This document shows positions 1-64,000 of a DNA stretch of 64,000 nt, in pieces (within the stretch, counting starts at the first letter, position 1; each line of letters opens with the position of its first letter). Under the pieces are notes generated by a model. That model was not told where the DNA came from, made no database searches, and worked only from the letters and a program-made list of their open reading frames with translations. A program made the position numbers and the translations under genes. The stretch covers positions 419,247 to 483,246 of the forward strand of contig CP174359.1 in assembly GCA_045401115.1 (NCBI GenBank), given 5' to 3'. Source of the stretch: Candidatus Phycocordibacter aenigmaticus (GTDB lineage Bacteria > Patescibacteriota > Minisyncoccia > Phycocordibacterales > Phycocordibacteraceae).

Positions 1-502
1 TGCTGATGACGATCGTCTTATCGCGGCGCTGCCGGTTTCAGTAAAAGAGAGTGTTTCTTTGGTTACCGCAAAAGGGCAGTCAATCCGTTTCAAAGAGAGT
101 GACGTTCGTGTAATGGGGCGAACTGCCGCGGGAGTATGTGGTATTAAGGTAGGTAAAGGTGATTATATTATTGGCGCCGACGTGGTGCGTAATGAAAAAG
201 AGTCATATCTGCTTGTAGTAACCGATAAGGGATATGGAAAACGTACTCCAGTAAGTGAATATAAATTACAAAAACGAGCCGGAAGTGGTATAAAAACCGC
301 AAATGTCACTGCTAAGACCGGTTCGGTTATAGCCGCTCTGATTGTTGATGAGACAATGAGTGAGTTTATTATCGCGTTAAAGAATGGTCAGGTAGTACGT
401 ACTGAATTAGAACAGGTACCAATCCTTGGTCGTGCGACACAAGGTGTGCGTGTGATGAAGTTGCGCGACGGTGACGCTATTGCAGCATTTGTAGCATTCT
501 AG
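1..502 (+). CDS. gyrA: DNA gyrase subunit A, C-terminal beta-pinwheel domain (5' partial, continues upstream of window)
   Basis: Open frame from window edge; repeated GyrA-CTD blade motifs (VMGRTAAGVCGIK, KRAGSGIKTANV, ILGRATQGVRVMKLRDGD). Confidence 0.65.
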   Translation, partial: ADDDRLIAALPVSVKESVSLVTAKGQSIRFKESDVRVMGRTAAGVCGIKVGKGDYIIGADVVRNEKESYLLVVTDKGYGKRTPVSEYKLQKRAGSGIKTANVTAKTGSVIAALIVDETMSEFIIALKNGQVVRTELEQVPILGRATQGVRVMKLRDGDAIAAFVAF

Positions 503-574
503 TTTTATATCCATATATCACTGATACTGTGACACCAGACACTAATGTCTCGTGCTAGCATGTAAGGAATAGTT

Positions 575-1102
575 ATGTTTCTTCAACCAGCTGACATAGT
601 AAAGAATATGCCGTTGTACGCTGGTATGCGTATTGCAGATTTTGGTTGTGGCTGCGGAAACGTATCGTTTCTTCTTGCCGATAAGTTAGATGAATCATCA
701 ACATTGTATTCATTTGATATACACCCTGAACAAATTGCAACATTGACGCAGGAAAGAGACCGGCGCGCTATTGAATATATGTTTCCCATGCGTGCAGATT
801 TAAATACACATATTCCATTGCGCGACGATATCCTTGATGCAGGTCTTGTTTCTAATACGTTGCATGCTTTACATGATCGAGATCAGTTTTTGCGCGAGTT
901 GATACGCACACTAGTGCCAGGAGGTACAGTGTTGTTCGTTGATTGGTTGCATTCTTTTAAAAACATGGGCCCTCCTGAAAATATGGTTATTGATCCAATA
1001 ACTGCTTCCACGTTGTTTTCTAATAATGGGTTTGTTTTGGGCGCCACTATTCCTGCGGGAACACACCACTACGGTTTTCTCGCTAAGAAGCCATACCTTT
1101 AA
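575..1102 (+). CDS. class I SAM-dependent methyltransferase
   Basis: Motif I ADFGCGCGNVS; DxxxL acidic loop; ~175 aa Methyltransf_11/25-like. Confidence 0.6.
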   Translation: MFLQPADIVKNMPLYAGMRIADFGCGCGNVSFLLADKLDESSTLYSFDIHPEQIATLTQERDRRAIEYMFPMRADLNTHIPLRDDILDAGLVSNTLHALHDRDQFLRELIRTLVPGGTVLFVDWLHSFKNMGPPENMVIDPITASTLFSNNGFVLGATIPAGTHHYGFLAKKPYL

Positions 1103-1156
1103 TACTGTGGGTTATAAACTGGCAGTCATTGAGGAAAGGCTGTATCCTAAAGAGCA

Positions 1157-2446
1157 ATGAAACCGTTCCAACTCGGCATGATTGCGGCGTTTGCCCTTCT
1201 CGCCCTAATATCAATTACTATTTTTGCGACATTCTCTGGTTGTGACAGTGAGTCAGTTGGTTCGGTCACTATTTGGGGCACTGTCTCTGAAGAGACTATG
1301 AGACTCGTATTTAATGAAGTTCGTAATACACACGGCGGCTTTAACGGAGTGAGTTATGAAATGGTACCGGCGGATACTTTGATTACTAACTTAGTAGAAG
1401 CCATTGCAGCTGGGCGTGGTCCTGATTTAATCTTGTTGCCGGCAGCCTCTATTGGTAGTGAACAAGATAAATTACTTGTTATTCCATACTCTGAAATATC
1501 ACGGCGAAGTTTTCAAGACAGTTTTGTTGAGGCGGGCGAGATTTTCCTTGATGAACGTGGTGTTTTAGGATTGCCGTTTTATATTGATCCATACGTGATG
1601 TATTGGAACCGTTCGCTATTTTCACAAGCAGGTATTCCTCGTCCAGTGCGGTATTGGGATGAATTCTCAGATGTTGCTCCGCTTCTCTCACAAGCAAACG
1701 AATCAGGGACACTTACACAAAGTGCGGTGGCACTAGGTGAGTGGGGGAATGTTAATCATGCAAAAGATATCTTCTTATCATTGATTATTGGTTTAGGAAA
1801 TCCAATTGTGCAGAAAAATCAAGAAGGCGAGTATCAGGTAACTTTGACTGCACGCGGTGAAGGATCGGAATTACCAGCAGCGTCCGCGCTCCGTTTCTTT
1901 ACTGAGTTTGCCGACCCGGTACAACGTGTGTATTCATGGAATCGTTCATTACCGGAAGCGCGTGAAGCGTTTCTTGCAGGAGATTTGGCAGTCTATCTCG
2001 GTAAAGCTAGTGAGGTAACTGCTATTCGTGCTTCTAATCCTAACTTAAACTTTGATATTGCCCCATATCCTGAAGTGCGTGGTGGAGTAGTTGCTGTTCC
2101 AGCAGATTTGTATGCTTTTTCGGTGCCACGTGGCGCAAGTAACACTAGTGGCGCACTTGCGGCAGCACAGATACTTTCAAATAGTGTTGCGCAAAAAGCA
2201 CTCGTGAGTGTCACTGGGTTACCTTCGGTTCGACGCGACGTACTGTCAGTCTCTCCGGAAAATCCTTACGAAGCTACGTTTAGAGACGCTGCACTTAATG
2301 CATATTCCTTCCGTGACCCTAATCCAAAACTTTCTGACGATATCTTTAAGCGTATCGTTGAAGGTGTTTCAAGTGGTCGCTTTCGGATTAATGAAGCACT
2401 GCGTAGTGGACAGGAGGAGCTCGAAGAGCTTCTTGGGGTACAATAA
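1157..2446 (+). CDS. ABC transporter extracellular solute-binding protein (family 1), lipoprotein
   Basis: Signal peptide + lipobox (TFSGC); ~430 aa SBP_bac_1-like; no adjacent permease genes (orphan SBP). Confidence 0.5.
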   Translation: MKPFQLGMIAAFALLALISITIFATFSGCDSESVGSVTIWGTVSEETMRLVFNEVRNTHGGFNGVSYEMVPADTLITNLVEAIAAGRGPDLILLPAASIGSEQDKLLVIPYSEISRRSFQDSFVEAGEIFLDERGVLGLPFYIDPYVMYWNRSLFSQAGIPRPVRYWDEFSDVAPLLSQANESGTLTQSAVALGEWGNVNHAKDIFLSLIIGLGNPIVQKNQEGEYQVTLTARGEGSELPAASALRFFTEFADPVQRVYSWNRSLPEAREAFLAGDLAVYLGKASEVTAIRASNPNLNFDIAPYPEVRGGVVAVPADLYAFSVPRGASNTSGALAAAQILSNSVAQKALVSVTGLPSVRRDVLSVSPENPYEATFRDAALNAYSFRDPNPKLSDDIFKRIVEGVSSGRFRINEALRSGQEELEELLGVQ

Positions 2447-2476
2447 AGATACAACTTTATTGGTAATATACACATT

Positions 2477-2824
2477 ATGAAATCTTTTTTAATACATCTC
2501 TTTATACTCGCTCTTTTTGTAGCACCAAGCGCTGTGATGGCTTCAAGTCACGGCGGTCTCAATAACCCACTTGGACCAGACTCAATTTCTGAATTTTTCA
2601 CTGCACTTCTCGGATTGATTGCACAAATTGCCTTTCCTGTCGTGGTACTTTTTATTATCTTTATCGGCTTCCGTTTTGTACAACACTCAGCTACAGGAGA
2701 TGCAGAGGGGCTCAAGAAGGACCGAGAATACTTTCTTTGGGCGTTAGTGGGTGCGTTGCTAGTACTTGGTGCACAAGCACTATCATTCGCTATTGAAGCA
2801 ACTGTTAATAATCTTACGCCGTAA
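2477..2824 (+). CDS. T4SS-pilin-like (TrbC/VirB2-like) small membrane protein with signal peptide
   Basis: Signal peptide then two TM helices around GDAEGLKKDREYFLWALVG motif shared with the next three genes. Confidence 0.45.
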   Translation: MKSFLIHLFILALFVAPSAVMASSHGGLNNPLGPDSISEFFTALLGLIAQIAFPVVVLFIIFIGFRFVQHSATGDAEGLKKDREYFLWALVGALLVLGAQALSFAIEATVNNLTP

Positions 2825-2829
2825 TTACT

Positions 2830-3135
2830 ATGGGAAACGATCTTACTGACTTCATTAATCAGCTTACAGGAATCATCAGCGCGATCATCCCGATTCTCGT
2901 ATCGTTAGCACTCCTTTTCTTTGTGTGGGGACTTGCTCAGTGGCTCTTAAATATGGCTGATTCAGAAAAGCACAAGGAGGGTAAACAACGTATGATGTGG
3001 GGCATTATTGCATTATTCTTTATTGTGTCAGTGAGCGGTCTTATTATGGTACTCCAAGCAACCTTTTTCGGGATGTCTGCAGGTTCGCTGTCACCGAATA
3101 AAGATTCTCAGCCGACTAAGTCGTTTGGTTTCTAA
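2830..3135 (+). CDS. T4SS-pilin-like small membrane protein (paralog)
   Basis: Motif FxWGLAQWLLN-ADSEKHKEGKQRMMWGIIALF; two TM helices; tandem paralog. Confidence 0.5.
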   Translation: MGNDLTDFINQLTGIISAIIPILVSLALLFFVWGLAQWLLNMADSEKHKEGKQRMMWGIIALFFIVSVSGLIMVLQATFFGMSAGSLSPNKDSQPTKSFGF

Positions 3136-3245
3136 TAACATTTTGAAACTGTGCGATATCCACATAGGCACGCATAAAATCAATGCGGAGAGCAGTAAAT
3201 GCTATACTAGAGGGGTACTATAACTATAGATAATATAAAAACATT

Positions 3246-3533
3246 ATGACAACGTTAAATGATATTTTGCAAACTATCGCTGGCTTAATTGACCTTGCAA
3301 CACCAATTGTGGTTGCTCTTGCACTGCTGTACTTCTTCTGGGGTCTTGCGCAGTACATCCTTAATGCAGGCGATGAGAACAAGAAGAAAGAAGGTCGTGA
3401 AATCATGATCTGGGGCATTATTGCTCTCTTCGTTATGGTTTCTATCTGGGGTATTGTAAACGTCATCCAAGACACGTTTGACCTTCGTGGCGGTACTATT
3501 GAAGTGCCACAAGTTGAGACCAACAATAGGTAA
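3246..3533 (+). CDS. T4SS-pilin-like small membrane protein (paralog)
   Basis: Motif FFWGLAQYILNAGDENKKKEGREIMIWGIIALF; own RBS/AT-rich promoter. Confidence 0.5.
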   Translation: MTTLNDILQTIAGLIDLATPIVVALALLYFFWGLAQYILNAGDENKKKEGREIMIWGIIALFVMVSIWGIVNVIQDTFDLRGGTIEVPQVETNNR

Positions 3534-3538
3534 ACTGT

Positions 3539-3751
3539 GTGAGTGAGGAACAGTATACAGGAAATGAAAAAGACGTAACGCCTGCAAATGCGCTCGGAAG
3601 ACTTTCTGAGCGTACGCAGGCGTCTCGTTTTACCGGATTACTTATCGCGTTGGTGTTGGTTTTTGTATTAGCGCTTTTAATCGGTTTAGTGGTACGAGGT
3701 GTCACGGGTAAGGAAAATGTCCCTGAAGTACCACGTGTCAATCAACAATAA
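3539..3751 (+). CDS. small single-TM hypothetical protein
   Basis: 70-aa ORF with one hydrophobic helix between pilin-like genes; no homolog recognised. Confidence 0.25.
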   Translation: MSEEQYTGNEKDVTPANALGRLSERTQASRFTGLLIALVLVFVLALLIGLVVRGVTGKENVPEVPRVNQQ

Positions 3752-3760
3752 CCCCTGCAT

Positions 3761-4021
3761 ATGAACGATCTCTCAATCTTTATAGATAACTTTGTACGTT
3801 TTATTATCAATCCACTGATCGGACTTCTTATGGCTTTGGCGGTTGTGTATTTCTTATGGGGAGCAGCACAGTTGGTACTCAACGGAGGAAGCGAAGAGGG
3901 GAGAAAGAAAGGTAAAGATGCTTTATTGTGGGGATTAATTGGTCTCTTTATTATGGTTGCTGTTTTCGGTATTCTACGTGTCGTCGTAGGTACATTTGTG
4001 CCTGAAGCAGTGACTTTCTAG
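3761..4021 (+). CDS. T4SS-pilin-like small membrane protein (paralog)
   Basis: Motif YFLWGAAQLVLNGGSEEGRKKGKDALLWGLIGLF; fourth tandem paralog. Confidence 0.5.
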   Translation: MNDLSIFIDNFVRFIINPLIGLLMALAVVYFLWGAAQLVLNGGSEEGRKKGKDALLWGLIGLFIMVAVFGILRVVVGTFVPEAVTF

Positions 4022-4114
4022 GGGTTATATTTTAGAGCGACAAATAGCATTTTATTTGATACAGTATCTACGCTGCTCTTGTGGCAGCATTGTTCTTTAC
4101 AGGATGTGTCATAT

Positions 4115-4198
4115 GGGCGAGTGGCGGAATTGGTAGACGCGCGTGGCTTAGGACCACGTATCTTCGGATGTGGAGGTTCGAGTCCTCTCTCGCCCACA
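4115..4198 (+). tRNA. tRNA-Leu (anticodon TAG), type II
   Basis: Acceptor GGGCGAG/CTCGCCC, D-arm GGAATTGGTAGAC, anticodon loop CTTAGGA, long variable arm, T-arm GGAGGTTCGAGTCCTCT. Confidence 0.8.
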
Positions 4199-4252
4199 AA
4201 ATTTAAAATCCTCAAAGTGTAAGCTTTGGGGATTTTTAAATTGCATAGAGGC

Positions 4253-4380
4253 GAAGAGGACTCGAAAGACGGAGGCGGTATACAAGACGAACGAAGTGAG
4301 TGCTTGTCGCCGAGGCCGGGCAGGAGGTCCTTATGCGCGTAAGCGAATTAGGAACCTGACGCCGAGCCTCTCTCGCCCAC
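4253..4380 (+). repeat. tRNA-3'-associated structured element, family A (copy A1, at tRNA-Leu-TAG); terminator follows at 4381..4422
   Basis: Begins AGAGGACTCGAA (inverted copy of the tRNA T-arm); conserved core AGACGGAGGCGG..CCGGGCAGGAGGTCCTTATG..CGAATTAGGAACCTGACGCCGAG; ends CCTCTCTCGCCCAC (direct copy of tRNA 3' end); the 25-nt tRNA trailer and terminator are also duplicated. Confidence 0.55.
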
Positions 4381-4495
4381 AAAATTTAAAACCTCAGAGT
4401 GTGAGCTCTGGGGATTTTTATATTTCGTAGAGGGGGAGAGGAATGGCTACAAATAAATAAACCGCACACGAGGAGTGCGCGGTTTATTTATTTTG

Positions 4496-4578
4496 TGCCG
4501 GGAGTGGGACTCGAACCCACACGGCCGAACGGCCCGGGGATTTTAAGTCCCCTATGTCTACCATTCCATCACCCCGGC
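4496..4578 (-). tRNA. tRNA-Leu (anticodon TAA), type II
   Basis: Revcomp gives acceptor GCCGGGG, anticodon loop CTTAAAA, long variable arm, T-arm GTGGGTTCGAGTCCCAC. Confidence 0.8.
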
Positions 4579-4753
4579 AAGGGATTAAGATACAACATGC
4601 TAGTATCTAGTGTATTGTATCTTGGCCTGCCACTGGAGCAAGCTTTGCTTACCTCGGTAAAGAACTAAATAAAACAGACTGTAATGTTCTATTTTTATTA
4701 TATCCAAGATAAGCAATTCTTATCTTGGCAGCGTCAACACTTGTGTGTCAGCT

Positions 4754-4827
4754 GGAGGCCACGGCGGGAATCGAACCCGCGCATCGAGGTTTTGCAGACC
4801 CCTGTGTTTCCACTTCACCACGTGGCC
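4754..4827 (-). tRNA. tRNA-Cys (anticodon GCA), CCA encoded
   Basis: Revcomp: acceptor GGCCACG, anticodon loop CTGCAAA, T-arm GCGGGTTCGATTCCCGC, 3' CGTGGCC-T-CCA. Confidence 0.8.
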
Positions 4828-5227
4828 AATATCAACAAGAATACTACGATATAGAGCATAAACAAAGAGGGCTATAAAAAATGGAATTAATTTGCTAGAG
4901 TATGCAGTATCGCCTATGAGAGATATCTTATGGGTGATCACTACCGCCTGGAAGAAAAATCTTGCAGGCGGGGCGTGGTAACATAATGCGCTCATCCTTT
5001 TGCTTCACAGCAACAAGAAAGTAAGTAAAACTTTCTTTCGGCGAAGGTTCGAGTATAAAAAATATTTTATACTCCTCACTCTTCTTGAAAGTAAACAAGC
5101 TTCCTTTCTTGTCTTGTTCGCAAAAGACGCGCATTATCGTGAAGCACTACCGCCTGTAAGAGAAATCTTTCAGACGTTCATTTCGGAGATAATGTGAAAG
5201 CAAGCTTTCTCGTTATCCTCCTCAATT

Positions 5228-5299
5228 CCGCCTGTAGCTCAATGGTAGAGCAGCGGCCTTTTAAGCCGTTGGTTGAAGGTTCGAGTCCTTCCGGGCGGA
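5228..5299 (+). tRNA. tRNA-Lys (anticodon TTT)
   Basis: Acceptor CCGCCTG/CGGGCGG, D-arm GCTCAATGGTAGAGC, anticodon loop CTTTTAA, T-arm GAAGGTTCGAGTCCTTC. Confidence 0.8.
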
Positions 5300-5336
5300 C
5301 ACGTTTTAAAAACAGCATCCCATGCTGTTTTTTTCG

Positions 5337-5473
5337 TGCCGCCCGGAAGGACTCGAACCAGAAAGGGGGTCGGGGGAACTGGGTGTTCCCCCGTGGAGGA
5401 GGTTACACGGAACCGTGGGTTCCGTGAGCGCAGGTGAGAATACACCGAGCAGTGAGATTCCTAGTGGGCGGAC
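5337..5473 (+). repeat. tRNA-3'-associated structured element, family B (copy B1, at tRNA-Lys)
   Basis: Begins GCCGCCCGGAAGGACTCGAACC (inverted copy of tRNA-Lys 3' end); core AGGGGGTCGGGGG-hairpin-CCCCCGTGGAGGAGG, CGGAACCGTGGGTTCCG hairpin, TGAGCGCAG, GAGCAGTGAGATTCC; ends in degenerate direct copy ..GGGCGGAC; hairpin terminator follows. Confidence 0.55.
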
Positions 5474-5710
5474 TTGATAGGAAAAAGCAAACTGCTTTGC
5501 TTTTTCCGATACAAGTCCGAGGCGGAGGCATGTTTCATTTTTGCTGCAGTTCATGGCAAAAATGAAAAGCCGAGCCGTGGTCAAGCGCACTTAGTAGATT
5601 TCAAGCGAAGCGAAGAAATATACTTAGTGACGGGTGACGATATGATAAAAATGATTTATATACGCCTGTAAATTTGAAACCATAAAATAAAACACTTCGT
5701 TTAAAGTGTT

Positions 5711-6025
5711 TTATTTTTCTTCTTCGTTATATTCTTCAGCGCCGGAATATCCTCCAAGATGTGGATCAGGAAGAAATTTAACACGAGGGAGGTATTTTAA
5801 AGAAACTGATTTTTTAAGATAACGCTTAAACTCATCGCGATTACGATTAAGAAAATCTGTTGCTGCATGGAGACCAGTTTCAGGGAATGCACTAATAAAA
5901 ATATTTGCACAACCACGTTGATCAACTTGAACTCCCGTAACCGTAATCATTGTTTGACGGTTTGACTCACGGTTAATAAAATCCGACGCTGCTTTTTTTA
6001 GGGCCTCAGCCGCACGCTCCTTCAT
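5711..6025 (-). CDS. rbfA: ribosome-binding factor A
   Basis: 104 aa; RbfA-like KH fold sequence; immediately downstream of infB (conserved infB-rbfA linkage). Confidence 0.7.
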   Translation of the reverse strand: MKERAAEALKKAASDFINRESNRQTMITVTGVQVDQRGCANIFISAFPETGLHAATDFLNRNRDEFKRYLKKSVSLKYLPRVKFLPDPHLGGYSGAEEYNEEEK

Positions 6026-6027
6026 AT

Positions 6028-7545
6028 CTATGATTCTTTGGTACGTGTTTCAATATAATCACCTCCAGTAATATCAGCTTTCGATTCAATTTGGGCACCA
6101 AATTCGGCTCCTTCGCTGACGCTCGACACATCTGATTTCTGTGTTTGAACATTAAGCACTTTTCCATGTCCCACATCAATATCACGACGTTTAATAATTA
6201 CTGAGGCACCGCGTTCAATTGTCCCGCTTTCTACGCGACCACCAACCACATGCTTTGAGCCAGTAGTAGAGAAGTGTTTTAATATTTTTGCGTTTCCCGT
6301 CACAATAATTTCTGGTTCTTTTGGGGCAATACGTTCAACCTCTGTGTGCAACCAATCAACTAGTTCATAGATAATCTCTTTACTTTCAAGACGTACGTTA
6401 TTTCGTTCTGCTAAATCTTTTGCTGATGAATCAACTTTTACATTAAATCCGGCAATTATTGAATCTTCAAAACCAACGAGTTGCTTTACGTCATTTTCAG
6501 AAATAGCACCCACACCTATATCAGCAATAATGAGCCGAGCATTTTCTTGTGGCATTTTATCAAGCTCATACTGTAACGCTTCAATTGATCCGGCAGTATC
6601 TGCCTTTAAAATAATACGAATTGGTTTTTTAGTGTCCTGAGCATCATGAACATTTTGTGCCGGCAGTGGCGGTTCACCTGCTGCAGCAGCAGCCTCTGCT
6701 TCTTTTTTACTTTTTACTACATACATTTCACTACCCACGCGCGGTTCTTTGGAAAAACCTATAATTTTTGCCGGTTGACCACATGATATTTCTTTTACTT
6801 TCTCCCCAAGGGTATTTTCAATAATTCGCAGTGGAGCAAACGCATCATCAGCAACGGCAAATGAACCTGCAGAAAAAGTTCCATCACGTACAACAACTGT
6901 TGCGGCAACACCGCTTTTTGGATCACGGCTTGATTCAATAACTACCGCGCGCGGTGGAAGACTTGTATCGCAGTGAATATCTTCAAGATCGGTTACTAAG
7001 AGGATGATATCCAAAAGTTCATCAATACCTTCACCTGTTTTTGATGAAACTGCCACGTGAGGCACTGAACCACCAAGGCCTTCAAGGTAAATTCCTTCTT
7101 TCATGACCGTCTCTTTCGCGTGATTGAGATTTGCGTTTTCTTTATCTATTTTAGTAAACGCAACGATATATGGAATATCAGCTTTAGTAATTGCGTTCCA
7201 TGCCTCAATTGTCTGTGGTTTTACTCCGTCGTCAGCAGCGACAACAAGAATAGCAATATCGGCGGCTGAGGCTCCACGGCGACGCATTTCCTGGAATGCT
7301 TCGTGTCCCGGGGTGTCAATAAAAGAAATAGCGCGCGCAGCTCCTTCTTTAGGGGTATGGTTAAGTTCATAGGCGGAAATTCCTTGAGTGATACCTCCTG
7401 TTTCTCCTTCGGCTACTTTTGCCTTTCGGATATAGTCTAAGAGTGACGTCTTTCCGTGATCAATGTGTCCAACAACAGCGACGACGGGCTGTACTCTTTT
7501 CTTTGATGTAGGTGTTTTAGGCATAATTAATCCTAAGCAAAACAC
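6028..7545 (-). CDS. infB: translation initiation factor IF-2 (short form, no long N-terminal domain)
   Basis: G-domain VGHIDHGKTSLLD, DTPGHEAF, NKIDK; beta-barrel and C2 domains; true start probably MPKTP at 7524. Confidence 0.85.
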   Translation of the reverse strand: MFCLGLIMPKTPTSKKRVQPVVAVVGHIDHGKTSLLDYIRKAKVAEGETGGITQGISAYELNHTPKEGAARAISFIDTPGHEAFQEMRRRGASAADIAILVVAADDGVKPQTIEAWNAITKADIPYIVAFTKIDKENANLNHAKETVMKEGIYLEGLGGSVPHVAVSSKTGEGIDELLDIILLVTDLEDIHCDTSLPPRAVVIESSRDPKSGVAATVVVRDGTFSAGSFAVADDAFAPLRIIENTLGEKVKEISCGQPAKIIGFSKEPRVGSEMYVVKSKKEAEAAAAAGEPPLPAQNVHDAQDTKKPIRIILKADTAGSIEALQYELDKMPQENARLIIADIGVGAISENDVKQLVGFEDSIIAGFNVKVDSSAKDLAERNNVRLESKEIIYELVDWLHTEVERIAPKEPEIIVTGNAKILKHFSTTGSKHVVGGRVESGTIERGASVIIKRRDIDVGHGKVLNVQTQKSDVSSVSEGAEFGAQIESKADITGGDYIETRTKES

Positions 7546-7599
7546 GTAACTGCTTGAAAAGCAATAAGGACATTCTTATGTGCACCTGACAAGGGCGCT

Positions 7600-8100
7600 T
7601 TATGAAAGTGATTGTCGAGCTTGTTTGATTACTTGATTTTCTTCATCTGACAATTCGCGTTCAGATGTAAATGTTTTAACTTCTTTAGCATAGACTCGTA
7701 CGCCGTCACGTGAATGGATGCCAGACAACACTATCCCGTTACCTCCCTCATTAACCAAGGCAGCAACAAAACTTTGTTGCCCACCTGCGTTTTGGAAAGG
7801 ATCAAAATGTGTAAGTGCAACACCACGCACACTATGCGCTAAACGACCATCGACATTTTCAAGTGCACGTTCAGTCGTTTGTGCGTGTGATTCAAGTTGT
7901 CCTACTCGAGTTTCAAGGCTCACAATTATATCTTCAAGCGATGTTCCGCTTTTTCCTTTAGTTAAACGATTAATGCGAATGTTTAAAAAAATAACGCAAA
8001 TAAGTAGCACAATACCGATGATGCTGAGCGCCAAAAGTACCGGCTTATTTTGAACTACATATAGGAAATAATTGAACGCGGTGTCGACGTATTCATTCAT
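7600..8100 (-). CDS. DUF4446-like membrane-anchored protein
   Basis: N-terminal TM helix; coiled segment; motif LTHFDPFQNAGGQQSF...VRVYAKEV typical of DUF4446 family (recognition by memory, moderate). Confidence 0.4.
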   Translation of the reverse strand: MNEYVDTAFNYFLYVVQNKPVLLALSIIGIVLLICVIFLNIRINRLTKGKSGTSLEDIIVSLETRVGQLESHAQTTERALENVDGRLAHSVRGVALTHFDPFQNAGGQQSFVAALVNEGGNGIVLSGIHSRDGVRVYAKEVKTFTSERELSDEENQVIKQARQSLS

Positions 8101-8194
8101 ACCTATGTAGTATACCTTGAGCTGTAAGATTTTATAGTTTAAAAAGTGAGTATCGGAGTAGGTTTGTATATATTTTTAGCGTACAATATTTTTT

Positions 8195-9409
8195 ATGTGG
8201 TTTAAAAAAAGACGTCTTTACATGGATTTTGCTGCTGCTACTCCGCTTGCACCAGAAGTGCGAAAAGAAATGCAGCGCGGTTTTGATGCATACGCAAACC
8301 CATCATCTCCTCATCAAGAAGCGCGTATAGCAAAAGATCTTTTAGAAGAAGCACGTACACGTACAGCACGTGCGCTTGGCGTAAAACCTGCAACCATTAC
8401 TTTTACCGGCAGCGGTACAGAAAGTAATAATCTGGCAGTGTATGGAGTTGTTGAGGCACTCTTGAAACGTGGCGCAAAGCCTGAAGAGTTGCATATTATC
8501 GCATCAGGCTTTGAGCATCCTTCACTGGGAGATCCGATTTCGTATTGGGCACGTCGAGGTGTTGCTATTTCATTAGTAGCGCCTAATGAAGAGGGAATTA
8601 TTACCCCCGATGCAGTAGCGGCATTAATCCGCCCAGAGACCGTACTCGTTTCAATCGTTGCGGTGCAATCTGAAATTGGTCAAATTCAACCGCTCCGTGA
8701 GATTGCACAATCACTAGAAGAGGTGCGCCGTAAACGGGCTCAGACCGCGCAGCAGTATGCGCCAGAAGCATTGTTTCCAATTCTTCATTCGGATGCCAGT
8801 CAATCATTATTGTTTGTTGATCTATCGCCACAACATTTACAAGTTGATATTGCGACATATGATGCACAAAAACTGATGGGGCCAAAAGGGGTGGGAGTGC
8901 TGTACAAACATTCGCGTGTTCCTATGGATCCATTACTGCGTGGAGGGAAGCAAGAACGTGGCCTCCGTGCGGGAACCGAAAATGTTGCAGGGGCGCTTGG
9001 TGTGGCGCGTGCTACGGAAGAGGCTGTGCGACATCGTGTAAAAAATGTTGCTCGTGCGACAACAGTGCAACATTATTTTATTTCGCTCTTGGAAAAAGAG
9101 TTACCTCAGATAACCATAAACGGAGGTATGAAACATAGAATTGCAAATAATATTAATATTTCTGTTCCTGGGGCCGATGGTGATTATCTTGCAGTATTAC
9201 TCGATAAAGCAGGTGTCGCAGTTGCGGCGCGTTCAGCTTGCATTGCTTCTGGTACGCCATCAAAAACAGTTGCGCAGCTTGGGAAAGGAGAAGCACTGGC
9301 TCGTGGCACTATTCGTTTTAGTTTTACTCCCACAGTTACCAAAGATGATGCGCGGCGTGCAGTTAATGCACTTAAAACTGCACTCGATGTTATTGACTTA
9401 CCGAGCTAA
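8195..9409 (+). CDS. cysteine desulfurase (class V aminotransferase, IscS/NifS family)
   Basis: TFTGSGTESNN, PLP-lysine region DAQKLMGPKGVGVLY, C-terminal catalytic Cys loop (SACIASG). Confidence 0.8.
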   Translation: MWFKKRRLYMDFAAATPLAPEVRKEMQRGFDAYANPSSPHQEARIAKDLLEEARTRTARALGVKPATITFTGSGTESNNLAVYGVVEALLKRGAKPEELHIIASGFEHPSLGDPISYWARRGVAISLVAPNEEGIITPDAVAALIRPETVLVSIVAVQSEIGQIQPLREIAQSLEEVRRKRAQTAQQYAPEALFPILHSDASQSLLFVDLSPQHLQVDIATYDAQKLMGPKGVGVLYKHSRVPMDPLLRGGKQERGLRAGTENVAGALGVARATEEAVRHRVKNVARATTVQHYFISLLEKELPQITINGGMKHRIANNINISVPGADGDYLAVLLDKAGVAVAARSACIASGTPSKTVAQLGKGEALARGTIRFSFTPTVTKDDARRAVNALKTALDVIDLPS

Positions 9410-9484
9410 TATTCTATAATAGCGATAGAGTTATTCTAGTAAAATATAGAATTACATAATGACGCTGTAGTATACTAAAAGTAA

Positions 9485-10369
9485 ATGGAAATCGAAGAAC
9501 TCACTAAATCACAAATTGTTCTCTTGGTACTATTGGTGTCATTTATGACCTCAATAGCAACTGGTATTGTAACGGTTTCACTCCTTGCACAGGCACCGCC
9601 TGCGGTAACACAAACAGTAAACCGTGTGATTGAGCGCACTGTTGAGACCGTTGTGCCGGCTGAAGGGCAAACTGCGTCAGTAGTAAAAAAAGAAACCACC
9701 GTCGTCGTTAAAGAAGACGATCTTATTACTGAATCAATAGATGCAGGTTTTGAAAGAGTGGTACGGATTCACAAAACCCAAGCAACTTCTACACCTATTG
9801 TTGCCCTCGGCGCCATTATTGGTGACGGCACCGTTATCACTGACTTGTCTGTCGTAACTGGCGCACATGCCGTATCTATAGAAGGGGAAACGTATCAGTA
9901 TGAATTAAGTGCATCCATTAAGGAAGCGGGCATTGCTATCTTAAGTGCCACTGGTACTGCGCCAACCACAGAAGCGTTTACTTCAGTTGGAGTGAGTTCT
10001 CTTAAATTGGGACAAACCTTGATCGGGTTATATGGCACCACCATCGATCGTATTGCAATGAGTACGCTCTCAGGGAAGGCAACACTTACTATTGTGAATG
10101 ATGAGTCAAATACACCATCTTCAGATGAGGAGAAAAAAGACACCGGTTCACCAATACGGTCAATAAATGCAACAGTAGATGCAGCTATGACACCTGGCGC
10201 TCCGCTTATCACTGTCTTTGGAGAATTGGTTGGCATTAGTACGGAAGTTTCTCGCGAAGAAGGAAAAGGTACTTTTGTTGCCGTATCTGATATCTCAGCA
10301 TTGTTAAGTAAATCAGCAGAAGCGGCGCGAAAGAAAAATGAAACTGCGTCAACTACTGCGCAACAATAA
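9485..10369 (+). CDS. membrane-anchored hypothetical protein with degenerate trypsin/HtrA-like fold
   Basis: N-terminal TM; Gly/Thr-rich beta segments (GDGTVITDLSVVTGAH, TPGAPLITVFGELVGI) resembling S1C proteases but without clear catalytic triad. Confidence 0.3.
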   Translation: MEIEELTKSQIVLLVLLVSFMTSIATGIVTVSLLAQAPPAVTQTVNRVIERTVETVVPAEGQTASVVKKETTVVVKEDDLITESIDAGFERVVRIHKTQATSTPIVALGAIIGDGTVITDLSVVTGAHAVSIEGETYQYELSASIKEAGIAILSATGTAPTTEAFTSVGVSSLKLGQTLIGLYGTTIDRIAMSTLSGKATLTIVNDESNTPSSDEEKKDTGSPIRSINATVDAAMTPGAPLITVFGELVGISTEVSREEGKGTFVAVSDISALLSKSAEAARKKNETASTTAQQ

Positions 10370-10423
10370 TTATTTTTTGGATAGACTGTACGTGCTCGGT
10401 CTCTTCATATAAGATACAAGTAT

Positions 10424-13126
10424 ATGCCGCCATTTAATAATTTCACCACCAAAGCAAAAGAAGCAGTTCGTAAAGCGCACGAGCTGGCAATTGAGCGTGG
10501 ACAGAACCAGGTGAGTGCTCTTCATATGGCTATTGCGCTCGTCCTGCAAGAAGATTCAGTTATTCTTTCTATTCTAGAGCGTCTTGATGTTGATACGGTA
10601 CTTTTTACCGATTCAATGCTCGACTTACTCGAAGAGCCGGCGACTAACGCAACAATTTCTCCAAGTTATCAACTTTATTTAACACCTGATCTTGCCCAAG
10701 CGCTTGAAGCAAGTGTAAAGATTGCAGATGGTTTAAATGAATCATTTGTTTCAGTTGAACATATTTTTCTTGGTATTCTCCAATACCCTGGTCCGGCCGC
10801 TGAACTTTTTAATCGTTTTCAAATAAACCGCAACACAGTGACTGCTGTTTTACAGGAGTTTCGTTCAAGTGGTGGCGAAGGCCCTGAAGCGCCGAAAAAA
10901 TATCGCGCACTTTCAAAATATACTCAAAACCTCACAAAACTTGCCAGTGAAAATAAACTTGATCCGGTCATTGGTCGTGATCAGGAAATTGGTCGTATCG
11001 TGCAGATACTTTCACGGCGTACTAAGAATAATCCGATTCTTATCGGTGAAGCAGGAGTAGGAAAAACCGCTATCGCTGAAGGATTGGCAGCGCGTATGGC
11101 GGTGGGTGATGTACCAGAGTCATTAAAAGACAAAGAATTACTTTCACTCGACCTCGGCCTTCTTATTGCCGGCACAAAATATCGTGGTGAGTTTGAAGAA
11201 CGCCTTAAGAGTATTATGAAGGAGGTTGAACGTGCTGAAGGGAACGTCATTTTATTTGTAGACGAACTCCACACCCTTGTTGGTGCTGGTGCGGCTGAAG
11301 GCTCTATTGATGCATCGAACATGTTGAAACCTGCGCTTGCGCGTGGTGAATTGCGAGTGATAGGGGCCACAACGCTGAAAGAGTATCAACAACATATTGA
11401 ACGTGATCCGGCGTTGACGAGACGCTTCCAACCAGTGCACGTCAATGAGCCTTCAATTGAAGACGCGATTGCCATTCTACGTGGTTTGCGTGAAAAATAT
11501 GAAGTATTCCATGGCGTGCGAATTACCGATGATGCTATTGTCGCAGCAGTAGAATTATCAAGTCGGTACATTTCTGATCGATTTCTCCCTGATAAATCAG
11601 TGGATTTAATTGACGAAGCTGCTTCAGCACTGCGTATTGCACTTGAAAATAAACCACCGGCGCTTGAAGAAACTGATCGCAAAATTCGTCGTTTGGAAAT
11701 TGAACTTGAGGCACTTCGAAAAGATGAAAAAGAAAAGGTGGGTAAAAAAGTTAAAGACCGCATCAGTCAAATTGAAAGAGAGGTAAGTGAGCTTCGCGAA
11801 AAAACCGCAGATCTTGAGGTGAAGTGGAAAAATGAAAAAGAAGTGCTTACTGACATTGGTGCGTTAAAGAAAGATATTGATCAACTTCGCTCTGACGCCG
11901 AATCTGCAGAGGCACACGCCGATCTTGCACGTGCTGCGGAAATTCGCTACGGCAAACTTCCTGAGTCAGAAAAGAAACTTAAGACAGCGCAAGCAAAGCT
12001 GAAACGGTTCCAGCGTTCACGACGTGTTCTTAAAGAGGAGGTGACTGAGGTTGATATTGCTGAAGTAGTAGCACGATGGACTGGAGTCCCGGTATCACGC
12101 ATGCTTGAAGAAGAAGCCAAAAAGCTTGCACGCATGGAAGACGCTCTTAAAGAGTCAGTTGTGGGACAAGAGGATGCGGTGCGCCTTGTTTCAGATGCAG
12201 TGAAGCGCTCAAGAGTGGGTATTGCAGACCCAAGTCGTCCTATTGGTTCATTCCTGTTCCTTGGACCAACTGGTGTGGGTAAAACAGAACTTTCTAAAGC
12301 ATTAGCGCAATTCATGTTTGATGATGAGAATGCGATTATCCGTGTGGATATGAGTGAGTTCATGGAGAAGCATGCCATTTCTAAAATGATTGGTTCTCCT
12401 CCTGGATATGTTGGTCATGAAGAAGGGGGGTCATTGACTGAGAAAGTACGCCATCGTCCGTACTCAGTGATACTTTTTGATGAAATTGAAAAGGCACATC
12501 CTGAGGTATTTAATATTCTCTTACAGGTGCTTGATAATGGTCATCTCACTGATGCGAAAGGGCGCAAGGTAAACTTCAAAAATTCAATTATCATTCTCAC
12601 CTCAAATATTGGCGCAGAATTTATCGATAAAATGTCTAGCTTCGGCTTCGCTGCGTCTGCTGAGGAAAATGAACAGGCTGAGTACTCAATTGTGAAAGAC
12701 AAAGTAATGGAGCGTTTGAAGGATTATTTCAGACCGGAATTCCTCAACCGTCTTGACGAGATTATTCTGTTTAATATTCTCTCTCAAGAAGCAATCCGCA
12801 ATATTGTTGAGATGCAGGTTGCTATTGTCGAGAAGCGTCTTAAAGAGAAAGATATTACTCTCCTTATTAAACCGGCAGTGTACGATTATTTAGCTAAGGA
12901 AGGTTACAATCCGCAGTACGGTGCTCGGCCACTGAAACGGCTTATCCAATCAAAAATCATGACCCCTGTAGCATCATTCATGGTAAGTCGCGGCGTGCTT
13001 GAGGGTGGCACAGTACAAGTTGATATGAAAGATGGCGAATTCGTTTTTGATGTGGTTAAGAGCGCTCGCGCCAAAAAATTGAAGCGCACCAAAGCACCCA
13101 CATCAGTAGGTTCAAAAACTTCATAA
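10424..13126 (+). CDS. clpB: ATP-dependent chaperone ClpB (AAA+ Hsp100 disaggregase)
   Basis: Clp-N repeats, two AAA modules (GEAGVGKT; GPTGVGKT), long coiled-coil M-domain between NBD1 and NBD2, no ClpP-binding loop. Confidence 0.75.
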
Positions 13127-13168
13127 AAAGTGTTAGATTAGTGTAACCTCACCTTTATGGAGAGGTAT

Positions 13169-13251
13169 GCGTCGGTGGCAGAGCGGTCAAATGCATCAGA
13201 CTGTAAATCTGACGACTTTAGTCTACGCTGGTTCGAATCCAGCCCGGCGCA
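13169..13251 (+). tRNA. tRNA-Tyr (anticodon GTA), type II
   Basis: Acceptor GCGTCGG/CCGGCGC, anticodon loop CTGTAAA, long variable arm, T-arm GCTGGTTCGAATCCAGC. Confidence 0.8.
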
Positions 13252-13296
13252 CAAATTAAAAACTCGAGCTTTTGCTCGGGTTTTTAATTTGTTGCA

Positions 13297-13435
13297 TGCC
13301 GTGAGCAGGATTCGAACCCGTAGGGGGTCGGGGGCGGCGGAACGCCCCCGTGGAGGAGTTAGGCCGTAGGCCGACATAGAACCGCGGGTTCTATGAGCGC
13401 AGCGAAGCGAGCAGTGAGATTCCAGCCCGGCGCAC
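13297..13435 (+). repeat. tRNA-3'-associated structured element, family B (copy B2, at tRNA-Tyr)
   Basis: Imperfect inverted copy GAGCAGGATTCGAACC; core GTAGGGGGTCGGGGG..CCCCCGTGGAGGAG, TAGAACCGCGGGTTCTA hairpin, TGAGCGCAG, GAGCAGTGAGATTCC; ends in direct copy AGCCCGGCGCAC; terminator 13446..13475. Confidence 0.55.
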
Positions 13436-13483
13436 TGTGAATGTTAAAGCCCAACCAATTTGGTTGGGCTTTTTTACATTCAC

Positions 13484-13615
13484 GCGCCGGGCTGGATTCG
13501 AAAGAAGAGGGGGTCGGGGAGAGGATAGTCTCCCCGTGGAGGAGGCTACACGGAACCGTGGGTTCCGTGAGCGCAGGCGAGAATACGCCGAGTAGTGAGA
13601 TCCCAGCCCGGTACA
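13484..13615 (+). repeat. tRNA-3'-associated structured element, family B (copy B3, tandem to B2)
   Basis: Begins GCGCCGGGCTGGATTCGAA = exact reverse complement of tRNA-Tyr 3' end; same core as B1/B2; ends in diverged direct copy TCCCAGCCCGGTACA; terminator 13621..13652. Confidence 0.55.
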
Positions 13616-13712
13616 TCTCCATAAACGGCTCACCCCACTGAGCCGTTTATTTCGTTGGGGAAAGCTTCACAGAGAGGCTTTGGAAGGCATTTTACGCGTG
13701 TATAATGGCCTT

Positions 13713-14720
13713 ATGAAGAGTTTTTTCATAGTGGGAGCCGTAATAGTTTTGTTCGTCCTCCCGTTGAGCGCACTCGCTTCGAATCATTTTACTAGCGACG
13801 GGTTTTCTTTGGTACCAGAAGTTGTCCGCAATATAACCAACCCTCAGGCGGTACAAGCATGTGACCTCGTAACGTTGATAGATAACATAGTAAGTTTTGC
13901 TACATATATTGCAGTATTTATTGCGACTATTATGTTTGCCTATGCTGGGTTCCTCTATGTTACAGCGGCATCGCGCCCAGAAAACCTCAATCAAGCAAAA
14001 GGTATTTTTGGTAAAGTATTTCTCGGGCTCATTCTTGTGCTTGGGGCATGGCTCATTATTAACTTAGTGATGTCTGTGCTGTTCAATGATGATATTGGCG
14101 GTAATTGGACGTCTTTAGGAGATTGCGGTGAACGACTAGAATTTAATCCTGAGGACTATGCGCCAGTTAATCCTGGTGTAAACACATATGTGCCGGACGA
14201 TCCTTATGATCTTGACCAGCGACGTGAAGCTGATTTAAGGGATTGGTTTGCGAGTTGTTATGTAGGAGTGAAAGATGTGAGCTCTACAAGGGTGAGTGGT
14301 ACGAGTGACGCAGCTGCAGTGTATGCCTGCGACCTTAAAAGAGATTGTGAAGCCACTCTTGGAGACAACACTCCACGTGATAGGACTCAGCCAGTTGATA
14401 TACATGATGACGACTCGGGAGTGTGCGGTATTGTAATCACCGGCGGCTCTGAAGGTGGTCATGCTGGTGGCACTCGCCCCGGTTCACATGGTGCTGGCGA
14501 TAAGCTCGATTTTCGAGTAACAGCAACTTTACAAAGTTACATCCAAGCACAGGAAGACGCAGGTCGCTTTACTCCTGTAGAGCCGCCGAGTTTTGGTGAT
14601 AGACAGTGGGTGGATACTGAAACAAACGCTGTGTGGACCCTAGAAGATGAGGGTGGGTCTAATCAGCATTATGATGTGTGTATAGAAAATTGCCGTACTC
14701 CATCTGCACAAGGCTCTTGA
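13713..14720 (+). CDS. T4SS-pilin-like N-terminal module fused to ~230-aa Cys/Asp-rich extracellular domain
   Basis: N-terminus (signal peptide, ATYIAVFIATIMFAYAGFLYV..ENLNQAKGIFGKVFLGLILVLGAWLI) matches the pilin-like family at 2477-4021; long C-terminal extension unique. Confidence 0.4.
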   Translation: MKSFFIVGAVIVLFVLPLSALASNHFTSDGFSLVPEVVRNITNPQAVQACDLVTLIDNIVSFATYIAVFIATIMFAYAGFLYVTAASRPENLNQAKGIFGKVFLGLILVLGAWLIINLVMSVLFNDDIGGNWTSLGDCGERLEFNPEDYAPVNPGVNTYVPDDPYDLDQRREADLRDWFASCYVGVKDVSSTRVSGTSDAAAVYACDLKRDCEATLGDNTPRDRTQPVDIHDDDSGVCGIVITGGSEGGHAGGTRPGSHGAGDKLDFRVTATLQSYIQAQEDAGRFTPVEPPSFGDRQWVDTETNAVWTLEDEGGSNQHYDVCIENCRTPSAQGS

Positions 14721-14752
14721 CCCGCTACTCACTTTAGGATACAGTATCTTTC

Positions 14753-14914
14753 ATGTCACAAGATAATCTCATAAAGCTTAAATCAAGCGCTACTGGTCGC
14801 ATTATTTGGACCCGAAAGAATAGAAAGAAATTGGCAAATGCACCAAAGCTTGAACTTAAGAAGTACGATCCAGCCGTGCGTAAACACGTAGTATATAAAG
14901 AAACAAAGAAATAA
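14753..14914 (+). CDS. rpmG: 50S ribosomal protein L33 (missed by ORF track, 53 aa)
   Basis: [53 protein letters not shown] matches L33 consensus (..[25 protein letters not shown]); RBS-like AGGAT upstream; terminator hairpin 14940..14972 follows. Confidence 0.7.
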
Positions 14915-15029
14915 GCTTTTTGTATATTTGTATTTTTTAAAAAACCGCCATACATATGGCGGTTTTTTAAAATAGGGAAGCCTCCCGCCTGTATGCAAAA
15001 ACAGTGCGCAGGCACTGTTTTTTGTCAGG

Positions 15030-15100
15030 CGGGCCCACTAGGATTCGAACCTAGATCGACGGTTTTGGAGACCGTTATTCTGCCATTGAACTATAGGCCC
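15030..15100 (-). tRNA. tRNA-Trp (anticodon CCA)
   Basis: Revcomp: acceptor GGGCCTA/TGGGCCC, anticodon stem ACGGT/ACCGT loop CTCCAAA, T-arm CTAGGTTCGAATCCTAG. Confidence 0.8.
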
Positions 15101-15156
15101 AGCTCAGGACAAGTGTACTGTAAAATGCTTCTTTTTAAAAGCGTTGTATCTGAATG

Positions 15157-16074
15157 CTATTTTGCAAGGAAGTCTTCTATAAGCGCCTTCGCCTTCTTTG
15201 TTTCAGAAGGATTGATCCATATAATCTCTTCGTTGCGTTTCAACCATGTCATTTGTCGTTTAGCATACTGTTTTGTTGCCTGCTCGAGTTCCTGGACCAT
15301 TTCATCATATGAAAGGGTGCCGACAAGGTGTCGTGCCATATACCGGTACTCAAGACCAAGCTCTTCCATGCGGTCATAGGAAAGTCCGCTCGCATGAAGG
15401 TTTATTGCTTCTTGAAGCATATCCTCCTTTTCGAGGCGTTCCATCAGTCTAGTATGAATACGTTCATGGAGGGTTTGTTGAGGATGAGAGATACCGATCC
15501 ATAACGTCTCGTAGATGGCGTCTTTTTGAGGTGGTGGATTTTTACCAAGTGCTTCAACAATTTCAATAGCACGAATCAGCCGGCGGGGATTCTTTTGGTC
15601 AATGGTCTCAAACCGCTCCGGGTCTTTATGTCTTAAGACCTCCTGTAGTTGTTCGGTTGTGTATGTTTCTAATTTTGTACGTAAGGTTTCATTTGGTGGT
15701 GCGTCAGCAATCGAAGTGTATCCCAAAAGCGCATCAATATAGAATCCTGTCCCGCCGGCGATAATAGGCACCTTTTCACGCGCAAAAATATCCTCAATCG
15801 CTTCTCGACCTTTTTGCACGAATTCTGATGCGGTGAACACCTGCTGCGGGCTGACAACATCAAGGAGGTGATGTGGTACGCCGTCCATTTCCTTCTCAGT
15901 GACCTTACCTGATCCAATATCCAAACCTCGGTATACTTGCCGGGAATCCGCAGAAATTACCTCTCCGTTATATTCTTTGGCAAGAGTGATTGAAAGAGAG
16001 GTTTTTCCAGATGCGGTTGGGCCAACCACACACACGACTTTTCTTTTTTCCATAGATGCACTATACCGCTTCAA
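15157..16074 (-). CDS. miaA: tRNA dimethylallyltransferase
   Basis: P-loop VVCVVGPTASGKTSLSI, DSRQVYRGLDIGSGK, IPP-transferase fold length. Confidence 0.85.
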   Translation of the reverse strand: MKRYSASMEKRKVVCVVGPTASGKTSLSITLAKEYNGEVISADSRQVYRGLDIGSGKVTEKEMDGVPHHLLDVVSPQQVFTASEFVQKGREAIEDIFAREKVPIIAGGTGFYIDALLGYTSIADAPPNETLRTKLETYTTEQLQEVLRHKDPERFETIDQKNPRRLIRAIEIVEALGKNPPPQKDAIYETLWIGISHPQQTLHERIHTRLMERLEKEDMLQEAINLHASGLSYDRMEELGLEYRYMARHLVGTLSYDEMVQELEQATKQYAKRQMTWLKRNEEIIWINPSETKKAKALIEDFLAK

Positions 16075-16151
16075 GACGTTTCTAAAAACCCATTTCAGAA
16101 AATCAAAAAAATTGGTACCATAGAGAGAGAATAATAATATATATAATCAAT

Positions 16152-16790
16152 ATGAATCATCATACAGATACAGAAGAGGACACTGTCGGCTTTACGCAGA
16201 TGGTAAAAGTAGGGCATCCTGTACCGGATATCGAATTCGAAGTGTATCAGAATGAAGAAATAAAAAAGACTCGTTTTGGAGATTATAAAGGAAAGTGGAT
16301 TATCCTTTTCTTTTATCCTGCCGACTTTACGTTTGTATGTCCAACTGAACTTGAAGAGCTTGCTGATTGCTATGAAGAATGTAAAGGTCTTGATACTGAA
16401 GTTATTAGTGTTTCAAGTGATACCGTGTTTACGCATAAAGCATGGCATGATGCATCAAAAGCAATAGGAAAGATTACTTTCCCTATGGCAGCAGATCCCG
16501 CAGCACGACTTTCTGTAGCATTTGGTACGTATGTTGAAGGAGACTCATTTAATCATACTGATGATGAGGGATTGTCCCTACGCGGTACGTTCATTATTGA
16601 TCCAGATGGTATTTTACGAACCATGGAAATTCATGACAATTCCATTGGACGATCTGCTCATGAGTTAGTGCGTAAATTAAAAGCAGCACAGTTTGTCCGT
16701 AAAAATGGTGGACAAGTATGTCCTGCTAGTTGGGAAGAAGGAGACGATACGCTTAAAGGAGGTGATCTTGATTTAGTTGGAAAGATTTAA
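16152..16790 (+). CDS. peroxiredoxin (AhpC/TSA family, 2-Cys)
   Basis: FFYPADFTFVCPTELEEL peroxidatic Cys motif; resolving Cys near C-terminus (VCPASWEEG). Confidence 0.8.
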   Translation: MNHHTDTEEDTVGFTQMVKVGHPVPDIEFEVYQNEEIKKTRFGDYKGKWIILFFYPADFTFVCPTELEELADCYEECKGLDTEVISVSSDTVFTHKAWHDASKAIGKITFPMAADPAARLSVAFGTYVEGDSFNHTDDEGLSLRGTFIIDPDGILRTMEIHDNSIGRSAHELVRKLKAAQFVRKNGGQVCPASWEEGDDTLKGGDLDLVGKI

Positions 16791-16811
16791 AAGATTTACT
16801 TTTGTAACAGT

Positions 16812-16844
16812 AAAAAAACGGCTCACTGTAGTGAGCCGTTTTTT
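16812..16844. terminator. bidirectional rho-independent terminator, AAACGGCTCA..TGAGCCGTTT family
   Basis: AAAAAAACGGCTCACTGTAGTGAGCCGTTTTTT; perfect palindrome with flanking A/T runs. Confidence 0.7.
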
Positions 16845-16886
16845 GTATGGCTGAGGTGGGGCCGTCCCGGAATAGCGGACTTTTTG

Positions 16887-17035
16887 CTGCACAGAGTTGG
16901 AGTCGGCGTCAGCTCACATCGCTATAATTGTTCGCTCCACTCCAATTCTAGCGTGTGGCTCCTGCCCGGACTCGCCGACAAGCACTCGCTCTCGCTCGTC
17001 TTGTGTACCGGCTCCGTCTTTCGACTCCCATCTGG
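16887..17035 (-). repeat. tRNA-3'-associated structured element, family A (copy A4, at tRNA-Leu-CAA, minus strand)
   Basis: Read on minus strand downstream of tRNA-Leu(CAA): inverted copy CCAGATGGGAGTCGAA, core AGACGGAGCCGGTACACAAGACGAGCGAG..GAGTGCTTGTCGGCGAGTCCGGGCAGGAG..GCTGACGCCGAC, ends in diverged direct copy TCCAACTCTGTGCAGC; ~85% identical to A1 core with compensatory changes in the hairpin. Confidence 0.55.
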
Positions 17036-17088
17036 TTGCGACAAATAAAAATCACCGCACACTTTCGTGTACGGTTCATTTATTTTGT

Positions 17089-17169
17089 GCCCAGAGTGGG
17101 AGTCGAACCCACATCCCCGAAGAGACACGATTTTGAGTCGTGCGCGTATACCAATTCCGCCATCTGGGC
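17089..17169 (-). tRNA. tRNA-Leu (anticodon CAA), type II
   Basis: Revcomp: acceptor GCCCAGA/TCTGGGC, anticodon stem CACGA loop CTCAAAA, long variable arm, T-arm GTGGGTTCGACTCCCAC. Confidence 0.8.
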
Positions 17170-17290
17170 AGGTGTGATTATCCTACTGTGTAATTGCGTG
17201 TATGTCCAATTCTAAGAAATTATGTGAGTTTAGTAAAAAATAAGGATGTACACAACAATAAGATTACTCTGACATGCTAAAATAAGTTCC

Positions 17291-18490
17291 ATGTCCAACT
17301 ACCAAAACGATTCAATTTTTTGGGTTGCCGTTGATAAGGTTCGGCCAAACCCGTTTCAGCCGCGCACTGAATTTGATGAATCAAAACTGAAGACGCTTGC
17401 CGACTCTATTCGGCAATATGGCGTACTACAACCATTAGTGGTGACACGCCACGAAGAAGAAAAAGATGATGGGGGTATATCAACCTATTATGAGCTCATT
17501 GCTGGTGAGCGTAGGCTTCGTGCGTCTAAAATTGCGGGTCTTTCTCAGGTGCCGGTTATCATTCGTTCATTTGAAGAACATGACCACATGAAATTGGAAC
17601 TTGCAATTATTGAAAACCTCCAACGTGAAGACCTTAATGCTATTGACCGTGCCCGTGCTTTCCAACGGTTACAAAAAGAATTTGATTTAAATAATACGCA
17701 AATCGGTAAGAAAGTAGGGAAGAGTAGGGAATATGTATCCAACTCATTACGCTTATTGAATCTTCCAGAATTCATGCAGCAAGCCGTTATGGGCGGTAAG
17801 TTGGCTGAAGGACATGCTCGTGCACTTTTAATGCTTGATGGAAGACCTCAGGAGCAAGAGACAGTGTTTCGGGATATTCTGCTTCGTAAACTCTCAGTTC
17901 GTGAGGTTGAAAAAATTACTCGTCAAATTGCGACTGATAAAGTACGTAAAAAAGATCCGCGTCCGGAAATCACCGCGCTTGAACGTGCTTTTGCAGAGCG
18001 TTTTGGTACCCCTGTTGAGATTAAAGAAAAAGAAAATGGTGGAAAACTGATTATTAATTTTTATTCAACTGACGATCTTGAAGGTATCTTGTTGCAGGTA
18101 GAAAACACTAAAAAAGAAACACCACTACCACCACACATACCGTCGGATAGAGTAACTGAACCTCAAACAGTTGAACAACAGCAGCCTACTGAAAAAAATA
18201 CAGAATCCCCGCATTCGACTGTGCATACAGAATTATCTATTAAAAATACAGACACTCCAGCGCCATCAATGCACTCAATATCTCAGCAAGACACGCCACA
18301 AGATGTTCCGGAAGAAGGTGAAAACGATTCAGTTATGAGAGCGCAGGAATTAGATACAGATGAATCACCAAATCCAGTCACTCCAGAGTCAGATTCTTCA
18401 GTTGAACTGCTCGATGACCGTTCTGACGAAGAAAAAAAGATGAAGATGATAATTTCTCCATCGCTAATTTTTCAATTTAATACATTTTAG
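17291..18490 (+). CDS. parB: ParB/Spo0J-family partition protein with long acidic low-complexity C-terminal tail (no adjacent parA)
   Basis: ParB box GERRLRA, HTH region, N-terminal ParB-like nuclease domain; C-terminal ~120 aa rich in E/D/S/P/T. Confidence 0.7.
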   Translation: MSNYQNDSIFWVAVDKVRPNPFQPRTEFDESKLKTLADSIRQYGVLQPLVVTRHEEEKDDGGISTYYELIAGERRLRASKIAGLSQVPVIIRSFEEHDHMKLELAIIENLQREDLNAIDRARAFQRLQKEFDLNNTQIGKKVGKSREYVSNSLRLLNLPEFMQQAVMGGKLAEGHARALLMLDGRPQEQETVFRDILLRKLSVREVEKITRQIATDKVRKKDPRPEITALERAFAERFGTPVEIKEKENGGKLIINFYSTDDLEGILLQVENTKKETPLPPHIPSDRVTEPQTVEQQQPTEKNTESPHSTVHTELSIKNTDTPAPSMHSISQQDTPQDVPEEGENDSVMRAQELDTDESPNPVTPESDSSVELLDDRSDEEKKMKMIISPSLIFQFNTF

Positions 18491-18499
18491 TGTTCTGTA

Positions 18500-20035
18500 T
18501 TAATGTGAGTTTTCCTCTTCCTCTTTTTTAAGTGCGCTTTTAATGTGACTTTTTGCACCGGCAGTTTTTACGACCCCAAGCCATTTGTGGTTTGGTTTTG
18601 CGTTTTTACTGGTTAATATTTCAACAACGTCCCCATTCTTAAGAGTTGACTCAAAAGAGGCCATTTTCCCGTTCACTTTTGCGCCGTTCATAGTATCGCC
18701 CACATCTGAGTGAATGCTATATGCAAAATCAATAGGAGTCGCGGCAAGAGGGAGATCAATCACGTCACCTTTGGGAGTGAATGCAAAAATACGTTCAGCG
18801 AACACGTCTTTTTTAAGAATATCTTCAAATGTCTGTGATTCAGGGTGTTCTTCTTGTGTGTATGATAGATCACGCAACCACCGTGGTGTTGGCACCCCAT
18901 TTTGTGTTGGCATTGTTCGCCTTCGTAGGTTAGGTATTAAGTTTTGAAGCCATTCAAATGTAGTCTTTTTCGATGTATGCGGCGAGGGTGATTGCTTGTA
19001 GTTAAAATGAGAGGCAACACCGTATTGTGCATCACGATGCATGAGTTCAGTACGTAGTTGTAATTCAACAGTTACCCCACGTCGGGTGATAACGGTAGTG
19101 TGAATTGATTGATATCCGTTGGGTTTAGGAAACGCAATATAATCTTTTACTTTTCCAGGGATAGGACGCCATAGGCCATGCACGATACCAAGTGCACGAT
19201 AGCAGTCTTCAGTGTTTTTAAGGATAACGCGCAATGCGAAAAGGTCGAGTACCGCAGAGAGGTCATCATTGTATCGTTCGTGCGCTTTATTGCTAAAACT
19301 GTGTACACCCTTTACCCGGTATTCAGTACGGAAATCACGCAGTCCACTTTCTCCTAGAGTTTTTTTTAAATCTTTAATATCTTCATCAATACGGTGCCCC
19401 ACTTCTTTTTTACGTTCATCAATACGGTGAGTGAGTTCTTCATATTTTTCAGGTTCGAGCGTTGCAAATGCAAGGTCTTCAAGTTGGGCTTTAATATTTC
19501 CCATACCAAGACGCTCCGCAATGGGTACATACACTTCCATTGTTTCAAGTGCTTTACGTTTTTGTCGCTCTGGTTCATGAAATTTGTTTGTTTGCATGTT
19601 GTGCAAACGATCATACATTTTAACGATGATAACGCGGAGGTCTTGTGCTGTTGCCACGAGGAGTTTACGCATGCTCTCTACGTGTCGTTCCATCCCGCGA
19701 TATTTAATAGTTCCAAGCTTAGTTACGCCCTCAACAATAAAGCGAATTTCTGCGTTAAATTCTTTTTCAAGTTCCTCAGGAGTTATCTGGGTGTCTTCAA
19801 TAGTGTCATGCAAAAGACCTGCGGCAATAGAAGACGCATCCATACCAGCTTCAGCAAGATAATATCCGGTACTCGCAATGTGTGATTGAAAATATGGTTC
19901 CCCTGAAAGTCGTTTTTGACCGTCATGCGCTTTTTGGGCAAATTCCCATGCACGCGTCACAATATCTCGTGCGTCGCTACTCTGTTCACGCATCTGAGAG
20001 AGAATATCTTTAAGAGTAAAATATGTTTGAGACAT
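18500..20035 (-). CDS. rel: bifunctional (p)ppGpp synthetase/hydrolase, RelA/SpoT family (compact)
   Basis: HD hydrolase motif HDTIEDT; RelA_SpoT synthetase region (YRALGIVHGLWRPIPG, GYQSIHTTV); TGS domain at C-terminus. Confidence 0.8.
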   Translation of the reverse strand: MSQTYFTLKDILSQMREQSSDARDIVTRAWEFAQKAHDGQKRLSGEPYFQSHIASTGYYLAEAGMDASSIAAGLLHDTIEDTQITPEELEKEFNAEIRFIVEGVTKLGTIKYRGMERHVESMRKLLVATAQDLRVIIVKMYDRLHNMQTNKFHEPERQKRKALETMEVYVPIAERLGMGNIKAQLEDLAFATLEPEKYEELTHRIDERKKEVGHRIDEDIKDLKKTLGESGLRDFRTEYRVKGVHSFSNKAHERYNDDLSAVLDLFALRVILKNTEDCYRALGIVHGLWRPIPGKVKDYIAFPKPNGYQSIHTTVITRRGVTVELQLRTELMHRDAQYGVASHFNYKQSPSPHTSKKTTFEWLQNLIPNLRRRTMPTQNGVPTPRWLRDLSYTQEEHPESQTFEDILKKDVFAERIFAFTPKGDVIDLPLAATPIDFAYSIHSDVGDTMNGAKVNGKMASFESTLKNGDVVEILTSKNAKPNHKWLGVVKTAGAKSHIKSALKKEEEENSH

Positions 20036-20116
20036 TACACCATATTGTAACGTTTTTATTGTCCAGGTGTTAGTCTTTCATTGCGCTAGGCAATAGTATG
20101 TTTCTCTTGGGTTTAT

Positions 20117-22489
20117 TTACCCATTTTTTATCATTTCTGCTGCCACTTCCGGCGTCAGTTTCTCGGGATCTTGTTTCGGGTCAAGAAGGATGTGTTTGAA
20201 TCCTTTTTTAAGAAAGAAACCTCGCTTTGATTTGTAGAGTGTAATTGGTTTTTTGGTGCGCGGATGTGGTCCGACAGTGCGTACCACTTCGATACCTTTA
20301 CGTCCTTTTTTTGGTTCTTTTAATATTTCTAGAGCTCGATCAAAAGTGATTGTGTATGGATCGTCTTCTTTAAGTGATCGGAAATCACCATCGTGTACTA
20401 CATACGGTCCATACCGACCAATGTTGGCACTTATCATATTTCCAGTTTCAGGGTGTTCACCAAGTTCACGAGGAAGGATAAGAAGTTTTACTGCCTCTTG
20501 AAGAGTAATATGTTCAGCATCCATCTCTGGTGGGATAGAAGCACGTTTCGTTTTTGCTTTTATTCTACGTTTTTTACCAGTCTTTGAAATAGATTCTTTT
20601 TCCTCCTCAAGTACCATTTCGACATACGGACCAAATCGACCGTTACGGATATAAATTGGCTTATCAAGTTCCGGGTGGTTACCAATAGGGTCTTCAGTGC
20701 CAATTTCTTGACCTTCTTCGGTGCGTGCACCGGTACAGTCAGGGAATTTAGAACAACTCATAAATACACCAGAGCGGGAGAGTTTCATTTCCATAGATGC
20801 GCCACAGAGAGGGCAGTGGAACTCTTTAGGAGCCGGTCCGAGTGTTGTGAGTTTTGGAATATCAGCTTTTGATTCAAGTGCTTTAGTGAAAGGGGTATAA
20901 AATTCCTGTAGTGTTTTAGCATATTCACGTTCACCTTCAGCAATATGGTCGAGCTTGTCTTCCATCTCTGCAGTGAATGAGTCACTTACATAGTGTTCAA
21001 AATGTTTTTCAAGGAAACTCGAAACGACATCTCCAGTAGCAGTTGGGGTCAGTGTACGTCCTTCTTTGGTCACATAACCACGATCGATAATGGTCTTCAT
21101 AATTGACGCATATGTTGACGGGCGGCCAATGCCACGCTTTTCAAGTTCTTTCACCAATCCTGCCTCAGTATAGCGTTTTGGTGGTTGAGTATAGCGCTCC
21201 TCGCTTTCAATCTCCGTGAGCGTCGCTGTTTCCCCAGTAGTCATTTTTGGAAGTATCGTATCTTCTCCTTTTGCTTCTGGATCCGCTTTAAGCCATCCCT
21301 CATCGGTAAGTACTGAGCCATTCACCGTAAAGTCGGGGACCCCGTCAGTACTTAATGCAATTTTAGTGCGCAACATTTGCGCGTCACGCATTTGACTCGC
21401 AACAGTGCGAGAATGAATCAGGGTGTAGAGTCTTTTTTGCTCCTCATTCAAACCAGCAGCTGTTTTTGTTACATCAGTTGGACGGATTGCCTCGTGGGCT
21501 TCTTGTGCATTTTTACTCTTCCCTTTGTACGTGCGTGTCTCAAGGTATTCTTTGCCGTAGGTGTTTGTGATATGAGTTTTTAATGCATTGATTGCACTGG
21601 CGGCAAGGGTAGTACTGTCGGTACGCATGTACGTAATGTGTCCGGCTTCGTACAGCTTTTGTGCGACACCCATGGTGCGTGCGGGGGAGAAGCCAAGACG
21701 CGTTGATGCGGTTTGTTGGAGTGTACTGGTAGTAAACGGTGGTTTTGGTGAACGTTTGGTTGGCGTTTCAGTGATGGCACTCACATTCCAGGTGCCTTTC
21801 TTCCCAACGCTTACAATACGTTCAGCTTCTTTTTCTTCTGTTGGCTCAATAGAGCATTCTGTAGTGAATGCTTCCTTTCCTTGTGTAGTAAAATCAGCAG
21901 TAATCGTAAAGTACTGATCGGGAATAAACGCCCGAATTTCTCGTTCACGCTCCATAAGAATACGTAATGCCGGTGACTGTACACGACCTGCTGAAAGTCC
22001 GTACCGTACTTTTTTCCAAATCAGCCCCGATAGATCGTAGCCCACGAGTCGATCAAGAACGCGCCGCGCTTCTTGCGCTTTACGCAGGTCATCATCAATA
22101 GTACGCGGTTTTTCTACTGCTTCTTGCACTGCTTCTTTGGTAATTTCATGAAAGACCACTCGTTTTGCCTTATCAAGGTCGGCAACTTCTTTAAGGTGCC
22201 ACGCGATAGCTTCACCTTCACGGTCGGGGTCAGTGGCAAGTAACACCTCGTCCGCTGTGGCGGCAGCTTGTTTAATATCGCTAATCACTTTTCCTTTACC
22301 GGGTGTAGTGACGTATTTAGGTATAAAACCGTTTTCAATATCTACGGCGTCTTTATTTGATTTTGGTAGGTCGCGTACATGACCGACACTTGCCATTACT
22401 TTGTATCCCTTTCCGAGATACTTTTCGATAGTTTTCGCTTTTGCAGGCGACTCTACAATTACCAATGTTGTTTTTTGGGACATTAGCAA
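20117..22489 (-). CDS. topA: DNA topoisomerase I
   Basis: TOPRIM LVIVESPAKAKTIEKYLG, catalytic Tyr region (GHITYMRTDS), C-terminal Zn-ribbon repeats (CPLCGASM, C..C). Confidence 0.85.
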   Translation of the reverse strand: MLMSQKTTLVIVESPAKAKTIEKYLGKGYKVMASVGHVRDLPKSNKDAVDIENGFIPKYVTTPGKGKVISDIKQAAATADEVLLATDPDREGEAIAWHLKEVADLDKAKRVVFHEITKEAVQEAVEKPRTIDDDLRKAQEARRVLDRLVGYDLSGLIWKKVRYGLSAGRVQSPALRILMEREREIRAFIPDQYFTITADFTTQGKEAFTTECSIEPTEEKEAERIVSVGKKGTWNVSAITETPTKRSPKPPFTTSTLQQTASTRLGFSPARTMGVAQKLYEAGHITYMRTDSTTLAASAINALKTHITNTYGKEYLETRTYKGKSKNAQEAHEAIRPTDVTKTAAGLNEEQKRLYTLIHSRTVASQMRDAQMLRTKIALSTDGVPDFTVNGSVLTDEGWLKADPEAKGEDTILPKMTTGETATLTEIESEERYTQPPKRYTEAGLVKELEKRGIGRPSTYASIMKTIIDRGYVTKEGRTLTPTATGDVVSSFLEKHFEHYVSDSFTAEMEDKLDHIAEGEREYAKTLQEFYTPFTKALESKADIPKLTTLGPAPKEFHCPLCGASMEMKLSRSGVFMSCSKFPDCTGARTEEGQEIGTEDPIGNHPELDKPIYIRNGRFGPYVEMVLEEEKESISKTGKKRRIKAKTKRASIPPEMDAEHITLQEAVKLLILPRELGEHPETGNMISANIGRYGPYVVHDGDFRSLKEDDPYTITFDRALEILKEPKKGRKGIEVVRTVGPHPRTKKPITLYKSKRGFFLKKGFKHILLDPKQDPEKLTPEVAAEMIKNG

Positions 22490-22552
22490 TAACTAGTACG
22501 TTATGAATGGAATACTGTCAACCCATTCTCTTGGATATACGTGTTTTCTAAT

Positions 22553-23410
22553 TCATTTTTTTCGACGTATCTCACCACTGGTTTCTTCAAGTAAACCTTT
22601 AAGTTCCATACCAAGTAAAAGCGCATTTGCTTCATGAATTGGTATTTTTAATGTTCGAATTAATTCGTCGCGTGGGATGGGTTCTGAAAGAATATTTATC
22701 ACCTTATTCTCAACATCAGAGAGGTTGGCTGTATGTGTGTGTCCTTTTTCAGGAGTATCTAAATTAAATAATTCTTTAATATCTTCAGCGCTGCGCACCG
22801 GCGCGCCGCCAAGTTTCATGTATATGTGTCCTCCCGTACCACTCTCAGAAAAAATTGGGTGGGGAACACATAACAGATCGCGGTTATAATCGAGCGCAAG
22901 ACGTGCCGTTATCATGGTGCCCGAGCGTTCTTTTGCTTCTACTACAAGTGTTGCGTGTGCGATCCCTGCCATAATCCGATTTCTTTTAGGAAAGCTTTCT
23001 GGACGGGCACAAAATGTCGGTGACTCTTCACTGAGAATGGCGCCACCTGCTTTAAGGATATCGTTTGCAAGTCCTCGGTGTGAACGTGGATACAGCACAC
23101 TATCATCAACTCCTGAGCCTGGAATGGCGATGGTGTGAAGCCCTGCTGTAAGTGCCGCGCGGTGCGCTACACCATCAATGCCCAGCGCAAGGCCGGACAC
23201 TATTGATATTGGAAGCCCTGTGAGTCCGTTGATAATATATTCACAGGCTTCTCGCCCATAGCGGCTCATTTTACGCGAACCAACCACAGCAAGGAGGTAG
23301 TGATCTTGTGGCGGTAGTGAGCCACGTATATAAAGATCAGTAGGAGGGTCAGGAATTTCTTTCAATAGAAGAGGAAGGTCAGCCTGGTGTATGTGACTAA
23401 AAGAGCCCAT
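22553..23410 (-). CDS. dprA: DNA processing protein DprA (Smf)
   Basis: Rossmann-like DprA core AVVGSRKMSRYG..VSGLALGIDGVAHRAAL..IAIPGSGVD; C-terminal winged helix. Confidence 0.8.
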   Translation of the reverse strand: MGSFSHIHQADLPLLLKEIPDPPTDLYIRGSLPPQDHYLLAVVGSRKMSRYGREACEYIINGLTGLPISIVSGLALGIDGVAHRAALTAGLHTIAIPGSGVDDSVLYPRSHRGLANDILKAGGAILSEESPTFCARPESFPKRNRIMAGIAHATLVVEAKERSGTMITARLALDYNRDLLCVPHPIFSESGTGGHIYMKLGGAPVRSAEDIKELFNLDTPEKGHTHTANLSDVENKVINILSEPIPRDELIRTLKIPIHEANALLLGMELKGLLEETSGEIRRKK

Positions 23411-23460
23411 ACTCTTTATGCTACTATGGTTTTTATACTCTTTTGAGATAAAAAATACAT

Positions 23461-24741
23461 ATGTTGGATATTAAATTTATTGAAGAAAATCCCGATATCG
23501 TTCGCGCGGCTATACAGAATAAAAAAAGCCCGGCAGTTGATTTGGATGCATTACTTGCATTGAATGAGAAACGAAAAACGCTTCAAAAAGAAATTGATGA
23601 TTTAAATAGAGCTAAAAACGAAGCCGCTACGGCACGAGATATTGACCGTGGTAAGCAGGTAAAGGAAGAACTTCAAACAGTAACCGCAGAATATTCCGAT
23701 GTGGAAAAAGAATATGCCACGCTTCTTTTAAAAATTCCAAACATACCTTCAGCTGACACACCGATAGGTGCAGATGAGTCTGAAAATAAAGTACTCAGTC
23801 AAGTTGGTGAACAGCCGTCTTTTTCTTTTACTCCAAAACCGCATTGGGAGCTCGGTGAGCATCTTGATGTTATTGATACAAAAAAAGCCGCAGATGTATC
23901 AGGTGCTCGGTTTAATTACCTCAAAGGTGCCGCAGCGATGTTGCAGTATGCGCTGTTCGATCTTGGCGTGAAAGTGTTGACTGATAGCGAGGTGCTTGAA
24001 GGTATTGCTGAGCGTGCAGGGCTTGCAATAAAAGTCACTCCTTTTATACCAGTAGTGCCGCCACTGATGATGCGTAGCGCAGTGATGAACCGTATGGCAC
24101 GCCTTCATCCTCTTGATGAACGTTACTATCTTGAAAAAGATGACCTAGTGCTTATTGGTAGCGCTGAACACACCCTCGGTCCAATTCATATGGATGAGAA
24201 AATCAAAGAGGAAGATGTACCGCTTCGGTATTTTGCCTTTACTCCAGCCTTCAGAAGGGAAGCTGGTTCATATGGGAAAGACACACGAGGGGTTATTCGC
24301 CAGCATCAATTTGATAAATTAGAAATGGAAACGTTTGTAAGACCAGAAGATGGATATCCGGAACAGGACTTTATCGTAGCCATTCAAGAGCACGTACTCC
24401 AATTACTTGAGCTTCCATATCAAAAAGTAGCTATTTGTACGGGAGACATGGGGGCACCGGATCATCGGCAGTTTGATATGGAAACGTGGATGCCGGGGCA
24501 GGGGGTATATAAAGAAACCCACACATCTGATTACATGGGAGGCTACCAAGCTCGCCGTCTGCGCACCCGTCTTGTGCGAAAAGATGGATCTACAGAGGCA
24601 GTACATATGAATGACGCAACTCTATTTGCTATGGGAAGAATGATTGCTGCCATTATGGAAAACTATCAACAAGAAGATGGTTCGATTCGTGTCCCTAAGG
24701 TGCTTCAGCAATACGTTGGAAAAGATATAATTAAGGCATAA
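23461..24741 (+). CDS. serS: serine--tRNA ligase
   Basis: N-terminal coiled-coil arm; class II motifs (FRREAGS.G.DTRGVIRQHQF; GRM IAAIMENY); stop overlaps next ATG (TAATG). Confidence 0.85.
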   Translation: MLDIKFIEENPDIVRAAIQNKKSPAVDLDALLALNEKRKTLQKEIDDLNRAKNEAATARDIDRGKQVKEELQTVTAEYSDVEKEYATLLLKIPNIPSADTPIGADESENKVLSQVGEQPSFSFTPKPHWELGEHLDVIDTKKAADVSGARFNYLKGAAAMLQYALFDLGVKVLTDSEVLEGIAERAGLAIKVTPFIPVVPPLMMRSAVMNRMARLHPLDERYYLEKDDLVLIGSAEHTLGPIHMDEKIKEEDVPLRYFAFTPAFRREAGSYGKDTRGVIRQHQFDKLEMETFVRPEDGYPEQDFIVAIQEHVLQLLELPYQKVAICTGDMGAPDHRQFDMETWMPGQGVYKETHTSDYMGGYQARRLRTRLVRKDGSTEAVHMNDATLFAMGRMIAAIMENYQQEDGSIRVPKVLQQYVGKDIIKA

Positions 24742-25553
24742 TGCCGGGAAAGAAAAAACGTACACTTAAAGAACGTCGCCGTCGAAAGTTGGTGATTGTT
24801 ACTGCGTCGATTGGGGTTATTGTGTTGGCGCTCATTGTGTTGTTGGTTATGTTACTGCGCTTGCCTGAAATACGGATTGGGCACGTTTCAATTTCCGGTA
24901 CGCAGTATTCGCATGAGTCACTGGTAACGCAAACAGTGCAGCGCTCACTCAGTGGAAATTATTTTTTTGTTGTTCCGCACAATAATACTTTTTTATATCC
25001 TAAAACAGAGATACGTCATGAATTGAAAAAGCAATTCCCGGCGGTGCGCTCAGTTACTTTTGAACGCCCTACTATGCAATCACTTTCAATAACTGTGGTA
25101 GAGCGCAAACCAGACGCGCTGTGGTGCGCACACGCAAGTAGTTCTCCGTGCTACCTCATGGATGAGGACGGTTTTGTGTTTGTACGCGCTCCCCACGAAT
25201 ATCCTGAACTGGTTCGCTATCAAGGAACATTAGATGGTGATATTCCGGCTGTGTTTCTTAGTGGCGCGTATCCAGAACTCACTCGGTTTATCGATGATGT
25301 CGGCGAAGTGACCAAACGATCAGTGGATCGGGTTGTGCGAGATGAGCACGGTGATGTATTTGTTTTTTTTGAAGAAGCCGGCGGTGAACTGCGTTTTGTG
25401 CATAATGATGCAAGCGATCTACTTTTACAAAATATTGCCAGTGTGTTTGCCGCACCACGTTTCCATGCCAGCACGACGCCGCTTGAGTATGCTGACTTTC
25501 GTTTTGGTAAAAAGGTATATGTAAAATTTCTTTCCGAAGATTCGGAGCTATAA
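24741..25553 (+). CDS. ftsQ: cell division protein FtsQ/DivIB-like (POTRA domain)
   Basis: Basic N-terminus, single TM, then POTRA-like region (IRIGHVSISGTQYS...); translationally coupled to serS. Confidence 0.45.
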   Translation: MPGKKKRTLKERRRRKLVIVTASIGVIVLALIVLLVMLLRLPEIRIGHVSISGTQYSHESLVTQTVQRSLSGNYFFVVPHNNTFLYPKTEIRHELKKQFPAVRSVTFERPTMQSLSITVVERKPDALWCAHASSSPCYLMDEDGFVFVRAPHEYPELVRYQGTLDGDIPAVFLSGAYPELTRFIDDVGEVTKRSVDRVVRDEHGDVFVFFEEAGGELRFVHNDASDLLLQNIASVFAAPRFHASTTPLEYADFRFGKKVYVKFLSEDSEL

Positions 25554-25678
25554 AAAGAACGAACTGCTTTGTTACCTTCGTCGCGCGAGTGCTCACTGTA
25601 CACAAAAGTACGACTCGCACTCTAGCTCCTCGGTGCCGCACATTTCATTTCTTTTTATAGATCCTTACTTTATTTTTC

Positions 25679-26704
25679 GTGTTTCGCGTATTTGTGCCTG
25701 GTGTGGTATTAAAAGGGGATATGCAAAGTTTCTGGAATAGTCTATCAAAACCAATTATGGTCCTAGCACCTATGGCAGATGTTACTGACGTGGCGTTTCG
25801 TCGTGTTATCGCAAAATACGGCAGGCCAGATGTTATCTGGACTGAATTCGTATCAGCTGACGGACTTGCGCTTGCACCGGACGAAGGACGTGCAAAACTC
25901 ATGAAAGATTTAGAATACTCAGAAGCCGAACGGCCTATCGTTGCTCAATTCTTTACCGCAACCCCAAAACATATGGAATCAGCCGCAGCATTAGCACGTG
26001 AGCTGGGATTTGATGGGGTTGATATTAATATGGGGTGTCCTGATAGGTCTATTGAAAAGCAGGGTTCTGGAGCCGCGCATATAAAAAGCGCTGAGCATGC
26101 AAAAGAAATCATCTATGCCGCGCAGGCCGGAGCAAAGGATATTCCCGTATCGGTAAAAACCCGTCTCGGTTATAACAAAGATGAACTCGACACGTGGCTT
26201 CCGCATCTGTTTGAAACAAAACCAGCCGTACTTACGATGCACGCGCGCACCCGAAAAGAAATGAGTAAAGTACCGGCGCGGTGGGAGCGCGTGGCGGAAG
26301 TAGTCGCTGTACGTGATCGTTTAGCGCCTGATACGTTAGTGTTGGGTAATGGCGACGTCGTCGATCTTGCTGATGCGAGAGAGAAGGTTGCTGAAAGTGG
26401 TGCCGATGGTGCAATGCTTGGCAGAGCTATTTTTGGAAACCCGTGGCTTTTTTCAAATGTTGGACGTCCGACGTCCAACATTTCGCTCAAGGAGCGGCTT
26501 GAAGTGATGGTTGAACATACGAAACTTTTTGAAGAGTTATTGCCGCATAAGAATTTCGCCATTATGAAGAAACACTATAAAGCATATGTTTCTAACTTTG
26601 ACGGCGCCGCAGACCTACGCGCAAAACTTATGGAAACAAAAACTGCAGCAGAAGTTGCGTCTATTGTGGACAACTTTCTTGCTGAAAGCACAATTGGCAC
26701 GTAG
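25679..26704 (+). CDS. dus: tRNA-dihydrouridine synthase
   Basis: LAPMADVTDVAFRRV, TIM-barrel Dus motifs (DINMGCP, catalytic Cys), likely start at MQSFWNS (25724). Confidence 0.8.
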   Translation: MFRVFVPGVVLKGDMQSFWNSLSKPIMVLAPMADVTDVAFRRVIAKYGRPDVIWTEFVSADGLALAPDEGRAKLMKDLEYSEAERPIVAQFFTATPKHMESAAALARELGFDGVDINMGCPDRSIEKQGSGAAHIKSAEHAKEIIYAAQAGAKDIPVSVKTRLGYNKDELDTWLPHLFETKPAVLTMHARTRKEMSKVPARWERVAEVVAVRDRLAPDTLVLGNGDVVDLADAREKVAESGADGAMLGRAIFGNPWLFSNVGRPTSNISLKERLEVMVEHTKLFEELLPHKNFAIMKKHYKAYVSNFDGAADLRAKLMETKTAAEVASIVDNFLAESTIGT

Positions 26705-26837
26705 ACTGCTACCAATTTGTGCCTATGAAAAAAAGATATAAAACAAAGTCTATTTCGCAAGCACAAATTGGTCATTTGACCACCATCCCCGACAATTGTC
26801 GGGGATTTTTTTATTTACCACCTAATCAATAACACTT

Positions 26838-27674
26838 ATGAAAGCAACCTTATCTCCAAAAACAAAACCAACGTACGATACAAAACTCTTCTCGGATACC
26901 GTAAACAGGCTTCGCGCGTTCTTTCTTGAGCGTGGATTTCTTGAGGTACATACACAAGACCGGCTTTCAATTCTTGCCGCTTGTGAAGACCCTGAAACTG
27001 TTTCAACGTATGGGTATGAAAACGAAGTATGGCCACTGCCGCAAACAGGTCAAATGTGGCTCGAATACGAATTACTCACCAAGCCGGAACTTCCCGGCGT
27101 TTTTTGTGTCTCAACGAGTTACCGCAACGAACCTAATCCCATTCCTGGAAGGCATGAGCGTATCTTTCCTATGTTTGAGTTTGAAGCGCCAGGAACCATG
27201 GAGGACCTGGTCGCGCTTGAAAGCGCGCTCTGCACACACATGGGCTTAGGAGAGGAATCAGAATTCGCACACCTTGAGTACGAAGACGCGATGAAGCACT
27301 ACAATACTGACGATATCTCTGCTGAGGAAGAGATGAAGATGAGAGATGAATTTGGTCGCGTAGTGTTCCTTAAAAATTTCCCCGAACATACCTCACCGTT
27401 TTGGAACATGAATCGCGCCGGTGAAATCGCGCGAAAAGTAGATGTGATTATCGATGGTATGGAAACAATCGGCTCTGCAGAGCGTAGCTCTGACCGCGAG
27501 GAAATGAAGCGACGCTTTGCCACCATATCTGACGGAGAGTATGCGGCGCTACTTTATGAAAAATTCGGAGAGGATAGAGTAAAGAAAGAACTTAAAGAAT
27601 TCTTTGAGCTGGAATTCTTTCCTCGCTTTGGTGGTGGAATTGGTATGACTCGTATGATGCGCGCGTGTCAGTAG
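26838..27674 (+). CDS. class II aminoacyl-tRNA synthetase catalytic-core paralog lacking anticodon-binding domain (EpmA/GenX- or AsnA-like)
   Basis: LRAFFLERGFLEVHTQ (motif 1 region), STSYRNEPNP..GRHERIFPMFEFE (motif 2), GGGIGMTRMMRA (motif 3); only 278 aa. Confidence 0.5.
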   Translation: MKATLSPKTKPTYDTKLFSDTVNRLRAFFLERGFLEVHTQDRLSILAACEDPETVSTYGYENEVWPLPQTGQMWLEYELLTKPELPGVFCVSTSYRNEPNPIPGRHERIFPMFEFEAPGTMEDLVALESALCTHMGLGEESEFAHLEYEDAMKHYNTDDISAEEEMKMRDEFGRVVFLKNFPEHTSPFWNMNRAGEIARKVDVIIDGMETIGSAERSSDREEMKRRFATISDGEYAALLYEKFGEDRVKKELKEFFELEFFPRFGGGIGMTRMMRACQ

Positions 27675-27742
27675 TTGTATGAAAACCGAGGAATATCAAC
27701 TGTTCGCTGCGTGGTTGACTGAAGTGGATAACCAATAACGCT

Positions 27743-28252
27743 GTGGTAGTCTGCATTGATATGACAGACGTAGTGTATGTAAATAAGGACGACGAGGTGA
27801 TAGGAGGTGGTTCTATTTCCGATGGAGTCATGCAGGGGGTGGTGTTTCGTGCATCTCGTGTGCTCCTTATTAATGAACACGGTGAAGCGCTCCTGCAACA
27901 ACGTTCGTCAGATATGCTTTTGTATCCGTCGCGATGGAATGAATCAGCCACAGGACATGTTGATGTCGGCGAAGAATATATTGACGCAGCAGCCCGTGAG
28001 CTACAAGAAGAAATTAGCGTATCCGATATAATACTTACTGAACTAGGAACATTTTTTGCTGAAGAGATTGCCCCAGAAGGATTGCCGCGATACAGCTTTA
28101 ACCGTTTGTATGTCGGTGTGTATCCTGAAACAATGCTACCCTCAGTGGATCCTAAAGAAGTAGCACAAGTCCGTTGGGTTCCCTTTGACGAACTCGCTAC
28201 ATGGATTAATGAAAAACCGGAAGATTTCCCCCAGCGGCAGTGCAAAGCTTGA
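27743..28252 (+). CDS. NUDIX hydrolase
   Basis: Nudix box GHVDVGEEYIDAAARELQEEISV. Confidence 0.7.
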   Translation: MVVCIDMTDVVYVNKDDEVIGGGSISDGVMQGVVFRASRVLLINEHGEALLQQRSSDMLLYPSRWNESATGHVDVGEEYIDAAARELQEEISVSDIILTELGTFFAEEIAPEGLPRYSFNRLYVGVYPETMLPSVDPKEVAQVRWVPFDELATWINEKPEDFPQRQCKA

Positions 28253-28319
28253 AACTCTTTTTTGATTCACTTAATAGCTAAGGGCATGGGCAGGTTCCTG
28301 ACTCTGTTATACTACCGAT

Positions 28320-29381
28320 ATGTCAAAAGCAGGGGATGAAGCACATACTCATGGTGGGGCACTGTATCGGAAATACCGACCGCAGAGTTTTGACGATGTG
28401 CTCGGTCAAGACCATGTAGTCACCGCACTCAACGGTGCGCTTAAGGAAAATAACGTAGGACATGCCTATTTGTTTTACGGCTCACGCGGTACGGGAAAAA
28501 CTTCAGTAGCGCGTATTTTTGCACGTGCTCTCGGGGCTACAGACGCTGATATTCATGAAATTGACGCGGCAAGTTACACCGGTGTTGACCATATACGTGA
28601 ATTACGCGACGAGGTACAAGTCATGCCATTTGCGTCAAAAAAGAAAGTGTATATTGTCGACGAGGTGCACATGCTCTCGAAGGCGGCGTTCAACGCCTTT
28701 TTGAAGACGCTTGAGGAGCCACCTGAGTATGTGGTCTTTATTTTGGCAACAACCGAACTTGAAAAAGTTCCCGACACCATCCAATCACGGTGCCAGGTGT
28801 TTACCTTTAAGAAACCCACCACAAAAGTGGTGAGCGAGATGGTAACACGTGTAGCGAAGGCGGAAGGCTTTACCCTTGAAGCACCTGCAGCAGAACTTAT
28901 TGCCTTGCTCGCGGGCGGCTCATTCCGCGATGCGCAAAGTGTGTTGCAAAAGGTGCTTATTTCCTCAGAAGATAAAAAGGTCACCACTGACGAGGTTGAA
29001 GCCGTAACTGGCGCGCCCAAAAGTGAACTAGTACGCCGTGTACTTGAAGCATTGGCTCATGGTGACACAAAAGATGCACTTGCAGCAGTCGGTGAGGGAG
29101 TATCGGCGAATGCGGATATGAATTTATTCCTTACTCTTCTTTTGGAGCGCACCCGTCTTGCACTACTCCTTCGCTACTCCAGTGAGTTAGGTGAGACGCT
29201 AATTGTTGACTTACCGGAGGCAGAACAGCAAGGACTGCGCGCGCTCGCTGAGGACAAAGAATCAAAACTAAATTCAGAGACACTTAAGAAGCTTATTGAG
29301 GCGTCTATTGCGACTGGGCGCGCGGCGGTGCCGCATTTGCCACTTGAGGTCGCGATACTAGAATTAGTAGGTGGAAAGTAG
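28320..29381 (+). CDS. dnaX: DNA polymerase III subunit gamma/tau (short form)
   Basis: AAA+ clamp-loader motifs HAYLFYGSRGTGKTS, DEVHMLS, SRCQVF sensor; 353 aa. Confidence 0.75.
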   Translation: MSKAGDEAHTHGGALYRKYRPQSFDDVLGQDHVVTALNGALKENNVGHAYLFYGSRGTGKTSVARIFARALGATDADIHEIDAASYTGVDHIRELRDEVQVMPFASKKKVYIVDEVHMLSKAAFNAFLKTLEEPPEYVVFILATTELEKVPDTIQSRCQVFTFKKPTTKVVSEMVTRVAKAEGFTLEAPAAELIALLAGGSFRDAQSVLQKVLISSEDKKVTTDEVEAVTGAPKSELVRRVLEALAHGDTKDALAAVGEGVSANADMNLFLTLLLERTRLALLLRYSSELGETLIVDLPEAEQQGLRALAEDKESKLNSETLKKLIEASIATGRAAVPHLPLEVAILELVGGK

Positions 29382-29558
29382 TAGATGGAAGGTGGGAGCT
29401 TCGCTTGAAATTAAAGAAGAATTTGGACAGACACTAAAATAGTGTATATTCTAGAACAGGTCTAATGGCGAGGTTGCTTGCAGTGTTAGCCTATTCAATG
29501 AGGTCCAAGAATTTCTTGGATACCCAGTAGGTATATTGTATAGTTCTAAAGTATTCAA

Positions 29559-29629
29559 TCCGGGATCGTCTAATGGCAGGACGCTTGGTTTTGGTCCAAG
29601 AAATTGGGGTTCGAGTCCCTGTCCCGGAA
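29559..29629 (+). tRNA. tRNA-Gln (anticodon TTG)
   Basis: Acceptor TCCGGGA/TCCCGGA, D-arm GTCTAATGGCAGGAC, anticodon stem CTTGG/CCAAG loop TTTTGGT, T-loop TTCGAGT. Confidence 0.7.
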
Positions 29630-29681
29630 CTAGGTTACGTTACACACCCGATACGAGAGTATCGGGTGTTTACGTACACCT

Positions 29682-29844
29682 TTCCGGGACAGGGACTCGA
29701 AAGACGGAAGCGCAGGGCTCCCGTTGTGCTGAGTTATATGCACAATGGGAACGCTGAGTCCGGGCAGGAGGTCGTTATGAGTTTTCATGCCGGCAGGCAG
29801 GCAAAACGAATTACGAACCTGACGCCGAGTCCCTGTCCCGGAAC
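29682..29844 (+). repeat. tRNA-3'-associated structured element, family A (copy A2, at tRNA-Gln); hairpin terminator 29845..29880
   Basis: Begins TTCCGGGACAGGGACTCGAA = exact reverse complement of tRNA-Gln 3' end; core AGACGGAAGCG..hairpin..GAGTCCGGGCAGGAGGTCGTTATG..CGAATTACGAACCTGACGCCGAG; ends GAGTCCCTGTCCCGGAAC (direct copy from mid T-loop). Confidence 0.55.
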
Positions 29845-29912
29845 TAGAAAGAAAAGCCGCTTTCAGCGGCTTTTCTTAGTTCCGGAGACAAGAACGGTGC
29901 CTGCGCACCGTT

Positions 29913-30051
29913 CGGGGGACTCGAACCGCCGGAGGCATGTCGCGCGCAGCGGAGCGAGCACGAAGCCGAGGCGTGGCCCGCGGTCGTTATGAATATTTTC
30001 TGAAAGAAAATATGAATTACGAACCATCAGGCTCTAGCCCTGTCCCGGAAC
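29913..30051 (+). repeat. tRNA-3'-associated structured element, family A (copy A3, tandem to A2, more diverged); two terminators 30054..30082 and 30088..30120
   Basis: Begins GGGGGACTCGAACC, contains GCCGGAGGC.., GGTCGTTATG, ..GAATTACGAACC.., ends CCCTGTCCCGGAAC direct copy. Confidence 0.5.
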
Positions 30052-30243
30052 AAAATAAACGGCTCACCCAGGTGAGCCGTTCTTTGCTAAACGGCTCAGT
30101 GCACTGAGCTGTTTATTTTTTAAATAAAAATCAAAAATGTGATGCTTTAAAGAAAGAGATTTTTGAGGTGGCTGGGTTACCTCTAAAAACAGTGCCAGTT
30201 GGGTCGAATTTTGCGTTAGCGATCAATGAAATTGTGGGGTAAC

Positions 30244-30271
30244 TTGAACCTTGAGGGGAAGAGCGTATAAT
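30244..30271 (+). promoter_or_regulatory. sigma70-like promoter of islet gene 30280 (-35 TTGAAC, 16-nt spacer, -10 TATAAT), near-leaderless
   Basis: TTGAAC at 30244-30249, TATAAT at 30266-30271, ATG at 30280. Confidence 0.4.
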
Positions 30272-30279
30272 TTAACTCA

Positions 30280-30765
30280 ATGGACACACTTCTAAAACAA
30301 CTTACCTCATACAATCTATTCAACTACCTCTTACCGGGGGTGCTCTTTGCGGTTTTCATGGAATTTTTTACTCCATATTCATTTGCAGACCTTCATCCAA
30401 TAATTACGGCACTTATCTACTATTTTACAGGCATGGTCATAAGTCGTATCGGCTCACTTATTGTGGAGCCGTTTTTAAAATGGATTAAGTTTGTTAAATT
30501 TGCAGACCATAAAGATTTTGTAATTGCATCTCTAAAAAACTCAAAAATTGAAGTACTTTCAGAGGCTAACAACACTTACCGCACTCTCACCGCACTTTTT
30601 TTGGTGATGTTGCTAATAAAATTATACGAGTCACTGGCAAGCGTGTTTTCTGTGTTGTCTAACGGTACCGTACTCCCGCTTCTTTTATTGTTCGGAGTTT
30701 TTCTTTTTTCGTACAGAAAACAAACTGAATATATTACAAGTACAATAGAGGCAACTAAAGTATGA
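30280..30765 (+). CDS. hypothetical integral membrane protein (about 4 TM), first gene of AT-rich islet
   Basis: 161 aa, four hydrophobic segments; low GC relative to flanks; stop overlaps next start (ATGA). Confidence 0.5.
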   Translation: MDTLLKQLTSYNLFNYLLPGVLFAVFMEFFTPYSFADLHPIITALIYYFTGMVISRIGSLIVEPFLKWIKFVKFADHKDFVIASLKNSKIEVLSEANNTYRTLTALFLVMLLIKLYESLASVFSVLSNGTVLPLLLLFGVFLFSYRKQTEYITSTIEATKV

Positions 30766-31853
30766 GCGATTTTTACGAAGTAGACCTCTTTAAGGTTGGA
30801 AACGGAAAAAGCGGTGATGCGATTTGTTTAAGGTATCAGCGAGAAGCGGACGAGCATATAACAATCCATGTAGTGGATGGGGGTTATGTTGAAAATGCAG
30901 ATGAATTTGTTGCACACATTAACTCACATTATGGAGACCCTCAGCGTATCGAACATGTGGTACTTACACATCCGGACGGTGATCATGCCGGGGGGCTCAG
31001 AAAAATTCTCGAAGAATTTGAAGTTGGCACACTATGGGTGAACCGACCTTGGAACCATGTCGCGGATTTGTTACCACGTTTCGATTATCCATATACACCA
31101 GATGGTCTCGTGCAAAGATTAAAAAAAGATTTTTCTCATACCGCTACTTTAGAAAAAATAGCTCAAGAGAAAGGGATTGAGATTAGAGATGCATTTCAAG
31201 GACAAGAAATCGGAGCGTTTAAAGTTCTTTCTCCCACGCGTTCCTTCTATTTAGATCTTGTTATTGAATCAGAAAAGACACCAGAGGCTGAACGTGAAGC
31301 GTCAATCGTAGGAAAGGTTTATGAGGCAGTGCATGAAGTAATCGGCAAAGTGGCTTCTTTGTGGGGAGTAGAGAACCTAAAAGGTGACTCAGTCGGCACA
31401 AGTGCTGAGAATGAAATGAGTATTGTACAACTCGCAAATTTAAGTAATGAAAAAATTCTCTTAACTGGCGATGCAGGAGTACGTGCTCTAGGTTTAGCGT
31501 ATGACTATGTTCGTGGAATTGGAATTCCGCTACCTGGTATTGATAAATTTCAAGTACCCCATCATGGCTCAAGAAGAAACCTTTCAACAGAAATATTAGA
31601 CCAATGGCTTGGGGAAAGATTACCGGATATGCCCACACCTGAACAACAAACCATAGCAGCTATGATTTCTGCTCATGAAGATGATCCGGCTCATCCTAAA
31701 AATGCTGTGGTACGCGCAATGTGGCATAGGGGTGCCGGTGTAGGTTCAACCGAGAATCAAGAATTTCTTTACTGGAAACCAGACGGACAACCTAATCGTC
31801 CTGGTTGCGGGCCGGTTGCAGGCCTACCGTATCCTAACGATATGGAAGAATAA
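30762..31853 (+). CDS. standalone ComEC/Rec2-type metallo-beta-lactamase-fold hydrolase (COG2333-like)
   Basis: MBL motifs VLTHPDGDHAGG (HxHxDH variant as in ComEC C-domain), later VPHHGSRRN (ComEC PHHGS motif). Confidence 0.55.
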   Translation: MSDFYEVDLFKVGNGKSGDAICLRYQREADEHITIHVVDGGYVENADEFVAHINSHYGDPQRIEHVVLTHPDGDHAGGLRKILEEFEVGTLWVNRPWNHVADLLPRFDYPYTPDGLVQRLKKDFSHTATLEKIAQEKGIEIRDAFQGQEIGAFKVLSPTRSFYLDLVIESEKTPEAEREASIVGKVYEAVHEVIGKVASLWGVENLKGDSVGTSAENEMSIVQLANLSNEKILLTGDAGVRALGLAYDYVRGIGIPLPGIDKFQVPHHGSRRNLSTEILDQWLGERLPDMPTPEQQTIAAMISAHEDDPAHPKNAVVRAMWHRGAGVGSTENQEFLYWKPDGQPNRPGCGPVAGLPYPNDMEE

Positions 31854-31857
31854 GTTT

Positions 31858-32856
31858 ATGGGTGTAGTTCACTTTTTAAACGTTAAGGATGGAGATTGTC
31901 ATGTTATTCAACATCCGTTAGGTCACGTTTCTGTTATTGATGTATGCAATGCATATTTAGATTATGAAACTACAGAGACAGAAGGAGTGGATTTTTCTGC
32001 AAAATCTTTGGGTGTCTCTGGCAATTTTAATCAAAAGGCAAATCCAGAGAATCCAATTGATTACTTAGAGAATCAAGGTATTTCTTCAGTATTTCGCTTC
32101 ATTCTCACGCATCCAGACATGGACCACATGGATGGAATTGAAGATTTCTTTGATGAATTTCCCCCTACTAACTTCTGGGATACTGAAAACTCAAAAGAAA
32201 TTATAGATTTTAAAAAGAAGTATAAAGAATCTGACTGGGACTTCTATAAGTCTTTAAGAGATAACAATGGTGATAACATTACAAAACGTCTGACATTGTA
32301 TGCTGGGGCAAGAAATAAATTTTTTAATAGAAACGAAGATGGAAATGGTGGGGGTGATGGGTTACATGTACTTTCACCAACTCCTGAATTAATAAATCAA
32401 GCAAACGACAAAGAAGATTGGAATGATTCATCTTATGTCATCCTTTACCGAACCGGTGCTCGAAAGATTCTATTCACAGGCGATTCACACGATAGCACTT
32501 GGGAGCATATATTAGAAAATTATGAAAACGATGTAAAAGATATAGATGTTTTAATGGCACCACATCACGGACGTGATTCAAACCGTAATTATGATTTTCT
32601 TGATGTGGTAAATCCGAAATTAACCCTGTTTGGTAATGCAAAATCAAAGCATTTAGCTTATGATAAATGGAGTAATAGAGGGTTAAAATATATTACTAAT
32701 AATCAGGCTGGGACAATAATTCTTAACCCAGATGGAAGCGATTTCGAAGTTTATGTTACGTGCAAAGCTTTTGCAGAAGCGTATGCCACTCAAGAAAGAA
32801 GAAATACATTTTTTTATGATAAACACTCAGCTTGGTATTTAATGGATATTATCTAA
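31858..32856 (+). CDS. standalone ComEC/Rec2-type MBL-fold hydrolase, paralog of preceding gene (very AT-rich)
   Basis: ILTHPDMDHMDGI and MAPHHGRDSNRN motifs; ORF-track start 31816 overlaps upstream gene, ATG at 31858 with RBS more plausible. Confidence 0.55.
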   Translation: MGVVHFLNVKDGDCHVIQHPLGHVSVIDVCNAYLDYETTETEGVDFSAKSLGVSGNFNQKANPENPIDYLENQGISSVFRFILTHPDMDHMDGIEDFFDEFPPTNFWDTENSKEIIDFKKKYKESDWDFYKSLRDNNGDNITKRLTLYAGARNKFFNRNEDGNGGGDGLHVLSPTPELINQANDKEDWNDSSYVILYRTGARKILFTGDSHDSTWEHILENYENDVKDIDVLMAPHHGRDSNRNYDFLDVVNPKLTLFGNAKSKHLAYDKWSNRGLKYITNNQAGTIILNPDGSDFEVYVTCKAFAEAYATQERRNTFFYDKHSAWYLMDII

Positions 32857-32926
32857 TTTCAGATACCAGTGGGATGGATTTGAGAGGTATAATAAGCCCT
32901 AACATCGTCCCAGACAGTTAAACAAG

Positions 32927-32952
32927 AAAAAAGCCGCTTTCAGCGGCTTTTT
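32927..32952. terminator. bidirectional terminator AAAAAAGCCGCTTTCAGCGGCTTTTT (same hairpin core as at 29851..29875)
   Basis: Perfect GCCGC-TTTCA-GCGGC hairpin with A/T tails between convergent genes. Confidence 0.65.
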
Positions 32953-32973
32953 AAATTAAGCATTTTTTCTTAC

Positions 32974-34254
32974 TTACCTCTTTGGCACAAACGTCAATGC
33001 TTTTCCTTGTTTATCGCCACGGCCGGTGCGGCCAATGCGGTGTACGTAATCCTCGAACGTACCAGGTAGGTCATAGTTAATCACGTGTGACACTTGCTCT
33101 ACGTGGATACCACGCGCCGCAACGTCAGTCGCAACCAAGACACGTGCTTCACCGCTCTTAAAGCGTGAGAGCGCGTTCTGTCGTTGCCCGTGAGTTTTAT
33201 TTCCATGAATTGCTGTTGCGGAAATACCCGAGTCTGAGAGTTGCTGAGCAATTTTCTGTACACTATGTTTCATTGCGCCGAATATGAGTACACGCTTGAG
33301 TTCAGGATCCTTGAGAAGGTTAGTGAGTGTCCCAAATTTATCAGCTTGGAGGTAGTGTACGACGTCTTGTTCAATGCTCTGTGTAATGTCGTTTTTCTTA
33401 ACCGACACCGTAACAGGATCTTTGAGGAAATCGTCTGTTAATTTCTTGGTTTTTACGTCAAAGGTCGCTGAGAAGAAGAGTGTCTCTCTTTCTTTTGGAA
33501 TCTCTGAGATGATTTTCTTAATATCGGTAATGAATCCCATATCAAGCATACGGTCAGCTTCGTCCAGTACAACGGTTGTAATGTACTGTGGCTTGAGTGC
33601 TCCTCTTTTAATGAGGTCAAGGATACGCCCCGGTGTTCCGATAACAAAATCGTTAGGACGACTCACCGCACGAAGCTGTGGGCGAATATCAACACCGCCG
33701 ACACACATTGCTGAGAAGATACGGAAACATGAAGAGAGTTTCTGTAGTTCGTCTCGAATTTGAACAGCAAGTTCACGTGTAGGCGCAATAATGAGTGTTT
33801 GCCGATTTTGGTCTTTGAGCGCTTTTTCAATAAGCGGTATCAAGAACGCAGCTGTTTTACCGGTGCCGGTTTCTGCTAAACCAATAACGTCCTGGCCTTT
33901 AAGAATAGTAGGGATGATTTGGTCTTGAATAGGCGTTGGTTTGGTCATACCAAGTTTCACAATATGATCCGCAAACTTTTTGTTGATTCCAATATTTTCA
34001 AAAGAGTGCTCTGGCACATACTCCTCTTGTACTACTTTTTTAGGGTTGGTGTTAATAAAGTTGGCTGGGTTGAATGTAGGCATTTTACGGCCGCCACGAG
34101 CACCGCCGCGTGCGCCACCACGAAAGCCGCCACGAGCGGGTCCACGGGAAGGTCCACGAGAACCACCACCTGATCGTGATGATGAATGAAACGGTTTACG
34201 TTTTTGAGATGAATAAGGCGCACCTCGACGCTGTCGATTATTATTTGTATTCAT
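32974..34254 (-). CDS. DEAD-box ATP-dependent RNA helicase with N-terminal RGG-rich tail
   Basis: Q-motif, AETGTGKT, DEAD (VLDEADRMLDMGF), SAT, HRIGRTGR; N-terminus GGSRGPSRGPARGGFRGGARGG. Confidence 0.85.
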   Translation of the reverse strand: MNTNNNRQRRGAPYSSQKRKPFHSSSRSGGGSRGPSRGPARGGFRGGARGGARGGRKMPTFNPANFINTNPKKVVQEEYVPEHSFENIGINKKFADHIVKLGMTKPTPIQDQIIPTILKGQDVIGLAETGTGKTAAFLIPLIEKALKDQNRQTLIIAPTRELAVQIRDELQKLSSCFRIFSAMCVGGVDIRPQLRAVSRPNDFVIGTPGRILDLIKRGALKPQYITTVVLDEADRMLDMGFITDIKKIISEIPKERETLFFSATFDVKTKKLTDDFLKDPVTVSVKKNDITQSIEQDVVHYLQADKFGTLTNLLKDPELKRVLIFGAMKHSVQKIAQQLSDSGISATAIHGNKTHGQRQNALSRFKSGEARVLVATDVAARGIHVEQVSHVINYDLPGTFEDYVHRIGRTGRGDKQGKALTFVPKR

Positions 34255-34455
34255 TTTTTTATAGTTAACAAACCTCAGTTACGAGGTGTGCAGGTTGAAA
34301 AATCAAACGTAGTCAGATAGAAAGTTTGAGGCTAGTGAGCCCCACACGAGTATCAAAAGCGTGTGTGTATAATAGTATATTTACGATTTTTGTCAATCTA
34401 CTATTTTTGATCCTCGGAAGAGGGTGTACACAATGCATATTTTAAAAAGTGACAT

Positions 34456-34485
34456 ATAAACGGCTCATTCCATTGAGCCGTTTAT
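34456..34485. terminator. terminator hairpin of AAACGGCTCA..TGAGCCGTTT family
   Basis: ATAAACGGCTCATTCCATTGAGCCGTTTAT. Confidence 0.6.
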
Positions 34486-34572
34486 ATTTATAGAGAAGTA
34501 TAGGGACCTATCCACTTTACAAGGAATATATTTTAAATCAGAAGTTGGTTGCTATAGTACACTATAAAAGAT

Positions 34573-34776
34573 ATGGATATAGAATTTATCAGCAGTACGT
34601 TTGAGGTAATAGGTACAGTGCTTATTGCGCTCGCTGCACTTCGCGTACACCACCGTGTACTCCACGACCATCGTATTTCAGACAGCGTATCGAAAGTCAT
34701 GCGTTTTGAGCAAAAGTTAGGCATTTTGGGAATACTCCTTGTTCTGCTTGGGTATGCGTTGAGTATCGTGTTCTAA
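34573..34776 (+). CDS. small two-TM hypothetical membrane protein
   Basis: 67-aa ORF with two hydrophobic helices in 680-nt divergent intergenic region; unsupported by homology. Confidence 0.25.
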   Translation: MDIEFISSTFEVIGTVLIALAALRVHHRVLHDHRISDSVSKVMRFEQKLGILGILLVLLGYALSIVF

Positions 34777-34880
34777 CGTATACCTAACTTGTTTAGTGTC
34801 TAAACCGTAGTGGGGCACTACATCTTCAGTGTGTGCATCTATACGATTGATGTTTATCCACATATAATCTGTAAAACTTC

Positions 34881-34940
34881 TTTACACTGTTTACACCCAC
34901 AAGGTACTATAGAAACATAGCAATAACACTATGTTCTATG
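34881..34940 (+). promoter_or_regulatory. putative lexA promoter (-35 TTTACA, -10 TACTAT) with Cheo-like palindrome TAGAAACATAG-N10-CTATGTTCTA overlapping lexA start
   Basis: Palindrome 34910..34938 has GAAC/GTTC half-sites like the Gram-positive SOS box; it sits between the -10 element and the ATG. Confidence 0.4.
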
Positions 34941-35585
34941 CACGACACACAAGCAAAACTTCTCACCCTTATTCGTCAAAATAAAAATCTCGGCAGGCAG
35001 AGCCTCCGTCAAATTGCCAGCTTTATTGATGCCGAAGGAAAACCACAGGTAGTAAAGTATCACTTACGTAAACTTGAAGAGGCAGGGTTGATTCAGCTGA
35101 ACTTAGCAAAAGGTATTATTAAACCAGTCCAGAAAGGAGTAACTGGAAAAGTGCGCAGTTTGTTCTTTTCACTACCTATTGTGGGTGCGGCGAATTGTGG
35201 CCCCGCGACGGTCTTTGCCGATGAGCGTATTGAGGGGTATCTCAAAGTCTCAACAAACATGCTTCCACACCGAAAGAATGATCTGTATGTACTAGTGGCG
35301 GACGGTCCTTCTATGAATAAGGCTGAGGTTCACGACGGAGTAACTATTGAAAATGGTGATTTTGTCGTAGTAGATAGCAAAGCTAAAAACCCTAAGAACG
35401 GTGATATCGTAGTTGCCGTTATAGATGGTATGGCTACTATCAAGCGCTATACAATTGACCGGGTGAATAACTGTATTGTATTGAATGCTGAGTCAACAGA
35501 GAAGTATCACCCAGTGTATTTACATAGTGGTGACGATTTTACTATCTCCGGCAAGGTGATTGATGTCATTAAAAAAAGCACATAA
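34938..35585 (+). CDS. lexA: LexA repressor (S24 peptidase)
   Basis: N-terminal winged HTH, Ala-Gly cleavage site (VGAANCGP), catalytic Ser (GPSM) and Lys (ATIKRY). Confidence 0.8.
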   Translation: MHDTQAKLLTLIRQNKNLGRQSLRQIASFIDAEGKPQVVKYHLRKLEEAGLIQLNLAKGIIKPVQKGVTGKVRSLFFSLPIVGAANCGPATVFADERIEGYLKVSTNMLPHRKNDLYVLVADGPSMNKAEVHDGVTIENGDFVVVDSKAKNPKNGDIVVAVIDGMATIKRYTIDRVNNCIVLNAESTEKYHPVYLHSGDDFTISGKVIDVIKKST

Positions 35586-35596
35586 ACATTCATTAC

Positions 35597-35884
35597 ATGG
35601 CGGTGGGTGAATATCATATAGAGGTAGAAGAGATTGAGCCGTTCCCTGAGGCACTCTTTCGAGTAACAGTGCGTGCTGAAGATGCTACGACTGAACATAT
35701 GGTGACACTCGATTGGGCATACTTTACAAAACTGCGAGGTGATAGGGAGGTCGAGGCATTTATACAAGATTCTTTTATGTTTTTACTTGAGCGTGAAGCG
35801 CCAAGTGCGATTCTGTCTCAGTTCAATATGCGTACCGTTGTCACTTATTTTCCCGAATATGAAAAAAATATCGCAAAAAAATAA
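35597..35884 (+). CDS. hypothetical acidic protein (95 aa)
   Basis: ORF 12 nt after lexA stop; no recognised domain; 3' end overlaps next frame in an A-rich tract. Confidence 0.35.
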   Translation: MAVGEYHIEVEEIEPFPEALFRVTVRAEDATTEHMVTLDWAYFTKLRGDREVEAFIQDSFMFLLEREAPSAILSQFNMRTVVTYFPEYEKNIAKK

Positions 35885-36182
35885 GTATCATGTCACTGCA
35901 CAAGTTTGGATATACCCAGGGAAGCAGGCGCAATGGTATTTTATTACCATACCTAAAAAAGAAAGTTCTGAGATAAAAAAATCTTACGGGCATGTTGCAC
36001 GTGGGTGGAGGTCACTGCCGGTGTGTGTGACGATAGGGCAGACAGAATGGCGTACCTCAGTGTTTCCTGACTCTCATTCAGGTTCATATTTACTTCCTCT
36101 TAAAGCTGCAGTGCGTCGAGCAGAGGCGATAGAAAGTGGGGACTCTGTTCGGTGCAGTCTTAGTATTTTATTAGATGTATAA
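35859..36182 (+). CDS. DUF1905-like small protein
   Basis: WIYPGKQAQWYFITIP...GW.SLPVCVTIGQTEWRTSVFPD..GSYLLPLKAAVRRAEAIESGDSV matches DUF1905 pattern; ORF-track start at 35739 is an upstream extension without ATG context. Confidence 0.4.
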   Translation: MKKISQKNKYHVTAQVWIYPGKQAQWYFITIPKKESSEIKKSYGHVARGWRSLPVCVTIGQTEWRTSVFPDSHSGSYLLPLKAAVRRAEAIESGDSVRCSLSILLDV

Positions 36183-36258
36183 ATTACTTCAGAACATCCT
36201 ACTGTAGACTTTCGCTGCTTTTGGGGAGTTTCTATAAAGATTGTCTTTGTTATACTAG

Positions 36259-36744
36259 ATGTATATGAAAAAAGCATTACCTTGGGTTATCGGTATTATT
36301 ATTGTAATGGGCGGTCTTTTATATTGGTCGGCATCGTTTCAATCCAACGCGCAACTTCAATTTGTAAATGAATCAGATGTGGCATGTCTACCAAATGGTC
36401 ACCAACAGATCGCGGTACACATTCACCCTATTTTATCGATTACAGTTGATGGTATGGCTGAAACAATACCAGCAAATATTGGTATAACACGCAATTGTAT
36501 GGCTGAGGTACATACACACGACTCTAGTGGAACGCTACATATAGAAACAGCTGATGCGTCTCGTCTATCAGAACTTTCTTTCTCTCACTTTTTTGATATG
36601 TGGGAACAACCAATTGAGCGCGAAGGATATCAACTAACCATTAAGGTAGATGGTGTAGAAGTAGATTCGGTAGATAATGTTCCACTGCGTGACCAAGCAA
36701 AGATTGAACTCATCTATACTTCTGAGTCTCAAGAAAGTGCGTAA
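36259..36744 (+). CDS. membrane-anchored extracytoplasmic protein with His-rich motifs (HIHPILSI, HTHDSSGTLHIE), possible metal-binding
   Basis: N-terminal TM/signal anchor; conserved His clusters; no firm family assignment. Confidence 0.4.
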   Translation: MYMKKALPWVIGIIIVMGGLLYWSASFQSNAQLQFVNESDVACLPNGHQQIAVHIHPILSITVDGMAETIPANIGITRNCMAEVHTHDSSGTLHIETADASRLSELSFSHFFDMWEQPIEREGYQLTIKVDGVEVDSVDNVPLRDQAKIELIYTSESQESA

Positions 36745-36789
36745 CCATACATACAGAACGTTGCTACTGTCGTATACTGTTTGTAAGGT

Positions 36790-37812
36790 ATGTTCTATGC
36801 TTCTGTGCTTGCGTTATTGTTTACTGCCCTCACGGTGTTTGGTTGGGGGTTATCAGTCGAGGCGTTTATTAACGATTCTGAAATTGTAGAAATAAATGAA
36901 CCAGGTCCTGACGCACCTCCTCCAGAAAATACAGTCCAAGTAGGTGTTGATACTACAAATAATTCATCACTAAACAATTCTGAAGAAGGTGACGACAGTG
37001 GCAATGAAACACTCTCGTTGGATAATAGTGGTGCAACCACCACTATTACGTTCAGTGAAGATACACAAGAGCAGGAGAACGATACAAGCACTCAGACTTC
37101 AGTGACTACTGAAGTGTCGATAACCACAGAAACTGAGACATCCGCGTCTGGTGACGCTTCTTCTGGTGGCTCAGGAGGGACAACTAGCACTACTGAAACG
37201 ACGGTTTCCGACCCAGCGTCTGTCATTGCTTCGTTGATTGGTTCAGGCGCTGTACTGTTTTTAGGAGGAGGATCAGTGGAAGGCGGTAGTGGTAATAACG
37301 GAACATTTACAGACAGCACAGTGCGTATTGATGCCGCTCGTGCTCGTGCGTCTTTTAAAGTGCAACGTATCACACAATTATCTCTATCAGGTGTTGAAGC
37401 GGTTATACGTGGGCGAGAAGGGAACGTGACACAACGTTTCAATGAGAATGATTTTGCATTATTTGTTTCGTCAAAACTCCTTCAAGATGAGTATATTGAT
37501 GATGTTGCGTTAACGGGACACACGGTGGACATTGAATATCGTGCATTAGGTCGTTTATTCGGTATATTTCCTTTACGTTATGTAATGAACGTGAGTGTTG
37601 ACTTTAACGATGCAGACAGCGTGCTAGTTGATATTCGTTTCCCTTGGTATAAATTTTTCCTTGCATCCGGTGTTTCTTCTACTGAACTTGAACGTGTACT
37701 TATCGCTGAAGTAAAAAATAACATTTCATTACAGAGTGAAGATGTATTTGGTGTAGCAACACAAGTGTTCGCTGCAGTAATTGAAACACTCCAGACGTAT
37801 TTAGATGTGTAA
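36790..37812 (+). CDS. secreted/anchored Ser/Thr/Gly-rich hypothetical protein
   Basis: N-terminal TM, long low-complexity T/S/E/G-rich linker, structured C-terminal ~170 aa. Confidence 0.4.
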   Translation: MFYASVLALLFTALTVFGWGLSVEAFINDSEIVEINEPGPDAPPPENTVQVGVDTTNNSSLNNSEEGDDSGNETLSLDNSGATTTITFSEDTQEQENDTSTQTSVTTEVSITTETETSASGDASSGGSGGTTSTTETTVSDPASVIASLIGSGAVLFLGGGSVEGGSGNNGTFTDSTVRIDAARARASFKVQRITQLSLSGVEAVIRGREGNVTQRFNENDFALFVSSKLLQDEYIDDVALTGHTVDIEYRALGRLFGIFPLRYVMNVSVDFNDADSVLVDIRFPWYKFFLASGVSSTELERVLIAEVKNNISLQSEDVFGVATQVFAAVIETLQTYLDV

Positions 37813-37870
37813 ACACCTTCATAATACAATCATCTGTGAGGTAATAAATAATAAGCTATACTAAAAAAGA

Positions 37871-38377
37871 ATGAAGTATATCAAGCAAGGAGGTCTCTAT
37901 TCTGTTGGATTTCTCGTGGTGGTAGTACTTGGATTAGTTGTGTTGTGGTTTTTAACTACTCAACAACAAAATAATTCTCCTATACAGCACGTCGTTCAAG
38001 GTGTTTCAGTGAGCGGTAGTCTTATTGAATTACTTGAGGAAGGGGGTAATCGTCATTGTTCTTTTGTACAGGCACAAAGTAATAGCGAGATACAAGGATC
38101 GGTATATATTGATAATTCGCGCGCTCGCGCCAATTTTATTAGCGTAGAAGACGGGCTTACGCTCACAGTGCATCTTATTGTACGTGATGGGACGTTGTAT
38201 GTGTGGTCGCCAATGGCTCCAATAGGAGTGCAAACAGATTATAATCTCGCAGATATTCAAGCAGACTCAGCTCGGTATGGTAACGCGCTTCAAGTATATG
38301 AATATACGTGTGAACCGTGGGATGCTGTAGATGAATTTTTTGCACTCCCAACAGAGATTGAATTTACTGGTGAATAA
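37871..38377 (+). CDS. membrane-anchored hypothetical protein
   Basis: N-terminal TM then ~140-aa beta-rich domain. Confidence 0.4.
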   Translation: MKYIKQGGLYSVGFLVVVVLGLVVLWFLTTQQQNNSPIQHVVQGVSVSGSLIELLEEGGNRHCSFVQAQSNSEIQGSVYIDNSRARANFISVEDGLTLTVHLIVRDGTLYVWSPMAPIGVQTDYNLADIQADSARYGNALQVYEYTCEPWDAVDEFFALPTEIEFTGE

Positions 38378-38379
38378 AT

Positions 38380-38970
38380 ATGAAATACGGTATCCGAAGA
38401 GAATTTTTCAGTATTGGAGCAGCAAGTGTACTCCTTGCCGGTTTCTTCGTATGGGTCCCAGTCATTCAAGAGTCAACAATGGTGCGTTTTTTTACCAGTG
38501 TAGATTCATTTGAATCATGTGTGGATGCGGGGTATGCAGTCCTTGAATCTCATCCGCGTCAGTGTCGGGACGGTTCGGGAACTGTTTTTATGGAAAACAC
38601 ATTTCCAAACACACGTTCCACTACATACACCAATACGAGCAAGAACGATATTATGCTCGATCACATAAATAAAAAGAATAATAATGTTACCTCTCCACTT
38701 ATTTTTACTGGAAAAGCTCACACTTCATGGTTTTATGAAGGAAGTTTTCCGGTGACAGTTACGAATTGGGATGGACGTATTATTGCGAAAGGTGAAGCGC
38801 AGGCAACACGGGACTGGAAGACAAATACACTTGTTCCATTTGAAGCAACACTGACGTTTACTATCCCAGCTTATAATCTCCACGGAACACTTCTGCTTCA
38901 TAAAGCAAACCCTTCGGGGGTTGCGGAATCCGATGCTGTGTTTAGCATGCCAGTGGTATTTTATAAATAA
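38380..38970 (+). CDS. membrane-anchored hypothetical protein
   Basis: N-terminal TM; starts 3 nt after preceding stop (operon). Confidence 0.4.
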   Translation: MKYGIRREFFSIGAASVLLAGFFVWVPVIQESTMVRFFTSVDSFESCVDAGYAVLESHPRQCRDGSGTVFMENTFPNTRSTTYTNTSKNDIMLDHINKKNNNVTSPLIFTGKAHTSWFYEGSFPVTVTNWDGRIIAKGEAQATRDWKTNTLVPFEATLTFTIPAYNLHGTLLLHKANPSGVAESDAVFSMPVVFYK

Positions 38971-39039
38971 TATTATATATAGTTACACTGGTAATTCGCC
39001 ACGATAAAAATGGTGTAGTATAAAAATTATAGCTCTAGT

Positions 39040-39243
39040 ATGCGCCAAGGTATTAAAAATAGTGTTTATACGTATCGCGAAAAAAGCAGGTACACACAAG
39101 TAGCTCTTGCTGATGCAGTGGGTGTAACCAGACAAACTATTATTGCCCTTGAAAAGGGGAATTACACCCCCTCAGTCGCATTGGCGCTTAAACTGGCTTC
39201 TGTATTTGACTGTTGTGTTGAAGATTTATTTACCTTACTGTGA
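39040..39243 (+). CDS. XRE-family helix-turn-helix transcriptional regulator
   Basis: HTH_XRE consensus YTQVALADAVGVTRQTIIALEKGNYTPSVALALKLASVF. Confidence 0.7.
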   Translation: MRQGIKNSVYTYREKSRYTQVALADAVGVTRQTIIALEKGNYTPSVALALKLASVFDCCVEDLFTLL

Positions 39244-39593
39244 TATATATGCGAAATTTTGTTTTTGTTTCTAGTGTTTTTGTGCTCCTCTTACTTTTAT
39301 TAATTAATCCACTTGACTGGTGGATGCCACAGGAAATTGTGTATCTCGCTGTGGCGCTCCTTGCGGTTGTTGCGGCAATTTTTGCCGGAATGATATTCGG
39401 TGAACAGGCACGAGATGAGCGCGAGGAAACGCTGCGAGCGCGAGCAGCGCGTGCGGGGTATCTCGTTGGTGTGTTCGTCCTTACATTGGCAATAGCGGTA
39501 ACAGTGTTACGTGGAGACTATATTGATATATGGATTCCCATAACACTCATAAGTATGGTGTTAGTACGGGTGTTTGTACGGTGTCTTCCATAG
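39240..39593 (+). CDS. small multi-TM membrane protein co-transcribed with XRE regulator
   Basis: Start overlaps XRE stop (ATGA); 3 hydrophobic helices. Confidence 0.45.
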   Translation: MIYMRNFVFVSSVFVLLLLLLINPLDWWMPQEIVYLAVALLAVVAAIFAGMIFGEQARDEREETLRARAARAGYLVGVFVLTLAIAVTVLRGDYIDIWIPITLISMVLVRVFVRCLP

Positions 39594-39662
39594 GTGTGTG
39601 ATTTTCGTTTTATTTTGAAATAGGGCAGAACATGACATTAAAACACCTGATATGATGGAGTT

Positions 39663-40184
39663 ATGTTAAAAACAGGGAAAGATTGGTTTGCGCTTATTAT
39701 TTCACTTCTTATTCCTCATGCAGCCGGAGCGTTAGGATCACTTTTTACTATTAGTGCTATACCACTTTGGTATAGCACGCTGACACTCCCTGCTTTTGCT
39801 CCTCCGTCGTGGGTTTTTGGTCCGGCATGGACCGCACTTTACACTTTAATGGGAATTGCGCTCTTTTTAGTATGGCGTACACGTGGGGCGCGTACGTTAC
39901 ATGCACCAAAAGAGGAAACCAGAGCGCGCGGTCGTGCACGAACGATAGGTCTGTACCTGTTTGGTGTCCAGATGGTGCTTAATTTACTCTGGTCTATTAT
40001 CTTTTTTGGTATGCAAAGCCCGGTTGCTGCATTAGTAGATATTATTCTCCTCGATATCTTTGTTGCGCTCACTATTGTGTATTTTTATCGCGCGCGTCCG
40101 AGCGCTGCAGTGTTATTACTTCCGTACATAGCATGGATACTTTTTGCCACTGCACTTAATCTCGGTATTGTTATTTTGAACTAA
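39663..40184 (+). CDS. tspO: TspO/MBR family tryptophan-rich sensory protein (with ~25-aa Arg-rich insertion)
   Basis: WYSTLTLPAFAPPSWVFGPAWTALYTLMGIALFLVW and LLWSIIFFG motifs; insertion RTRGARTLHAPKEETRARGRARTIG in a loop. Confidence 0.65.
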   Translation: MLKTGKDWFALIISLLIPHAAGALGSLFTISAIPLWYSTLTLPAFAPPSWVFGPAWTALYTLMGIALFLVWRTRGARTLHAPKEETRARGRARTIGLYLFGVQMVLNLLWSIIFFGMQSPVAALVDIILLDIFVALTIVYFYRARPSAAVLLLPYIAWILFATALNLGIVILN

Positions 40185-40260
40185 CACCAAATATGTACCC
40201 AAAAAGTGAGTGAGTATGTGGGCATACTATTAAAAATAAGTACGATATACTAAATGGACT

Positions 40261-41259
40261 ATGCAAACATTACATGAAACTGTTGCTGCGCTTATGCAGC
40301 AAGGAAAAGGTATTCTTGCGGCAGATGAAAGCAATAGCACTGCTACAAAACGTTTAGAAGCGGTTCATGTTGAACCAACAGAAGAAAATAGACGGCGGTA
40401 TCGTGAGGTGTTGCTTACGACACCTGGTGCGGAATCATATCTTTCAGGTGTCATTCTTTATGATGAGACGATCCGACAATCACTTTCGGACGGAACCCCA
40501 TTTCCTCAATACCTGACCGGGAAAGATATTATCCCAGGTATTAAAGTTGACCTTGGTCTTGAAGAGGTTCCTGGCGGGCAGGTGACTAATGGTCTTGAGG
40601 GGCTTGCTGAGCGTCTTCAAGAATATAAGTCGTTCGGTGCTCGTTTTACTAAATGGCGTGCGGTTGCGCGTGTTGGTGATGGATATGGTGATCCAGTTAT
40701 AAAAGAAAACGCGAAGCGTATGGCATCATATGCGCGGATATGTCAGGACGCTGGTTTTGTACCTATTGTAGAGCCTGAAGTGCTTCGTGATGGTACACAT
40801 TCTGCAGAAGACGCAGAAGGCGCAATTATTGAGACAGTAGCGATTGTTTTTGATGCGCTTAAAGGGGAGGGTGTTGATCTTTCTGGGGTTATTTTAAAGA
40901 CGAGTATGGCAATTTCCGGTAGCGGTGCGGAAACACAAGCGGAACCTGAAGAGGTAGCCGAGCGTACTGTGCGTGCGCTTACTACTTCAACTCCTGAGGA
41001 GTGCGGTGGTGTAGTATTTCTTTCTGGCGGACAAAGTCCTGAAGCGGCGACTGCCAACTTAAATGCAATCGCTCGATTAGAGCCGCATCCATGGCCAATT
41101 ACTTTCTCATTTGCACGTGCGCTACAGGAACCAGCACTTGATATATGGCGCGGTCAGGATGAGAACAAAGACGAGGCACAAGCAGCCTTGCTCTATCGTC
41201 TATCACTGAATGTGTCTGCAGATGCCGGCGGTTATGGAGAGGGGATGGAAAAACTTTAA
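40261..41259 (+). CDS. fba: fructose-bisphosphate aldolase class I
   Basis: GKGILAADESNSTATKRL, Schiff-base Lys region (VILKTSMA), 332 aa. Confidence 0.8.
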   Translation: MQTLHETVAALMQQGKGILAADESNSTATKRLEAVHVEPTEENRRRYREVLLTTPGAESYLSGVILYDETIRQSLSDGTPFPQYLTGKDIIPGIKVDLGLEEVPGGQVTNGLEGLAERLQEYKSFGARFTKWRAVARVGDGYGDPVIKENAKRMASYARICQDAGFVPIVEPEVLRDGTHSAEDAEGAIIETVAIVFDALKGEGVDLSGVILKTSMAISGSGAETQAEPEEVAERTVRALTTSTPEECGGVVFLSGGQSPEAATANLNAIARLEPHPWPITFSFARALQEPALDIWRGQDENKDEAQAALLYRLSLNVSADAGGYGEGMEKL

Positions 41260-41619
41260 ATTCTTTTCTGTTTTTTCAATTACTCACTTTCTATAATCTA
41301 TAATTATGATGATAAATAAGGAAGTAATTTTCCTGAAATAACACATGTTTGTAGGCTCTATTGAGAGTGTCACAAAACGTTGATTGACCCCATGCGTTTT
41401 TTGTTTCTTTCTGAGGATAAAACTCCGAAATCCACACCCATGAGTAAGGACAGGATCAATGTGCGTACGCTAGAATGGTACTCCAGAGACAGATGCAATG
41501 TGTAATTGAAATAATCCCTTCGGTTTCATTTCAATGGATTCAAAAATACCCATTCCAAAGCATTCTGATTTATCTTTAGTAACATAATAATCCGTGATCA
41601 CGGTATAACTGCAAACCCC

Positions 41620-44508
41620 ATGTCAGTAACTCAAAAACTTAAAAAAAGAAACGGTGCTATTGTCGACTTTGATCAAGAAAAAGTTGCACTTGCGGCACAA
41701 AAGGCATTTTTAGACGTTCTTAAGGACCCTCACACTGATGAGGCAAAAGAAATTGCTGAATTAGTTGCACGATCACTTAATGAAAATTACGGTGACACTG
41801 CTCAAGTCCCTAGCGTTGAAGAGGTGCAGGATCTTGTTGAGCGCTCATTGGCTGAGCGTGGTTACTTTGATGTGGCAAAGAGTTATATTATTTATCGGTA
41901 TGAGCACTCGAAGATTCGAGAAGAAGAAAAGAAACATGTAGAAGAAAAAATTGATTCACAGTCACTTCTTATCGAGACAGGTACGGGTGAACGTGCTGTG
42001 TTTTCTCCTGATCGTATCCGCAGTGTTATCACCGCACTTCTTTCTGAAAAAGAAATTGCTGATATCAATGTTGAAAGTATACTCAATCAGTTAAAACAGG
42101 AGGTATATGACGGCATCAGTACAAAAGAGATCTCTCGCCTCCTTACGTCAGTAGTACGTTCAATGATTGAACGTGATCCTATGTATGACGCGCTTGCTGC
42201 GCGTTTATTGTTGCGTGATATTTACGCTGATGTAATGAATTCAAACAGTCTTCCCGATGACGTAACTGACCCTGCGTTTGAAGAAGCATATCGTAAAGCG
42301 TTTGTTGCGAATATTAAGCAGGGGGTTGAGACAAAACAATATGACCCCGTGCTTCTTGATTTTGACCTTGAAGCACTTGCACAAAAACTTGAACCAACAC
42401 GTGATCGTACCCTTCGTTATCTTGGAATTCAAACACTCAATGACCGTTATTTTGTAAAAGAAAAATCAGGAGGGCGACTTATTGAGACCCCGCAGTTCCT
42501 CTTTATGCGTGTTGCGATGGGGCTTGCTCGAGAGGAATCAGATAAAGAGGGTCAGGTAGAACGCTTCTATACCATTATGAGTCAGTTGCGTTTTGTACCA
42601 TCAACTCCAACATTATTCCATGCTGGAACACCGCATGCACAGCTTTCAAGTTGTTACCTCAATACGGTTGAAGACGACCTTGATCATATCTTTAAAGTGT
42701 ATTCAGATAATGCCAACCTTTCAAAATGGGCTGGTGGAATCGGCACTGACTGGAGCAACATCCGTGCAACCGGTGCAATGATTAAGAAAGCAGGATTCGG
42801 TTCGCAAGGAGTGGTGCCATTCCTAAAAATTGCTAATGATGTCACCGTTGCCATCAACCGATCAGGGCGTCGTCGTGGCGCAACCGCGGTATATCTTGAG
42901 TCATGGCACTATGACGTGGAAGATTTTCTTGAACTCCGTAAGAATACTGGAGACGAGCGAAGACGTACCCATGACATTAATACAGTGAACTGGATTCCCG
43001 ACCTTTTTATGAAGCGTGTGCGCAGTGGGGAAGACTGGACACTGTTCTCACCAGATGAGGTTCCTGAACTTCACCATGTATATGGTAAAAAGTTTGAAGA
43101 AGCGTATCTGAAGTATGAACAGATGGCTGAAGAAGGGAAAATTAACGTACATCGAAAAGTAAAAGCAACGAACCTTTGGAAGAAGATGCTTGGCATGCTC
43201 TTTGAAACAGGACACCCGTGGGTTACGTTCAAAGACCCATCTAATATTCGTTCTCCACAAGACCATGTTGGTGTGGTGCATAATTCAAACCTATGTACTG
43301 AAATCACACTTAATACGTCTCGTGAAGAAACCGCGGTATGTAACTTAGGTTCAGTGAATCTTGGTCGACATATTACCGGTGAAGGTCTTGATCGTGAAAA
43401 GATAAAAGAGACAGTCAGTATTGCGATGCGCATGCTCGACAATGTTATCGATATTAACTTCTATCCAACAAAAGAAGCAAAAGTCTCAAACCTAAAACAT
43501 CGCCCGGTAGGTCTCGGTGTTATGGGATTCCAAGATGCGCTTTATCAATTAGATATTGATTTTGCGAGTGAACGCTGTGTTGGTTTTGCTGACGAGAGTA
43601 TGGAGGTTATTAGTTACTACACCATCCTTGCATCAGTGTCGCTTGCGAAAGAGCGCGGAACTTACGAAACCTTTGCGGGCAGTAAATGGGATCGCGGCCT
43701 GTTACCAATTGATACGATTGACCTTTTGGAAGAAGAGCGCGGTGAAGCAATTGAAGTGTCTCGCAACACTACCTTAGATTGGGATGTTGTACGTAGTGCT
43801 ATTAAAGAGTATGGAATGCGTAACTCAAACTGTATGGCTATTGCACCGACTGCAACTATCTCTAATATTGCGGGTACGACACCAACTATCGAACCGATTT
43901 ACAAGAACATTTTTGTTGAGTCAAACATTAGCGGTGACTTTACCGTAGTAAATCCGTACCTGGTACGTGACTTGAAAGAACATGGTCTTTGGAACGAATC
44001 AATGCTGAACGAGTTGAAATATCGTGACGGATCAGTAGCTGATATTGCGAGTGTTCCAGATGTACTCAAGAATAAATATAAAGAGGTGTTCGAGATTGAT
44101 ATGCGATGGTTAGTGCGCGCTGCGGCATATCGCGGTAAGTGGATTGACCAATCACAATCACTTAATATCTTCTTTAGTGGTTCCTCTGGTAAAGACCTCT
44201 CTGAAATTTATTTCTATGCGTGGAAAATGGGACTTAAGACCACGTATTACCTTCGTTCACTTGCTGCTACACAGGTAGAGAAATCAACAGTATCAACTAA
44301 GGATTTCGGCTCAACACATCAACGTGGCGCTACACGAAAAACAGACGCAATGAGTGTTGAACAATCTACCGCTTCTGCACCTGAGAAGACACCAATACCA
44401 ACACCAGCGCCCGTGGCACAAGCAGCTCCAGTAGCACAAGCACAACATAATACACCACCGGTCACGCTGCATCGCGCGCCGGAAGCATTGTGTGAAGCAT
44501 GCGAGTAA
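41620..44508 (+). CDS. nrdA: ribonucleoside-diphosphate reductase class I alpha subunit (ATP-cone + catalytic barrel)
   Basis: N-terminal ATP-cone (KRNGAIVDFDQEKV), active-site NLCTEI, C-terminal tail with CEACE redox Cys pair; followed by nrdB. Confidence 0.85.
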   Translation: MSVTQKLKKRNGAIVDFDQEKVALAAQKAFLDVLKDPHTDEAKEIAELVARSLNENYGDTAQVPSVEEVQDLVERSLAERGYFDVAKSYIIYRYEHSKIREEEKKHVEEKIDSQSLLIETGTGERAVFSPDRIRSVITALLSEKEIADINVESILNQLKQEVYDGISTKEISRLLTSVVRSMIERDPMYDALAARLLLRDIYADVMNSNSLPDDVTDPAFEEAYRKAFVANIKQGVETKQYDPVLLDFDLEALAQKLEPTRDRTLRYLGIQTLNDRYFVKEKSGGRLIETPQFLFMRVAMGLAREESDKEGQVERFYTIMSQLRFVPSTPTLFHAGTPHAQLSSCYLNTVEDDLDHIFKVYSDNANLSKWAGGIGTDWSNIRATGAMIKKAGFGSQGVVPFLKIANDVTVAINRSGRRRGATAVYLESWHYDVEDFLELRKNTGDERRRTHDINTVNWIPDLFMKRVRSGEDWTLFSPDEVPELHHVYGKKFEEAYLKYEQMAEEGKINVHRKVKATNLWKKMLGMLFETGHPWVTFKDPSNIRSPQDHVGVVHNSNLCTEITLNTSREETAVCNLGSVNLGRHITGEGLDREKIKETVSIAMRMLDNVIDINFYPTKEAKVSNLKHRPVGLGVMGFQDALYQLDIDFASERCVGFADESMEVISYYTILASVSLAKERGTYETFAGSKWDRGLLPIDTIDLLEEERGEAIEVSRNTTLDWDVVRSAIKEYGMRNSNCMAIAPTATISNIAGTTPTIEPIYKNIFVESNISGDFTVVNPYLVRDLKEHGLWNESMLNELKYRDGSVADIASVPDVLKNKYKEVFEIDMRWLVRAAAYRGKWIDQSQSLNIFFSGSSGKDLSEIYFYAWKMGLKTTYYLRSLAATQVEKSTVSTKDFGSTHQRGATRKTDAMSVEQSTASAPEKTPIPTPAPVAQAAPVAQAQHNTPPVTLHRAPEALCEACE

Positions 44509-44538
44509 TTAATAACCTACCTAAACGATATAGAACCT

Positions 44539-45573
44539 ATGGCAATTAAAAAAGGAGCATCTCCTGTCAGTGTTAACGACCGACGAATTATTAATGGGAA
44601 AGAAGCTGATGTCATTCAGCTCTATCCTATGAAGCACACGTTTGCGTGGGAATACTACAATAGTGCAAACGCAAACCACTGGCTACCAACAGAGATATCA
44701 ATGCAGTCGGACATTGAGCAATGGAAAAGTCCTACTGCCCTCAGCGCAGATGAGCGCAGTGCGTTTGAAACAGTGCTCGGGTTCTTCACTACTGCAGACT
44801 CAATTGCTGCGAATAATATCGTGATGGCTTTTTATGGGCACGTCACCAGTCCTGAAATTCGCATGTATTTACTGCGTCAGGCGTACGAAGAAGCAATTCA
44901 TACCCATGCCTACCAGTACATTGTCGAATCGCTTGGTATGGATGAATCAAAAATATTTAACATGTACCGCGAGGTAGATGCTATTTACGACAAAGATGAA
45001 TTCATCCTCGGCTTCAACGAAGGTATTTTCGATGGTTCATTTAAAACTGGTACGTTCGAGGCTGATCAGAAATTCCTTGAAAACTGGTGTGTGTTCTCAC
45101 TTATCTTAGAAGGTATCTTCTTCTACTCATCGTTTGCTGTGGTGCTCGGGTTCAAGCGTCAAAATAAGCTGACTGGTTCTGCTGAACAAATTGAGTACAT
45201 CATGCGTGATGAATCAATGCACCTTAACTTCGGTATTGAAGTGATTAATGGCCTCAAGAAAGAGAACCCTGAGTTATGGACTCAAGAGTTCCAGGATCGT
45301 ATTACTGGATTGGTAGCTGAAGCAGCGAAATTGGAATATACGTATGCGCAAGAAGTCTTTCCTACCGGTATTTTTGGTTTGAACGCGGAAGGCTTTAGGC
45401 AGTATATTGAACATATTGCCGATAGGCGTCTTGAACGTGTTGGACTGCCGGCACAGTTTGGCTCACCGAATCCGTTCCCATGGATGTCAGAAGCTATTGA
45501 CCTGTCAAAGAAGAAGAACTTCTTTGAGACGCGGGTTACTGAATACAAAACTGGTGGTAGTTTAGATTGGTGA
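44539..45573 (+). CDS. nrdB: ribonucleoside-diphosphate reductase class I beta subunit (ferritin-like R2)
   Basis: Iron ligands EAIHTHAY, EGIFFYSSF, DESMHLNFG; Tyr radical site region. Confidence 0.85.
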   Translation: MAIKKGASPVSVNDRRIINGKEADVIQLYPMKHTFAWEYYNSANANHWLPTEISMQSDIEQWKSPTALSADERSAFETVLGFFTTADSIAANNIVMAFYGHVTSPEIRMYLLRQAYEEAIHTHAYQYIVESLGMDESKIFNMYREVDAIYDKDEFILGFNEGIFDGSFKTGTFEADQKFLENWCVFSLILEGIFFYSSFAVVLGFKRQNKLTGSAEQIEYIMRDESMHLNFGIEVINGLKKENPELWTQEFQDRITGLVAEAAKLEYTYAQEVFPTGIFGLNAEGFRQYIEHIADRRLERVGLPAQFGSPNPFPWMSEAIDLSKKKNFFETRVTEYKTGGSLDW

Positions 45574-45577
45574 ATTT

Positions 45578-45700
45578 AGGTTTCGATAAAAATCGCGAAT
45601 TACTGCGTTGTCTACGTCGTGCCGGCATTCGCCGTACCATTAGTACGTCTCATACCCGCACGCCTTGCCGTCTTGTACTTCATCGATTTTTATCGAAACC
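45578..45700. repeat. perfect 18-bp terminal inverted repeat (AGGTTTCGATAAAAATCG / CGATTTTTATCGAAACC) enclosing an 88-nt GC-richer core
   Basis: Arms at 45578-45595 and 45684-45700 read directly; core CGAATTACTGCGTTGTCTACGTCGTGCCGGCATTCGCCGTACC... Confidence 0.6.
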
Positions 45701-45725
45701 CAGGAGAATGCTATACTAGAAATAT

Positions 45726-45935
45726 ATGAATGAAGGAATTGAGGGGGTCAGTAATATTATAGAAGAGCATTGGGAATTAGCACTCGGTGTTTTAATAGTA
45801 GGAGGCGTCATCGGCGCTCTTGGTAGGCACTATGGTGCACGTATTTATGATGCGCTTACTTTTGCTGATTATGAAAAGGAGAAAGAAAACGCTACACAGA
45901 GAATTGTGGACATGGTGAGTTCAAGAAGGGATTAG
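45726..45935 (+). CDS. small hypothetical protein (69 aa, one TM)
   Basis: ORF with hydrophobic stretch LALGVLIVGGVIGALG; no homology recognised. Confidence 0.3.
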   Translation: MNEGIEGVSNIIEEHWELALGVLIVGGVIGALGRHYGARIYDALTFADYEKEKENATQRIVDMVSSRRD

Positions 45936-45974
45936 TTTACATCACGCCTCATTTAATACGTGGGAATAGATACG

Positions 45975-46006
45975 CAAAAACGGCTCATCAAGGTGAGCCG
46001 TTTTTG
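45975..46006. terminator. terminator hairpin of AAACGGCTCA..TGAGCCGTTT family (lies inside the ORF-track N-terminal extension of cysS)
   Basis: CAAAAACGGCTCATCAAGGTGAGCCGTTTTTG. Confidence 0.6.
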
Positions 46007-46043
46007 CGTATACCCACCACTATGCATTTGCTATACTTGCTAT

Positions 46044-47477
46044 ATGCCATTTTTCAAAAAGAAAGATTCTACTCCGCCTATTACGCTTTTTAATACGCGC
46101 TCAAAGGAAAAAGAAACTTTTAAGTCAATCACTGCCGGTAAAGTAAAAATGTATACCTGTGGCTCAACGGTGTACGACTATGCGCATATTGGGAATCTGC
46201 GCGCGGCGATATTCCCTGATATTATTCGTCGCGTATTTGAGTACGCGGGGTACGAGGTGAAGTCAGTACTTAATATTACCGACTTTGGGCACCTTGCGGA
46301 CGAAACGGACGATTTGAGTGAAGACAAAATGTCTCTTGCAGTAAAACGAGAGGGAAGGGAATTAACCATGGAGAATATGCTCTCTGTCGCCGGTGAATTT
46401 ATGCATGCATATCAGGACGATTTGCGTGAGTTGAATGTTAAAAATTTTCATGCGATGCCCCGCGCTTCTGAACATGTGCGCGGTATGGTTGCATATATTG
46501 AGGAGCTTTTGCATAAAGATTTTGCCTACACAACATCAGATGGCATTTATTTTGATACAGCAAAATTTCCGCATTATGGATGTCTTGGTGGCTCAAGTTC
46601 CACTGAACATTCACGTGTTGGAGTGCTAAAAGAAAAACATAACCCAGAAGATTTTGCGCTCTGGAAGTTTAATGATTCATTTGGATGGGATGCGCCGTGG
46701 GGGAAAGGTTTCCCGGGGTGGCATATAGAGTGTGTTGCTATGAGTACTCAATACCTTGGTAAAACATTTGATATTCATGCTGGTGGCATCGATCTTATTC
46801 CTATCCATCATAATAATGAAATTGCAGAAGCTGAAGCGGCAAACAATAAACCATACGCGCATTACTGGATGCATAATGAATTTATTACGATTGGAGGACA
46901 AAAGATATCAAAATCGCTTGGTAATACCATCACGTTAAAGCAGCTTGTTGATAGAGGAATTAGTCCACTTGCGTTCAGGTACTGGCTTTTGACGGGCCAC
47001 TATCGACAAAAAATGAATTTTACGTGGGACGCCATTGAGGCTGCGCAGACAGCGCTTACCCGTGCATGGCGCACATTCACTGAATTAAAAGGGGATGGTG
47101 AACCTGATACAGATTTTATACAAAAATTTGAAGACTCATTATATGACGATTTTAATACCGCGGAAGCGGTTGCAGTGTTGTGGGAGACTTTAAAAGACTC
47201 CACTATTGCTGATGGTGTTAAAAAAGCAACTATTTTAAAAATGGATACGGTACTCGGTGTCGGATTTGGTAGAGCAGCATTGCGACTTGAAAAGACAAAG
47301 GTAGCTGTTCTTGAAGGAGATGAGATTCCGGAGAAAGTACAAGAATTGATTGATGAACGTGAAGCGGCACGCAATATGAAAGATTTTGCAAAAGCAGACA
47401 ATTTACGTGAAGAAATTAAAAAAGCAGGATTTGAGGTTCATGATTCGTCAAATGGACCTGTGATTAACCGTATCTAG
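46044..47477 (+). CDS. cysS: cysteine--tRNA ligase
   Basis: HIGH (YDYAHIGN), KMSKS (KISKSLGN), Zn-binding Cys; start set at MPFFKKK (46044) because the upstream part of the ORF contains a terminator hairpin. Confidence 0.85.
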   Translation: MPFFKKKDSTPPITLFNTRSKEKETFKSITAGKVKMYTCGSTVYDYAHIGNLRAAIFPDIIRRVFEYAGYEVKSVLNITDFGHLADETDDLSEDKMSLAVKREGRELTMENMLSVAGEFMHAYQDDLRELNVKNFHAMPRASEHVRGMVAYIEELLHKDFAYTTSDGIYFDTAKFPHYGCLGGSSSTEHSRVGVLKEKHNPEDFALWKFNDSFGWDAPWGKGFPGWHIECVAMSTQYLGKTFDIHAGGIDLIPIHHNNEIAEAEAANNKPYAHYWMHNEFITIGGQKISKSLGNTITLKQLVDRGISPLAFRYWLLTGHYRQKMNFTWDAIEAAQTALTRAWRTFTELKGDGEPDTDFIQKFEDSLYDDFNTAEAVAVLWETLKDSTIADGVKKATILKMDTVLGVGFGRAALRLEKTKVAVLEGDEIPEKVQELIDEREAARNMKDFAKADNLREEIKKAGFEVHDSSNGPVINRI

Positions 47478-47536
47478 TGCTCTTACTTTATTTCTGCTAA
47501 CCTGTAGAAAGACGTTTATAAAAAATAATTACATCT

Positions 47537-48070
47537 ATGTCGATACAAAAAAACACAAGTATTGCTATTATTCTCGCACTCATTGTGGTGGCAATTTTTA
47601 TTGGGTTAGGTTTCTTTGTATTTCCTGGGTCTAACACCGACGCAGAAAATAGAGGAAACGCGCAAGCGCTTTTAGATGAGTTGCAACAAACAGGAACAGT
47701 CACTGAACTCAAAATGCAAAACATTGTCTCAGGCAATGGTGAAGAGGCAGAAGCTGGCGATGTGGTAGTGGTGCACTACACTGGAGTGCTTCCTGATGGA
47801 ACTGTTTTTGATTCTTCACATAACCGTGGCGAACCGTTTATTTTTGAACTCGGCGCAGGTCAGGTTATAGAAGGGTGGGAACGAGGAGTGAGCGGTATGC
47901 AAGTTGGTGGTCGAAGGCTTCTAGTTATACCACCAGAACTTGGTTACGGAGCGACTGCCGTAGGACCAATCCCTGCAAACGCAACACTAATTTTTGATGT
48001 TGAGCTACTTCAAATTCTTTCATCTGAAGCACGTGAACAACAAGCAGAAGTGAATCTAGAATCTCAATAG
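47537..48070 (+). CDS. membrane-anchored FKBP-type peptidyl-prolyl cis-trans isomerase
   Basis: N-terminal TM; FKBP core GDVVVVHYTGVLPDGTVFDSS...GAGQVIEGWERGVSGMQVGGRRLLVIPPELGYG. Confidence 0.75.
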   Translation: MSIQKNTSIAIILALIVVAIFIGLGFFVFPGSNTDAENRGNAQALLDELQQTGTVTELKMQNIVSGNGEEAEAGDVVVVHYTGVLPDGTVFDSSHNRGEPFIFELGAGQVIEGWERGVSGMQVGGRRLLVIPPELGYGATAVGPIPANATLIFDVELLQILSSEAREQQAEVNLESQ

Positions 48071-48073
48071 CAT

Positions 48074-49318
48074 ATGAGCGCTTCGGCTCCTCAGGGCCCT
48101 TTGCAATTTTCTATTACACACGCGATCCCGGAAGGGGCGCGTGTTGGTCGTATCACGACTCCTCATGGGTCTTTTGACACGCCGGCTTTTTGTTCAGTCG
48201 GTACTAAAGGAACAATAAAGGCGATACTACCAAAAGACTTGCATGAGATTGCAGAAAGTCCTGTGGCGCTTGCTAATACCTACCATCTTTTTTTACAACC
48301 AGGACATGATGTCGTTCAAGAGGCAGGTGGTCTACATGCTTTTATGGGTTGGGATGGTCCTTTGGTAACTGATTCAGGTGGTTTTCAAGTTTTTTCTCTT
48401 GGTGTTGGATTTGATAAAAGCGAGTCAAAATTTGCTTCTGGTGAAACTAAAACAGCGGACGCCGGGAAATTGCCACAAATATATGATGAGAGTATAAAGA
48501 CTCAACATGGGAAGTTAGCCATTATTGATGAGGAAGGAGTATCGTTTACTTCGCATATTGATGGTACGCTGTACCGTTTTACCCCAGAGCGCAGTGTTGA
48601 AATTCAACACGCGCTTGGTGCGGATATTTTTTTTGTGTTTGATGAGTGTACTGCGCCAAGCGCAGACTACGCGTATCAAAAAGAAGCTGCTGATCGTACA
48701 CACCGATGGGCACAACGGTGTTTGGTGACTCATCAGAATAATAGCGTCGCACGTAAGAAACAAGCTCTGTTTGGGATTGTACAAGGTGGGCGTTATCCAG
48801 ATTTGCGCACGTGGAGCGCAGAGACTGTAGGCGCGATGGATTTTGATGGTTTCGGCATTGGCGGGTCATTTTCGAAAGCTGATCTTGGTGAAGCGCTCTC
48901 TTCAGCTATCACCCCATTACCGAAAGAAAAACCGCGACACTTACTTGGTATTGGAGAGCCTGAAGATTTATTTGAAGGAGTAGCACATGGTATTGATATG
49001 TTTGATTGTGTACAACCAACTCGCATGGGACGCATGGGAGTGCTTTACACTGCAGACGGTAAGATAAATCTTAATAAAGCAAAATATACACGTGACTTTA
49101 CCCCGCTTGATACTGCAACTGGTGGGTACGCATCGGAACATTTTACACGCGCATATCTGGCGCATCTATTCCGTGCAAACGAGATGCTCGCCGCAACTAT
49201 TGCTTCACTACACAACCTCTATTTTATAAATCGTCTGATGCAGGATATGCGCACTGCAATTATAGACGGTACATTTAACGAATTTCGCGCTGAATTCCTT
49301 AGTAGGTATCGTGGCTGA
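48074..49318 (+). CDS. tgt: queuine/guanine tRNA-ribosyltransferase family protein
   Basis: LVTDSGGFQVFSLG, catalytic Asp region, (beta/alpha)8 TGT fold; canonical CxCxxC Zn site not obvious. Confidence 0.75.
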   Translation: MSASAPQGPLQFSITHAIPEGARVGRITTPHGSFDTPAFCSVGTKGTIKAILPKDLHEIAESPVALANTYHLFLQPGHDVVQEAGGLHAFMGWDGPLVTDSGGFQVFSLGVGFDKSESKFASGETKTADAGKLPQIYDESIKTQHGKLAIIDEEGVSFTSHIDGTLYRFTPERSVEIQHALGADIFFVFDECTAPSADYAYQKEAADRTHRWAQRCLVTHQNNSVARKKQALFGIVQGGRYPDLRTWSAETVGAMDFDGFGIGGSFSKADLGEALSSAITPLPKEKPRHLLGIGEPEDLFEGVAHGIDMFDCVQPTRMGRMGVLYTADGKINLNKAKYTRDFTPLDTATGGYASEHFTRAYLAHLFRANEMLAATIASLHNLYFINRLMQDMRTAIIDGTFNEFRAEFLSRYRG

Positions 49319-49430
49319 GTGTCGTGGGGAAAACACATCAGAATCAGTAACCTTCTACTATACTGATAAGTATAGTAGGTAGAGGACATACATTCTGTGA
49401 TCTCTGTATAACCTATGAAATAAAAGATAT

Positions 49431-49550
49431 ATGAGTCGTGAACGTTGCAGTATTCACCCTGAATCAAGAGAATGTCCTGGTGGACATTGTAATCCTGGGA
49501 ATAAAGACAGCGAGGGAAGATGTTGGGATTGTCAGGTAAGCTGCTATTAA
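49431..49550 (+). CDS. candidate Cys-rich micro-protein (39 aa: MSRERCSIHPESRECPGGHCNPGNKDSEGRCWDCQVSCY)
   Basis: Unannotated ATG-to-TAA frame in 320-nt intergenic region upstream of uvrB; 6 Cys incl. CxxC; no homolog known. Confidence 0.2.
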   Translation: MSRERCSIHPESRECPGGHCNPGNKDSEGRCWDCQVSCY

Positions 49551-49635
49551 TTTCGTTATAATAGATTACCTTCGCTGTAGTTATAGTATTAGTTAATACG
49601 CCCTTTTAGGGTGTTTTTTGTTATAGTGCAGGGTA

Positions 49636-51699
49636 ATGGCAAACCCTTTTAAATTACACTCTGAATACAAACCGGCTGGTGACCAACCAGGGGCAATTAA
49701 AGCGCTCACTGCGGGAGTAAAGAAGGGTGAGCGTCATCAGACTCTGCTTGGTGTGACTGGCTCTGGTAAGACATTCACCGGAGCAAATGTGATACAGAAC
49801 ATAGGCAAGCCGACCTTAGTTATTGCACACAATAAAACATTAGCGGCACAACTTACGCAAGAGTATCGTGAGTTCTTTCCTGAAAACGCCGTGCACTACT
49901 TTGTGTCGTACTATGACTATTACCAACCGGAGGCATATGTGCCGCACTCAGATACGTATATTGAAAAAGAGGCACAGATTAACGCAGAAATTGATCGTCT
50001 ACGCCATGCTTCTACACAGGCTCTATTAACGCGGGACGATGTAATTATTGTGGCATCAGTATCGTGTATCTATGGTTTAGGTTCGCCTGATGAGTATGAA
50101 AAAGTGCATCGTAAGGTCACAGTGGGTGAGAGCTTTGAACGCGCTGAGTTCATTCGTTTCCTTATTGGTTTGTACTTTGAGCGTACTAATGCCGACCTTA
50201 CTCCGGGAACATTTCGTGCAGTGGGGAATCAAATTGAGGTAATGCCAGTTAATGAAACAATTATCTACCGTATTACCCCCGAAGCCGGGCATATCAGACA
50301 TATCAGTAAAATTGACGCGGTAAGTCGCAGTATTATTGATGAACCAGATGTGTTTTACCTCTTCCCCGCAAAACACTATGTGACTCCTGAAAGCGAACGA
50401 GAAGAAGCGCTGGCTGATATTGAACGTGAGCTCGAAGCGCAACTCAAAGCACTGACTGATTCAGGAAAAATATTAGAAGCAGATCGACTTAAACGTCGTA
50501 CGCGTTATGACATCGCGCTTATTAGAGAGATTGGCTATTGTAACGGTATTGAAAATTATTCTCGCCACTTTGACCGGCGGAAAGTAGGTGAGCCACCATA
50601 CACGCTTTTGTCATACTTTCCTCATAAAGCGGATGGTACTCCTGACTTCCTGACTATTATTGACGAGTTGCATGTGACTATACCGCAACTCTCAGCTATG
50701 TATGCTGGTGACCAGGCGCGTAAAAAAACACTCGTTGAGTACGGATTCCGCCTACCGTCCGCAGCAGATAACCGTCCACTCATGTTTAATGAGATCCAAG
50801 ACCGCCTCGGTACGACTATTTATACGAGTGCGACTCCAGGACCATTTGAACTGGAGCATTCAGGAAAACCTGTCGAACAAATTATTCGCCCTACTGGTCT
50901 TATTGATCCGGAAATAATAATTCGTCCGGTCACGGGCGCAGGTGCGACTGATACGGAAACACATAAAGGTCAAGTTGAAGATTTTATAGAAGAGACAGAG
51001 AAAGTCGTAAAAGGTGGCGGACGTGTGTTGGTTACTACGCTCACTAAAAAAATGGCAGAAGACCTTTCCGAGTTTTTACAGGCTAGAGGAGTCAAATCTG
51101 AGTATATTCATTCAGATATTAAAACTATAGAACGTATCGATATTCTAACCGCATTTCGTAGAGGAACGTTTGACTGTCTCGTAGGTGTTAACTTGCTTCG
51201 TGAAGGACTCGACCTACCTGAGGTTGAGCTCGTTGGTATCTTAGATGCCGACAAAGAAGGGTTCCTACGCTCTGAAACGAGTCTTATTCAAACCATGGGC
51301 CGCGCGGCACGTAACGTGCAGGGCCGGGTCATTCTATACGCTGATCAAATGACTGGTTCACTTGAACGAGCTATTGCTGAGACTGAACGACGACGTGAAA
51401 TTCAATTGGCATACAATAAAGAGCACGGCATCACACCGCAAACCATTAAAAAGAATATTAGCGATATTACTGCCTCGCTTAGGAAAGACCGTGATCGTGC
51501 AACAGCGCTTGCGCTTGCAGTTGAAATGGCTGATGCAGAAAGTCCGAAAGCGCTCCGGGAACTCTTAAAAGAGAAACGTTCGGAAATGGAGCTTGCGGTA
51601 CAATCACTTGATTTTGAAACTGCCGCGATTCTTCGTGATGAGATTTATAAGCTTGAAGATATGACATCTAAGAAGGACACATTTAAGAAAAAGAAATAA
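49636..51699 (+). CDS. uvrB: excinuclease ABC subunit B
   Basis: GVTGSGKTFT, helicase motifs, beta-hairpin, C-terminal UVR domain (LDFETAAILRDEIYKL). Confidence 0.9.
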   Translation: MANPFKLHSEYKPAGDQPGAIKALTAGVKKGERHQTLLGVTGSGKTFTGANVIQNIGKPTLVIAHNKTLAAQLTQEYREFFPENAVHYFVSYYDYYQPEAYVPHSDTYIEKEAQINAEIDRLRHASTQALLTRDDVIIVASVSCIYGLGSPDEYEKVHRKVTVGESFERAEFIRFLIGLYFERTNADLTPGTFRAVGNQIEVMPVNETIIYRITPEAGHIRHISKIDAVSRSIIDEPDVFYLFPAKHYVTPESEREEALADIERELEAQLKALTDSGKILEADRLKRRTRYDIALIREIGYCNGIENYSRHFDRRKVGEPPYTLLSYFPHKADGTPDFLTIIDELHVTIPQLSAMYAGDQARKKTLVEYGFRLPSAADNRPLMFNEIQDRLGTTIYTSATPGPFELEHSGKPVEQIIRPTGLIDPEIIIRPVTGAGATDTETHKGQVEDFIEETEKVVKGGGRVLVTTLTKKMAEDLSEFLQARGVKSEYIHSDIKTIERIDILTAFRRGTFDCLVGVNLLREGLDLPEVELVGILDADKEGFLRSETSLIQTMGRAARNVQGRVILYADQMTGSLERAIAETERRREIQLAYNKEHGITPQTIKKNISDITASLRKDRDRATALALAVEMADAESPKALRELLKEKRSEMELAVQSLDFETAAILRDEIYKLEDMTSKKDTFKKKK

Positions 51700-51739
51700 A
51701 ATTGCTTTAAGAGAGGTATTATTATACATTTGAATCAAT

Positions 51740-51874
51740 ATGGAAGGATCTTATAAACCTCGTGTGTGTGGGTGTTCTTGTGGCTGTCGTTTGGTATTTG
51801 TCAGCTCTGAAACAATTTGTCCTAAGTGTAGGAATGATGAATGTATTCCTTCTCCGTTTGGATCACACCCTTAG
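51740..51874 (+). CDS. candidate Cys-rich micro-protein (44 aa: MEGSYKPRVCGCSCGCRLVFVSSETICPKCRNDECIPSPFGSHP)
   Basis: Unannotated frame in 250-nt gap between uvrB and uvrA; CGCSCGC + CPKC motifs suggest Zn-ribbon-like peptide. Confidence 0.2.
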   Translation: MEGSYKPRVCGCSCGCRLVFVSSETICPKCRNDECIPSPFGSHP

Positions 51875-51951
51875 GATATACTCTAAAAAAGATCATACAC
51901 AAGAATATTCTTTAAGGCTTTTGTGCTACTATAGGTCAACCTACCGCCCAC

Positions 51952-54633
51952 GTGGCTGGCGAATTTGTATATATGACTGCAAAAAACGATAAAAACAAAA
52001 CAAATGAAGCCGATCTTGGCACCGATAAAATAGTAATTCGGGGAGCAAAGACACATAATTTGAAGAACGTTACGCTTGAGATACCTCGTAATAAGATGGT
52101 GGTTTTTACCGGACTATCAGGTTCCGGAAAATCATCGCTCGCGTTTGACACTATTTTTGCGGAAGGGCAACGAAGGTATGTTGAAAGTCTCTCTGCCTAT
52201 GCTCGTCAATTTTTAAACCAAATGCAGAAGCCCGACGTTGAAGAGATTACTGGACTCTCACCGGCTATTTCAATTGATCAAAAGTCGCGATCCAACAACC
52301 CACGCTCAACAGTGGCGACTATTACCGAAATTTATGATTACTTACGTATTCTTTATGCACGTATTGGCCAGCCCTATTGTCTGAACGATGACGTAGCTAT
52401 TGAAAAACTTTCAAAAGAAGAGATTCTTAAAATTATTCTTCGTTCAATTAAAACAGTTGATTTAAAAAAGAGTGATAAGCGCATTAAAGGAACTACCTAC
52501 AACACGCTTCGTATAAAAGTGCTTTCTCCAGTCGTAGTGGGGCGAAAGGGTGAATATTATCAACTGCTCTACGACCTTCTTGGTAAGGGGTTTGAAACAG
52601 TGATTGTTGATGGAAAAGAGTATTCACTGCGTGATCGTATTGAGCTTGATAAAAAGAAGCGTCATGATATTTCAGTGGTGGTTGATGAGATTTTTCTTAC
52701 CGAATTTGAAAGCGCTCCCAAAGATGCCGAGGAACGTCTCAGTGAAGCAGTTGAATTAGCGCTTCGTGAATCAGAAGGACTAGTGAGTATTGTAAATCCC
52801 GAAGGGGAGGAGCGAATGCTTTCAGCCAAGTTTATCTGCCCGATTGATGGTTCGTCTTTTCCGGAAGTAGAGCCACGTCTCTTTTCATTTAACTCTCCAT
52901 ATGGTGCGTGTCCGGAGTGTAACGGGCTCGGTACGGTAGGGTTTTTCGATCTTGATGAGTGTCCGGTCTGTGCCGGTGCGCGCCTACGACCCGAAGCGCT
53001 CCGTATTTTTCTCGGAGGGAGTACGACCACTGGTGATAAAAAGTTAGGTAATGAAGTACAACACCCATTAGGGTTGAATATTGTTAATCTCACTCAGCTT
53101 TCTATTGTCGAGGCACAGGAGTTTATTGCTGGTCTTACTTTGACCAAGAAGCAACAGGAAATTTCTAATACGGTGGTGAACGAAATTCTCAACCGTTTGC
53201 AGTTTATGATTGATGTAGGCATTGGCTACCTTACACTTGATCGTACCGCAAACACACTTTCAGGTGGAGAGGCACAACGCATTCGTCTGGCGAGTCAGTT
53301 AGGAAGTGGACTTGTTGGTGCGCTGTACGTGCTTGATGAACCAACTATTGGGTTGCATCAAAAAGACAATGACCGCCTTATTCAAACACTCACCACGTTA
53401 CGTGATTTAGGTAACACTATTATTGTAGTTGAGCATGATGAGGATACTATTTACGCGTCAGACTTTATTGTTGATATTGGGCCCGGTGCCGGCGTACATG
53501 GCGGGGAAGTAGTTGTTGCTGGTTGGTTGGATACCTTGCTCACTGCAAAAACAAACCCAAGTGGTTCTTCAACACTGGCATATTTACGAAGAGAAAAAGA
53601 AATAGCTGTTCCTACTGAATGGCGAACAGAAGATAAAGGTGCTTTAAAAGTCCGTGGCGGTGAGAAGTTTAATATTGTTGGAATGGATGTTGATGTACCA
53701 CTCGGCAGATTTATCGGTGTTACTGGTGTATCTGGTTCAGGAAAATCAACGTTTGTGTATGAATTGTTGCATAAGAATCTGCGTGCAAAATTGGAAAAGC
53801 GCTACCGTACCACAAAGACGTATAATGTAAAAAGTTTTTCAGGCGCCGAAAGTCTTTCTCGCGTCGTGCTTATTGATCAGTCCCCAGTGGGGCGTACACC
53901 ACGTTCGAATCCGGCAACATATACCGGGGCGTTTACCCACATTCGTGATTTGTTTGCTGCAACTGCTGAGGCGCGAGCGCGTGGGTGGAAGCCAGGCAGG
54001 TTTTCATTTAACGTGAAGGGAGGCCGATGTGAAGCGTGTCAGGGTAATGGCGTGCAGGCCATTGAAATGCATTTCTTACCGACCGTGCACGTAACATGTG
54101 ATGTGTGTAATGGTACACGATTCATGAAAGAGACTCTCGAGGTGTTGTATAAGAAAAAGAATATCCATGATGTGTTGCGTATGACTGTAGAGGAGGCATT
54201 GGAATTTTTCAATGATATTCCTGCTGTGGCTGATCGTCTACAAACTCTTTATAACGTAGGATTGGGCTATCTTGAACTCGGACAAAGTGCTACCACACTC
54301 TCTGGCGGAGAAGCACAACGTGTGAAAATTTCTTCTGAGCTGTACCGACGTCATACGGAAAAAACTATTTACCTTCTTGATGAGCCAACGGTCGGCCTTC
54401 ACTATGATGATGTGGCAAAACTTATTGAAATTCTTCAGTCACTGGTAAACAAAGGAAACACAGTACTCACTATTGAGCATAACCTCGATTTACTTAAATG
54501 CACCGACTATTTGATTGATATCGGCCCTGGCGGGGGAATTGATGGTGGTAAAATAGTTGCTAAAGGCACACCTGAGGACGTGGCTAAAACAAAAGGTTCG
54601 GCAACCGGGGAGTATTTAAAAAAAATTCTTTAA
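51952..54633 (+). CDS. uvrA: excinuclease ABC subunit A
   Basis: Two ABC modules (GLSGSGKSSL; GVSGSGKST), Zn-finger Cys pairs, signature LSGGEAQR x2; start likely MTAKND at 51973. Confidence 0.9.
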   Translation: MAGEFVYMTAKNDKNKTNEADLGTDKIVIRGAKTHNLKNVTLEIPRNKMVVFTGLSGSGKSSLAFDTIFAEGQRRYVESLSAYARQFLNQMQKPDVEEITGLSPAISIDQKSRSNNPRSTVATITEIYDYLRILYARIGQPYCLNDDVAIEKLSKEEILKIILRSIKTVDLKKSDKRIKGTTYNTLRIKVLSPVVVGRKGEYYQLLYDLLGKGFETVIVDGKEYSLRDRIELDKKKRHDISVVVDEIFLTEFESAPKDAEERLSEAVELALRESEGLVSIVNPEGEERMLSAKFICPIDGSSFPEVEPRLFSFNSPYGACPECNGLGTVGFFDLDECPVCAGARLRPEALRIFLGGSTTTGDKKLGNEVQHPLGLNIVNLTQLSIVEAQEFIAGLTLTKKQQEISNTVVNEILNRLQFMIDVGIGYLTLDRTANTLSGGEAQRIRLASQLGSGLVGALYVLDEPTIGLHQKDNDRLIQTLTTLRDLGNTIIVVEHDEDTIYASDFIVDIGPGAGVHGGEVVVAGWLDTLLTAKTNPSGSSTLAYLRREKEIAVPTEWRTEDKGALKVRGGEKFNIVGMDVDVPLGRFIGVTGVSGSGKSTFVYELLHKNLRAKLEKRYRTTKTYNVKSFSGAESLSRVVLIDQSPVGRTPRSNPATYTGAFTHIRDLFAATAEARARGWKPGRFSFNVKGGRCEACQGNGVQAIEMHFLPTVHVTCDVCNGTRFMKETLEVLYKKKNIHDVLRMTVEEALEFFNDIPAVADRLQTLYNVGLGYLELGQSATTLSGGEAQRVKISSELYRRHTEKTIYLLDEPTVGLHYDDVAKLIEILQSLVNKGNTVLTIEHNLDLLKCTDYLIDIGPGGGIDGGKIVAKGTPEDVAKTKGSATGEYLKKIL

Positions 54634-54648
54634 GAGTATTACATTATT

Positions 54649-54689
54649 AAAAAATAAACGGCTCAGTGCACTGAGCCGTTTATTTTTTT
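54649..54689. terminator. terminator hairpin of AAACGGCTCA..TGAGCCGTTT family
   Basis: AAAAAATAAACGGCTCAGTGCACTGAGCCGTTTATTTTTTT. Confidence 0.7.
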
Positions 54690-54780
54690 AATTCCTCCCC
54701 TTTAGCCCACTCCTTTTGGTCAAAGCCCGGGTTTTGACCAAAAAAGTGAGATTTTTATTCATCTGACAGGTTGGTATAGT

Positions 54781-56020
54781 GTGGAAGTGAAGAAAAAAGA
54801 TATAGACTTTACCACTCTTCCTGATTCCCCAGGAGTATACCAATTTATAGGTCCTGAAAAAAGAGGTATTGTATGTCGGGAAGGCAACGTCACTACGCGA
54901 TCGAGTGAAGAGTTATTTTGTGTCCGGTATCGCTGAGGTACGTAGTCCACTTATTGCTAAGATTGTGGACGATGCGGTAGCGATTAAAACAGAAGAAACT
55001 GAATCAGTACTGGAAGCGCTTATTCTTGAAGCAAAGCGCATTAAACAATACGAGCCAGTAGGGAATACAGTTCAGAAGGATAATAAAAGCTGGAGCTACT
55101 TGGTGATCACGAACGAAAAATTTCCACGGGTATTAGTGGCACGTGAGCGTGAACTTAACACAAAATTTTCTTCAGCGATCATTAAAGAGTTATTCGGGCC
55201 ATTTCCTAGTGTTGGTACGTTGCGCGAAGCACTCAAAATCGTTCGTAAAATATTCCCATTTTTTGACACTCCGTTTCCATTGGATAGTACGTTTTCAAAA
55301 GCGCATGAAAAAACAGTGCGTTTTAACCAGTCAATTGGTTTGTATCCGAAAGAATGTAATGAAAAGGAATATAAGAAAACAATTCGCGCTATTATCGATC
55401 TTTTTTCTGGTCGCAAACAAACATTGATAAGGCGGTTAGAAAAAGAAATGCATCGAGCTGCAAAGCAGGAAGAATTTGAAAAAGCGCATGTGTTAAAAAG
55501 ACAAGTATTTGCACTACAGCATATTCAAGACATCACGCTCATTAAAGATGAGTTGCGTGCTCCCACAACAGCTACGTTTCGTGTTGAAGCATACGATGTG
55601 GCACACTTACGCGGCGAAGCCCCTCGTGGTGTCATGACTGTGATTATTGATGGTGAACCCGTTACGAGCGAGTATCGCACATTTACTATTCGATCCGCAG
55701 CACCAGGTGATGATTATGCGGCACTAGATGAGGTAATTACACGACGCGCTAAACATACTGAATGGCCGTTTCCGCAATTGGTGGTTATTGACGGTGGACG
55801 TGGACACTTAAACCGAGCGAAGAAAACACTCACTGATAATGGTGTAACTGCTCCAGTTGTTTCGGTGGTGAAAGATGAAAAACATCGACCAAGAGAGATA
55901 CTTGGCTCACCAAAAATAGTACATACACACGAAGCTTCTATTCTACGTGCCAATAATGAAGCACATCGTTTTGCTATTGGAAAGCACCGAAAAGCCTTAA
56001 GAAAGAGACGTTTTAGTTAA
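54781..56020 (+). CDS. uvrC: excinuclease ABC subunit C, short form, with apparent +1 frameshift in an A6 tract (54857-54862)
   Basis: Upstream frame encodes LPDSPGVYQFIGPEK; downstream frame (TTG 54869) encodes LYVGKATSLRDRVKSYF; removing one A restores GIY-YIG consensus GPEKEVLYVGKA; UVR domain and RNaseH-like C-terminal part present. Confidence 0.6.
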
Positions 56021-56109
56021 TATTTTTTCACCACATAGGGTTGTAGATAACATTTTGAGGTGATTTAAGCATGATATATTTAATGTATTAGGAGTATTTT
56101 TATATAGCA

Positions 56110-57993
56110 ATGCAATACTACATGTCTACACATATATTACAGAGAGGATTATTACTTCTCGGAGCTACATCTCTTTTTGTGTTTTTTGTTGGTGTTCTGT
56201 TTTTTATACCAAATGACTCAGCGCTTGCTGCGACATGTATGCCGGGAAACAGTCAGTCAGTACGTATGACTGGAACTAATCCGAACAGAGAAGCCGATTC
56301 TGTTTGGGCGAGTGCACGCATTAATAGTTCGTATGCTCCTGGAGAGGATATATATGCGGTGGGGGCGATGTGGTCGGATGATTACCCAACCATATGTCCT
56401 CAGCTAGCAATTAATGGAGTCTCTTTTGACCTCGGCTGTCGATTACAGATGGTGTTGACCGAAACTAAGAAAGTAGATACGGCGCCAATGGAACCAGGAA
56501 CGTATGAAATGTGGTGGTCAGTGAGCGGCACACACCCATACCGTGTTGATCGTATTTGTCCTTTGACGTATACCGTTGTTGCGCCCACTCCAACCGCTTC
56601 ACTTTCCGCATCACCATCAACAGTAACCAATGGTGACAGCAGTATACTTTCGTGGTCTTCATCTAACGCCACGAGTTGTACCGGTTCAGGGTTTGATACT
56701 AACAGTGCCACTTCAGGGAGTGTAACGTTGTCACCAAATACAAACACTACGTACACGGTAGAGTGTACAAATACGAGCGGGTCAGCGAGTGATTCAACAA
56801 ACATTTCTGTTATACAACCTCCACAAGCACCAACCGCCTCACTTTCTGCATCACCTTCATCTATTACCCAAGGCGATAGTAGTACGCTTACGTGGACATC
56901 AACCGCTGCAAGTTTCTGTACTGGTTCTGGGTTTAGCACAGGGAATCGTGCCAATGGTTCGGTGACTGTATCACCAAGCAACACCACTGATTATTCAATT
57001 ACTTGTAGTGGTACTGGAGGGTCTGCGCAAGATTCTGCTCGCGTGACGGTTGCGGGAGATGTTCCTACACCAACCGCCTCACTTTCTGCATCACCTTCAT
57101 CTATTACCCAAGGCGATAGTAGTACGCTTACGTGGACATCAACCGCTGCAAGTTTCTGTACTGGTTCTGGGTTTAGCACAGGGAATCGTGCCAATGGTTC
57201 GGTGACTGTATCACCAAGCAACACCACTGATTATTCAATTACTTGTAGTGGTACTGGAGGGTCTGCACAAGATTCTGCTCGCGTGACGGTTGCTTCCGTA
57301 CCAGGTGTGGTGTCGGCATCACTTTCAGCATCTCCAGCTGTTATTTCTAACGGAGAGACAGCATTGCTTTCATGGAGTTCAGTGAACGCTACGCGTTGTT
57401 CTGGCGATGGGAAAGACGGCTTCTATACCGGTGGACGTACTGTAGGGTCACGACTTGTAACTCCAGAAGATTCGACTGTGTATGCGCTTACTTGTGTTGG
57501 TCCGAGTGGTGCCGCGTATGCCTCTGCGTCTGTCATCGTAATACATACGGGTGGACCAGGCGACCCGGGTGATCCAGGCGACCCAGGCGATCCGGGTGAT
57601 CCAAGGGATCCTGAGGATGACCCATCAGAGTGTTCTGACGGAATTGATAATGATGGCGACGGGGCAGTAGATTATCCCGATGATCCTGCATGTTCTTCAG
57701 AAGATGATGACAATGAACGGGCACTAGACGTTTCCCTTGAACTCAACGCGACACCAAATCCAACACGTTCAGGAAAAACTACTACCTTACAATGGAGTAC
57801 GCAAAACGCTATTTCCTGTGCACTTGGTGTAGCAGGAGGGGCTCCTGTTGCTTTACCAAGTGTTTCTGGTTCTCGTGAATCAGCACCATTAACAACTGAG
57901 ACATCATTCAGATTAACTTGTAGAAACTTGGATCAAGTTCCGTTTTCTACTGAAACCAAGGTGAGAATACTCCCTTCATTTATTGAAGAGTAG
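56110..57993 (+). CDS. secreted repeat protein: N-terminal ~110-aa Cys-containing module, tandem ~80-aa Ig-like repeats, (GDP)n collagen-like run, TSP3-like Ca-binding motif
   Basis: Signal peptide; repeats PTASLSASPSSITQGDSSTLTWTST..CTGSGFSTGNRANGSV.. (two units identical at DNA level); PGDPGDPGDPGDPGDP; CSDGIDNDGDGAVDYPDDPAC. Confidence 0.55.
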   Translation: MQYYMSTHILQRGLLLLGATSLFVFFVGVLFFIPNDSALAATCMPGNSQSVRMTGTNPNREADSVWASARINSSYAPGEDIYAVGAMWSDDYPTICPQLAINGVSFDLGCRLQMVLTETKKVDTAPMEPGTYEMWWSVSGTHPYRVDRICPLTYTVVAPTPTASLSASPSTVTNGDSSILSWSSSNATSCTGSGFDTNSATSGSVTLSPNTNTTYTVECTNTSGSASDSTNISVIQPPQAPTASLSASPSSITQGDSSTLTWTSTAASFCTGSGFSTGNRANGSVTVSPSNTTDYSITCSGTGGSAQDSARVTVAGDVPTPTASLSASPSSITQGDSSTLTWTSTAASFCTGSGFSTGNRANGSVTVSPSNTTDYSITCSGTGGSAQDSARVTVASVPGVVSASLSASPAVISNGETALLSWSSVNATRCSGDGKDGFYTGGRTVGSRLVTPEDSTVYALTCVGPSGAAYASASVIVIHTGGPGDPGDPGDPGDPGDPRDPEDDPSECSDGIDNDGDGAVDYPDDPACSSEDDDNERALDVSLELNATPNPTRSGKTTTLQWSTQNAISCALGVAGGAPVALPSVSGSRESAPLTTETSFRLTCRNLDQVPFSTETKVRILPSFIEE

Positions 57994-58023
57994 AAACTTA
58001 TTAATTATTATTTATTACACGTT

Positions 58024-58992
58024 ATGAACACTTCTACCCAAACCACTTACGTTAGAAATATACTTATTGGAATAGGCCTCCTTGCGATTCTTGCGATTGT
58101 GGCTTTTTACTTCTCAGATAACGAACCAGCCGAACAGCCACAAGATCGTGTACCATTATTAGCTGTACTTTCTGAAGTATCTGATCAGTCATGGTTCTCT
58201 CTTAAAGAGGTTCATGTCCGCAGTGTTGAATCAGCACTTCCTGAGTTTGATGGCAAAGTGGTTGATTATGCTCGAAATGGAGGAAGTGAAGTACTCATAT
58301 ACGATGATAGTGGTATTCATGCGGTACAAATGCGATATGATAATTCTGGAGATTGGCACGTCATTTCACGTTCCCCATATGAGAAGCGAGAGGTAGCAGT
58401 GGCACAAAGTGGAGACTATATCGCATATGCTGAACGAGACCGTGATGTCACAGATAGTCTGCAATTAGATGCGTGGACAATATATCTTTTTGACCGCACC
58501 AGTAAAGAACTTTATACCATTGGTGCCGGATATCAGCCGCAATTCCTTACCTTTGGTTCCGGCGATAATATTTGGGAAGCACTCGTTTTCAGTAGTCAAA
58601 ATGGAGTGGGTATGTTTAATTTGAATTTAGTTGCTGCTGATGAGGCGGAACCTCAAATTTATGAGGGTGTTATTCCAGAGTCAACTCATCACCCAGTGCT
58701 ATTTTCTAAGCGAATAAACGATGGGGAAGCGTACGCACTTGCATACGATTCAGTTGCAGGAGCATACAATGTGTTCTCTGTATCAAAGAACTATCTCGGG
58801 TTAAGTGCGCGTGAACAGGTACAAGCTGATGAATTATTAGGCATCACTAATAATTTATTGTATTTTTCTCGCAACGGTGAACTTTACGTACATCGTATTG
58901 GCGGTACTGAAGAACCAAAGTACGTGATGGACATTGAAAACGAACAAGGACAGCGCATTATTGCCGTACTCGATGAGGTTGAGGCAGAGTAA
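58024..58992 (+). CDS. membrane-anchored hypothetical protein
   Basis: N-terminal TM; paralogous to next gene (DYARNGGSEVLIYDDSGIHAVQMRYDNSGDWHVISRSPYEK vs IDYARQGEVEALIQSKDGFHQVLYREKEGDWRVVSESPFEK). Confidence 0.45.
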   Translation: MNTSTQTTYVRNILIGIGLLAILAIVAFYFSDNEPAEQPQDRVPLLAVLSEVSDQSWFSLKEVHVRSVESALPEFDGKVVDYARNGGSEVLIYDDSGIHAVQMRYDNSGDWHVISRSPYEKREVAVAQSGDYIAYAERDRDVTDSLQLDAWTIYLFDRTSKELYTIGAGYQPQFLTFGSGDNIWEALVFSSQNGVGMFNLNLVAADEAEPQIYEGVIPESTHHPVLFSKRINDGEAYALAYDSVAGAYNVFSVSKNYLGLSAREQVQADELLGITNNLLYFSRNGELYVHRIGGTEEPKYVMDIENEQGQRIIAVLDEVEAE

Positions 58993-59000
58993 TTATTCCT

Positions 59001-59936
59001 ATGGTGACATCCACTCAAAGTATAGTAAGATTTTTTTTACCTATCTTAGGGGTGGTGGTTTTGTTTATTGTAGTTGGTTGGTTTTCTATTACAGAACAAG
59101 ATCGGAGCCAAGATACACCCTCCACTTCTTTTCCGGCACTCGATGGACTCTCTTTTCTTGTAGAATCTGATGAGGGCGATTGGTATAGCGTACAACAAAA
59201 AACTTCAGATGGATTCGTGACACAAACACCGGAATTTACTGGAACAATAATTGACTATGCGCGTCAAGGAGAAGTCGAAGCACTTATCCAATCTAAGGAT
59301 GGTTTTCATCAAGTACTTTATAGGGAAAAAGAAGGCGATTGGCGCGTCGTGTCTGAGAGTCCTTTCGAAAAAGCAACACTGAAACTCTCTGAAGATGGCA
59401 CATTACTAGGTTTTTCTGAACGCACAGAAACAGAGATGGATTCAGCTGACTTTGAAGCATGGCAAATTGTTGTTTACTCTCTTGAAACTTCTGAAAGTAC
59501 ATTAATTTCAGGATACGCGCCGCAGTTTGTAACGGTCACTGAGGGATGGACACTAATATATTTCAGTTCTTCTTTAGGTTTGGCAATGTATGAACCAATA
59601 TCAGGAGACATTATCTATTCAGAAGACATTACACCGGTATCCACTCGGCTACCGGTAAAAATTTCTTCTGATGGCACAACGTTGATTTCATACAATGAGA
59701 CTACTCAAGATTTTGTAATCTTTGATTTACAAAATCCAACCACTATTGGTCTTAATGCGCTTGGTACTCTTCCGCCGTATAATGATATATATAAAAAAGA
59801 CGGACTACTATTCGGTCTTGATATACGTGAAAAGGAAAGTTTTATGTGGGTGCATGCGTTGGATCGTTTAGACGAAGGAGAGCAAATATATACTTTTCCT
59901 GAAAACATTATTCCGCTTAAATTTTCATCATCATAA
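59001..59936 (+). CDS. membrane-anchored hypothetical protein (paralog of 58024)
   Basis: Same architecture and conserved blocks as preceding gene. Confidence 0.45.
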   Translation: MVTSTQSIVRFFLPILGVVVLFIVVGWFSITEQDRSQDTPSTSFPALDGLSFLVESDEGDWYSVQQKTSDGFVTQTPEFTGTIIDYARQGEVEALIQSKDGFHQVLYREKEGDWRVVSESPFEKATLKLSEDGTLLGFSERTETEMDSADFEAWQIVVYSLETSESTLISGYAPQFVTVTEGWTLIYFSSSLGLAMYEPISGDIIYSEDITPVSTRLPVKISSDGTTLISYNETTQDFVIFDLQNPTTIGLNALGTLPPYNDIYKKDGLLFGLDIREKESFMWVHALDRLDEGEQIYTFPENIIPLKFSSS

Positions 59937-59944
59937 ATTAATTT

Positions 59945-62900
59945 ATGCACGCTATTTTTAAAGCAACACGTCACCGTATTTTTCTCGCCACCATTGTGGG
60001 TATGTTGGTTCTTTTTCCTATAGGTGTTGACGCGTTCCTTGACTTTAATGGAGGTGGTTTTTTTAATCCTGATCCAGGCGATCAAGGATTCCCTAATCCA
60101 GGCGGAGGCGGACCTCTTAGTATTAGTTGTGGAGCTACTCCTCGAACAATTTCTTCAGGAGGATCAGTTAATTGGTTCTCTTCTGTGTCAGGAGGAACTG
60201 GTTCTTATACGTATTCATGGAGTGGGACTAATGGGTTGTCTGGTAACGCGTCAAATGTGTTTAAAACATATAGTACTGTAGGTACTAAAACAGCACAGGT
60301 TACTGTATATAGTGGCGGACAAACGGCAAGCGATACATGTGGGACGGTACAAGTAAGCGCTCCAACACCAAGTCCGACAGTATCATTATCAGCGAACCCA
60401 ACATCAATTGCAGCAGGAAATACCTCAACACTTTCATGGTCGTCATCTAACGCCACGAGTTGTACCGGTTCAGGATTCAGCACCGGAGGCGCTACGAGTG
60501 GTTCACGTTCGGTGTCGCCAAGTTCGAACACCACATACGGTATTGTTTGTAGTGGCGCAGGAGGAACAGTATATAAAGCAGCATCGGTTTCAGTAACTCA
60601 AGCGGTAGCAACCAATCTTTCCATCTACCCAACATCAATTGTACGCGGAAATTCTGCAACCATCTCATGGTCGTCATCTAACGCCACGAGTTGTACCGGT
60701 TCAGGATTCAGCACCGGAGGCGCTACGAGTGGTTCACGTTCGGTGTCGCCAAGTTCTTCAACAACATATAGTGTGACCTGTCAAAATTCAGTTTCATCAT
60801 CTTCGAAGAGTAGGACATTGACCGTCACCACTCCAACTCCAGCCCCAACCGCCTCACTCTCAGCATCACCGTCATCACTTACGCAAGGCCAGTACACAAC
60901 ACTTTCATGGTCGTCATCTAATGCCAGTAGTTGTGCTGGTTCCGGGTTTAGCACCTCAAACCGTACCAGCGGTTCAGTGACCATATCACCAAACAGCACC
61001 ACAAATTATTCGGTGACGTGTTACGGCACAGGCGGAACCGCATCTGATAGTTCACGAGTGACCGTTACCACGCCACTTCCATCATCATGTAGCAGTGGTT
61101 CTCGTCAAACAGTGAGTATGGCGTTATATAACACAAATAATGAGGCATCAGGTATCTGGGGCAGTGCAAGTATTAATAGTTCATATGCTCCGGGTGAGAC
61201 GATACGCGCAACTGGCTCATTATGGTCAGACGATTATCCACGTGCGTGTCCTTCACTATCTATTAACGGCACCTCATTTAATCTTGGTTGTCAGTTGCAA
61301 CTAGCACCAAGCAAAGTGCTCACAGTTGGTACAGCACCATCAACTCCAGGAACGTATCAAATGTGGTGGGCAGTGGGCAGCACAGGAAGCTATCGACTTG
61401 ATCGTATTTGTCCTATGACATATACCGTTGTTGCACCCGCCCCAACCACCTCACTCTCCGCATCACCTTCTTCTATTACACGTGGTGACAACAGTACACT
61501 TTCATGGTCATCGACTAATGCCACAAGCTGTTCTGGGAATGGTTTTAACACTTCAAACCGTACCAGCGGCTCGGTATCCGTATCACCAAACAGCACCACA
61601 AATTATTCGGTGACGTGTACTGGTGGTGGGGGAAGTCGTTCAGATTCTAGCACTGTTACTGTCACCACTCCAACTCCAGCCCCAACCGCCTCACTCTCAG
61701 CATCACCGTCATCACTTACGCAAGGCCAGTACACAACACTTTCATGGTCGTCATCTAATGCCAGTAGTTGTGCTGGTTCCGGGTTTAGCACCTCAAACCG
61801 TACCAGCGGTTCAGTGACCATATCACCAAACAGCACCACAAATTATTCGGTGACGTGTTACGGCACAGGCGGAACCGCATCTGATAGTTCACGAGTGACC
61901 GTTACCACGCCACTTCCATCATCATGTAGCAGTGGTTCTCGTCAAACAGTGAGTATGGCGTTATATAACACAAATAATGAGGCATCAGGTATCTGGGGCA
62001 GTGCAAGTATTAATAGTTCATATGCTCCGGGTGAGACGATACGCGCAACTGGCTCATTATGGTCAGACGATTATCCACGTGCGTGTCCTTCACTATCTAT
62101 TAACGGCACCTCATTTAATCTTGGTTGTCAGTTGCAACTAGCACCAAGCAAAGTGCTCACAGTTGGTACAGCACCATCAACTCCAGGAACGTATCAAATG
62201 TGGTGGGCAGTGGGCAGCACAGGAAGCTATCGACTTGATCGTATTTGTCCTATGACATATACCGTTGTTGCACCCGCCCCAACCACCTCACTCTCCGCAT
62301 CACCTTCTTCTATTACACGTGGTGACAACAGTACACTTTCATGGTCATCGACTAATGCCACAAGCTGTTCTGGGAATGGTTTTAACACTTCAAACCGTAC
62401 CAGCGGCTCGGTATCCGTATCACCAAACAGCACCACAAATTATTCGGTGACGTGTACTGGTGGTGGGGGTTCAGATTCTGATACGGCTCGTGTCACTGTT
62501 AATGATCCGCCTCCAGAACCAACGGCAAATATTTCTGTGAACCCGTCTACAATTATCCGTGGAAACAGCAGTACGCTTTCATGGTCATCGACTGCCGCAA
62601 GTTTTTGTACTGGCTCAGGATTCAGCACTTCAAACCGTACGAGTGGCTCGGTATCCGTATCACCAAACAGCACCACAAATTATTCGGTGACGTGTAGTGG
62701 AACTGGTGGCAGTGATTCTGACACTGCGCGCGTGACTGTAAACGACCCCGCCCCAACCACCTCACTCTCCGCATCACCTTCTTCTATTACACGTGGTGAC
62801 AACAGTACACTTTCATGGTCATCGACTAATGCCACAAGCTGTTCTGGGAATGGTTTTAACACTTCAAACCGTACCAGCGGCTCGGTATCCGTATCACCAA

Positions 62901-64000
62901 ACAGCACCACAAATTATTCGGTGACGTGTACTGGTGGTGGGGGTTCAGATTCTGATACGGCTCGTGTCACTGTTAATGATCCGCCTCCAGAACCAACGGC
63001 AAATATTTCTGTGAACCCGTCTACAATTATCCGTGGAAACAGCAGTACTATTTCATGGAGTTCCGAAGATGCTACCGGATGTACTGGTTCAGGTTTTTCA
63101 ACAAGTGGTGCCACGAGCGGTTCACGTACCATTTCACCGCCTTCAAGTCGAAATTATAGTGTTACATGTTCTGGACCTGGTGGTAGTGATTCAGACACTG
63201 CGGGAATAACGGTGAACGATCCAGCTCCAACCGCCTCACTCTCAGTGTCACCGTCGTCTATTACGCGCGGTGAAACTGTCACGTTAAGTTGGTCTTCAAA
63301 TAATGCTACTCGTTGTTCTGGCGATGGCCAAGATGGTTTTTTCACTGGAGGTAATGCTTCAGGTAATATCACCATTATTCCGACTGGAAGTAAGACATAT
63401 ACTGTAAGTTGTACTGGTCCTGGCGGTAGCGCTTCTGATGGTGTATATGTGTCAGTAAGTAATCCCGCTCCAACCGCCTCACTCTCAGCATCACCATCTT
63501 CACTTACTCAAGGTGGTAATACTCGATTGAGTTGGAATTCAACCAATGCAACCCGTTGTTCTGGTGATGGGCAAGACGGTTTTTACACTAATGCGCGTAC
63601 GTCAGGTAGTGTGACTATCACTCCAAGTAGTAGTAAAACATACACTGTTACCTGTGAAGGATATGGCGGTGAAGATACTGACTCAGCTTCTGTAAGCATT
63701 TCAACACAATGCTCAGATGGCATCGACAACGATGGCGATGGGCTTATCGACCATCCAAATGACCCAGGCTGTTTTGCGGCATCAGACAATGACGAATATA
63801 ATCCACCACCAGAAGCGTCAATTTCGCTCTCAGTGTCACCTAATCCTGCACGTACCAATGAAACCGCACGACTCTCATGGACCGCACGTAATGTGGAAAA
63901 CGGATCCTGTCGTCTGACCGGTAGTAACGGAGATTCATGGAATTTGAGTGGCACACAAGGCTCTCGTACTTCATCAACACTTACCGAGGAGGTTACGTAT
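59945..64000 (+). CDS. giant secreted tandem-repeat surface protein (3' partial, runs off window; >1350 aa)
   Basis: ATG 59945 with signal peptide MHAIFKATRHRIFLATIVGMLVLFPIGVDA; no stop in this frame to window end (all ORF-track hits here are antisense or off-frame); >15 Ig-like ~80-aa repeats, two copies of the ~110-aa module shared with 56110, and a second CSDGIDNDGDGLIDHPNDPGC motif. Confidence 0.55.
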   Translation, partial: MHAIFKATRHRIFLATIVGMLVLFPIGVDAFLDFNGGGFFNPDPGDQGFPNPGGGGPLSISCGATPRTISSGGSVNWFSSVSGGTGSYTYSWSGTNGLSGNASNVFKTYSTVGTKTAQVTVYSGGQTASDTCGTVQVSAPTPSPTVSLSANPTSIAAGNTSTLSWSSSNATSCTGSGFSTGGATSGSRSVSPSSNTTYGIVCSGAGGTVYKAASVSVTQAVATNLSIYPTSIVRGNSATISWSSSNATSCTGSGFSTGGATSGSRSVSPSSSTTYSVTCQNSVSSSSKSRTLTVTTPTPAPTASLSASPSSLTQGQYTTLSWSSSNASSCAGSGFSTSNRTSGSVTISPNSTTNYSVTCYGTGGTASDSSRVTVTTPLPSSCSSGSRQTVSMALYNTNNEASGIWGSASINSSYAPGETIRATGSLWSDDYPRACPSLSINGTSFNLGCQLQLAPSKVLTVGTAPSTPGTYQMWWAVGSTGSYRLDRICPMTYTVVAPAPTTSLSASPSSITRGDNSTLSWSSTNATSCSGNGFNTSNRTSGSVSVSPNSTTNYSVTCTGGGGSRSDSSTVTVTTPTPAPTASLSASPSSLTQGQYTTLSWSSSNASSCAGSGFSTSNRTSGSVTISPNSTTNYSVTCYGTGGTASDSSRVTVTTPLPSSCSSGSRQTVSMALYNTNNEASGIWGSASINSSYAPGETIRATGSLWSDDYPRACPSLSINGTSFNLGCQLQLAPSKVLTVGTAPSTPGTYQMWWAVGSTGSYRLDRICPMTYTVVAPAPTTSLSASPSSITRGDNSTLSWSSTNATSCSGNGFNTSNRTSGSVSVSPNSTTNYSVTCTGGGGSDSDTARVTVNDPPPEPTANISVNPSTIIRGNSSTLSWSSTAASFCTGSGFSTSNRTSGSVSVSPNSTTNYSVTCSGTGGSDSDTARVTVNDPAPTTSLSASPSSITRGDNSTLSWSSTNATSCSGNGFNTSNRTSGSVSVSPNSTTNYSVTCTGGGGSDSDTARVTVNDPPPEPTANISVNPSTIIRGNSSTISWSSEDATGCTGSGFSTSGATSGSRTISPPSSRNYSVTCSGPGGSDSDTAGITVNDPAPTASLSVSPSSITRGETVTLSWSSNNATRCSGDGQDGFFTGGNASGNITIIPTGSKTYTVSCTGPGGSASDGVYVSVSNPAPTASLSASPSSLTQGGNTRLSWNSTNATRCSGDGQDGFYTNARTSGSVTITPSSSKTYTVTCEGYGGEDTDSASVSISTQCSDGIDNDGDGLIDHPNDPGCFAASDNDEYNPPPEASISLSVSPNPARTNETARLSWTARNVENGSCRLTGSNGDSWNLSGTQGSRTSSTLTEEVTY

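Follow-up and report, generated by a model that had tools for sequence, protein, structure and literature searches.

Structured RNA units framed by copies of tRNA 3′ ends in Patescibacteria share their design with the E. coli RtT RNA

Introduction

Behind the tRNA-Gln(TTG) gene stand tandem units in which a conserved core is held between an inverted and a direct copy of the 3′ end of the tRNA; the gene dnaX neighbours this array. What kind of element is built in such a way? A preliminary description, made from the letters of the locus, had left three candidates, namely a small-RNA family, a tRNA mimic or a miniature mobile element, and had added that no described element showed this architecture. 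As a whole, that reading is partly supported: structure, recurrence and the missing recombinase have held, whereas the architecture is not unprecedented, the RtT RNA of E. coli (RF00391) having the same design. Among the three candidates, an RtT-like trailer RNA with tRNA mimicry fits best, and mobility of the units is plausible.

Repeat units in the window

The window, that is the whole 64-kb stretch of DNA analysed, holds five family-A units, one more than the four originally counted, the additional one being found after tRNA-Lys (Table 1). Three family-B units, with another core in the same frame, are present as well. From 5′ to 3′, the layout comprises the tRNA, a hairpin, an inverted copy of the tRNA 3′ end (X′), the conserved core, a direct copy (X) and a further hairpin. 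The cassettes are about 200 nt long, with a core of about 95–125 nt folded into two RNA domains. X spans the upstream tRNA from C56 of the T-loop to the discriminator base, which moves the junction, previously placed at about position 58, to 55/56. The inverted copy extends further, to T54/T55, and to G52 in some subfamilies.

Table 1. Features of the family-A loci, in window coordinates
Feature	Position	Strand	Basis and details
tRNA-Leu(TAG)	4115..4197	+	ARAGORN, Rfam
Unit A1, behind tRNA-Leu(TAG)	4246..4381	+	X′ 4246-4265; core 4264-4363; X 4363-4381
Fifth family-A-type unit, A-variant subfamily	5519..5638	+	second unit behind tRNA-Lys; X decayed
Unit A4, behind tRNA-Leu(CAA)	16887..17039	-	X′ 17021-17039; core 16905-17022; X 16887-16906 (16/19)
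tRNA-Leu(CAA)	17087-17169	-	ARAGORN, Rfam
tRNA-Gln(TTG)	29559..29630	+	ARAGORN, Rfam; source of X from C56 = 29612-29633, including 4 trailer bases
Hairpin S1, between tRNA-Gln and A2	29641..29672	+	centre of the long palindrome X, S1, X′
X′ of A2	29682..29701	+	inverted copy of tRNA positions 54-73, 20/20 complementary
A2 core (GAAAGACGGA ... CTGACGCC)	29699..29826	+	helices P1a/P1b, P3/P2; covariation
X of A2	29826..29847	+	direct 22/22 copy of the tRNA 3′ end from C56; first C pairs in P3
Hairpin S2, outer X′ of A3 (TTCCGG, 29880-29885) and inserted hairpin (29892-29913)	29848..29913	+	sequence, fold
Unit A3	29914..30054	+	inner X′ 29914-29927; divergent A-variant core ~29928-30034; X 30033-30054 (68%)
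Two terminal hairpins of the Gln array	30056..30121	+	second = 30088-30115, followed by a T run

Exact repeats, tRNA calls and enrichment of a core motif all confirm that the inverted and direct repeats associated with tRNA 3′ ends are real. At the Gln locus, positions 29612-29633 and 29826-29847 carry the same 22 nt without mismatch and in direct orientation, 30033-30054 holds a third copy of 68% identity, and a 20-nt inverted repeat (29610-29629 versus 29682-29701) is 100% complementary. Within A2, X′ (29682-29699) and X (29826-29843) are likewise 100% complementary to each other. The core motif CCGGGCAGGAG occurs three times in the window for 0.27 expected, a count that none of 100 shuffles reaches. 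Covariance model R1 matches the A2 core with 80.7 bits (E 5e-19); its match to the unit behind tRNA-Lys is weaker (E 0.047), and that unit aligns with the A-variants. A3 is indeed diverged, as had been noted, although not through decay; it is a member of a sister subfamily, in which all helices are kept by compensatory changes. At the Leu(TAG) locus, the tRNA end and its hairpin (4184-4258) recur 3′ of A1 at 4367-4440, with 82–100% identity.

A structured core closed by tRNA-derived strands

The core is a genuine structured RNA, made of two side-by-side hairpin domains and a closing stem. In a motif-selected alignment of 41 sequences, 91% of the cells are paired, versus 70% in shuffles and about 35% when the partners are slid. 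Compensatory change on both sides is seen in 23 of the 26 pairs, and the observed values are attained in none of 500 shuffles. G.U outnumbers A.C by 48 to 16 on the tRNA-sense strand. For helix P1a, the register CGGA/UCCG given by RNAalifold was rejected in favour of GAC/GUC, since the variants GGC/GCC and ACC/GGU compensate in the latter register only. The strong covariation obtained on alignment and folding thus bears out the initial view of a structured RNA rather than a random scar.

Isolated units fold with X′ and X paired as closing stem. This duplex amounts to −21.1 kcal/mol with its own partner, compared with −12.8 kcal/mol with the X of another locus, and 8.6 of its inner 10 positions are paired. 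The long terminal helix proposed earlier is complete in A2 only, whereas most of the 34 family members keep just the inner 8–10 bp. In A3, L070 and L049, X′ is interrupted by a hairpin that separates its acceptor part from its T-stem part, and the fold thereby takes on a four-way, tRNA-like shape. The same X′…X frame also houses other core families, namely family B and those in L049 and L051.

As anticipated, the core matches no Rfam family: searches with all units, at gathering and at permissive thresholds, returned only tRNAs and spurious hairpin or miRNA matches. Its junction topology, missing conserved nucleotides and the lack of an Rfam match led us to reject the core as a hammerhead, HDV-like or group I RNA. 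A 9-nt resemblance of GAGUCCGGGC to the P4 region of RNase P RNA is presumably a coincidence.

Distribution and evolution in Patescibacteria

The core was found in about 26 Patescibacteria assemblies, nearly always 3′ of tRNA or tmRNA genes, and its sequence is conserved across distant CPR classes, so that the suspected recurrence in CPR genomes is borne out. The tRNAs concerned are of at least 15 isotypes; the core shares their orientation in every case and typically starts 58–70 nt (range 41–94) behind them. One unit lies 65 nt after tmRNA, and another behind ftsZ, where it duplicates 37 nt of the gene end, exactly up to the stop codon. An assembly artefact, a concern raised at the outset, is excluded because about 26 independent assemblies, one of them the complete chromosome OZ253947.1, show this architecture again.

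Presence of the units varies between relatives. The distribution is patchy, with 2 of 40 tRNAs in dnaX-anchored relatives bearing a unit, and the closest dnaX/tRNA-Gln relatives have empty sites. In three genomes with orthologous tRNA-Asp loci, X agrees with the acceptor and T-stem sequence of its own lineage at 19/19, 18/19 and 19/19 positions. At orthologous loci, X tracks lineage-specific tRNA substitutions, whereas X′ tracks them in its T-stem part only. X is an exact copy at 16 of 30 loci, and the acceptor part of X′ is decayed in most copies (65% identity, versus 86% in the T zone). Genome ARS1360 contains eight near-identical cores, with an identity that ends at the core edges and with X and X′ degraded. 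In L037, a 196-nt block (trailer, hairpin, X′, core and X) flanks a 1.8-kb three-gene insert on both sides, with 99% identity. True partial-tRNA duplications were observed in three relatives (L068, L108 and L115).

The search for a co-occurring protein around the 26 loci yielded nothing but housekeeping synteny. Similarly, a Pfam scan of 36 of the 52 window ORFs gave housekeeping or unknown proteins throughout, with no recombinase, reverse transcriptase or TnpB, and no recombinase domain was found in the L037 insert. The absence of a recombinase is thereby confirmed near the 26 loci and among the scanned ORFs. No copies were detected by motif scans of IMG/VR or by blastn against GenBank phages and PLSDB plasmids. 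The literature on CPR tRNA-linked RNAs provided only anticodon-loop group I introns (PMC13011429) and TIGR-Tas (PMC12045711), neither of them related. The family is apparently previously undescribed and specific to Patescibacteria (CPR).

Comparison with the E. coli RtT RNA

The RtT RNA (rttR; RF00391) consists of tandem 178-bp repeats in the trailer of the E. coli tyrT-tyrV operon. Like the CPR units, these repeats follow a tRNA gene immediately, share its orientation and form tandem units (about 180–210 nt), with the core starting about 70 nt after the tRNA. In both systems, the unit terminates in 19 nt that repeat the tRNA 3′ end in direct orientation from within the T-loop; an upstream inverted copy pairs with them to close a structured core, and the acceptor 3′ strand is left as a tail. 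In RtT, the tRNA-Tyr copy of 19 nt takes part in the closing stem, GgGaaGGA/UCCuuCcC, and the tail is ccaCCACCA. The frame of pairing tRNA-3′ copies around a core is thus present at the window and CPR loci as well as in RtT. Presence or copy number varies between strains or relatives in both cases, from 1 to 9 copies between E. coli genomes for RtT.

The resemblance is one of design, with no detectable similarity in sequence or by covariance model in either direction. The RF00391 model, which scores 133–138 bits on E. coli tyrT as positive control, gave no match at E<=10 on 29500-30200, nor at E<=1 on 4190-5660 and 13250-17090. The core topology differs too, with two side-by-side hairpin domains in CPR and one long interrupted stem with two hairpins in RtT. 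RtT occurs behind tRNA-Tyr only, the CPR units behind many tRNA isotypes and a tmRNA. Unlike RtT, the CPR units have a hairpin that separates the tRNA from X′, their X′ starts out as a full-length inverted copy of both X and the trailer, and CCA is not encoded.

The E. coli RtT RNA is reportedly released from the tyrT transcript. To our knowledge, it has stood since the 1980s–90s as an isolated enterobacterial curiosity without established function, and the analogy therefore transfers architecture rather than mechanism.

The units as possible trailer RNAs

Taken together, the units can tentatively be read as RtT-like tRNA-operon trailer RNAs, co-transcribed with the tRNA, shaped by tRNA mimicry and multiplying by duplication or recombination at X. 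We estimate the probability of this reading at about 0.45. In such a scheme, transcription from the tRNA promoter would read through the hairpin 3′ of the tRNA, and the tRNA would be excised by the normal maturation enzymes. In the remaining trailer, X′ would pair with X over the inner 8–10 bp, which are always retained, or up to 18–20 bp in young copies such as A2, closing the core into a three-way junction whose 3′ end would be identical to the acceptor 3′ strand of the tRNA. Because of this identity, it is proposed that the same 3′-processing machinery could set the ends of a discrete RNA of about 130–160 nt and make it stable. Its conserved internal loops are probably the binding site of a partner that is likewise conserved. 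As for the DNA, where the scheme is partly borne out by observation, the gain, loss and arraying of units would go through recombination or duplication at X; cores may be homogenised within a genome, and conversion or selection may keep X identical to the tRNA.

Mimicry of this type has counterparts elsewhere. In mascRNA at MALAT1, plant tRNA-snoRNA dicistrons and viral tRNA-like structures, it defines RNA ends via RNase P, RNase Z or the CCA-adding enzyme. These handles are eukaryotic or viral, have a full cloverleaf and are not built from a copy of the neighbouring tRNA.

The transcription context lends the reading some support, a promoter-like site being found just upstream of tRNA-Gln and none between tRNA and units. 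Most of the hairpins between tRNA and unit resemble real intrinsic terminators, with a G+C stem followed by 4–6 T, and read-through would therefore be a minority event. As to the hairpin terminators attributed to the units themselves, not all are flagged as good in the consensus scan: in the Gln array only the last hairpin is flagged, and at the Leu(TAG) locus the second one. Terminator-like hairpins ahead of most units thus count against the trailer-RNA reading, as do the decayed acceptor part of X′ in most copies and the degraded X and X′ of ARS1360 beside nearly identical cores. The complete acceptor/T minihelix that RNase P would need is present in some units only, the patchy distribution fits poorly, and the gene-end duplication at ftsZ is left unexplained by tRNA mimicry.

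Alternative explanations

A serious rival, although we consider it unlikely, is a miniature non-autonomous integrative element. A circle of about 190–215 nt (X, hairpin, X′, core) would recombine through its core|X junction with T55|C56 of the tRNA T-loop; its X would rebuild the tRNA, and the chromosomal X would be pushed to a position 3′ of the core. Together with the X/X′ hairpin, the folded core (ssDNA or RNA) would act as recognition or guide module, the recombinase being supplied in trans or replaced by homology-driven recombination after DNA uptake; DprA is encoded in the window. Integration of such a circle would produce exactly the order that is seen (tRNA, X, hairpin, X′, core, X). 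The empty sites, the ftsZ duplication, the paired L037 blocks and the sharp core edges in ARS1360 agree with it, as do A2, which has a hairpin of its own (S1) and perfect copies X′ and X (the older hairpin S2 pairing with the X′ of A3), and the guide-like way in which X′ crosses the junction by 2–4 nt. However, the surroundings of the 26 loci share no recombinase, transposase or reverse transcriptase, none was found in the 36 scanned ORFs, no copies were detected in the phage and plasmid collections, and units persist across species at orthologous loci. Hairpins differ between units with near-identical cores, and the similarity of the ARS1360 cores is better explained by gene conversion, since their flanks are old. 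Moreover, a circle carrying the X of one tRNA cannot restore another. In a more daring version, which we regard as distinctly improbable, the cassettes, and by extension RtT, would form a general class of self-propagating elements without recombinase, with X′ as a base-pairing guide across 55/56, the core as a catalytic or protein-recruiting scaffold and the displaced X as regenerated target. If true, this would be an undescribed RNA- or ssDNA-guided integration or intron-like system at the T-loops of tRNA-like genes. Much less credit is given to non-functional scars, either att duplications from lost prophages or islands, or assembly artefacts. Direct tRNA-3′ repeats are the classical footprint of integrases, and the partial-tRNA duplications of the three relatives are true ones, but compensatory covariation, conservation of the core between distant classes and occurrence in so many independent assemblies make scars highly implausible. 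Two further readings also receive little weight. A cis-acting switch on tRNA maturation, in which X′ pairs either with the 3′ half of the tRNA, as a very stable extended hairpin unfolding it, or with the X further downstream as a decoy, and in which the core senses a ligand or protein and chooses the pairing, would account for both copies matching the local tRNA and for different cores in one frame; the minimum-free-energy fold of the whole operon indeed pairs X′ with the X of the tRNA. It is nevertheless improbable, given that the tRNA folds before X′ is transcribed, that the acceptor part of X′ is decayed at most loci, that units are dispensable in close relatives, that the ftsZ case does not fit and that no riboswitch family of Rfam matches. 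An intron-like T-loop insertion appears quite improbable as well. There, X, hairpin, X′ and core would be removed from transcripts that read through, the downstream X being an alternative 3′ exon and X′ an internal guide aligning the exon ends. The co-evolution of the downstream X with the tRNA acceptor stem at orthologous loci, which the acceptor part of X′ does not follow, and the spanning of the 55/56 junction by X′ are in its favour, as is the unusual richness of Patescibacteria in tRNA introns (PMC13011429). Against it, the upstream tRNA gene is already complete, the would-be splice sites have no terminal G and no U.G pair (the base preceding X is C in family A and A in family B), Rfam gives no group I, group II or ribozyme match, and many downstream X copies bear indels that would break the tRNA.

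Known mobile systems resemble the integrative layout to varying extents. Islands and prophages of the T-loop att class share the direct tRNA-3′ repeat from T-loop to gene end, an inserted copy that restores the gene, and variable presence between relatives. The CPR insert is, in contrast, about 200 nt long, lacks an integrase, has an inverted copy as well as an RNA core with covariation, and was not found on phage or plasmid records. The flanking direct repeat is thus present, while no tyrosine or serine integrase was found beside it at the 26 loci, in the 36 scanned window ORFs or in the L037 insert. As in integron attC sites and the CTX phage attP(+), structure rather than sequence is conserved, bulged bases are conserved, and copies are homogeneous within a genome and arrayed, with the L037 genes between two units; the CPR cores nevertheless have two hairpin domains instead of one, and their flanks are target copies. 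The attC/CALIN boxes GTTRRRY/RYYYAAC are absent from the core alignment. A MITE was rejected, the terminal inverted sequences being locus-specific to each tRNA rather than constant across copies, and the duplication variable (19 to about 75 nt) rather than short and of fixed length. Compared with IS200/IS605 PATE or omega RNAs, a core followed by 19 locus-specific nt on the 3′ side is compatible with a guide; on the other hand, the left flank derives from the tRNA as an inverted copy, and neither TnpA nor TnpB was found in the window (36 ORFs scanned) or at the loci. A TnpB-style homing guide, with X as guide and GGTT as adjacent motif, was rejected because the rebuilt tRNA keeps motif and protospacer and would be self-targeted.

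Significance

What is new here is a widespread RNA family, a relative of RtT in design, and not a wholly unprecedented kind of element. It is currently missed by annotation pipelines, and tRNA-based island finders will read its repeats as att sites, which calls for caution. Covariation, orthologous loci and empty sites together provide a comparative data set for functional work. If the units are mobile, they would represent a recombinase-less targeting of tRNA genes. They extend the RtT design to the very distant, genome-reduced Patescibacteria, with several unrelated cores, which suggests that trailer RNAs framed by tRNA 3′ ends are a general solution, either repeatedly invented or very old.

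Architecture of the Units in the Window

Eight tRNA genes are detected in the window by ARAGORN and Rfam, and five of them carry units. The same order is found at every locus: the tRNA ending in sequence X, a hairpin (S), an inverted copy (X'), a core, a direct copy of X from T-loop C56, and another hairpin. X' corresponds, in inverted form, to X together with the first bases of the trailer. The repeats of the tRNA-Gln locus (see table), the three occurrences of the core motif CCGGGCAGGAG (0.27 expected) and the alignment of units A1 to A4, which bears out their common core, show that the repeat elements announced at tRNA 3' ends in the preliminary description are real.

A search of the window with R1, the covariance model of family A, retrieves A1, A2 and A4 (behind tRNA-Leu(TAG), tRNA-Gln and tRNA-Leu(CAA), respectively) at E-values of 1e-19 to 1e-23, and gives a weak match to a fifth unit. 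This fifth unit and A3, also behind tRNA-Gln, group with units of six further genomes in a sister subfamily, A-variant. In its alignment, the closing stem, P1a, P1b and P3 are all predicted, with compensatory change in 15/18 pairs. A3 is thus diverged, not degenerate. The four family-A copies initially counted are genuine, but the count was too low, and the feature is wider than was then stated.

Features of the window
Feature	Position	Strand	Remarks
tRNA-Leu(TAG)	4115-4197	+	ARAGORN, Rfam
tRNA-Leu(CAA)	17087-17169	-	ARAGORN, Rfam
tRNA-Gln	29559-29630	+	ARAGORN, Rfam
Fifth unit (A-variant)	5519-5638		behind tRNA-Lys
Family B units	5336-5473; 13292-13435; 13482-13615		behind tRNA-Lys and tRNA-Tyr
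22-nt direct repeat, Gln locus	29612-29633; 29826-29847		exact (repeat finder)
Third copy of direct repeat	30033-30054		68% identity (repeat finder)
20-nt inverted repeat, Gln locus	29610-29629 (tRNA positions 54-73); 29682-29701		100% complementary
X' and X segments, Gln locus	29682-29699; 29826-29843		fully complementary (repeat finder)

A different core, family B, lies inside an identical X'...X frame once behind tRNA-Lys and twice behind tRNA-Tyr. Its pattern is GGGGGUCGGGG ... CCCCGUGGAGGAG ... GUGAGCGCAG ... AGUGAGA; Rfam gives no match to these units, and among the loci fetched the family is confined to the window. Elsewhere, two arrays (L049, 3663-4200; L051, 845-480, minus strand) alternate family A with further core types (GACCUUGCCUAGC... 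in L049, an A-variant-like core in L051), every core being flanked by copies of one tRNA 3' end.

Downstream of A1 (4381-4440), 60 nt that comprise the tRNA trailer, the hairpin and the first part of X' recur at 82% identity. This repeat stops short of any core, and is thus a remnant or the beginning of another tandem unit. At the unit-less tRNAs Trp and Leu-TAA (15028-14960 and 4495-4440, minus strand), the terminator-hairpin stems take in the final 6-8 nt of the tRNA acceptor strand; such stems could be a precursor of the palindrome formed by X, hairpin and X'.

A Structured Core Absent from Rfam

A scan for the pattern GAAAGACGGA-N30-60-CCGGGCAGGAG, in which each species was represented by a single genome, yielded 51 loci. 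A third motif, (C)TGACGCC, which was absent from the query, is present in about 26 of them, all from Patescibacteria (26/26: Paceibacteria, Saccharibacteria, Kaiserbacteria, Vogelbacteria, UBA3458, ARS1360). The others are chance matches in unrelated taxa. On these loci, R1 found extra copies without motif selection.

The refined structure was tested on the 41-sequence model alignment. Paired cells amount to 91%, versus 70% in shuffles and 31-38% with the partners slid; both sides have changed in 23 of 26 pairs, and the covariation score is 0.483, versus about 0.06-0.11 with slid partners. None of 500 shuffles equalled the observed values. The core is, as had been supposed, a structured RNA, and its structure is conserved. 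G.U pairs outnumber A.C pairs (48 vs 16), so the tRNA-sense strand is the one that folds. The units have no internal promoters.

From 5' to 3', the core consists of GAAA, helix P1a (GAC/GUC, with GGC/GCC and ACC/GGU as covarying variants), a GGA/GA internal loop, the P1b hairpin, CG, helix P3 (GGC/GCC, the final C being C56 of X), AGG, the sequence-conserved stem P2 (CACUUA/UUAGUG, interrupted by one U.U mismatch and one bulged A) and GAC. The conserved AGUCCGGGC, found in the core as GAG-UCCGGGC (for example at 29756-29768 of the window), bears a likeness to the P4 strand GGAAAGUCCGGGC of bacterial RNase P RNA, a universally conserved sequence. Since in the core these bases form part of P1a and P3, the likeness is probably a coincidence. 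The Rfam search proposed earlier returned no family matching any unit, at gathering or permissive thresholds: this is a new RNA family, indeed several, absent from Rfam.

Pairing of the Flanking Copies

In 16 of the 30 loci, X reproduces the tRNA exactly from C56 onwards. The identity of X' varies by zone: 86% in the T-loop/T-stem, 65% in the acceptor and 79% in the trailer. The X'/X duplex reaches -21.1 kcal/mol with its own partner, versus -12.8 with X from another locus. Its inner ten positions are well paired (8.6/10); pairing of the outer acceptor part is modestly above control (p = 0.002), this helix being truly intact in about one-third of the units. The closing X'/X stem is predicted in folds of isolated units. 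In A3 and L070 (folded) and in L049 (by sequence), a hairpin interrupts X' between its acceptor and T-stem parts, which gives a tRNA-like four-way shape.

Placement Across Genomes

Whether the core always lies 3' of tRNA genes was among the checks proposed, and it mostly does: in about 30 of 34 loci it starts typically 58-70 nt (range 41-94) past the tRNA gene. The units share the orientation of the tRNA they follow. At least 15 isotypes carry units (Tyr, Glu, His, Asp, Thr, Ser, Gly, Arg, Leu, Met, Gln, Cys, Pro, Phe, Trp). One exception (L039, 1998-2589) is a family-A unit 65 nt 3' of tmRNA; its X copies the tmRNA 3' end, and the elements therefore go with tRNA-like 3' ends generally. At L044 (about 3230-3580), the RNA upstream of the unit resembles a tRNA in its T-arm and acceptor 3' end, with no call by ARAGORN or Rfam. 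Its interior looks group I intron-like by eye (AGAGACUA, GAUAUAGUCC); group I introns have been reported in Patescibacteria tRNAs (PMC13011429).

Another exception (L014, 5675-5940) is a family-A core behind ftsZ instead of a tRNA. A 37-nt exact copy of the last 12 ftsZ codons to the stop codon lies 3' of the core, the stop codons of the two ends being different (TAG vs TAA), and the spacer contains a stretch that crosses the junction and matches the target sequence, inverted, at 11/12 positions. The ftsZ ortholog of L007 has no insert.

Gain, Homogenisation and Co-Evolution

The dnaX, tRNA-Gln synteny is kept in metagenomic relatives. The proposed comparison at this site found it empty in all 8 of the closest relatives examined, and an A-variant unit in L067 and L070. 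This makes A3 probably an old unit, to which A2 was added later. The flanks of A2 are perfect and it is preceded by a hairpin of its own, S1, whereas hairpin S2 is palindromic with X' of A3. Only 2/40 tRNAs carry units in these relatives; at family-A loci, full units are found at 22/56 tRNAs and partial ones at 14 more. Partial tRNA duplications, which start in the D-arm or the anticodon arm and include everything up to the 3' end, occur behind tRNA-Gln at L068 (6131+), L108 (4362+) and L115 (3808+); these are classical integrase-type att footprints, separate from the structured units.

In ARS1360, eight near-identical cores lie behind different tRNAs. The identity ends exactly at the core edges, X and X' being degraded, which points to core homogenisation within the genome, not fresh insertion.

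Three tRNA-Asp loci (L011, L015, L037) are orthologous through tRNA, hairpin, X', core and X, with compensatory changes in the hairpin. The acceptor and T stems vary among their tRNAs, and each downstream X fits its own tRNA (19/19, 18/19 and 19/19, respectively). Conversion or selection therefore keeps X matched to the tRNA; X' tracks the tRNA changes in the T zone only. L037 has two copies of a block of 196 nt that comprises trailer, hairpin, X', core and X (5421-5616 and 7416-7611, 99% identity). They enclose a 1.8-kb insert, whose three small genes encode an unknown protein of 233 aa, a YdjM-like protein and a SET-domain protein; none is a recombinase. Each gene has a similar promoter-like upstream repeat. 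The insert looks like cargo caught between two units.

Comparison with E. coli RtT

Behind the E. coli tyrT operon lie 178-bp repeats that each terminate in 19 nt of tRNA-Tyr. This locus was retrieved to check the likeness of its trailer RNA, RtT. Every repeat has GGGGAAGGAT, the inverted complement of ATCCTTCCCC within the direct copy AATCCTTCCCCCACCACCA. In the Rfam consensus (RF00391), the GGGGAAGGAT and ATCCTTCCCC segments form a closing stem round a structured core, with a ccaCCACCA tail. The earlier statement that no described element has such an architecture thus does not stand. The closing stem, the structured core, the spacing (core about 70 nt past the tRNA, unit of 178 nt) and the variable copy number (1-9 places per genome, matches in 4700/5426 genomes) all parallel the candidate phyla radiation (CPR) units. 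However, these differ in core topology, in lying behind many tRNA isotypes, in the hairpin between tRNA and X', in an X' that begins as a full-length inverted copy, and in not encoding CCA. RF00391 does not match the window units, nor does R1 match RtT; the CPR units therefore share the RtT design without belonging to the RtT family. They are a new form of an obscure known kind, not categorically new. RtT has been described as derived from a single repeat unit of the tyrT operon (PMC3318445) and as probably involved in transcript processing and the stringent response (bioRxiv 10.1101/2024.07.17.603846).

Possible Origin and Function

Scars or an assembly artefact, envisaged at the outset, have a negligible probability, excluded as they are by covariation and recurrence. 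A miniature integrative element, with a circle made of X, hairpin, X' and core and a crossover at 55/56, is a less likely but serious rival to the reading favoured below. It would explain both the architecture and the empty sites, as well as the duplication at ftsZ and the arrangement at L037. It would have to work without any recombinase and without an extrachromosomal or phage copy, and leaves the retargeting of X to a new tRNA unexplained. No protein family recurs beside the units, and the 36 window ORFs scanned are all housekeeping or unknown, in line with the initial remark that no recombinase is present; no copy was found in IMG/VR, GenBank phages or PLSDB plasmids. A cis switch acting on tRNA maturation is improbable. 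Slightly more so is an intron-like T-loop arrangement in which X would serve as a second, alternative 3' exon; this would account for X tracking the acceptor stem.

The reading tentatively favoured, with a probability of about 45%, is an RtT-like trailer RNA. Its weak points are hairpins resembling efficient terminators, an acceptor helix decayed in most copies, the patchy distribution and the unit behind ftsZ. Transcription from the tRNA promoter would read through hairpin S, the tRNA would be released from the transcript, and X', core and X would fold. The tRNA-processing machinery could then use the tRNA-identical 3' end and the T-stem-like closing stem to yield a stable RNA, which may act through its conserved loops.

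Follow-up and report, generated by a model that had tools for sequence, protein, structure and literature searches.

The validated 6A-MBL anti-phage system comprises a Cap2/Cap3-like E1-E2-JAB protein and an MBL enzyme (van den Berg et al. 2024) and is counted among the known jumbo-phage defences. Related MBLs, namely HamM and those associated with Avs, have been demonstrated by experiment to be Zn-dependent DNases (PMC12799240, PMC12642450, 10.1101/2025.09.03.673762). The PADLOC catalogue also holds candidate (PDC) systems, which are computational predictions obtained by guilt-by-embedding; some such candidates failed on test (PDC-M63, PDC-S04), and four of eight worked in another study. For PDC-M48, the literature searched yielded no test, mechanism or mention.

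Here we describe an operon within a 64-kb stretch of DNA (the window) from a Patescibacteria genome of 0.72 Mb. From its profile matches, the cassette is assigned to the PDC-M48 type as a three-gene variant, since its first gene (A) matches PDC-M48A and the contiguous genes B1 and B2, encoding MBL1 and MBL2, match PDC-M48B models. A first-pass annotation of the sequence did not recognize it as any named system, a statement that has to be withdrawn since the cassette has a catalogue name as a PADLOC phage-defence candidate. The same annotation had called it reminiscent of defence, and this is supported by the PDC-M48 match and by the presence of an A-family gene in third place at bona fide 6A-MBL loci. 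On balance we lean towards the view that the operon is a horizontally acquired anti-phage/plasmid cassette, in which a four-helix protein of the inner membrane (A) is combined with two ComEC-like metallo-nucleases that are cytoplasmic and divergent from each other; both the defence function and the DNase activity are what we infer for it.

The operon and its products

Positions 30280-32856 are an operon of three co-directional, translationally coupled genes (Table 1), with A and B1 overlapping in an ATGA and B1 and B2 separated by 4 nt. An islet of a 4-TM protein and two MBLs following tRNA-Gln had been described at first pass, and its ORFs, their coupling and the tRNA were all found. The third ORF was listed as 31816-32856, but its true start is the ATG at 31858, which is where the public annotation begins and where the aligned family members share an invariant M1. 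The operon had also been credited with a strong promoter of its own. The TTGAAC-16-TATAAT site is indeed well placed, its -10 box ending 8 nt upstream of the gene A ATG, which would leave the mRNA with little or no leader; however, promoter-like sites are no commoner in the region than in shuffled sequence. Two terminator-like hairpins of the AAACGGCTCA...TGAGCCGTTT type shield the operon from upstream transcription. At the other end, the operon and the DEAD-box helicase gene convergent with it likely share the right copy of the AAAAGCCGCTTTCAGCGGCTTTT hairpin as a bidirectional terminator. A third hairpin of the AAACGGCTCA...TGAGCCGTTT type lies at ~34455-34485.

Table 1. Features of the operon and its surroundings, in window positions
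Feature	Position	Strand	Description
tRNA-Gln(ttg)	29559-29630	+	ARAGORN; Rfam tRNA 56.7 bits
tRNA-linked element 1	29631-29851	+	Context, outside operon
Left hairpin	29852-29874		23-nt palindromic, terminator-like; AAAAGCCGCTTTCAGCGGCTTTT
tRNA-linked element 2	29875-30055	+	Related to element 1; ends with CCCTGTCCCGGAAC; inside hairpin-bracketed segment
Two terminator-like hairpins	30056-30115		AAACGGCTCA...TGAGCCGTTT type
Promoter-like site	30244-30271	+	TTGAAC-16 nt-TATAAT; consensus match only, 10/12 positions
Gene A	30280-30765	+	161-aa membrane protein, PDC-M48A family; 4 hydrophobic segments
Gene B1 (MBL1)	30762-31853	+	363-aa soluble ComEC-type MBL hydrolase, PDC-M48B family PDLC04676
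Gene B2 (MBL2)	31858-32856	+	332-aa soluble ComEC-type MBL hydrolase, different subfamily, PDC-M48B PDLC04673
Right hairpin	32929-32951		Copy of the 23-nt hairpin AAAAGCCGCTTTCAGCGGCTTTT
DEAD-box helicase gene	32974-34254	-	Convergent with operon
LexA-like repressor gene	34938-35585	+	HTH + Peptidase_S24; 2.1 kb past MBL2 end; context

Gene A was predicted from the start to encode a small polytopic protein with four TM segments, and hydropathy gives four hydrophobic segments in its 161 residues (13-30, 41-62, 102-120 and 127-144), with a lysine-rich loop (64-101) between them. It matches the PDC-M48A model PDLC04670 along nearly its whole length (E = 3.1e-56, 188 bits, residues 1-159 of 161 on profile positions 1-160 of 164) and also phrog_11864. 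The family has the conserved motifs YNLFNYLLPG, YYFxGxxxSRxGSLxxEP, SExNNxYRT and YRKQTxYI, and the protein of the window departs from consensus at four of 48 strongly conserved residues (F45L, Y77H, D87N and R155T). Family members occur in ~310 of 185,579 species representatives (~0.17%), patchily and over many phyla. In 80 species-representative loci, as on viral contigs, A almost always has an MBL gene next to it, before or after; among the 120 best matches listed for each of the three families there was no fusion of A to an MBL. No clear homology was found among the membrane partners A, C1, C2 and a 231-aa protein. The wider MBL clade has no conserved membrane partner, and that A and the MBLs interact specifically is therefore conjecture.

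MBL1 matches the PDC-M48B model PDLC04676 with E = 1.5e-129 (residues 1-363 on profile positions 1-357 of 357), and MBL2 matches a second PDC-M48B model, PDLC04673, with E = 1.8e-35. Weaker full-length PADLOC matches were to the defence MBLs LmuA, RTasMBL and Avs1a (down to E = 1.8e-19 over most of the length). The motifs THPDGDHAGG/PHHGS and THPDMDHMDG/PHHGR coincide with columns that are invariant in alignments of 120 family members, with H70, D72, D74, H75, D237, H267 and H268 of MBL1 and H85, D87, D89, H90, D209, H236 and H237 of MBL2 as conserved putative ligands. Every family-invariant H/D metal-ligand motif is kept in both proteins, a positive outcome for the retention check proposed with the first-pass annotation. 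Its identification of both as ComEC-type MBLs is likewise supported. The best PDB sequence matches are ComEC MBL domains (9ic4, 30bt and 9vc6), and the AF2 models (pLDDT 90.8 for MBL1 and 92.2 for MBL2) have one of these, 9ic4, as their top Foldseek match (E = 1.7e-14 and 1.3e-15, respectively, TM 0.76). The two had further been called paralogous; they are related, but only distantly (BLASTP E = 2e-5 over 42 aa; 97% probability and 25% identity in the profile-profile comparison). An insertion of ~40 aa in MBL1 (residues ~170-212, pLDDT 44-57) is missing from MBL2, and the NCBI name for MBL2 is ‘ComEC/Rec2 family competence protein’. Identity with glyoxalase II or RNase Z was rejected: MBL1 scored 12.7 and 12.1 bits against the TIGR03413 and TIGR02651 cut-offs of 200.8 and 293, and MBL2 gave no match, so that neither is an ordinary metabolic hydrolase.

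Like ComEC and the HamM/Avs1a-type defence MBLs, MBL1 and MBL2 would presumably be metal-dependent DNases. It is very unlikely that they are instead phosphodiesterases whose substrate, supplied or transported by the membrane protein, is membrane-associated or a small molecule (phosphorylcholine-type esters, lipid head groups or cyclic nucleotides). Such a role would suit the second-ranked structural match, the pneumococcal phosphorylcholine esterase Pce/CbpE, the cyclic-nucleotide and other phosphodiesterases at lower ranks, and the conserved polar and charged residues within the hydrophobic segments of the membrane protein; furthermore, MBL1 matches the MBL domain within the PHROG ‘tail protein’ family phrog_7043, which would fit a cell-envelope-degrading activity. 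However, the top matches in both sequence and structure are the ComEC nuclease domains, the nearest relatives among defence MBLs cleave DNA and not choline esters, beta-lactams or RNA (10.1101/2025.09.03.673762; PMC12642450), and both MBLs are predicted to be cytoplasmic since they carry no signal peptide.

Composition, boundaries and acquisition

No other 2.6-kb stretch of the window is as low in GC as the coding islet (0.385 vs 0.436 +/- 0.018). The annotated drop in GC relative to the flanks, said to be strongest at 31858..32856, therefore stands for the islet as a whole and for B2 (0.345, the lowest 1-kb stretch in the window) but not for B1, which at 0.431 is average; gene A is at 0.362. 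None of the three genes had a match in the dnaX-tRNA-Gln-syntenic loci of 80 relatives (864 kb). This absence from all 80, together with a patchy occurrence over many phyla, means that they are not syntenic core genes. The block of synteny from dnaX ends at tRNA-Gln and downstream synteny is broken in all relatives compared, and for this reason no empty-site sequence was found among them. Homologues at 50-69% identity are scattered across unrelated phyla.

Two tRNA-linked elements precede the operon. Within element 1 the tRNA 3' end recurs in inverted orientation at 29682-29701, and the element terminates in a perfect 22-nt direct copy at 29826-29847; the only other direct copy is at 30033-30054, and both are proximal to the operon, with none found at its distal boundary. 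The AAAAGCCGCTTTCAGCGGCTTTT hairpin is present in two identical copies in the window, one on each side of the operon, where none would be expected by chance. The view that identical hairpins bound the islet thus holds as regards a 23-nt repeat on both sides, but since the left copy lies upstream of element 2, the segment between the copies comprises element 2 as well as the operon. In the window the operon has no defence gene, integrase or transposase for a neighbour, the flanks being dnaX/tRNA-Gln and the DEAD-box helicase gene, and there is no integrase or recombinase gene between tRNA-Gln and the LexA-like gene. Measured against what is expected of a tRNA-associated island, absence from relatives and deviant composition were observed, and an integrase and a distal repeat were not. 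We conclude that the cassette was probably acquired horizontally, as first annotated, on the strength of its absence from syntenic relatives, its low GC and its scattered homologues.

Genomic contexts and proposed function

The gene-neighbourhood check suggested at first pass placed homologues on prophages, plasmids and integrative elements and next to restriction-modification genes. In P2-like coliphages the A-MBL pair occupies the P2 defence hotspot, directly after the replication gene A. It is also carried by conjugative C. perfringens plasmids of 12-14 kb, and on small conjugative plasmids it is found next to a recombinase. Pairs are also located at the very edge of integrative/conjugative elements, by large serine recombinases and TrwB/relaxase genes, and in Legionella beside F-type tra genes, with CI/LexA-type repressors adjacent in some loci. 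These settings, and the tRNA 3'-end repeats by the islet, which suggest past integration events, would suit a selfish entry-exclusion or addiction (toxin-antitoxin-like) module that destroys competing DNA or kills cells losing the element, and of which the copy described here would be a stranded remnant. We regard this as unlikely. It largely overlaps with a defence role, since prophage hotspots encode host-protective systems (PMC9122126); moreover, pairs also adjoin type I restriction-modification genes at chromosomal sites free of element genes, the window keeps no recombinase or element gene, and all three genes are intact and conserved.

In ~12 other loci a related module has a LexA-like gene as its direct neighbour, and in at least nine loci, from Patescibacteria and others, such a gene is 13-370 nt from a B-A module and often divergent. 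The recurrence of this arrangement in Patescibacteria could mean a role in DNA damage or DNA uptake. In the relatives lexA is not near dnaX, unlike in the window. A cellular DNA-processing function tied to SOS or DNA uptake, in which the nucleases, anchored or regulated by A, break down DNA that is imported or damaged and so serve repair or nucleotide salvage, would accord with these arrangements, the 2.1-kb distance in the window included, as well as by the competence-protein name of MBL2 and the ComEC nuclease-domain fold, and would plausibly be of value in so small a genome. It is nonetheless quite improbable, since the proteins have no ComEC channel, OB domains or signal peptides, the family is rare, patchy and absent from the syntenic site of every sampled relative, and it occurs on phages and plasmids. 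Furthermore, the LexA-linked modules differ from the window in subtype and order (B1-like, then A), and no operator-like motif was found to be shared by the promoter of the operon and the sequence upstream of lexA.

If the cassette is indeed a defence system, A may tether the MBLs to the cytoplasmic face of the membrane, using for this its conserved lysine-rich loop and its C-terminal tail; it may also keep the nucleases silent or sense a trigger, either DNA entry or membrane perturbation. Upon infection the nucleases would then degrade the incoming DNA, or all DNA, resulting in abortive infection. The order A-B1-B2 is unique to the window among ~135 loci examined. Elsewhere MBL2 is normally paired with a ~205-aa membrane protein of its own, unrelated to A, and this partner is absent from the window. 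It may be that two once-separate modules (A+B1 and C+B2) have merged, with one membrane subunit serving two nucleases, which would perhaps give a wider substrate range or an escape from phage inhibitors. Since it lacks its usual partner, MBL2 could also be non-functional cargo. The whole operon might even be an inactive relic, a decaying fusion of two modules that is currently functionless, as the lost partner gene, the mosaic GC of the three genes and the disappearance of all mobility genes might suggest. This is the least probable of the readings considered, for the three reading frames are full-length and tightly coupled, both MBLs keep every family-invariant residue while A differs at four of 48 strongly conserved ones, and the operon has both a consensus-like promoter and a terminator.

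A bolder proposal, which we offer as doubtful, is that small four-helix membrane proteins from at least three sequence families (A, C1 and C2) are general docking or gating subunits of ComEC-like defence nucleases, providing a widespread, protease-independent form of entry-point immunity in which foreign DNA is cut on arrival at the inner membrane face. Under this proposal 6A-MBL would be an elaboration of the scheme, and one A would control two divergent nucleases in the window. As a separate matter, the tRNA-3'-end-matched elements could represent a new kind of small tRNA-targeting mobile element that delivered the cassette.

Comparison with described systems

P4 satellites carry a HAD-like hydrolase + TM system (Rousset et al. 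2022, PMC9122126), which resembles the cassette in combining an enzyme with a small membrane protein at P2/P4 hotspots, but the likeness is architectural only, the enzyme having a HAD and not an MBL fold. The C-terminal nuclease domain of ComEC/Rec2, a protein of natural transformation, is the best match of the MBLs in sequence and structure and shares with them the HxDxDH, D and HH/PHHGS-type motifs. Unlike ComEC/Rec2, they are standalone, soluble proteins with the MBL fold only and no OB domain or competence channel (30 and 45 bits against the TIGR00361 cut-off of 190, aligned only to profile positions ~482-635 of 663), and their families are patchy and tied to mobile elements.

Hachiman (HamM), AVAST (Avs1a), Lamassu, DRT and canu employ protease-gated MBL pro-nucleases, which are members of the ComEC-like clade too and likewise effectors of two-part modules. 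Two linkers that bear cleavage sites and occlude the active site are a mark of these pro-nucleases; the feature observed in this regard in the operon is the ~40-aa insertion of MBL1, absent from MBL2. Their partner is a trypsin-, caspase- or subtilisin-like protease, whereas in the window it is a small membrane protein; no protease domain was found in the operon or its flanks, the S24 peptidase of the LexA-like gene being of another class. The MBLs score only 39 and 32 bits against the Avs1a equivalog NF041809 (cut-off 420 bits).

6A-MBL shares with the cassette a ComEC-like MBL effector and, in at least nine of its loci examined, an A-family membrane protein directly after Cap2_3. A Cap2/Cap3-like E1-E2-JAB protein is present in 12 of the 80 A loci, where MBL-Cap2_3-A is bona fide 6A-MBL according to NCBIfam equivalogs. 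In contrast, MBL2 and MBL1 score 48 and 19.6 bits against the 220-bit cut-off of NF058524, true members scoring 351-358, and no ORF for the E1-E2-JAB protein (NF058523) is present in the window between 28.5 and 34.5 kb, which means that any regulation must work without ubiquitin-like conjugation. With PDC-M48 the cassette shares A and MBL1, which match the A and B models along their full length and are encoded by adjacent, co-directional genes, the same pair as in P2-like prophages and C. perfringens plasmids; the window differs in that another MBL, matching a different PDC-M48B model, is added to give the order A-B1-B2.

Anatomy of the operon and its surroundings

The operon beside tRNA-Gln that the first-pass annotation had described was found as three co-directional open reading frames, gene A for a membrane protein and genes B1 and B2 for the MBL-fold proteins MBL1 and MBL2, together occupying positions 30280-32856 (see table). 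Genes A and B1 overlap in an ATGA junction and the B2 start codon lies 4 nt past the B1 stop. A B2 start at TTG 31816, as in the mechanical ORF list, was rejected since the downstream ATG is the start codon in the public annotation and aligns with an invariant M1 across the family. The operon had also been credited with a strong promoter of its own, and a consensus-like TTGAAC-16-TATAAT indeed ends 8 nt upstream of the gene A ATG, which means that the mRNA would be nearly leaderless, but promoter-like sites are no commoner in the operon region than in shuffled sequence.

Features of the window and loci with related modules
Feature	Position or loci	Strand	Remark
tRNA-linked element after tRNA-Leu(tag)	~4198-4375		
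tRNA-Gln(ttg)	29559-29630		
tRNA-linked element 1	29631-29851		
tRNA-Gln 3'-end copy	29826-29847		perfect, 22 nt
Hairpin AAAAGCCGCTTTCAGCGGCTTTT, left copy	29852-29874		
tRNA-linked element 2	29875-30055		
tRNA-Gln 3'-end copy	30033-30054		partial
Common-stem hairpins	30056-30081, 30088-30115, 34455-34485		
Gene A	30280-30765	+	161 aa
Gene B1 (MBL1)	30762-31853	+	363 aa
Gene B2 (MBL2)	31858-32856	+	332 aa, ATG start
CTAACATCGTCCCAGACAG	32898-32916		
Hairpin AAAAGCCGCTTTCAGCGGCTTTT, right copy	32929-32951		
LexA-like repressor gene	34938-35585		
6A-MBL loci with an A-family third gene	L037, L043, L046, L056, L067, L069, L080, L087 (~10001-10500 in most)		above both NCBIfam equivalog cut-offs
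LexA-adjacent module loci	L013, L021, L022, L023, L033, L039, L050, L083, L010/L011, L007-L009		

The 23-nt AAAAGCCGCTTTCAGCGGCTTTT has exactly two copies in the window, where none is expected by chance, and is the sole repeat bracketing the islet. The right copy has A and T runs on both sides and can act as a terminator for the operon and also for the DEAD-box helicase gene that converges on it. The left copy precedes the second tRNA-linked element, so that the bracketed 3.1-kb segment holds, besides the operon, this element and two more hairpins; the flanking hairpins are identical, as reported, but they do not frame the operon alone. Other terminator-like hairpins, at three sites, have a common stem, AAACGGCTCA ... 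TGAGCCGTTT. This indicates re-use of hairpin families by the genome, which weakens the significance of identical copies on either side of the islet. The stretch from the MBL2 stop to the terminal hairpin contains CTAACATCGTCCCAGACAG, which resembles sequences found in relatives ~20 nt 5' of TATAGT boxes (L097 ~11258-11300 and L098 ~4743-4785). It may have been left over, as an orphan, from a promoter or operator of the ancestral locus.

The tRNA-linked elements form a family of 170-220-nt sequences directly 3' of tRNA genes, two after tRNA-Gln and one after tRNA-Leu(tag). They are GC-rich (54% vs 43.7%), and have the core blocks CTCGAAAGACGGARGCG, CCGGGCAGGAGGTCSTTATG and GAATTASGAACCTGACGCCGAG in common. 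Each repeats the 3' end of the tRNA beside it, once inverted and once as a terminal direct copy, and in the Gln element these copies pair as a perfect 18-20-nt stem. All are followed by a terminator-like hairpin. They match no Rfam family and are not present after tRNA-Gln in the relatives L097, L098 and L103. Apart from tRNAs, Rfam searches of the whole window and of 29400-30300 gave nothing but hairpins that match miRNA models below threshold. The elements may be small elements targeting tRNA 3' ends, or integration scars.

The lower GC content ascribed to the islet was borne out by a composition scan, the coding islet being the window's lowest-GC 2.6-kb stretch (0.385 vs 0.436 +/- 0.018). 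Since MBL2 is the lowest-GC 1-kb stretch in the window (0.345) and MBL1 is average (0.431), the composition is mosaic. Elsewhere, the window's most atypical tetranucleotide composition is at ~59400-63800, and since no complete ORF of at least 150 aa occurs within the window after 59936, the window end may cut through a gene that is very long or repetitive.

Upstream synteny is kept in 80 metagenomic relatives (DnaX 50-82% identical), and the dnaX-tRNA-Gln junction in all 12 of those scanned for tRNAs. An HMM scan of 864 kb found none of A, B1 and B2 within 10 kb in the 80 relatives, so the cassette is not a syntenic core of the clade. The window's downstream genes are in place in none of them, which marks tRNA-Gln as a synteny break point; with synteny past it broken in all 80, there is no alignable empty site to fix the islet borders. 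The proposal of horizontal acquisition, drawn from tRNA position, composition and repeats, is favoured by low GC content and absence from relatives, but no integrase was found at the islet and the copies of the tRNA 3' end all lie on the tRNA side of the operon, with none distal, so that a classical tRNA-integrated island is not demonstrated. Past the DEAD-box helicase gene, 2.1 kb from the cassette, is the LexA-like repressor gene. In 79 of the 80 relatives no lexA occurs within 10 kb of dnaX, so that the cassette may be part of the lexA-side block instead of the tRNA-side block.

The membrane protein and the two MBL proteins

Protein A is predicted from its hydropathy to have four hydrophobic segments (13-30, 41-62, 102-120 and 127-144), in agreement with the four-TM protein of the first-pass annotation, with a lysine-rich loop (64-101) amid them and a basic C-terminal tail after them; on the positive-inside rule this would fit four helices in an N-in/C-in topology. 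No Pfam or NCBIfam family was found for the protein, which matches the PADLOC model PDC-M48A over its full length (3.1e-56). Mean column identity is 55% across the alignment of 29 homologues from diverse sources, and polar residues in or next to the hydrophobic segments, such as R56, E63 and K114, are invariant. This conservation argues that A may be more than a passive anchor.

Both MBL proteins carry the ComEC-type motifs noted in the first pass, on invariant or near-invariant columns. In 120-member alignments the putative metal ligands of MBL1 (H70, D72, D74, H75, D237, H267, H268) and of MBL2 (H85, D87, D89, H90, D209, H236, H237) are invariant or nearly so, and the ligands are thus retained in both. 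With the frames full length and every family-invariant residue present in both MBLs, the possibility that the cassette is a dead relic is contradicted. Described earlier as paralogues, the two are homologous but only distantly so (BLASTP E = 2e-5 over 42 residues; profile-profile probability 97% at ~25% identity), and MBL1 has an insertion of ~40 residues (170-212) that MBL2 does not. A recent duplication was rejected, given this low identity, the different subfamilies and the closer homologues that each has elsewhere.

In Pfam, both proteins match generic Lactamase_B alone. NCBIfam matches to Avs1a, ComEC/Rec2 and the 6A-MBL enzyme are all sub-threshold, and the glyoxalase II and RNase Z models score ~12 bits against cut-offs of 200-290 bits, which speaks against ordinary hydrolases of these kinds; on the curated cut-offs, membership of all five groups was rejected. 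The PADLOC PDC-M48B models fit far better, PDLC04676 matching MBL1 at 1.5e-129 (1-363 against 1-357 of 357) and PDLC04673 matching MBL2 at 1.8e-35, with weaker PADLOC matches to the defence MBLs LmuA, RT-associated MBL and Avs1a across most of both. The cassette, which had not been recognised as any named system, is therefore catalogued as the candidate system PDC-M48. ComEC MBL domains are the top PDB sequence matches, and confident AlphaFold2 models (pLDDT 90.8 and 92.2 for MBL1 and MBL2) have as top Foldseek match 9ic4, the ComEC beta-lactamase-like domain (E = 1.7e-14 and 1.3e-15; target TM 0.76), so that sequence and structure both point to the proposed ComEC-type identity. The second Foldseek match is the phosphorylcholine esterase Pce, which would fit the improbable alternative that the MBLs are phosphodiesterases acting on substrates other than DNA; for its part, the ComEC MBL domain is cited in PMC12799240 as a metal-dependent nuclease. 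MBL1 also matches positions 621-871 of the 1077-position phrog_7043 'tail protein' profile (1.1e-43), which means that ComEC/Pce-like MBL domains are also embedded in large phage tail proteins, and its second-best structural match in BFVD is a 940-aa viral protein, B6CXF5.

Partners and genomic contexts of the homologues

For each of A, B1 and B2, homologues at 50-69% identity number in the thousands and come from unrelated phyla, with hosts including Thiodiazotropha, Nitrospinae, Chloroflexi, Legionellaceae, Isosphaera, Salinibacter, Parvibaculum, Bacteroidia and several Patescibacteria. A-family relatives were confirmed in 310 stretches from 185,579 species-representative genomes, and 80 A-family loci from species representatives were scanned with HMMs built from the homologues. 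In these, A nearly always adjoins an MBL gene, in the order A-B or B-A and with several MBL subfamilies; no A-MBL fusions were found among the 120 best matches listed per family.

P0003 (63% identity), the closest MBL1 homologue among the genomic contexts examined (P0002, at 69%, left out), is encoded in an A-B1 pair, as the sole MBL of its locus, and the closest MBL2 homologues (64-66%) each lie downstream of their own ~205-aa membrane protein, of a family termed C1. A further partner family, C2 (226 aa), is weakly Csx27-like: the C2 proteins upstream of the MBLs in L001 and L006 give weak PADLOC Csx27 matches (E = 4e-5 to 4e-6). Csx27 is the membrane protein of type VI-B CRISPR-Cas13b. Neither C1 nor C2 belongs to PDC-M48A by HMM, and no common origin of the partner families is claimed (A vs C2 E = 0.003, 10% probability; A vs C1 nothing). 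C1 and C2 nevertheless resemble A in layout, with two hydrophobic segments before a soluble loop and one or two after it, and each pairs with B1-type or B2-type MBLs. The general unit is therefore a small polytopic membrane protein with a ComEC-like MBL. Two MBLs in one locus recur (L006, L010/L011, L019, L025, L054, L212), and the exact A-B1-B2 combination is absent from the ~135 other loci examined; it looks like two merged units in which the partner of B2 was lost.

Homologous pairs are found at the edges of integrative and conjugative elements near large serine recombinase, TrwB and relaxase genes, beside F-type tra genes in Legionella, right after or close to type I restriction-modification genes, and on conjugative C. 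perfringens plasmids of 12-14 kb, adjoining a recombinase. IMG/VR viral contigs with such pairs number 35 for the B1 type and four for the B2 type, and in P2-like coliphages the pair lies immediately 3' of the phage replication gene A, a documented P2 defence hotspot (PMC9122126); no MBL system appears in the main text of Rousset 2022. These neighbourhoods of prophages, plasmids, integrative elements and restriction-modification genes fit the defence or exclusion role suggested earlier. An alternative reading, less likely and overlapping with defence, is that the pairs serve mobile elements selfishly, for entry exclusion or addiction.

The commonest nearest-neighbour Pfam families at the 80 loci are Prok-E2_A, ThiF and Prok-JAB, followed by LexA and Peptidase_S24 and then by DNA methylases, Fic, recombinases, patatin and AbiEii. 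For '6A-MBL', the NCBIfam equivalog cut-offs are passed both by the E1-E2-JAB proteins and by the MBLs encoded upstream, and a Cap2_3 protein occurs in 12 of the 80 loci. 6A-MBL is cited as validated and is among the listed jumbo-phage defences. Since the A-family gene in 6A-MBL loci directly follows the Cap2/Cap3-like E1-E2-JAB gene and NCBIfam has no model for it, its product may be an unrecognised component of that system.

LexA-like genes (LexA_DNA_bind plus Peptidase_S24) lie 13-370 nt from modules of an MBL and a membrane protein, often divergently. That of L050 (533 aa) has a fused N6_N4 DNA methyltransferase domain, confirmed by Pfam, and those of L022, L039 and L031 (435-621 aa) are long enough for similar fusions. 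Such adjacency suggests DNA-damage control or restriction-modification-like logic. It also speaks for a less likely rival reading, a cellular role linked to SOS or DNA uptake, since LexA-like genes directly adjoin related B-A modules at about a dozen loci, several with a confirmed or possible methylase fusion, and the window's own LexA-like gene is near the cassette; however, a comparison of the operon promoter with the sequence upstream of lexA found no common operator, only a terminator-type hairpin.

Function and relation to known defence systems

The observation on the islet is confirmed and its first interpretation supported, the system being the PADLOC computational candidate PDC-M48. 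PDC entries are 'phage defence candidates', as a rule predictions from recurrent embedding in known defence loci, and no mention of PDC-M48 was found in the literature searched. The cassette is a solid, testable lead and not a surprise. New are the three-gene architecture with two predicted nucleases and one membrane subunit, the presence of such a cassette in a minimal Patescibacteria genome, the recurrence of an A-family protein as third gene in 6A-MBL loci, and the interchangeable pairing of ComEC-like defence MBLs with at least three small membrane-protein families. That a 0.72-Mb episymbiont genome keeps a 2.6-kb two-nuclease cassette bears on the pressure of mobile DNA on minimal genomes, and since an E. 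coli P2-prophage homologue exists, with the pair at 29118-30706 of Peduovirus P24E6b, a direct test in a model host is possible.

The best-supported reading is that MBL1 and MBL2 would be DNase effectors controlled by the membrane protein. HamM and the Avs-associated MBLs are experimentally established Zn-dependent DNases, kept silent by two inserted linkers until cut by a partner protease (PMC12799240). MBL1 and MBL2 resemble them in falling in the same broad clade with intact ligands, but differ in having no protease partner. Protein A would stand in for the protease as the controlling subunit, either tethering the nuclease at the inner membrane face or keeping it inactive, and upon DNA entry or membrane perturbation it would release or activate the nuclease. 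If this is true, PDC-M48 is a genuine defence system of very compact form, with an effector from the clade of the recently solved protease-gated MBLs, and the use of a membrane protein instead of a protease would represent a different way to keep a DNase silent.
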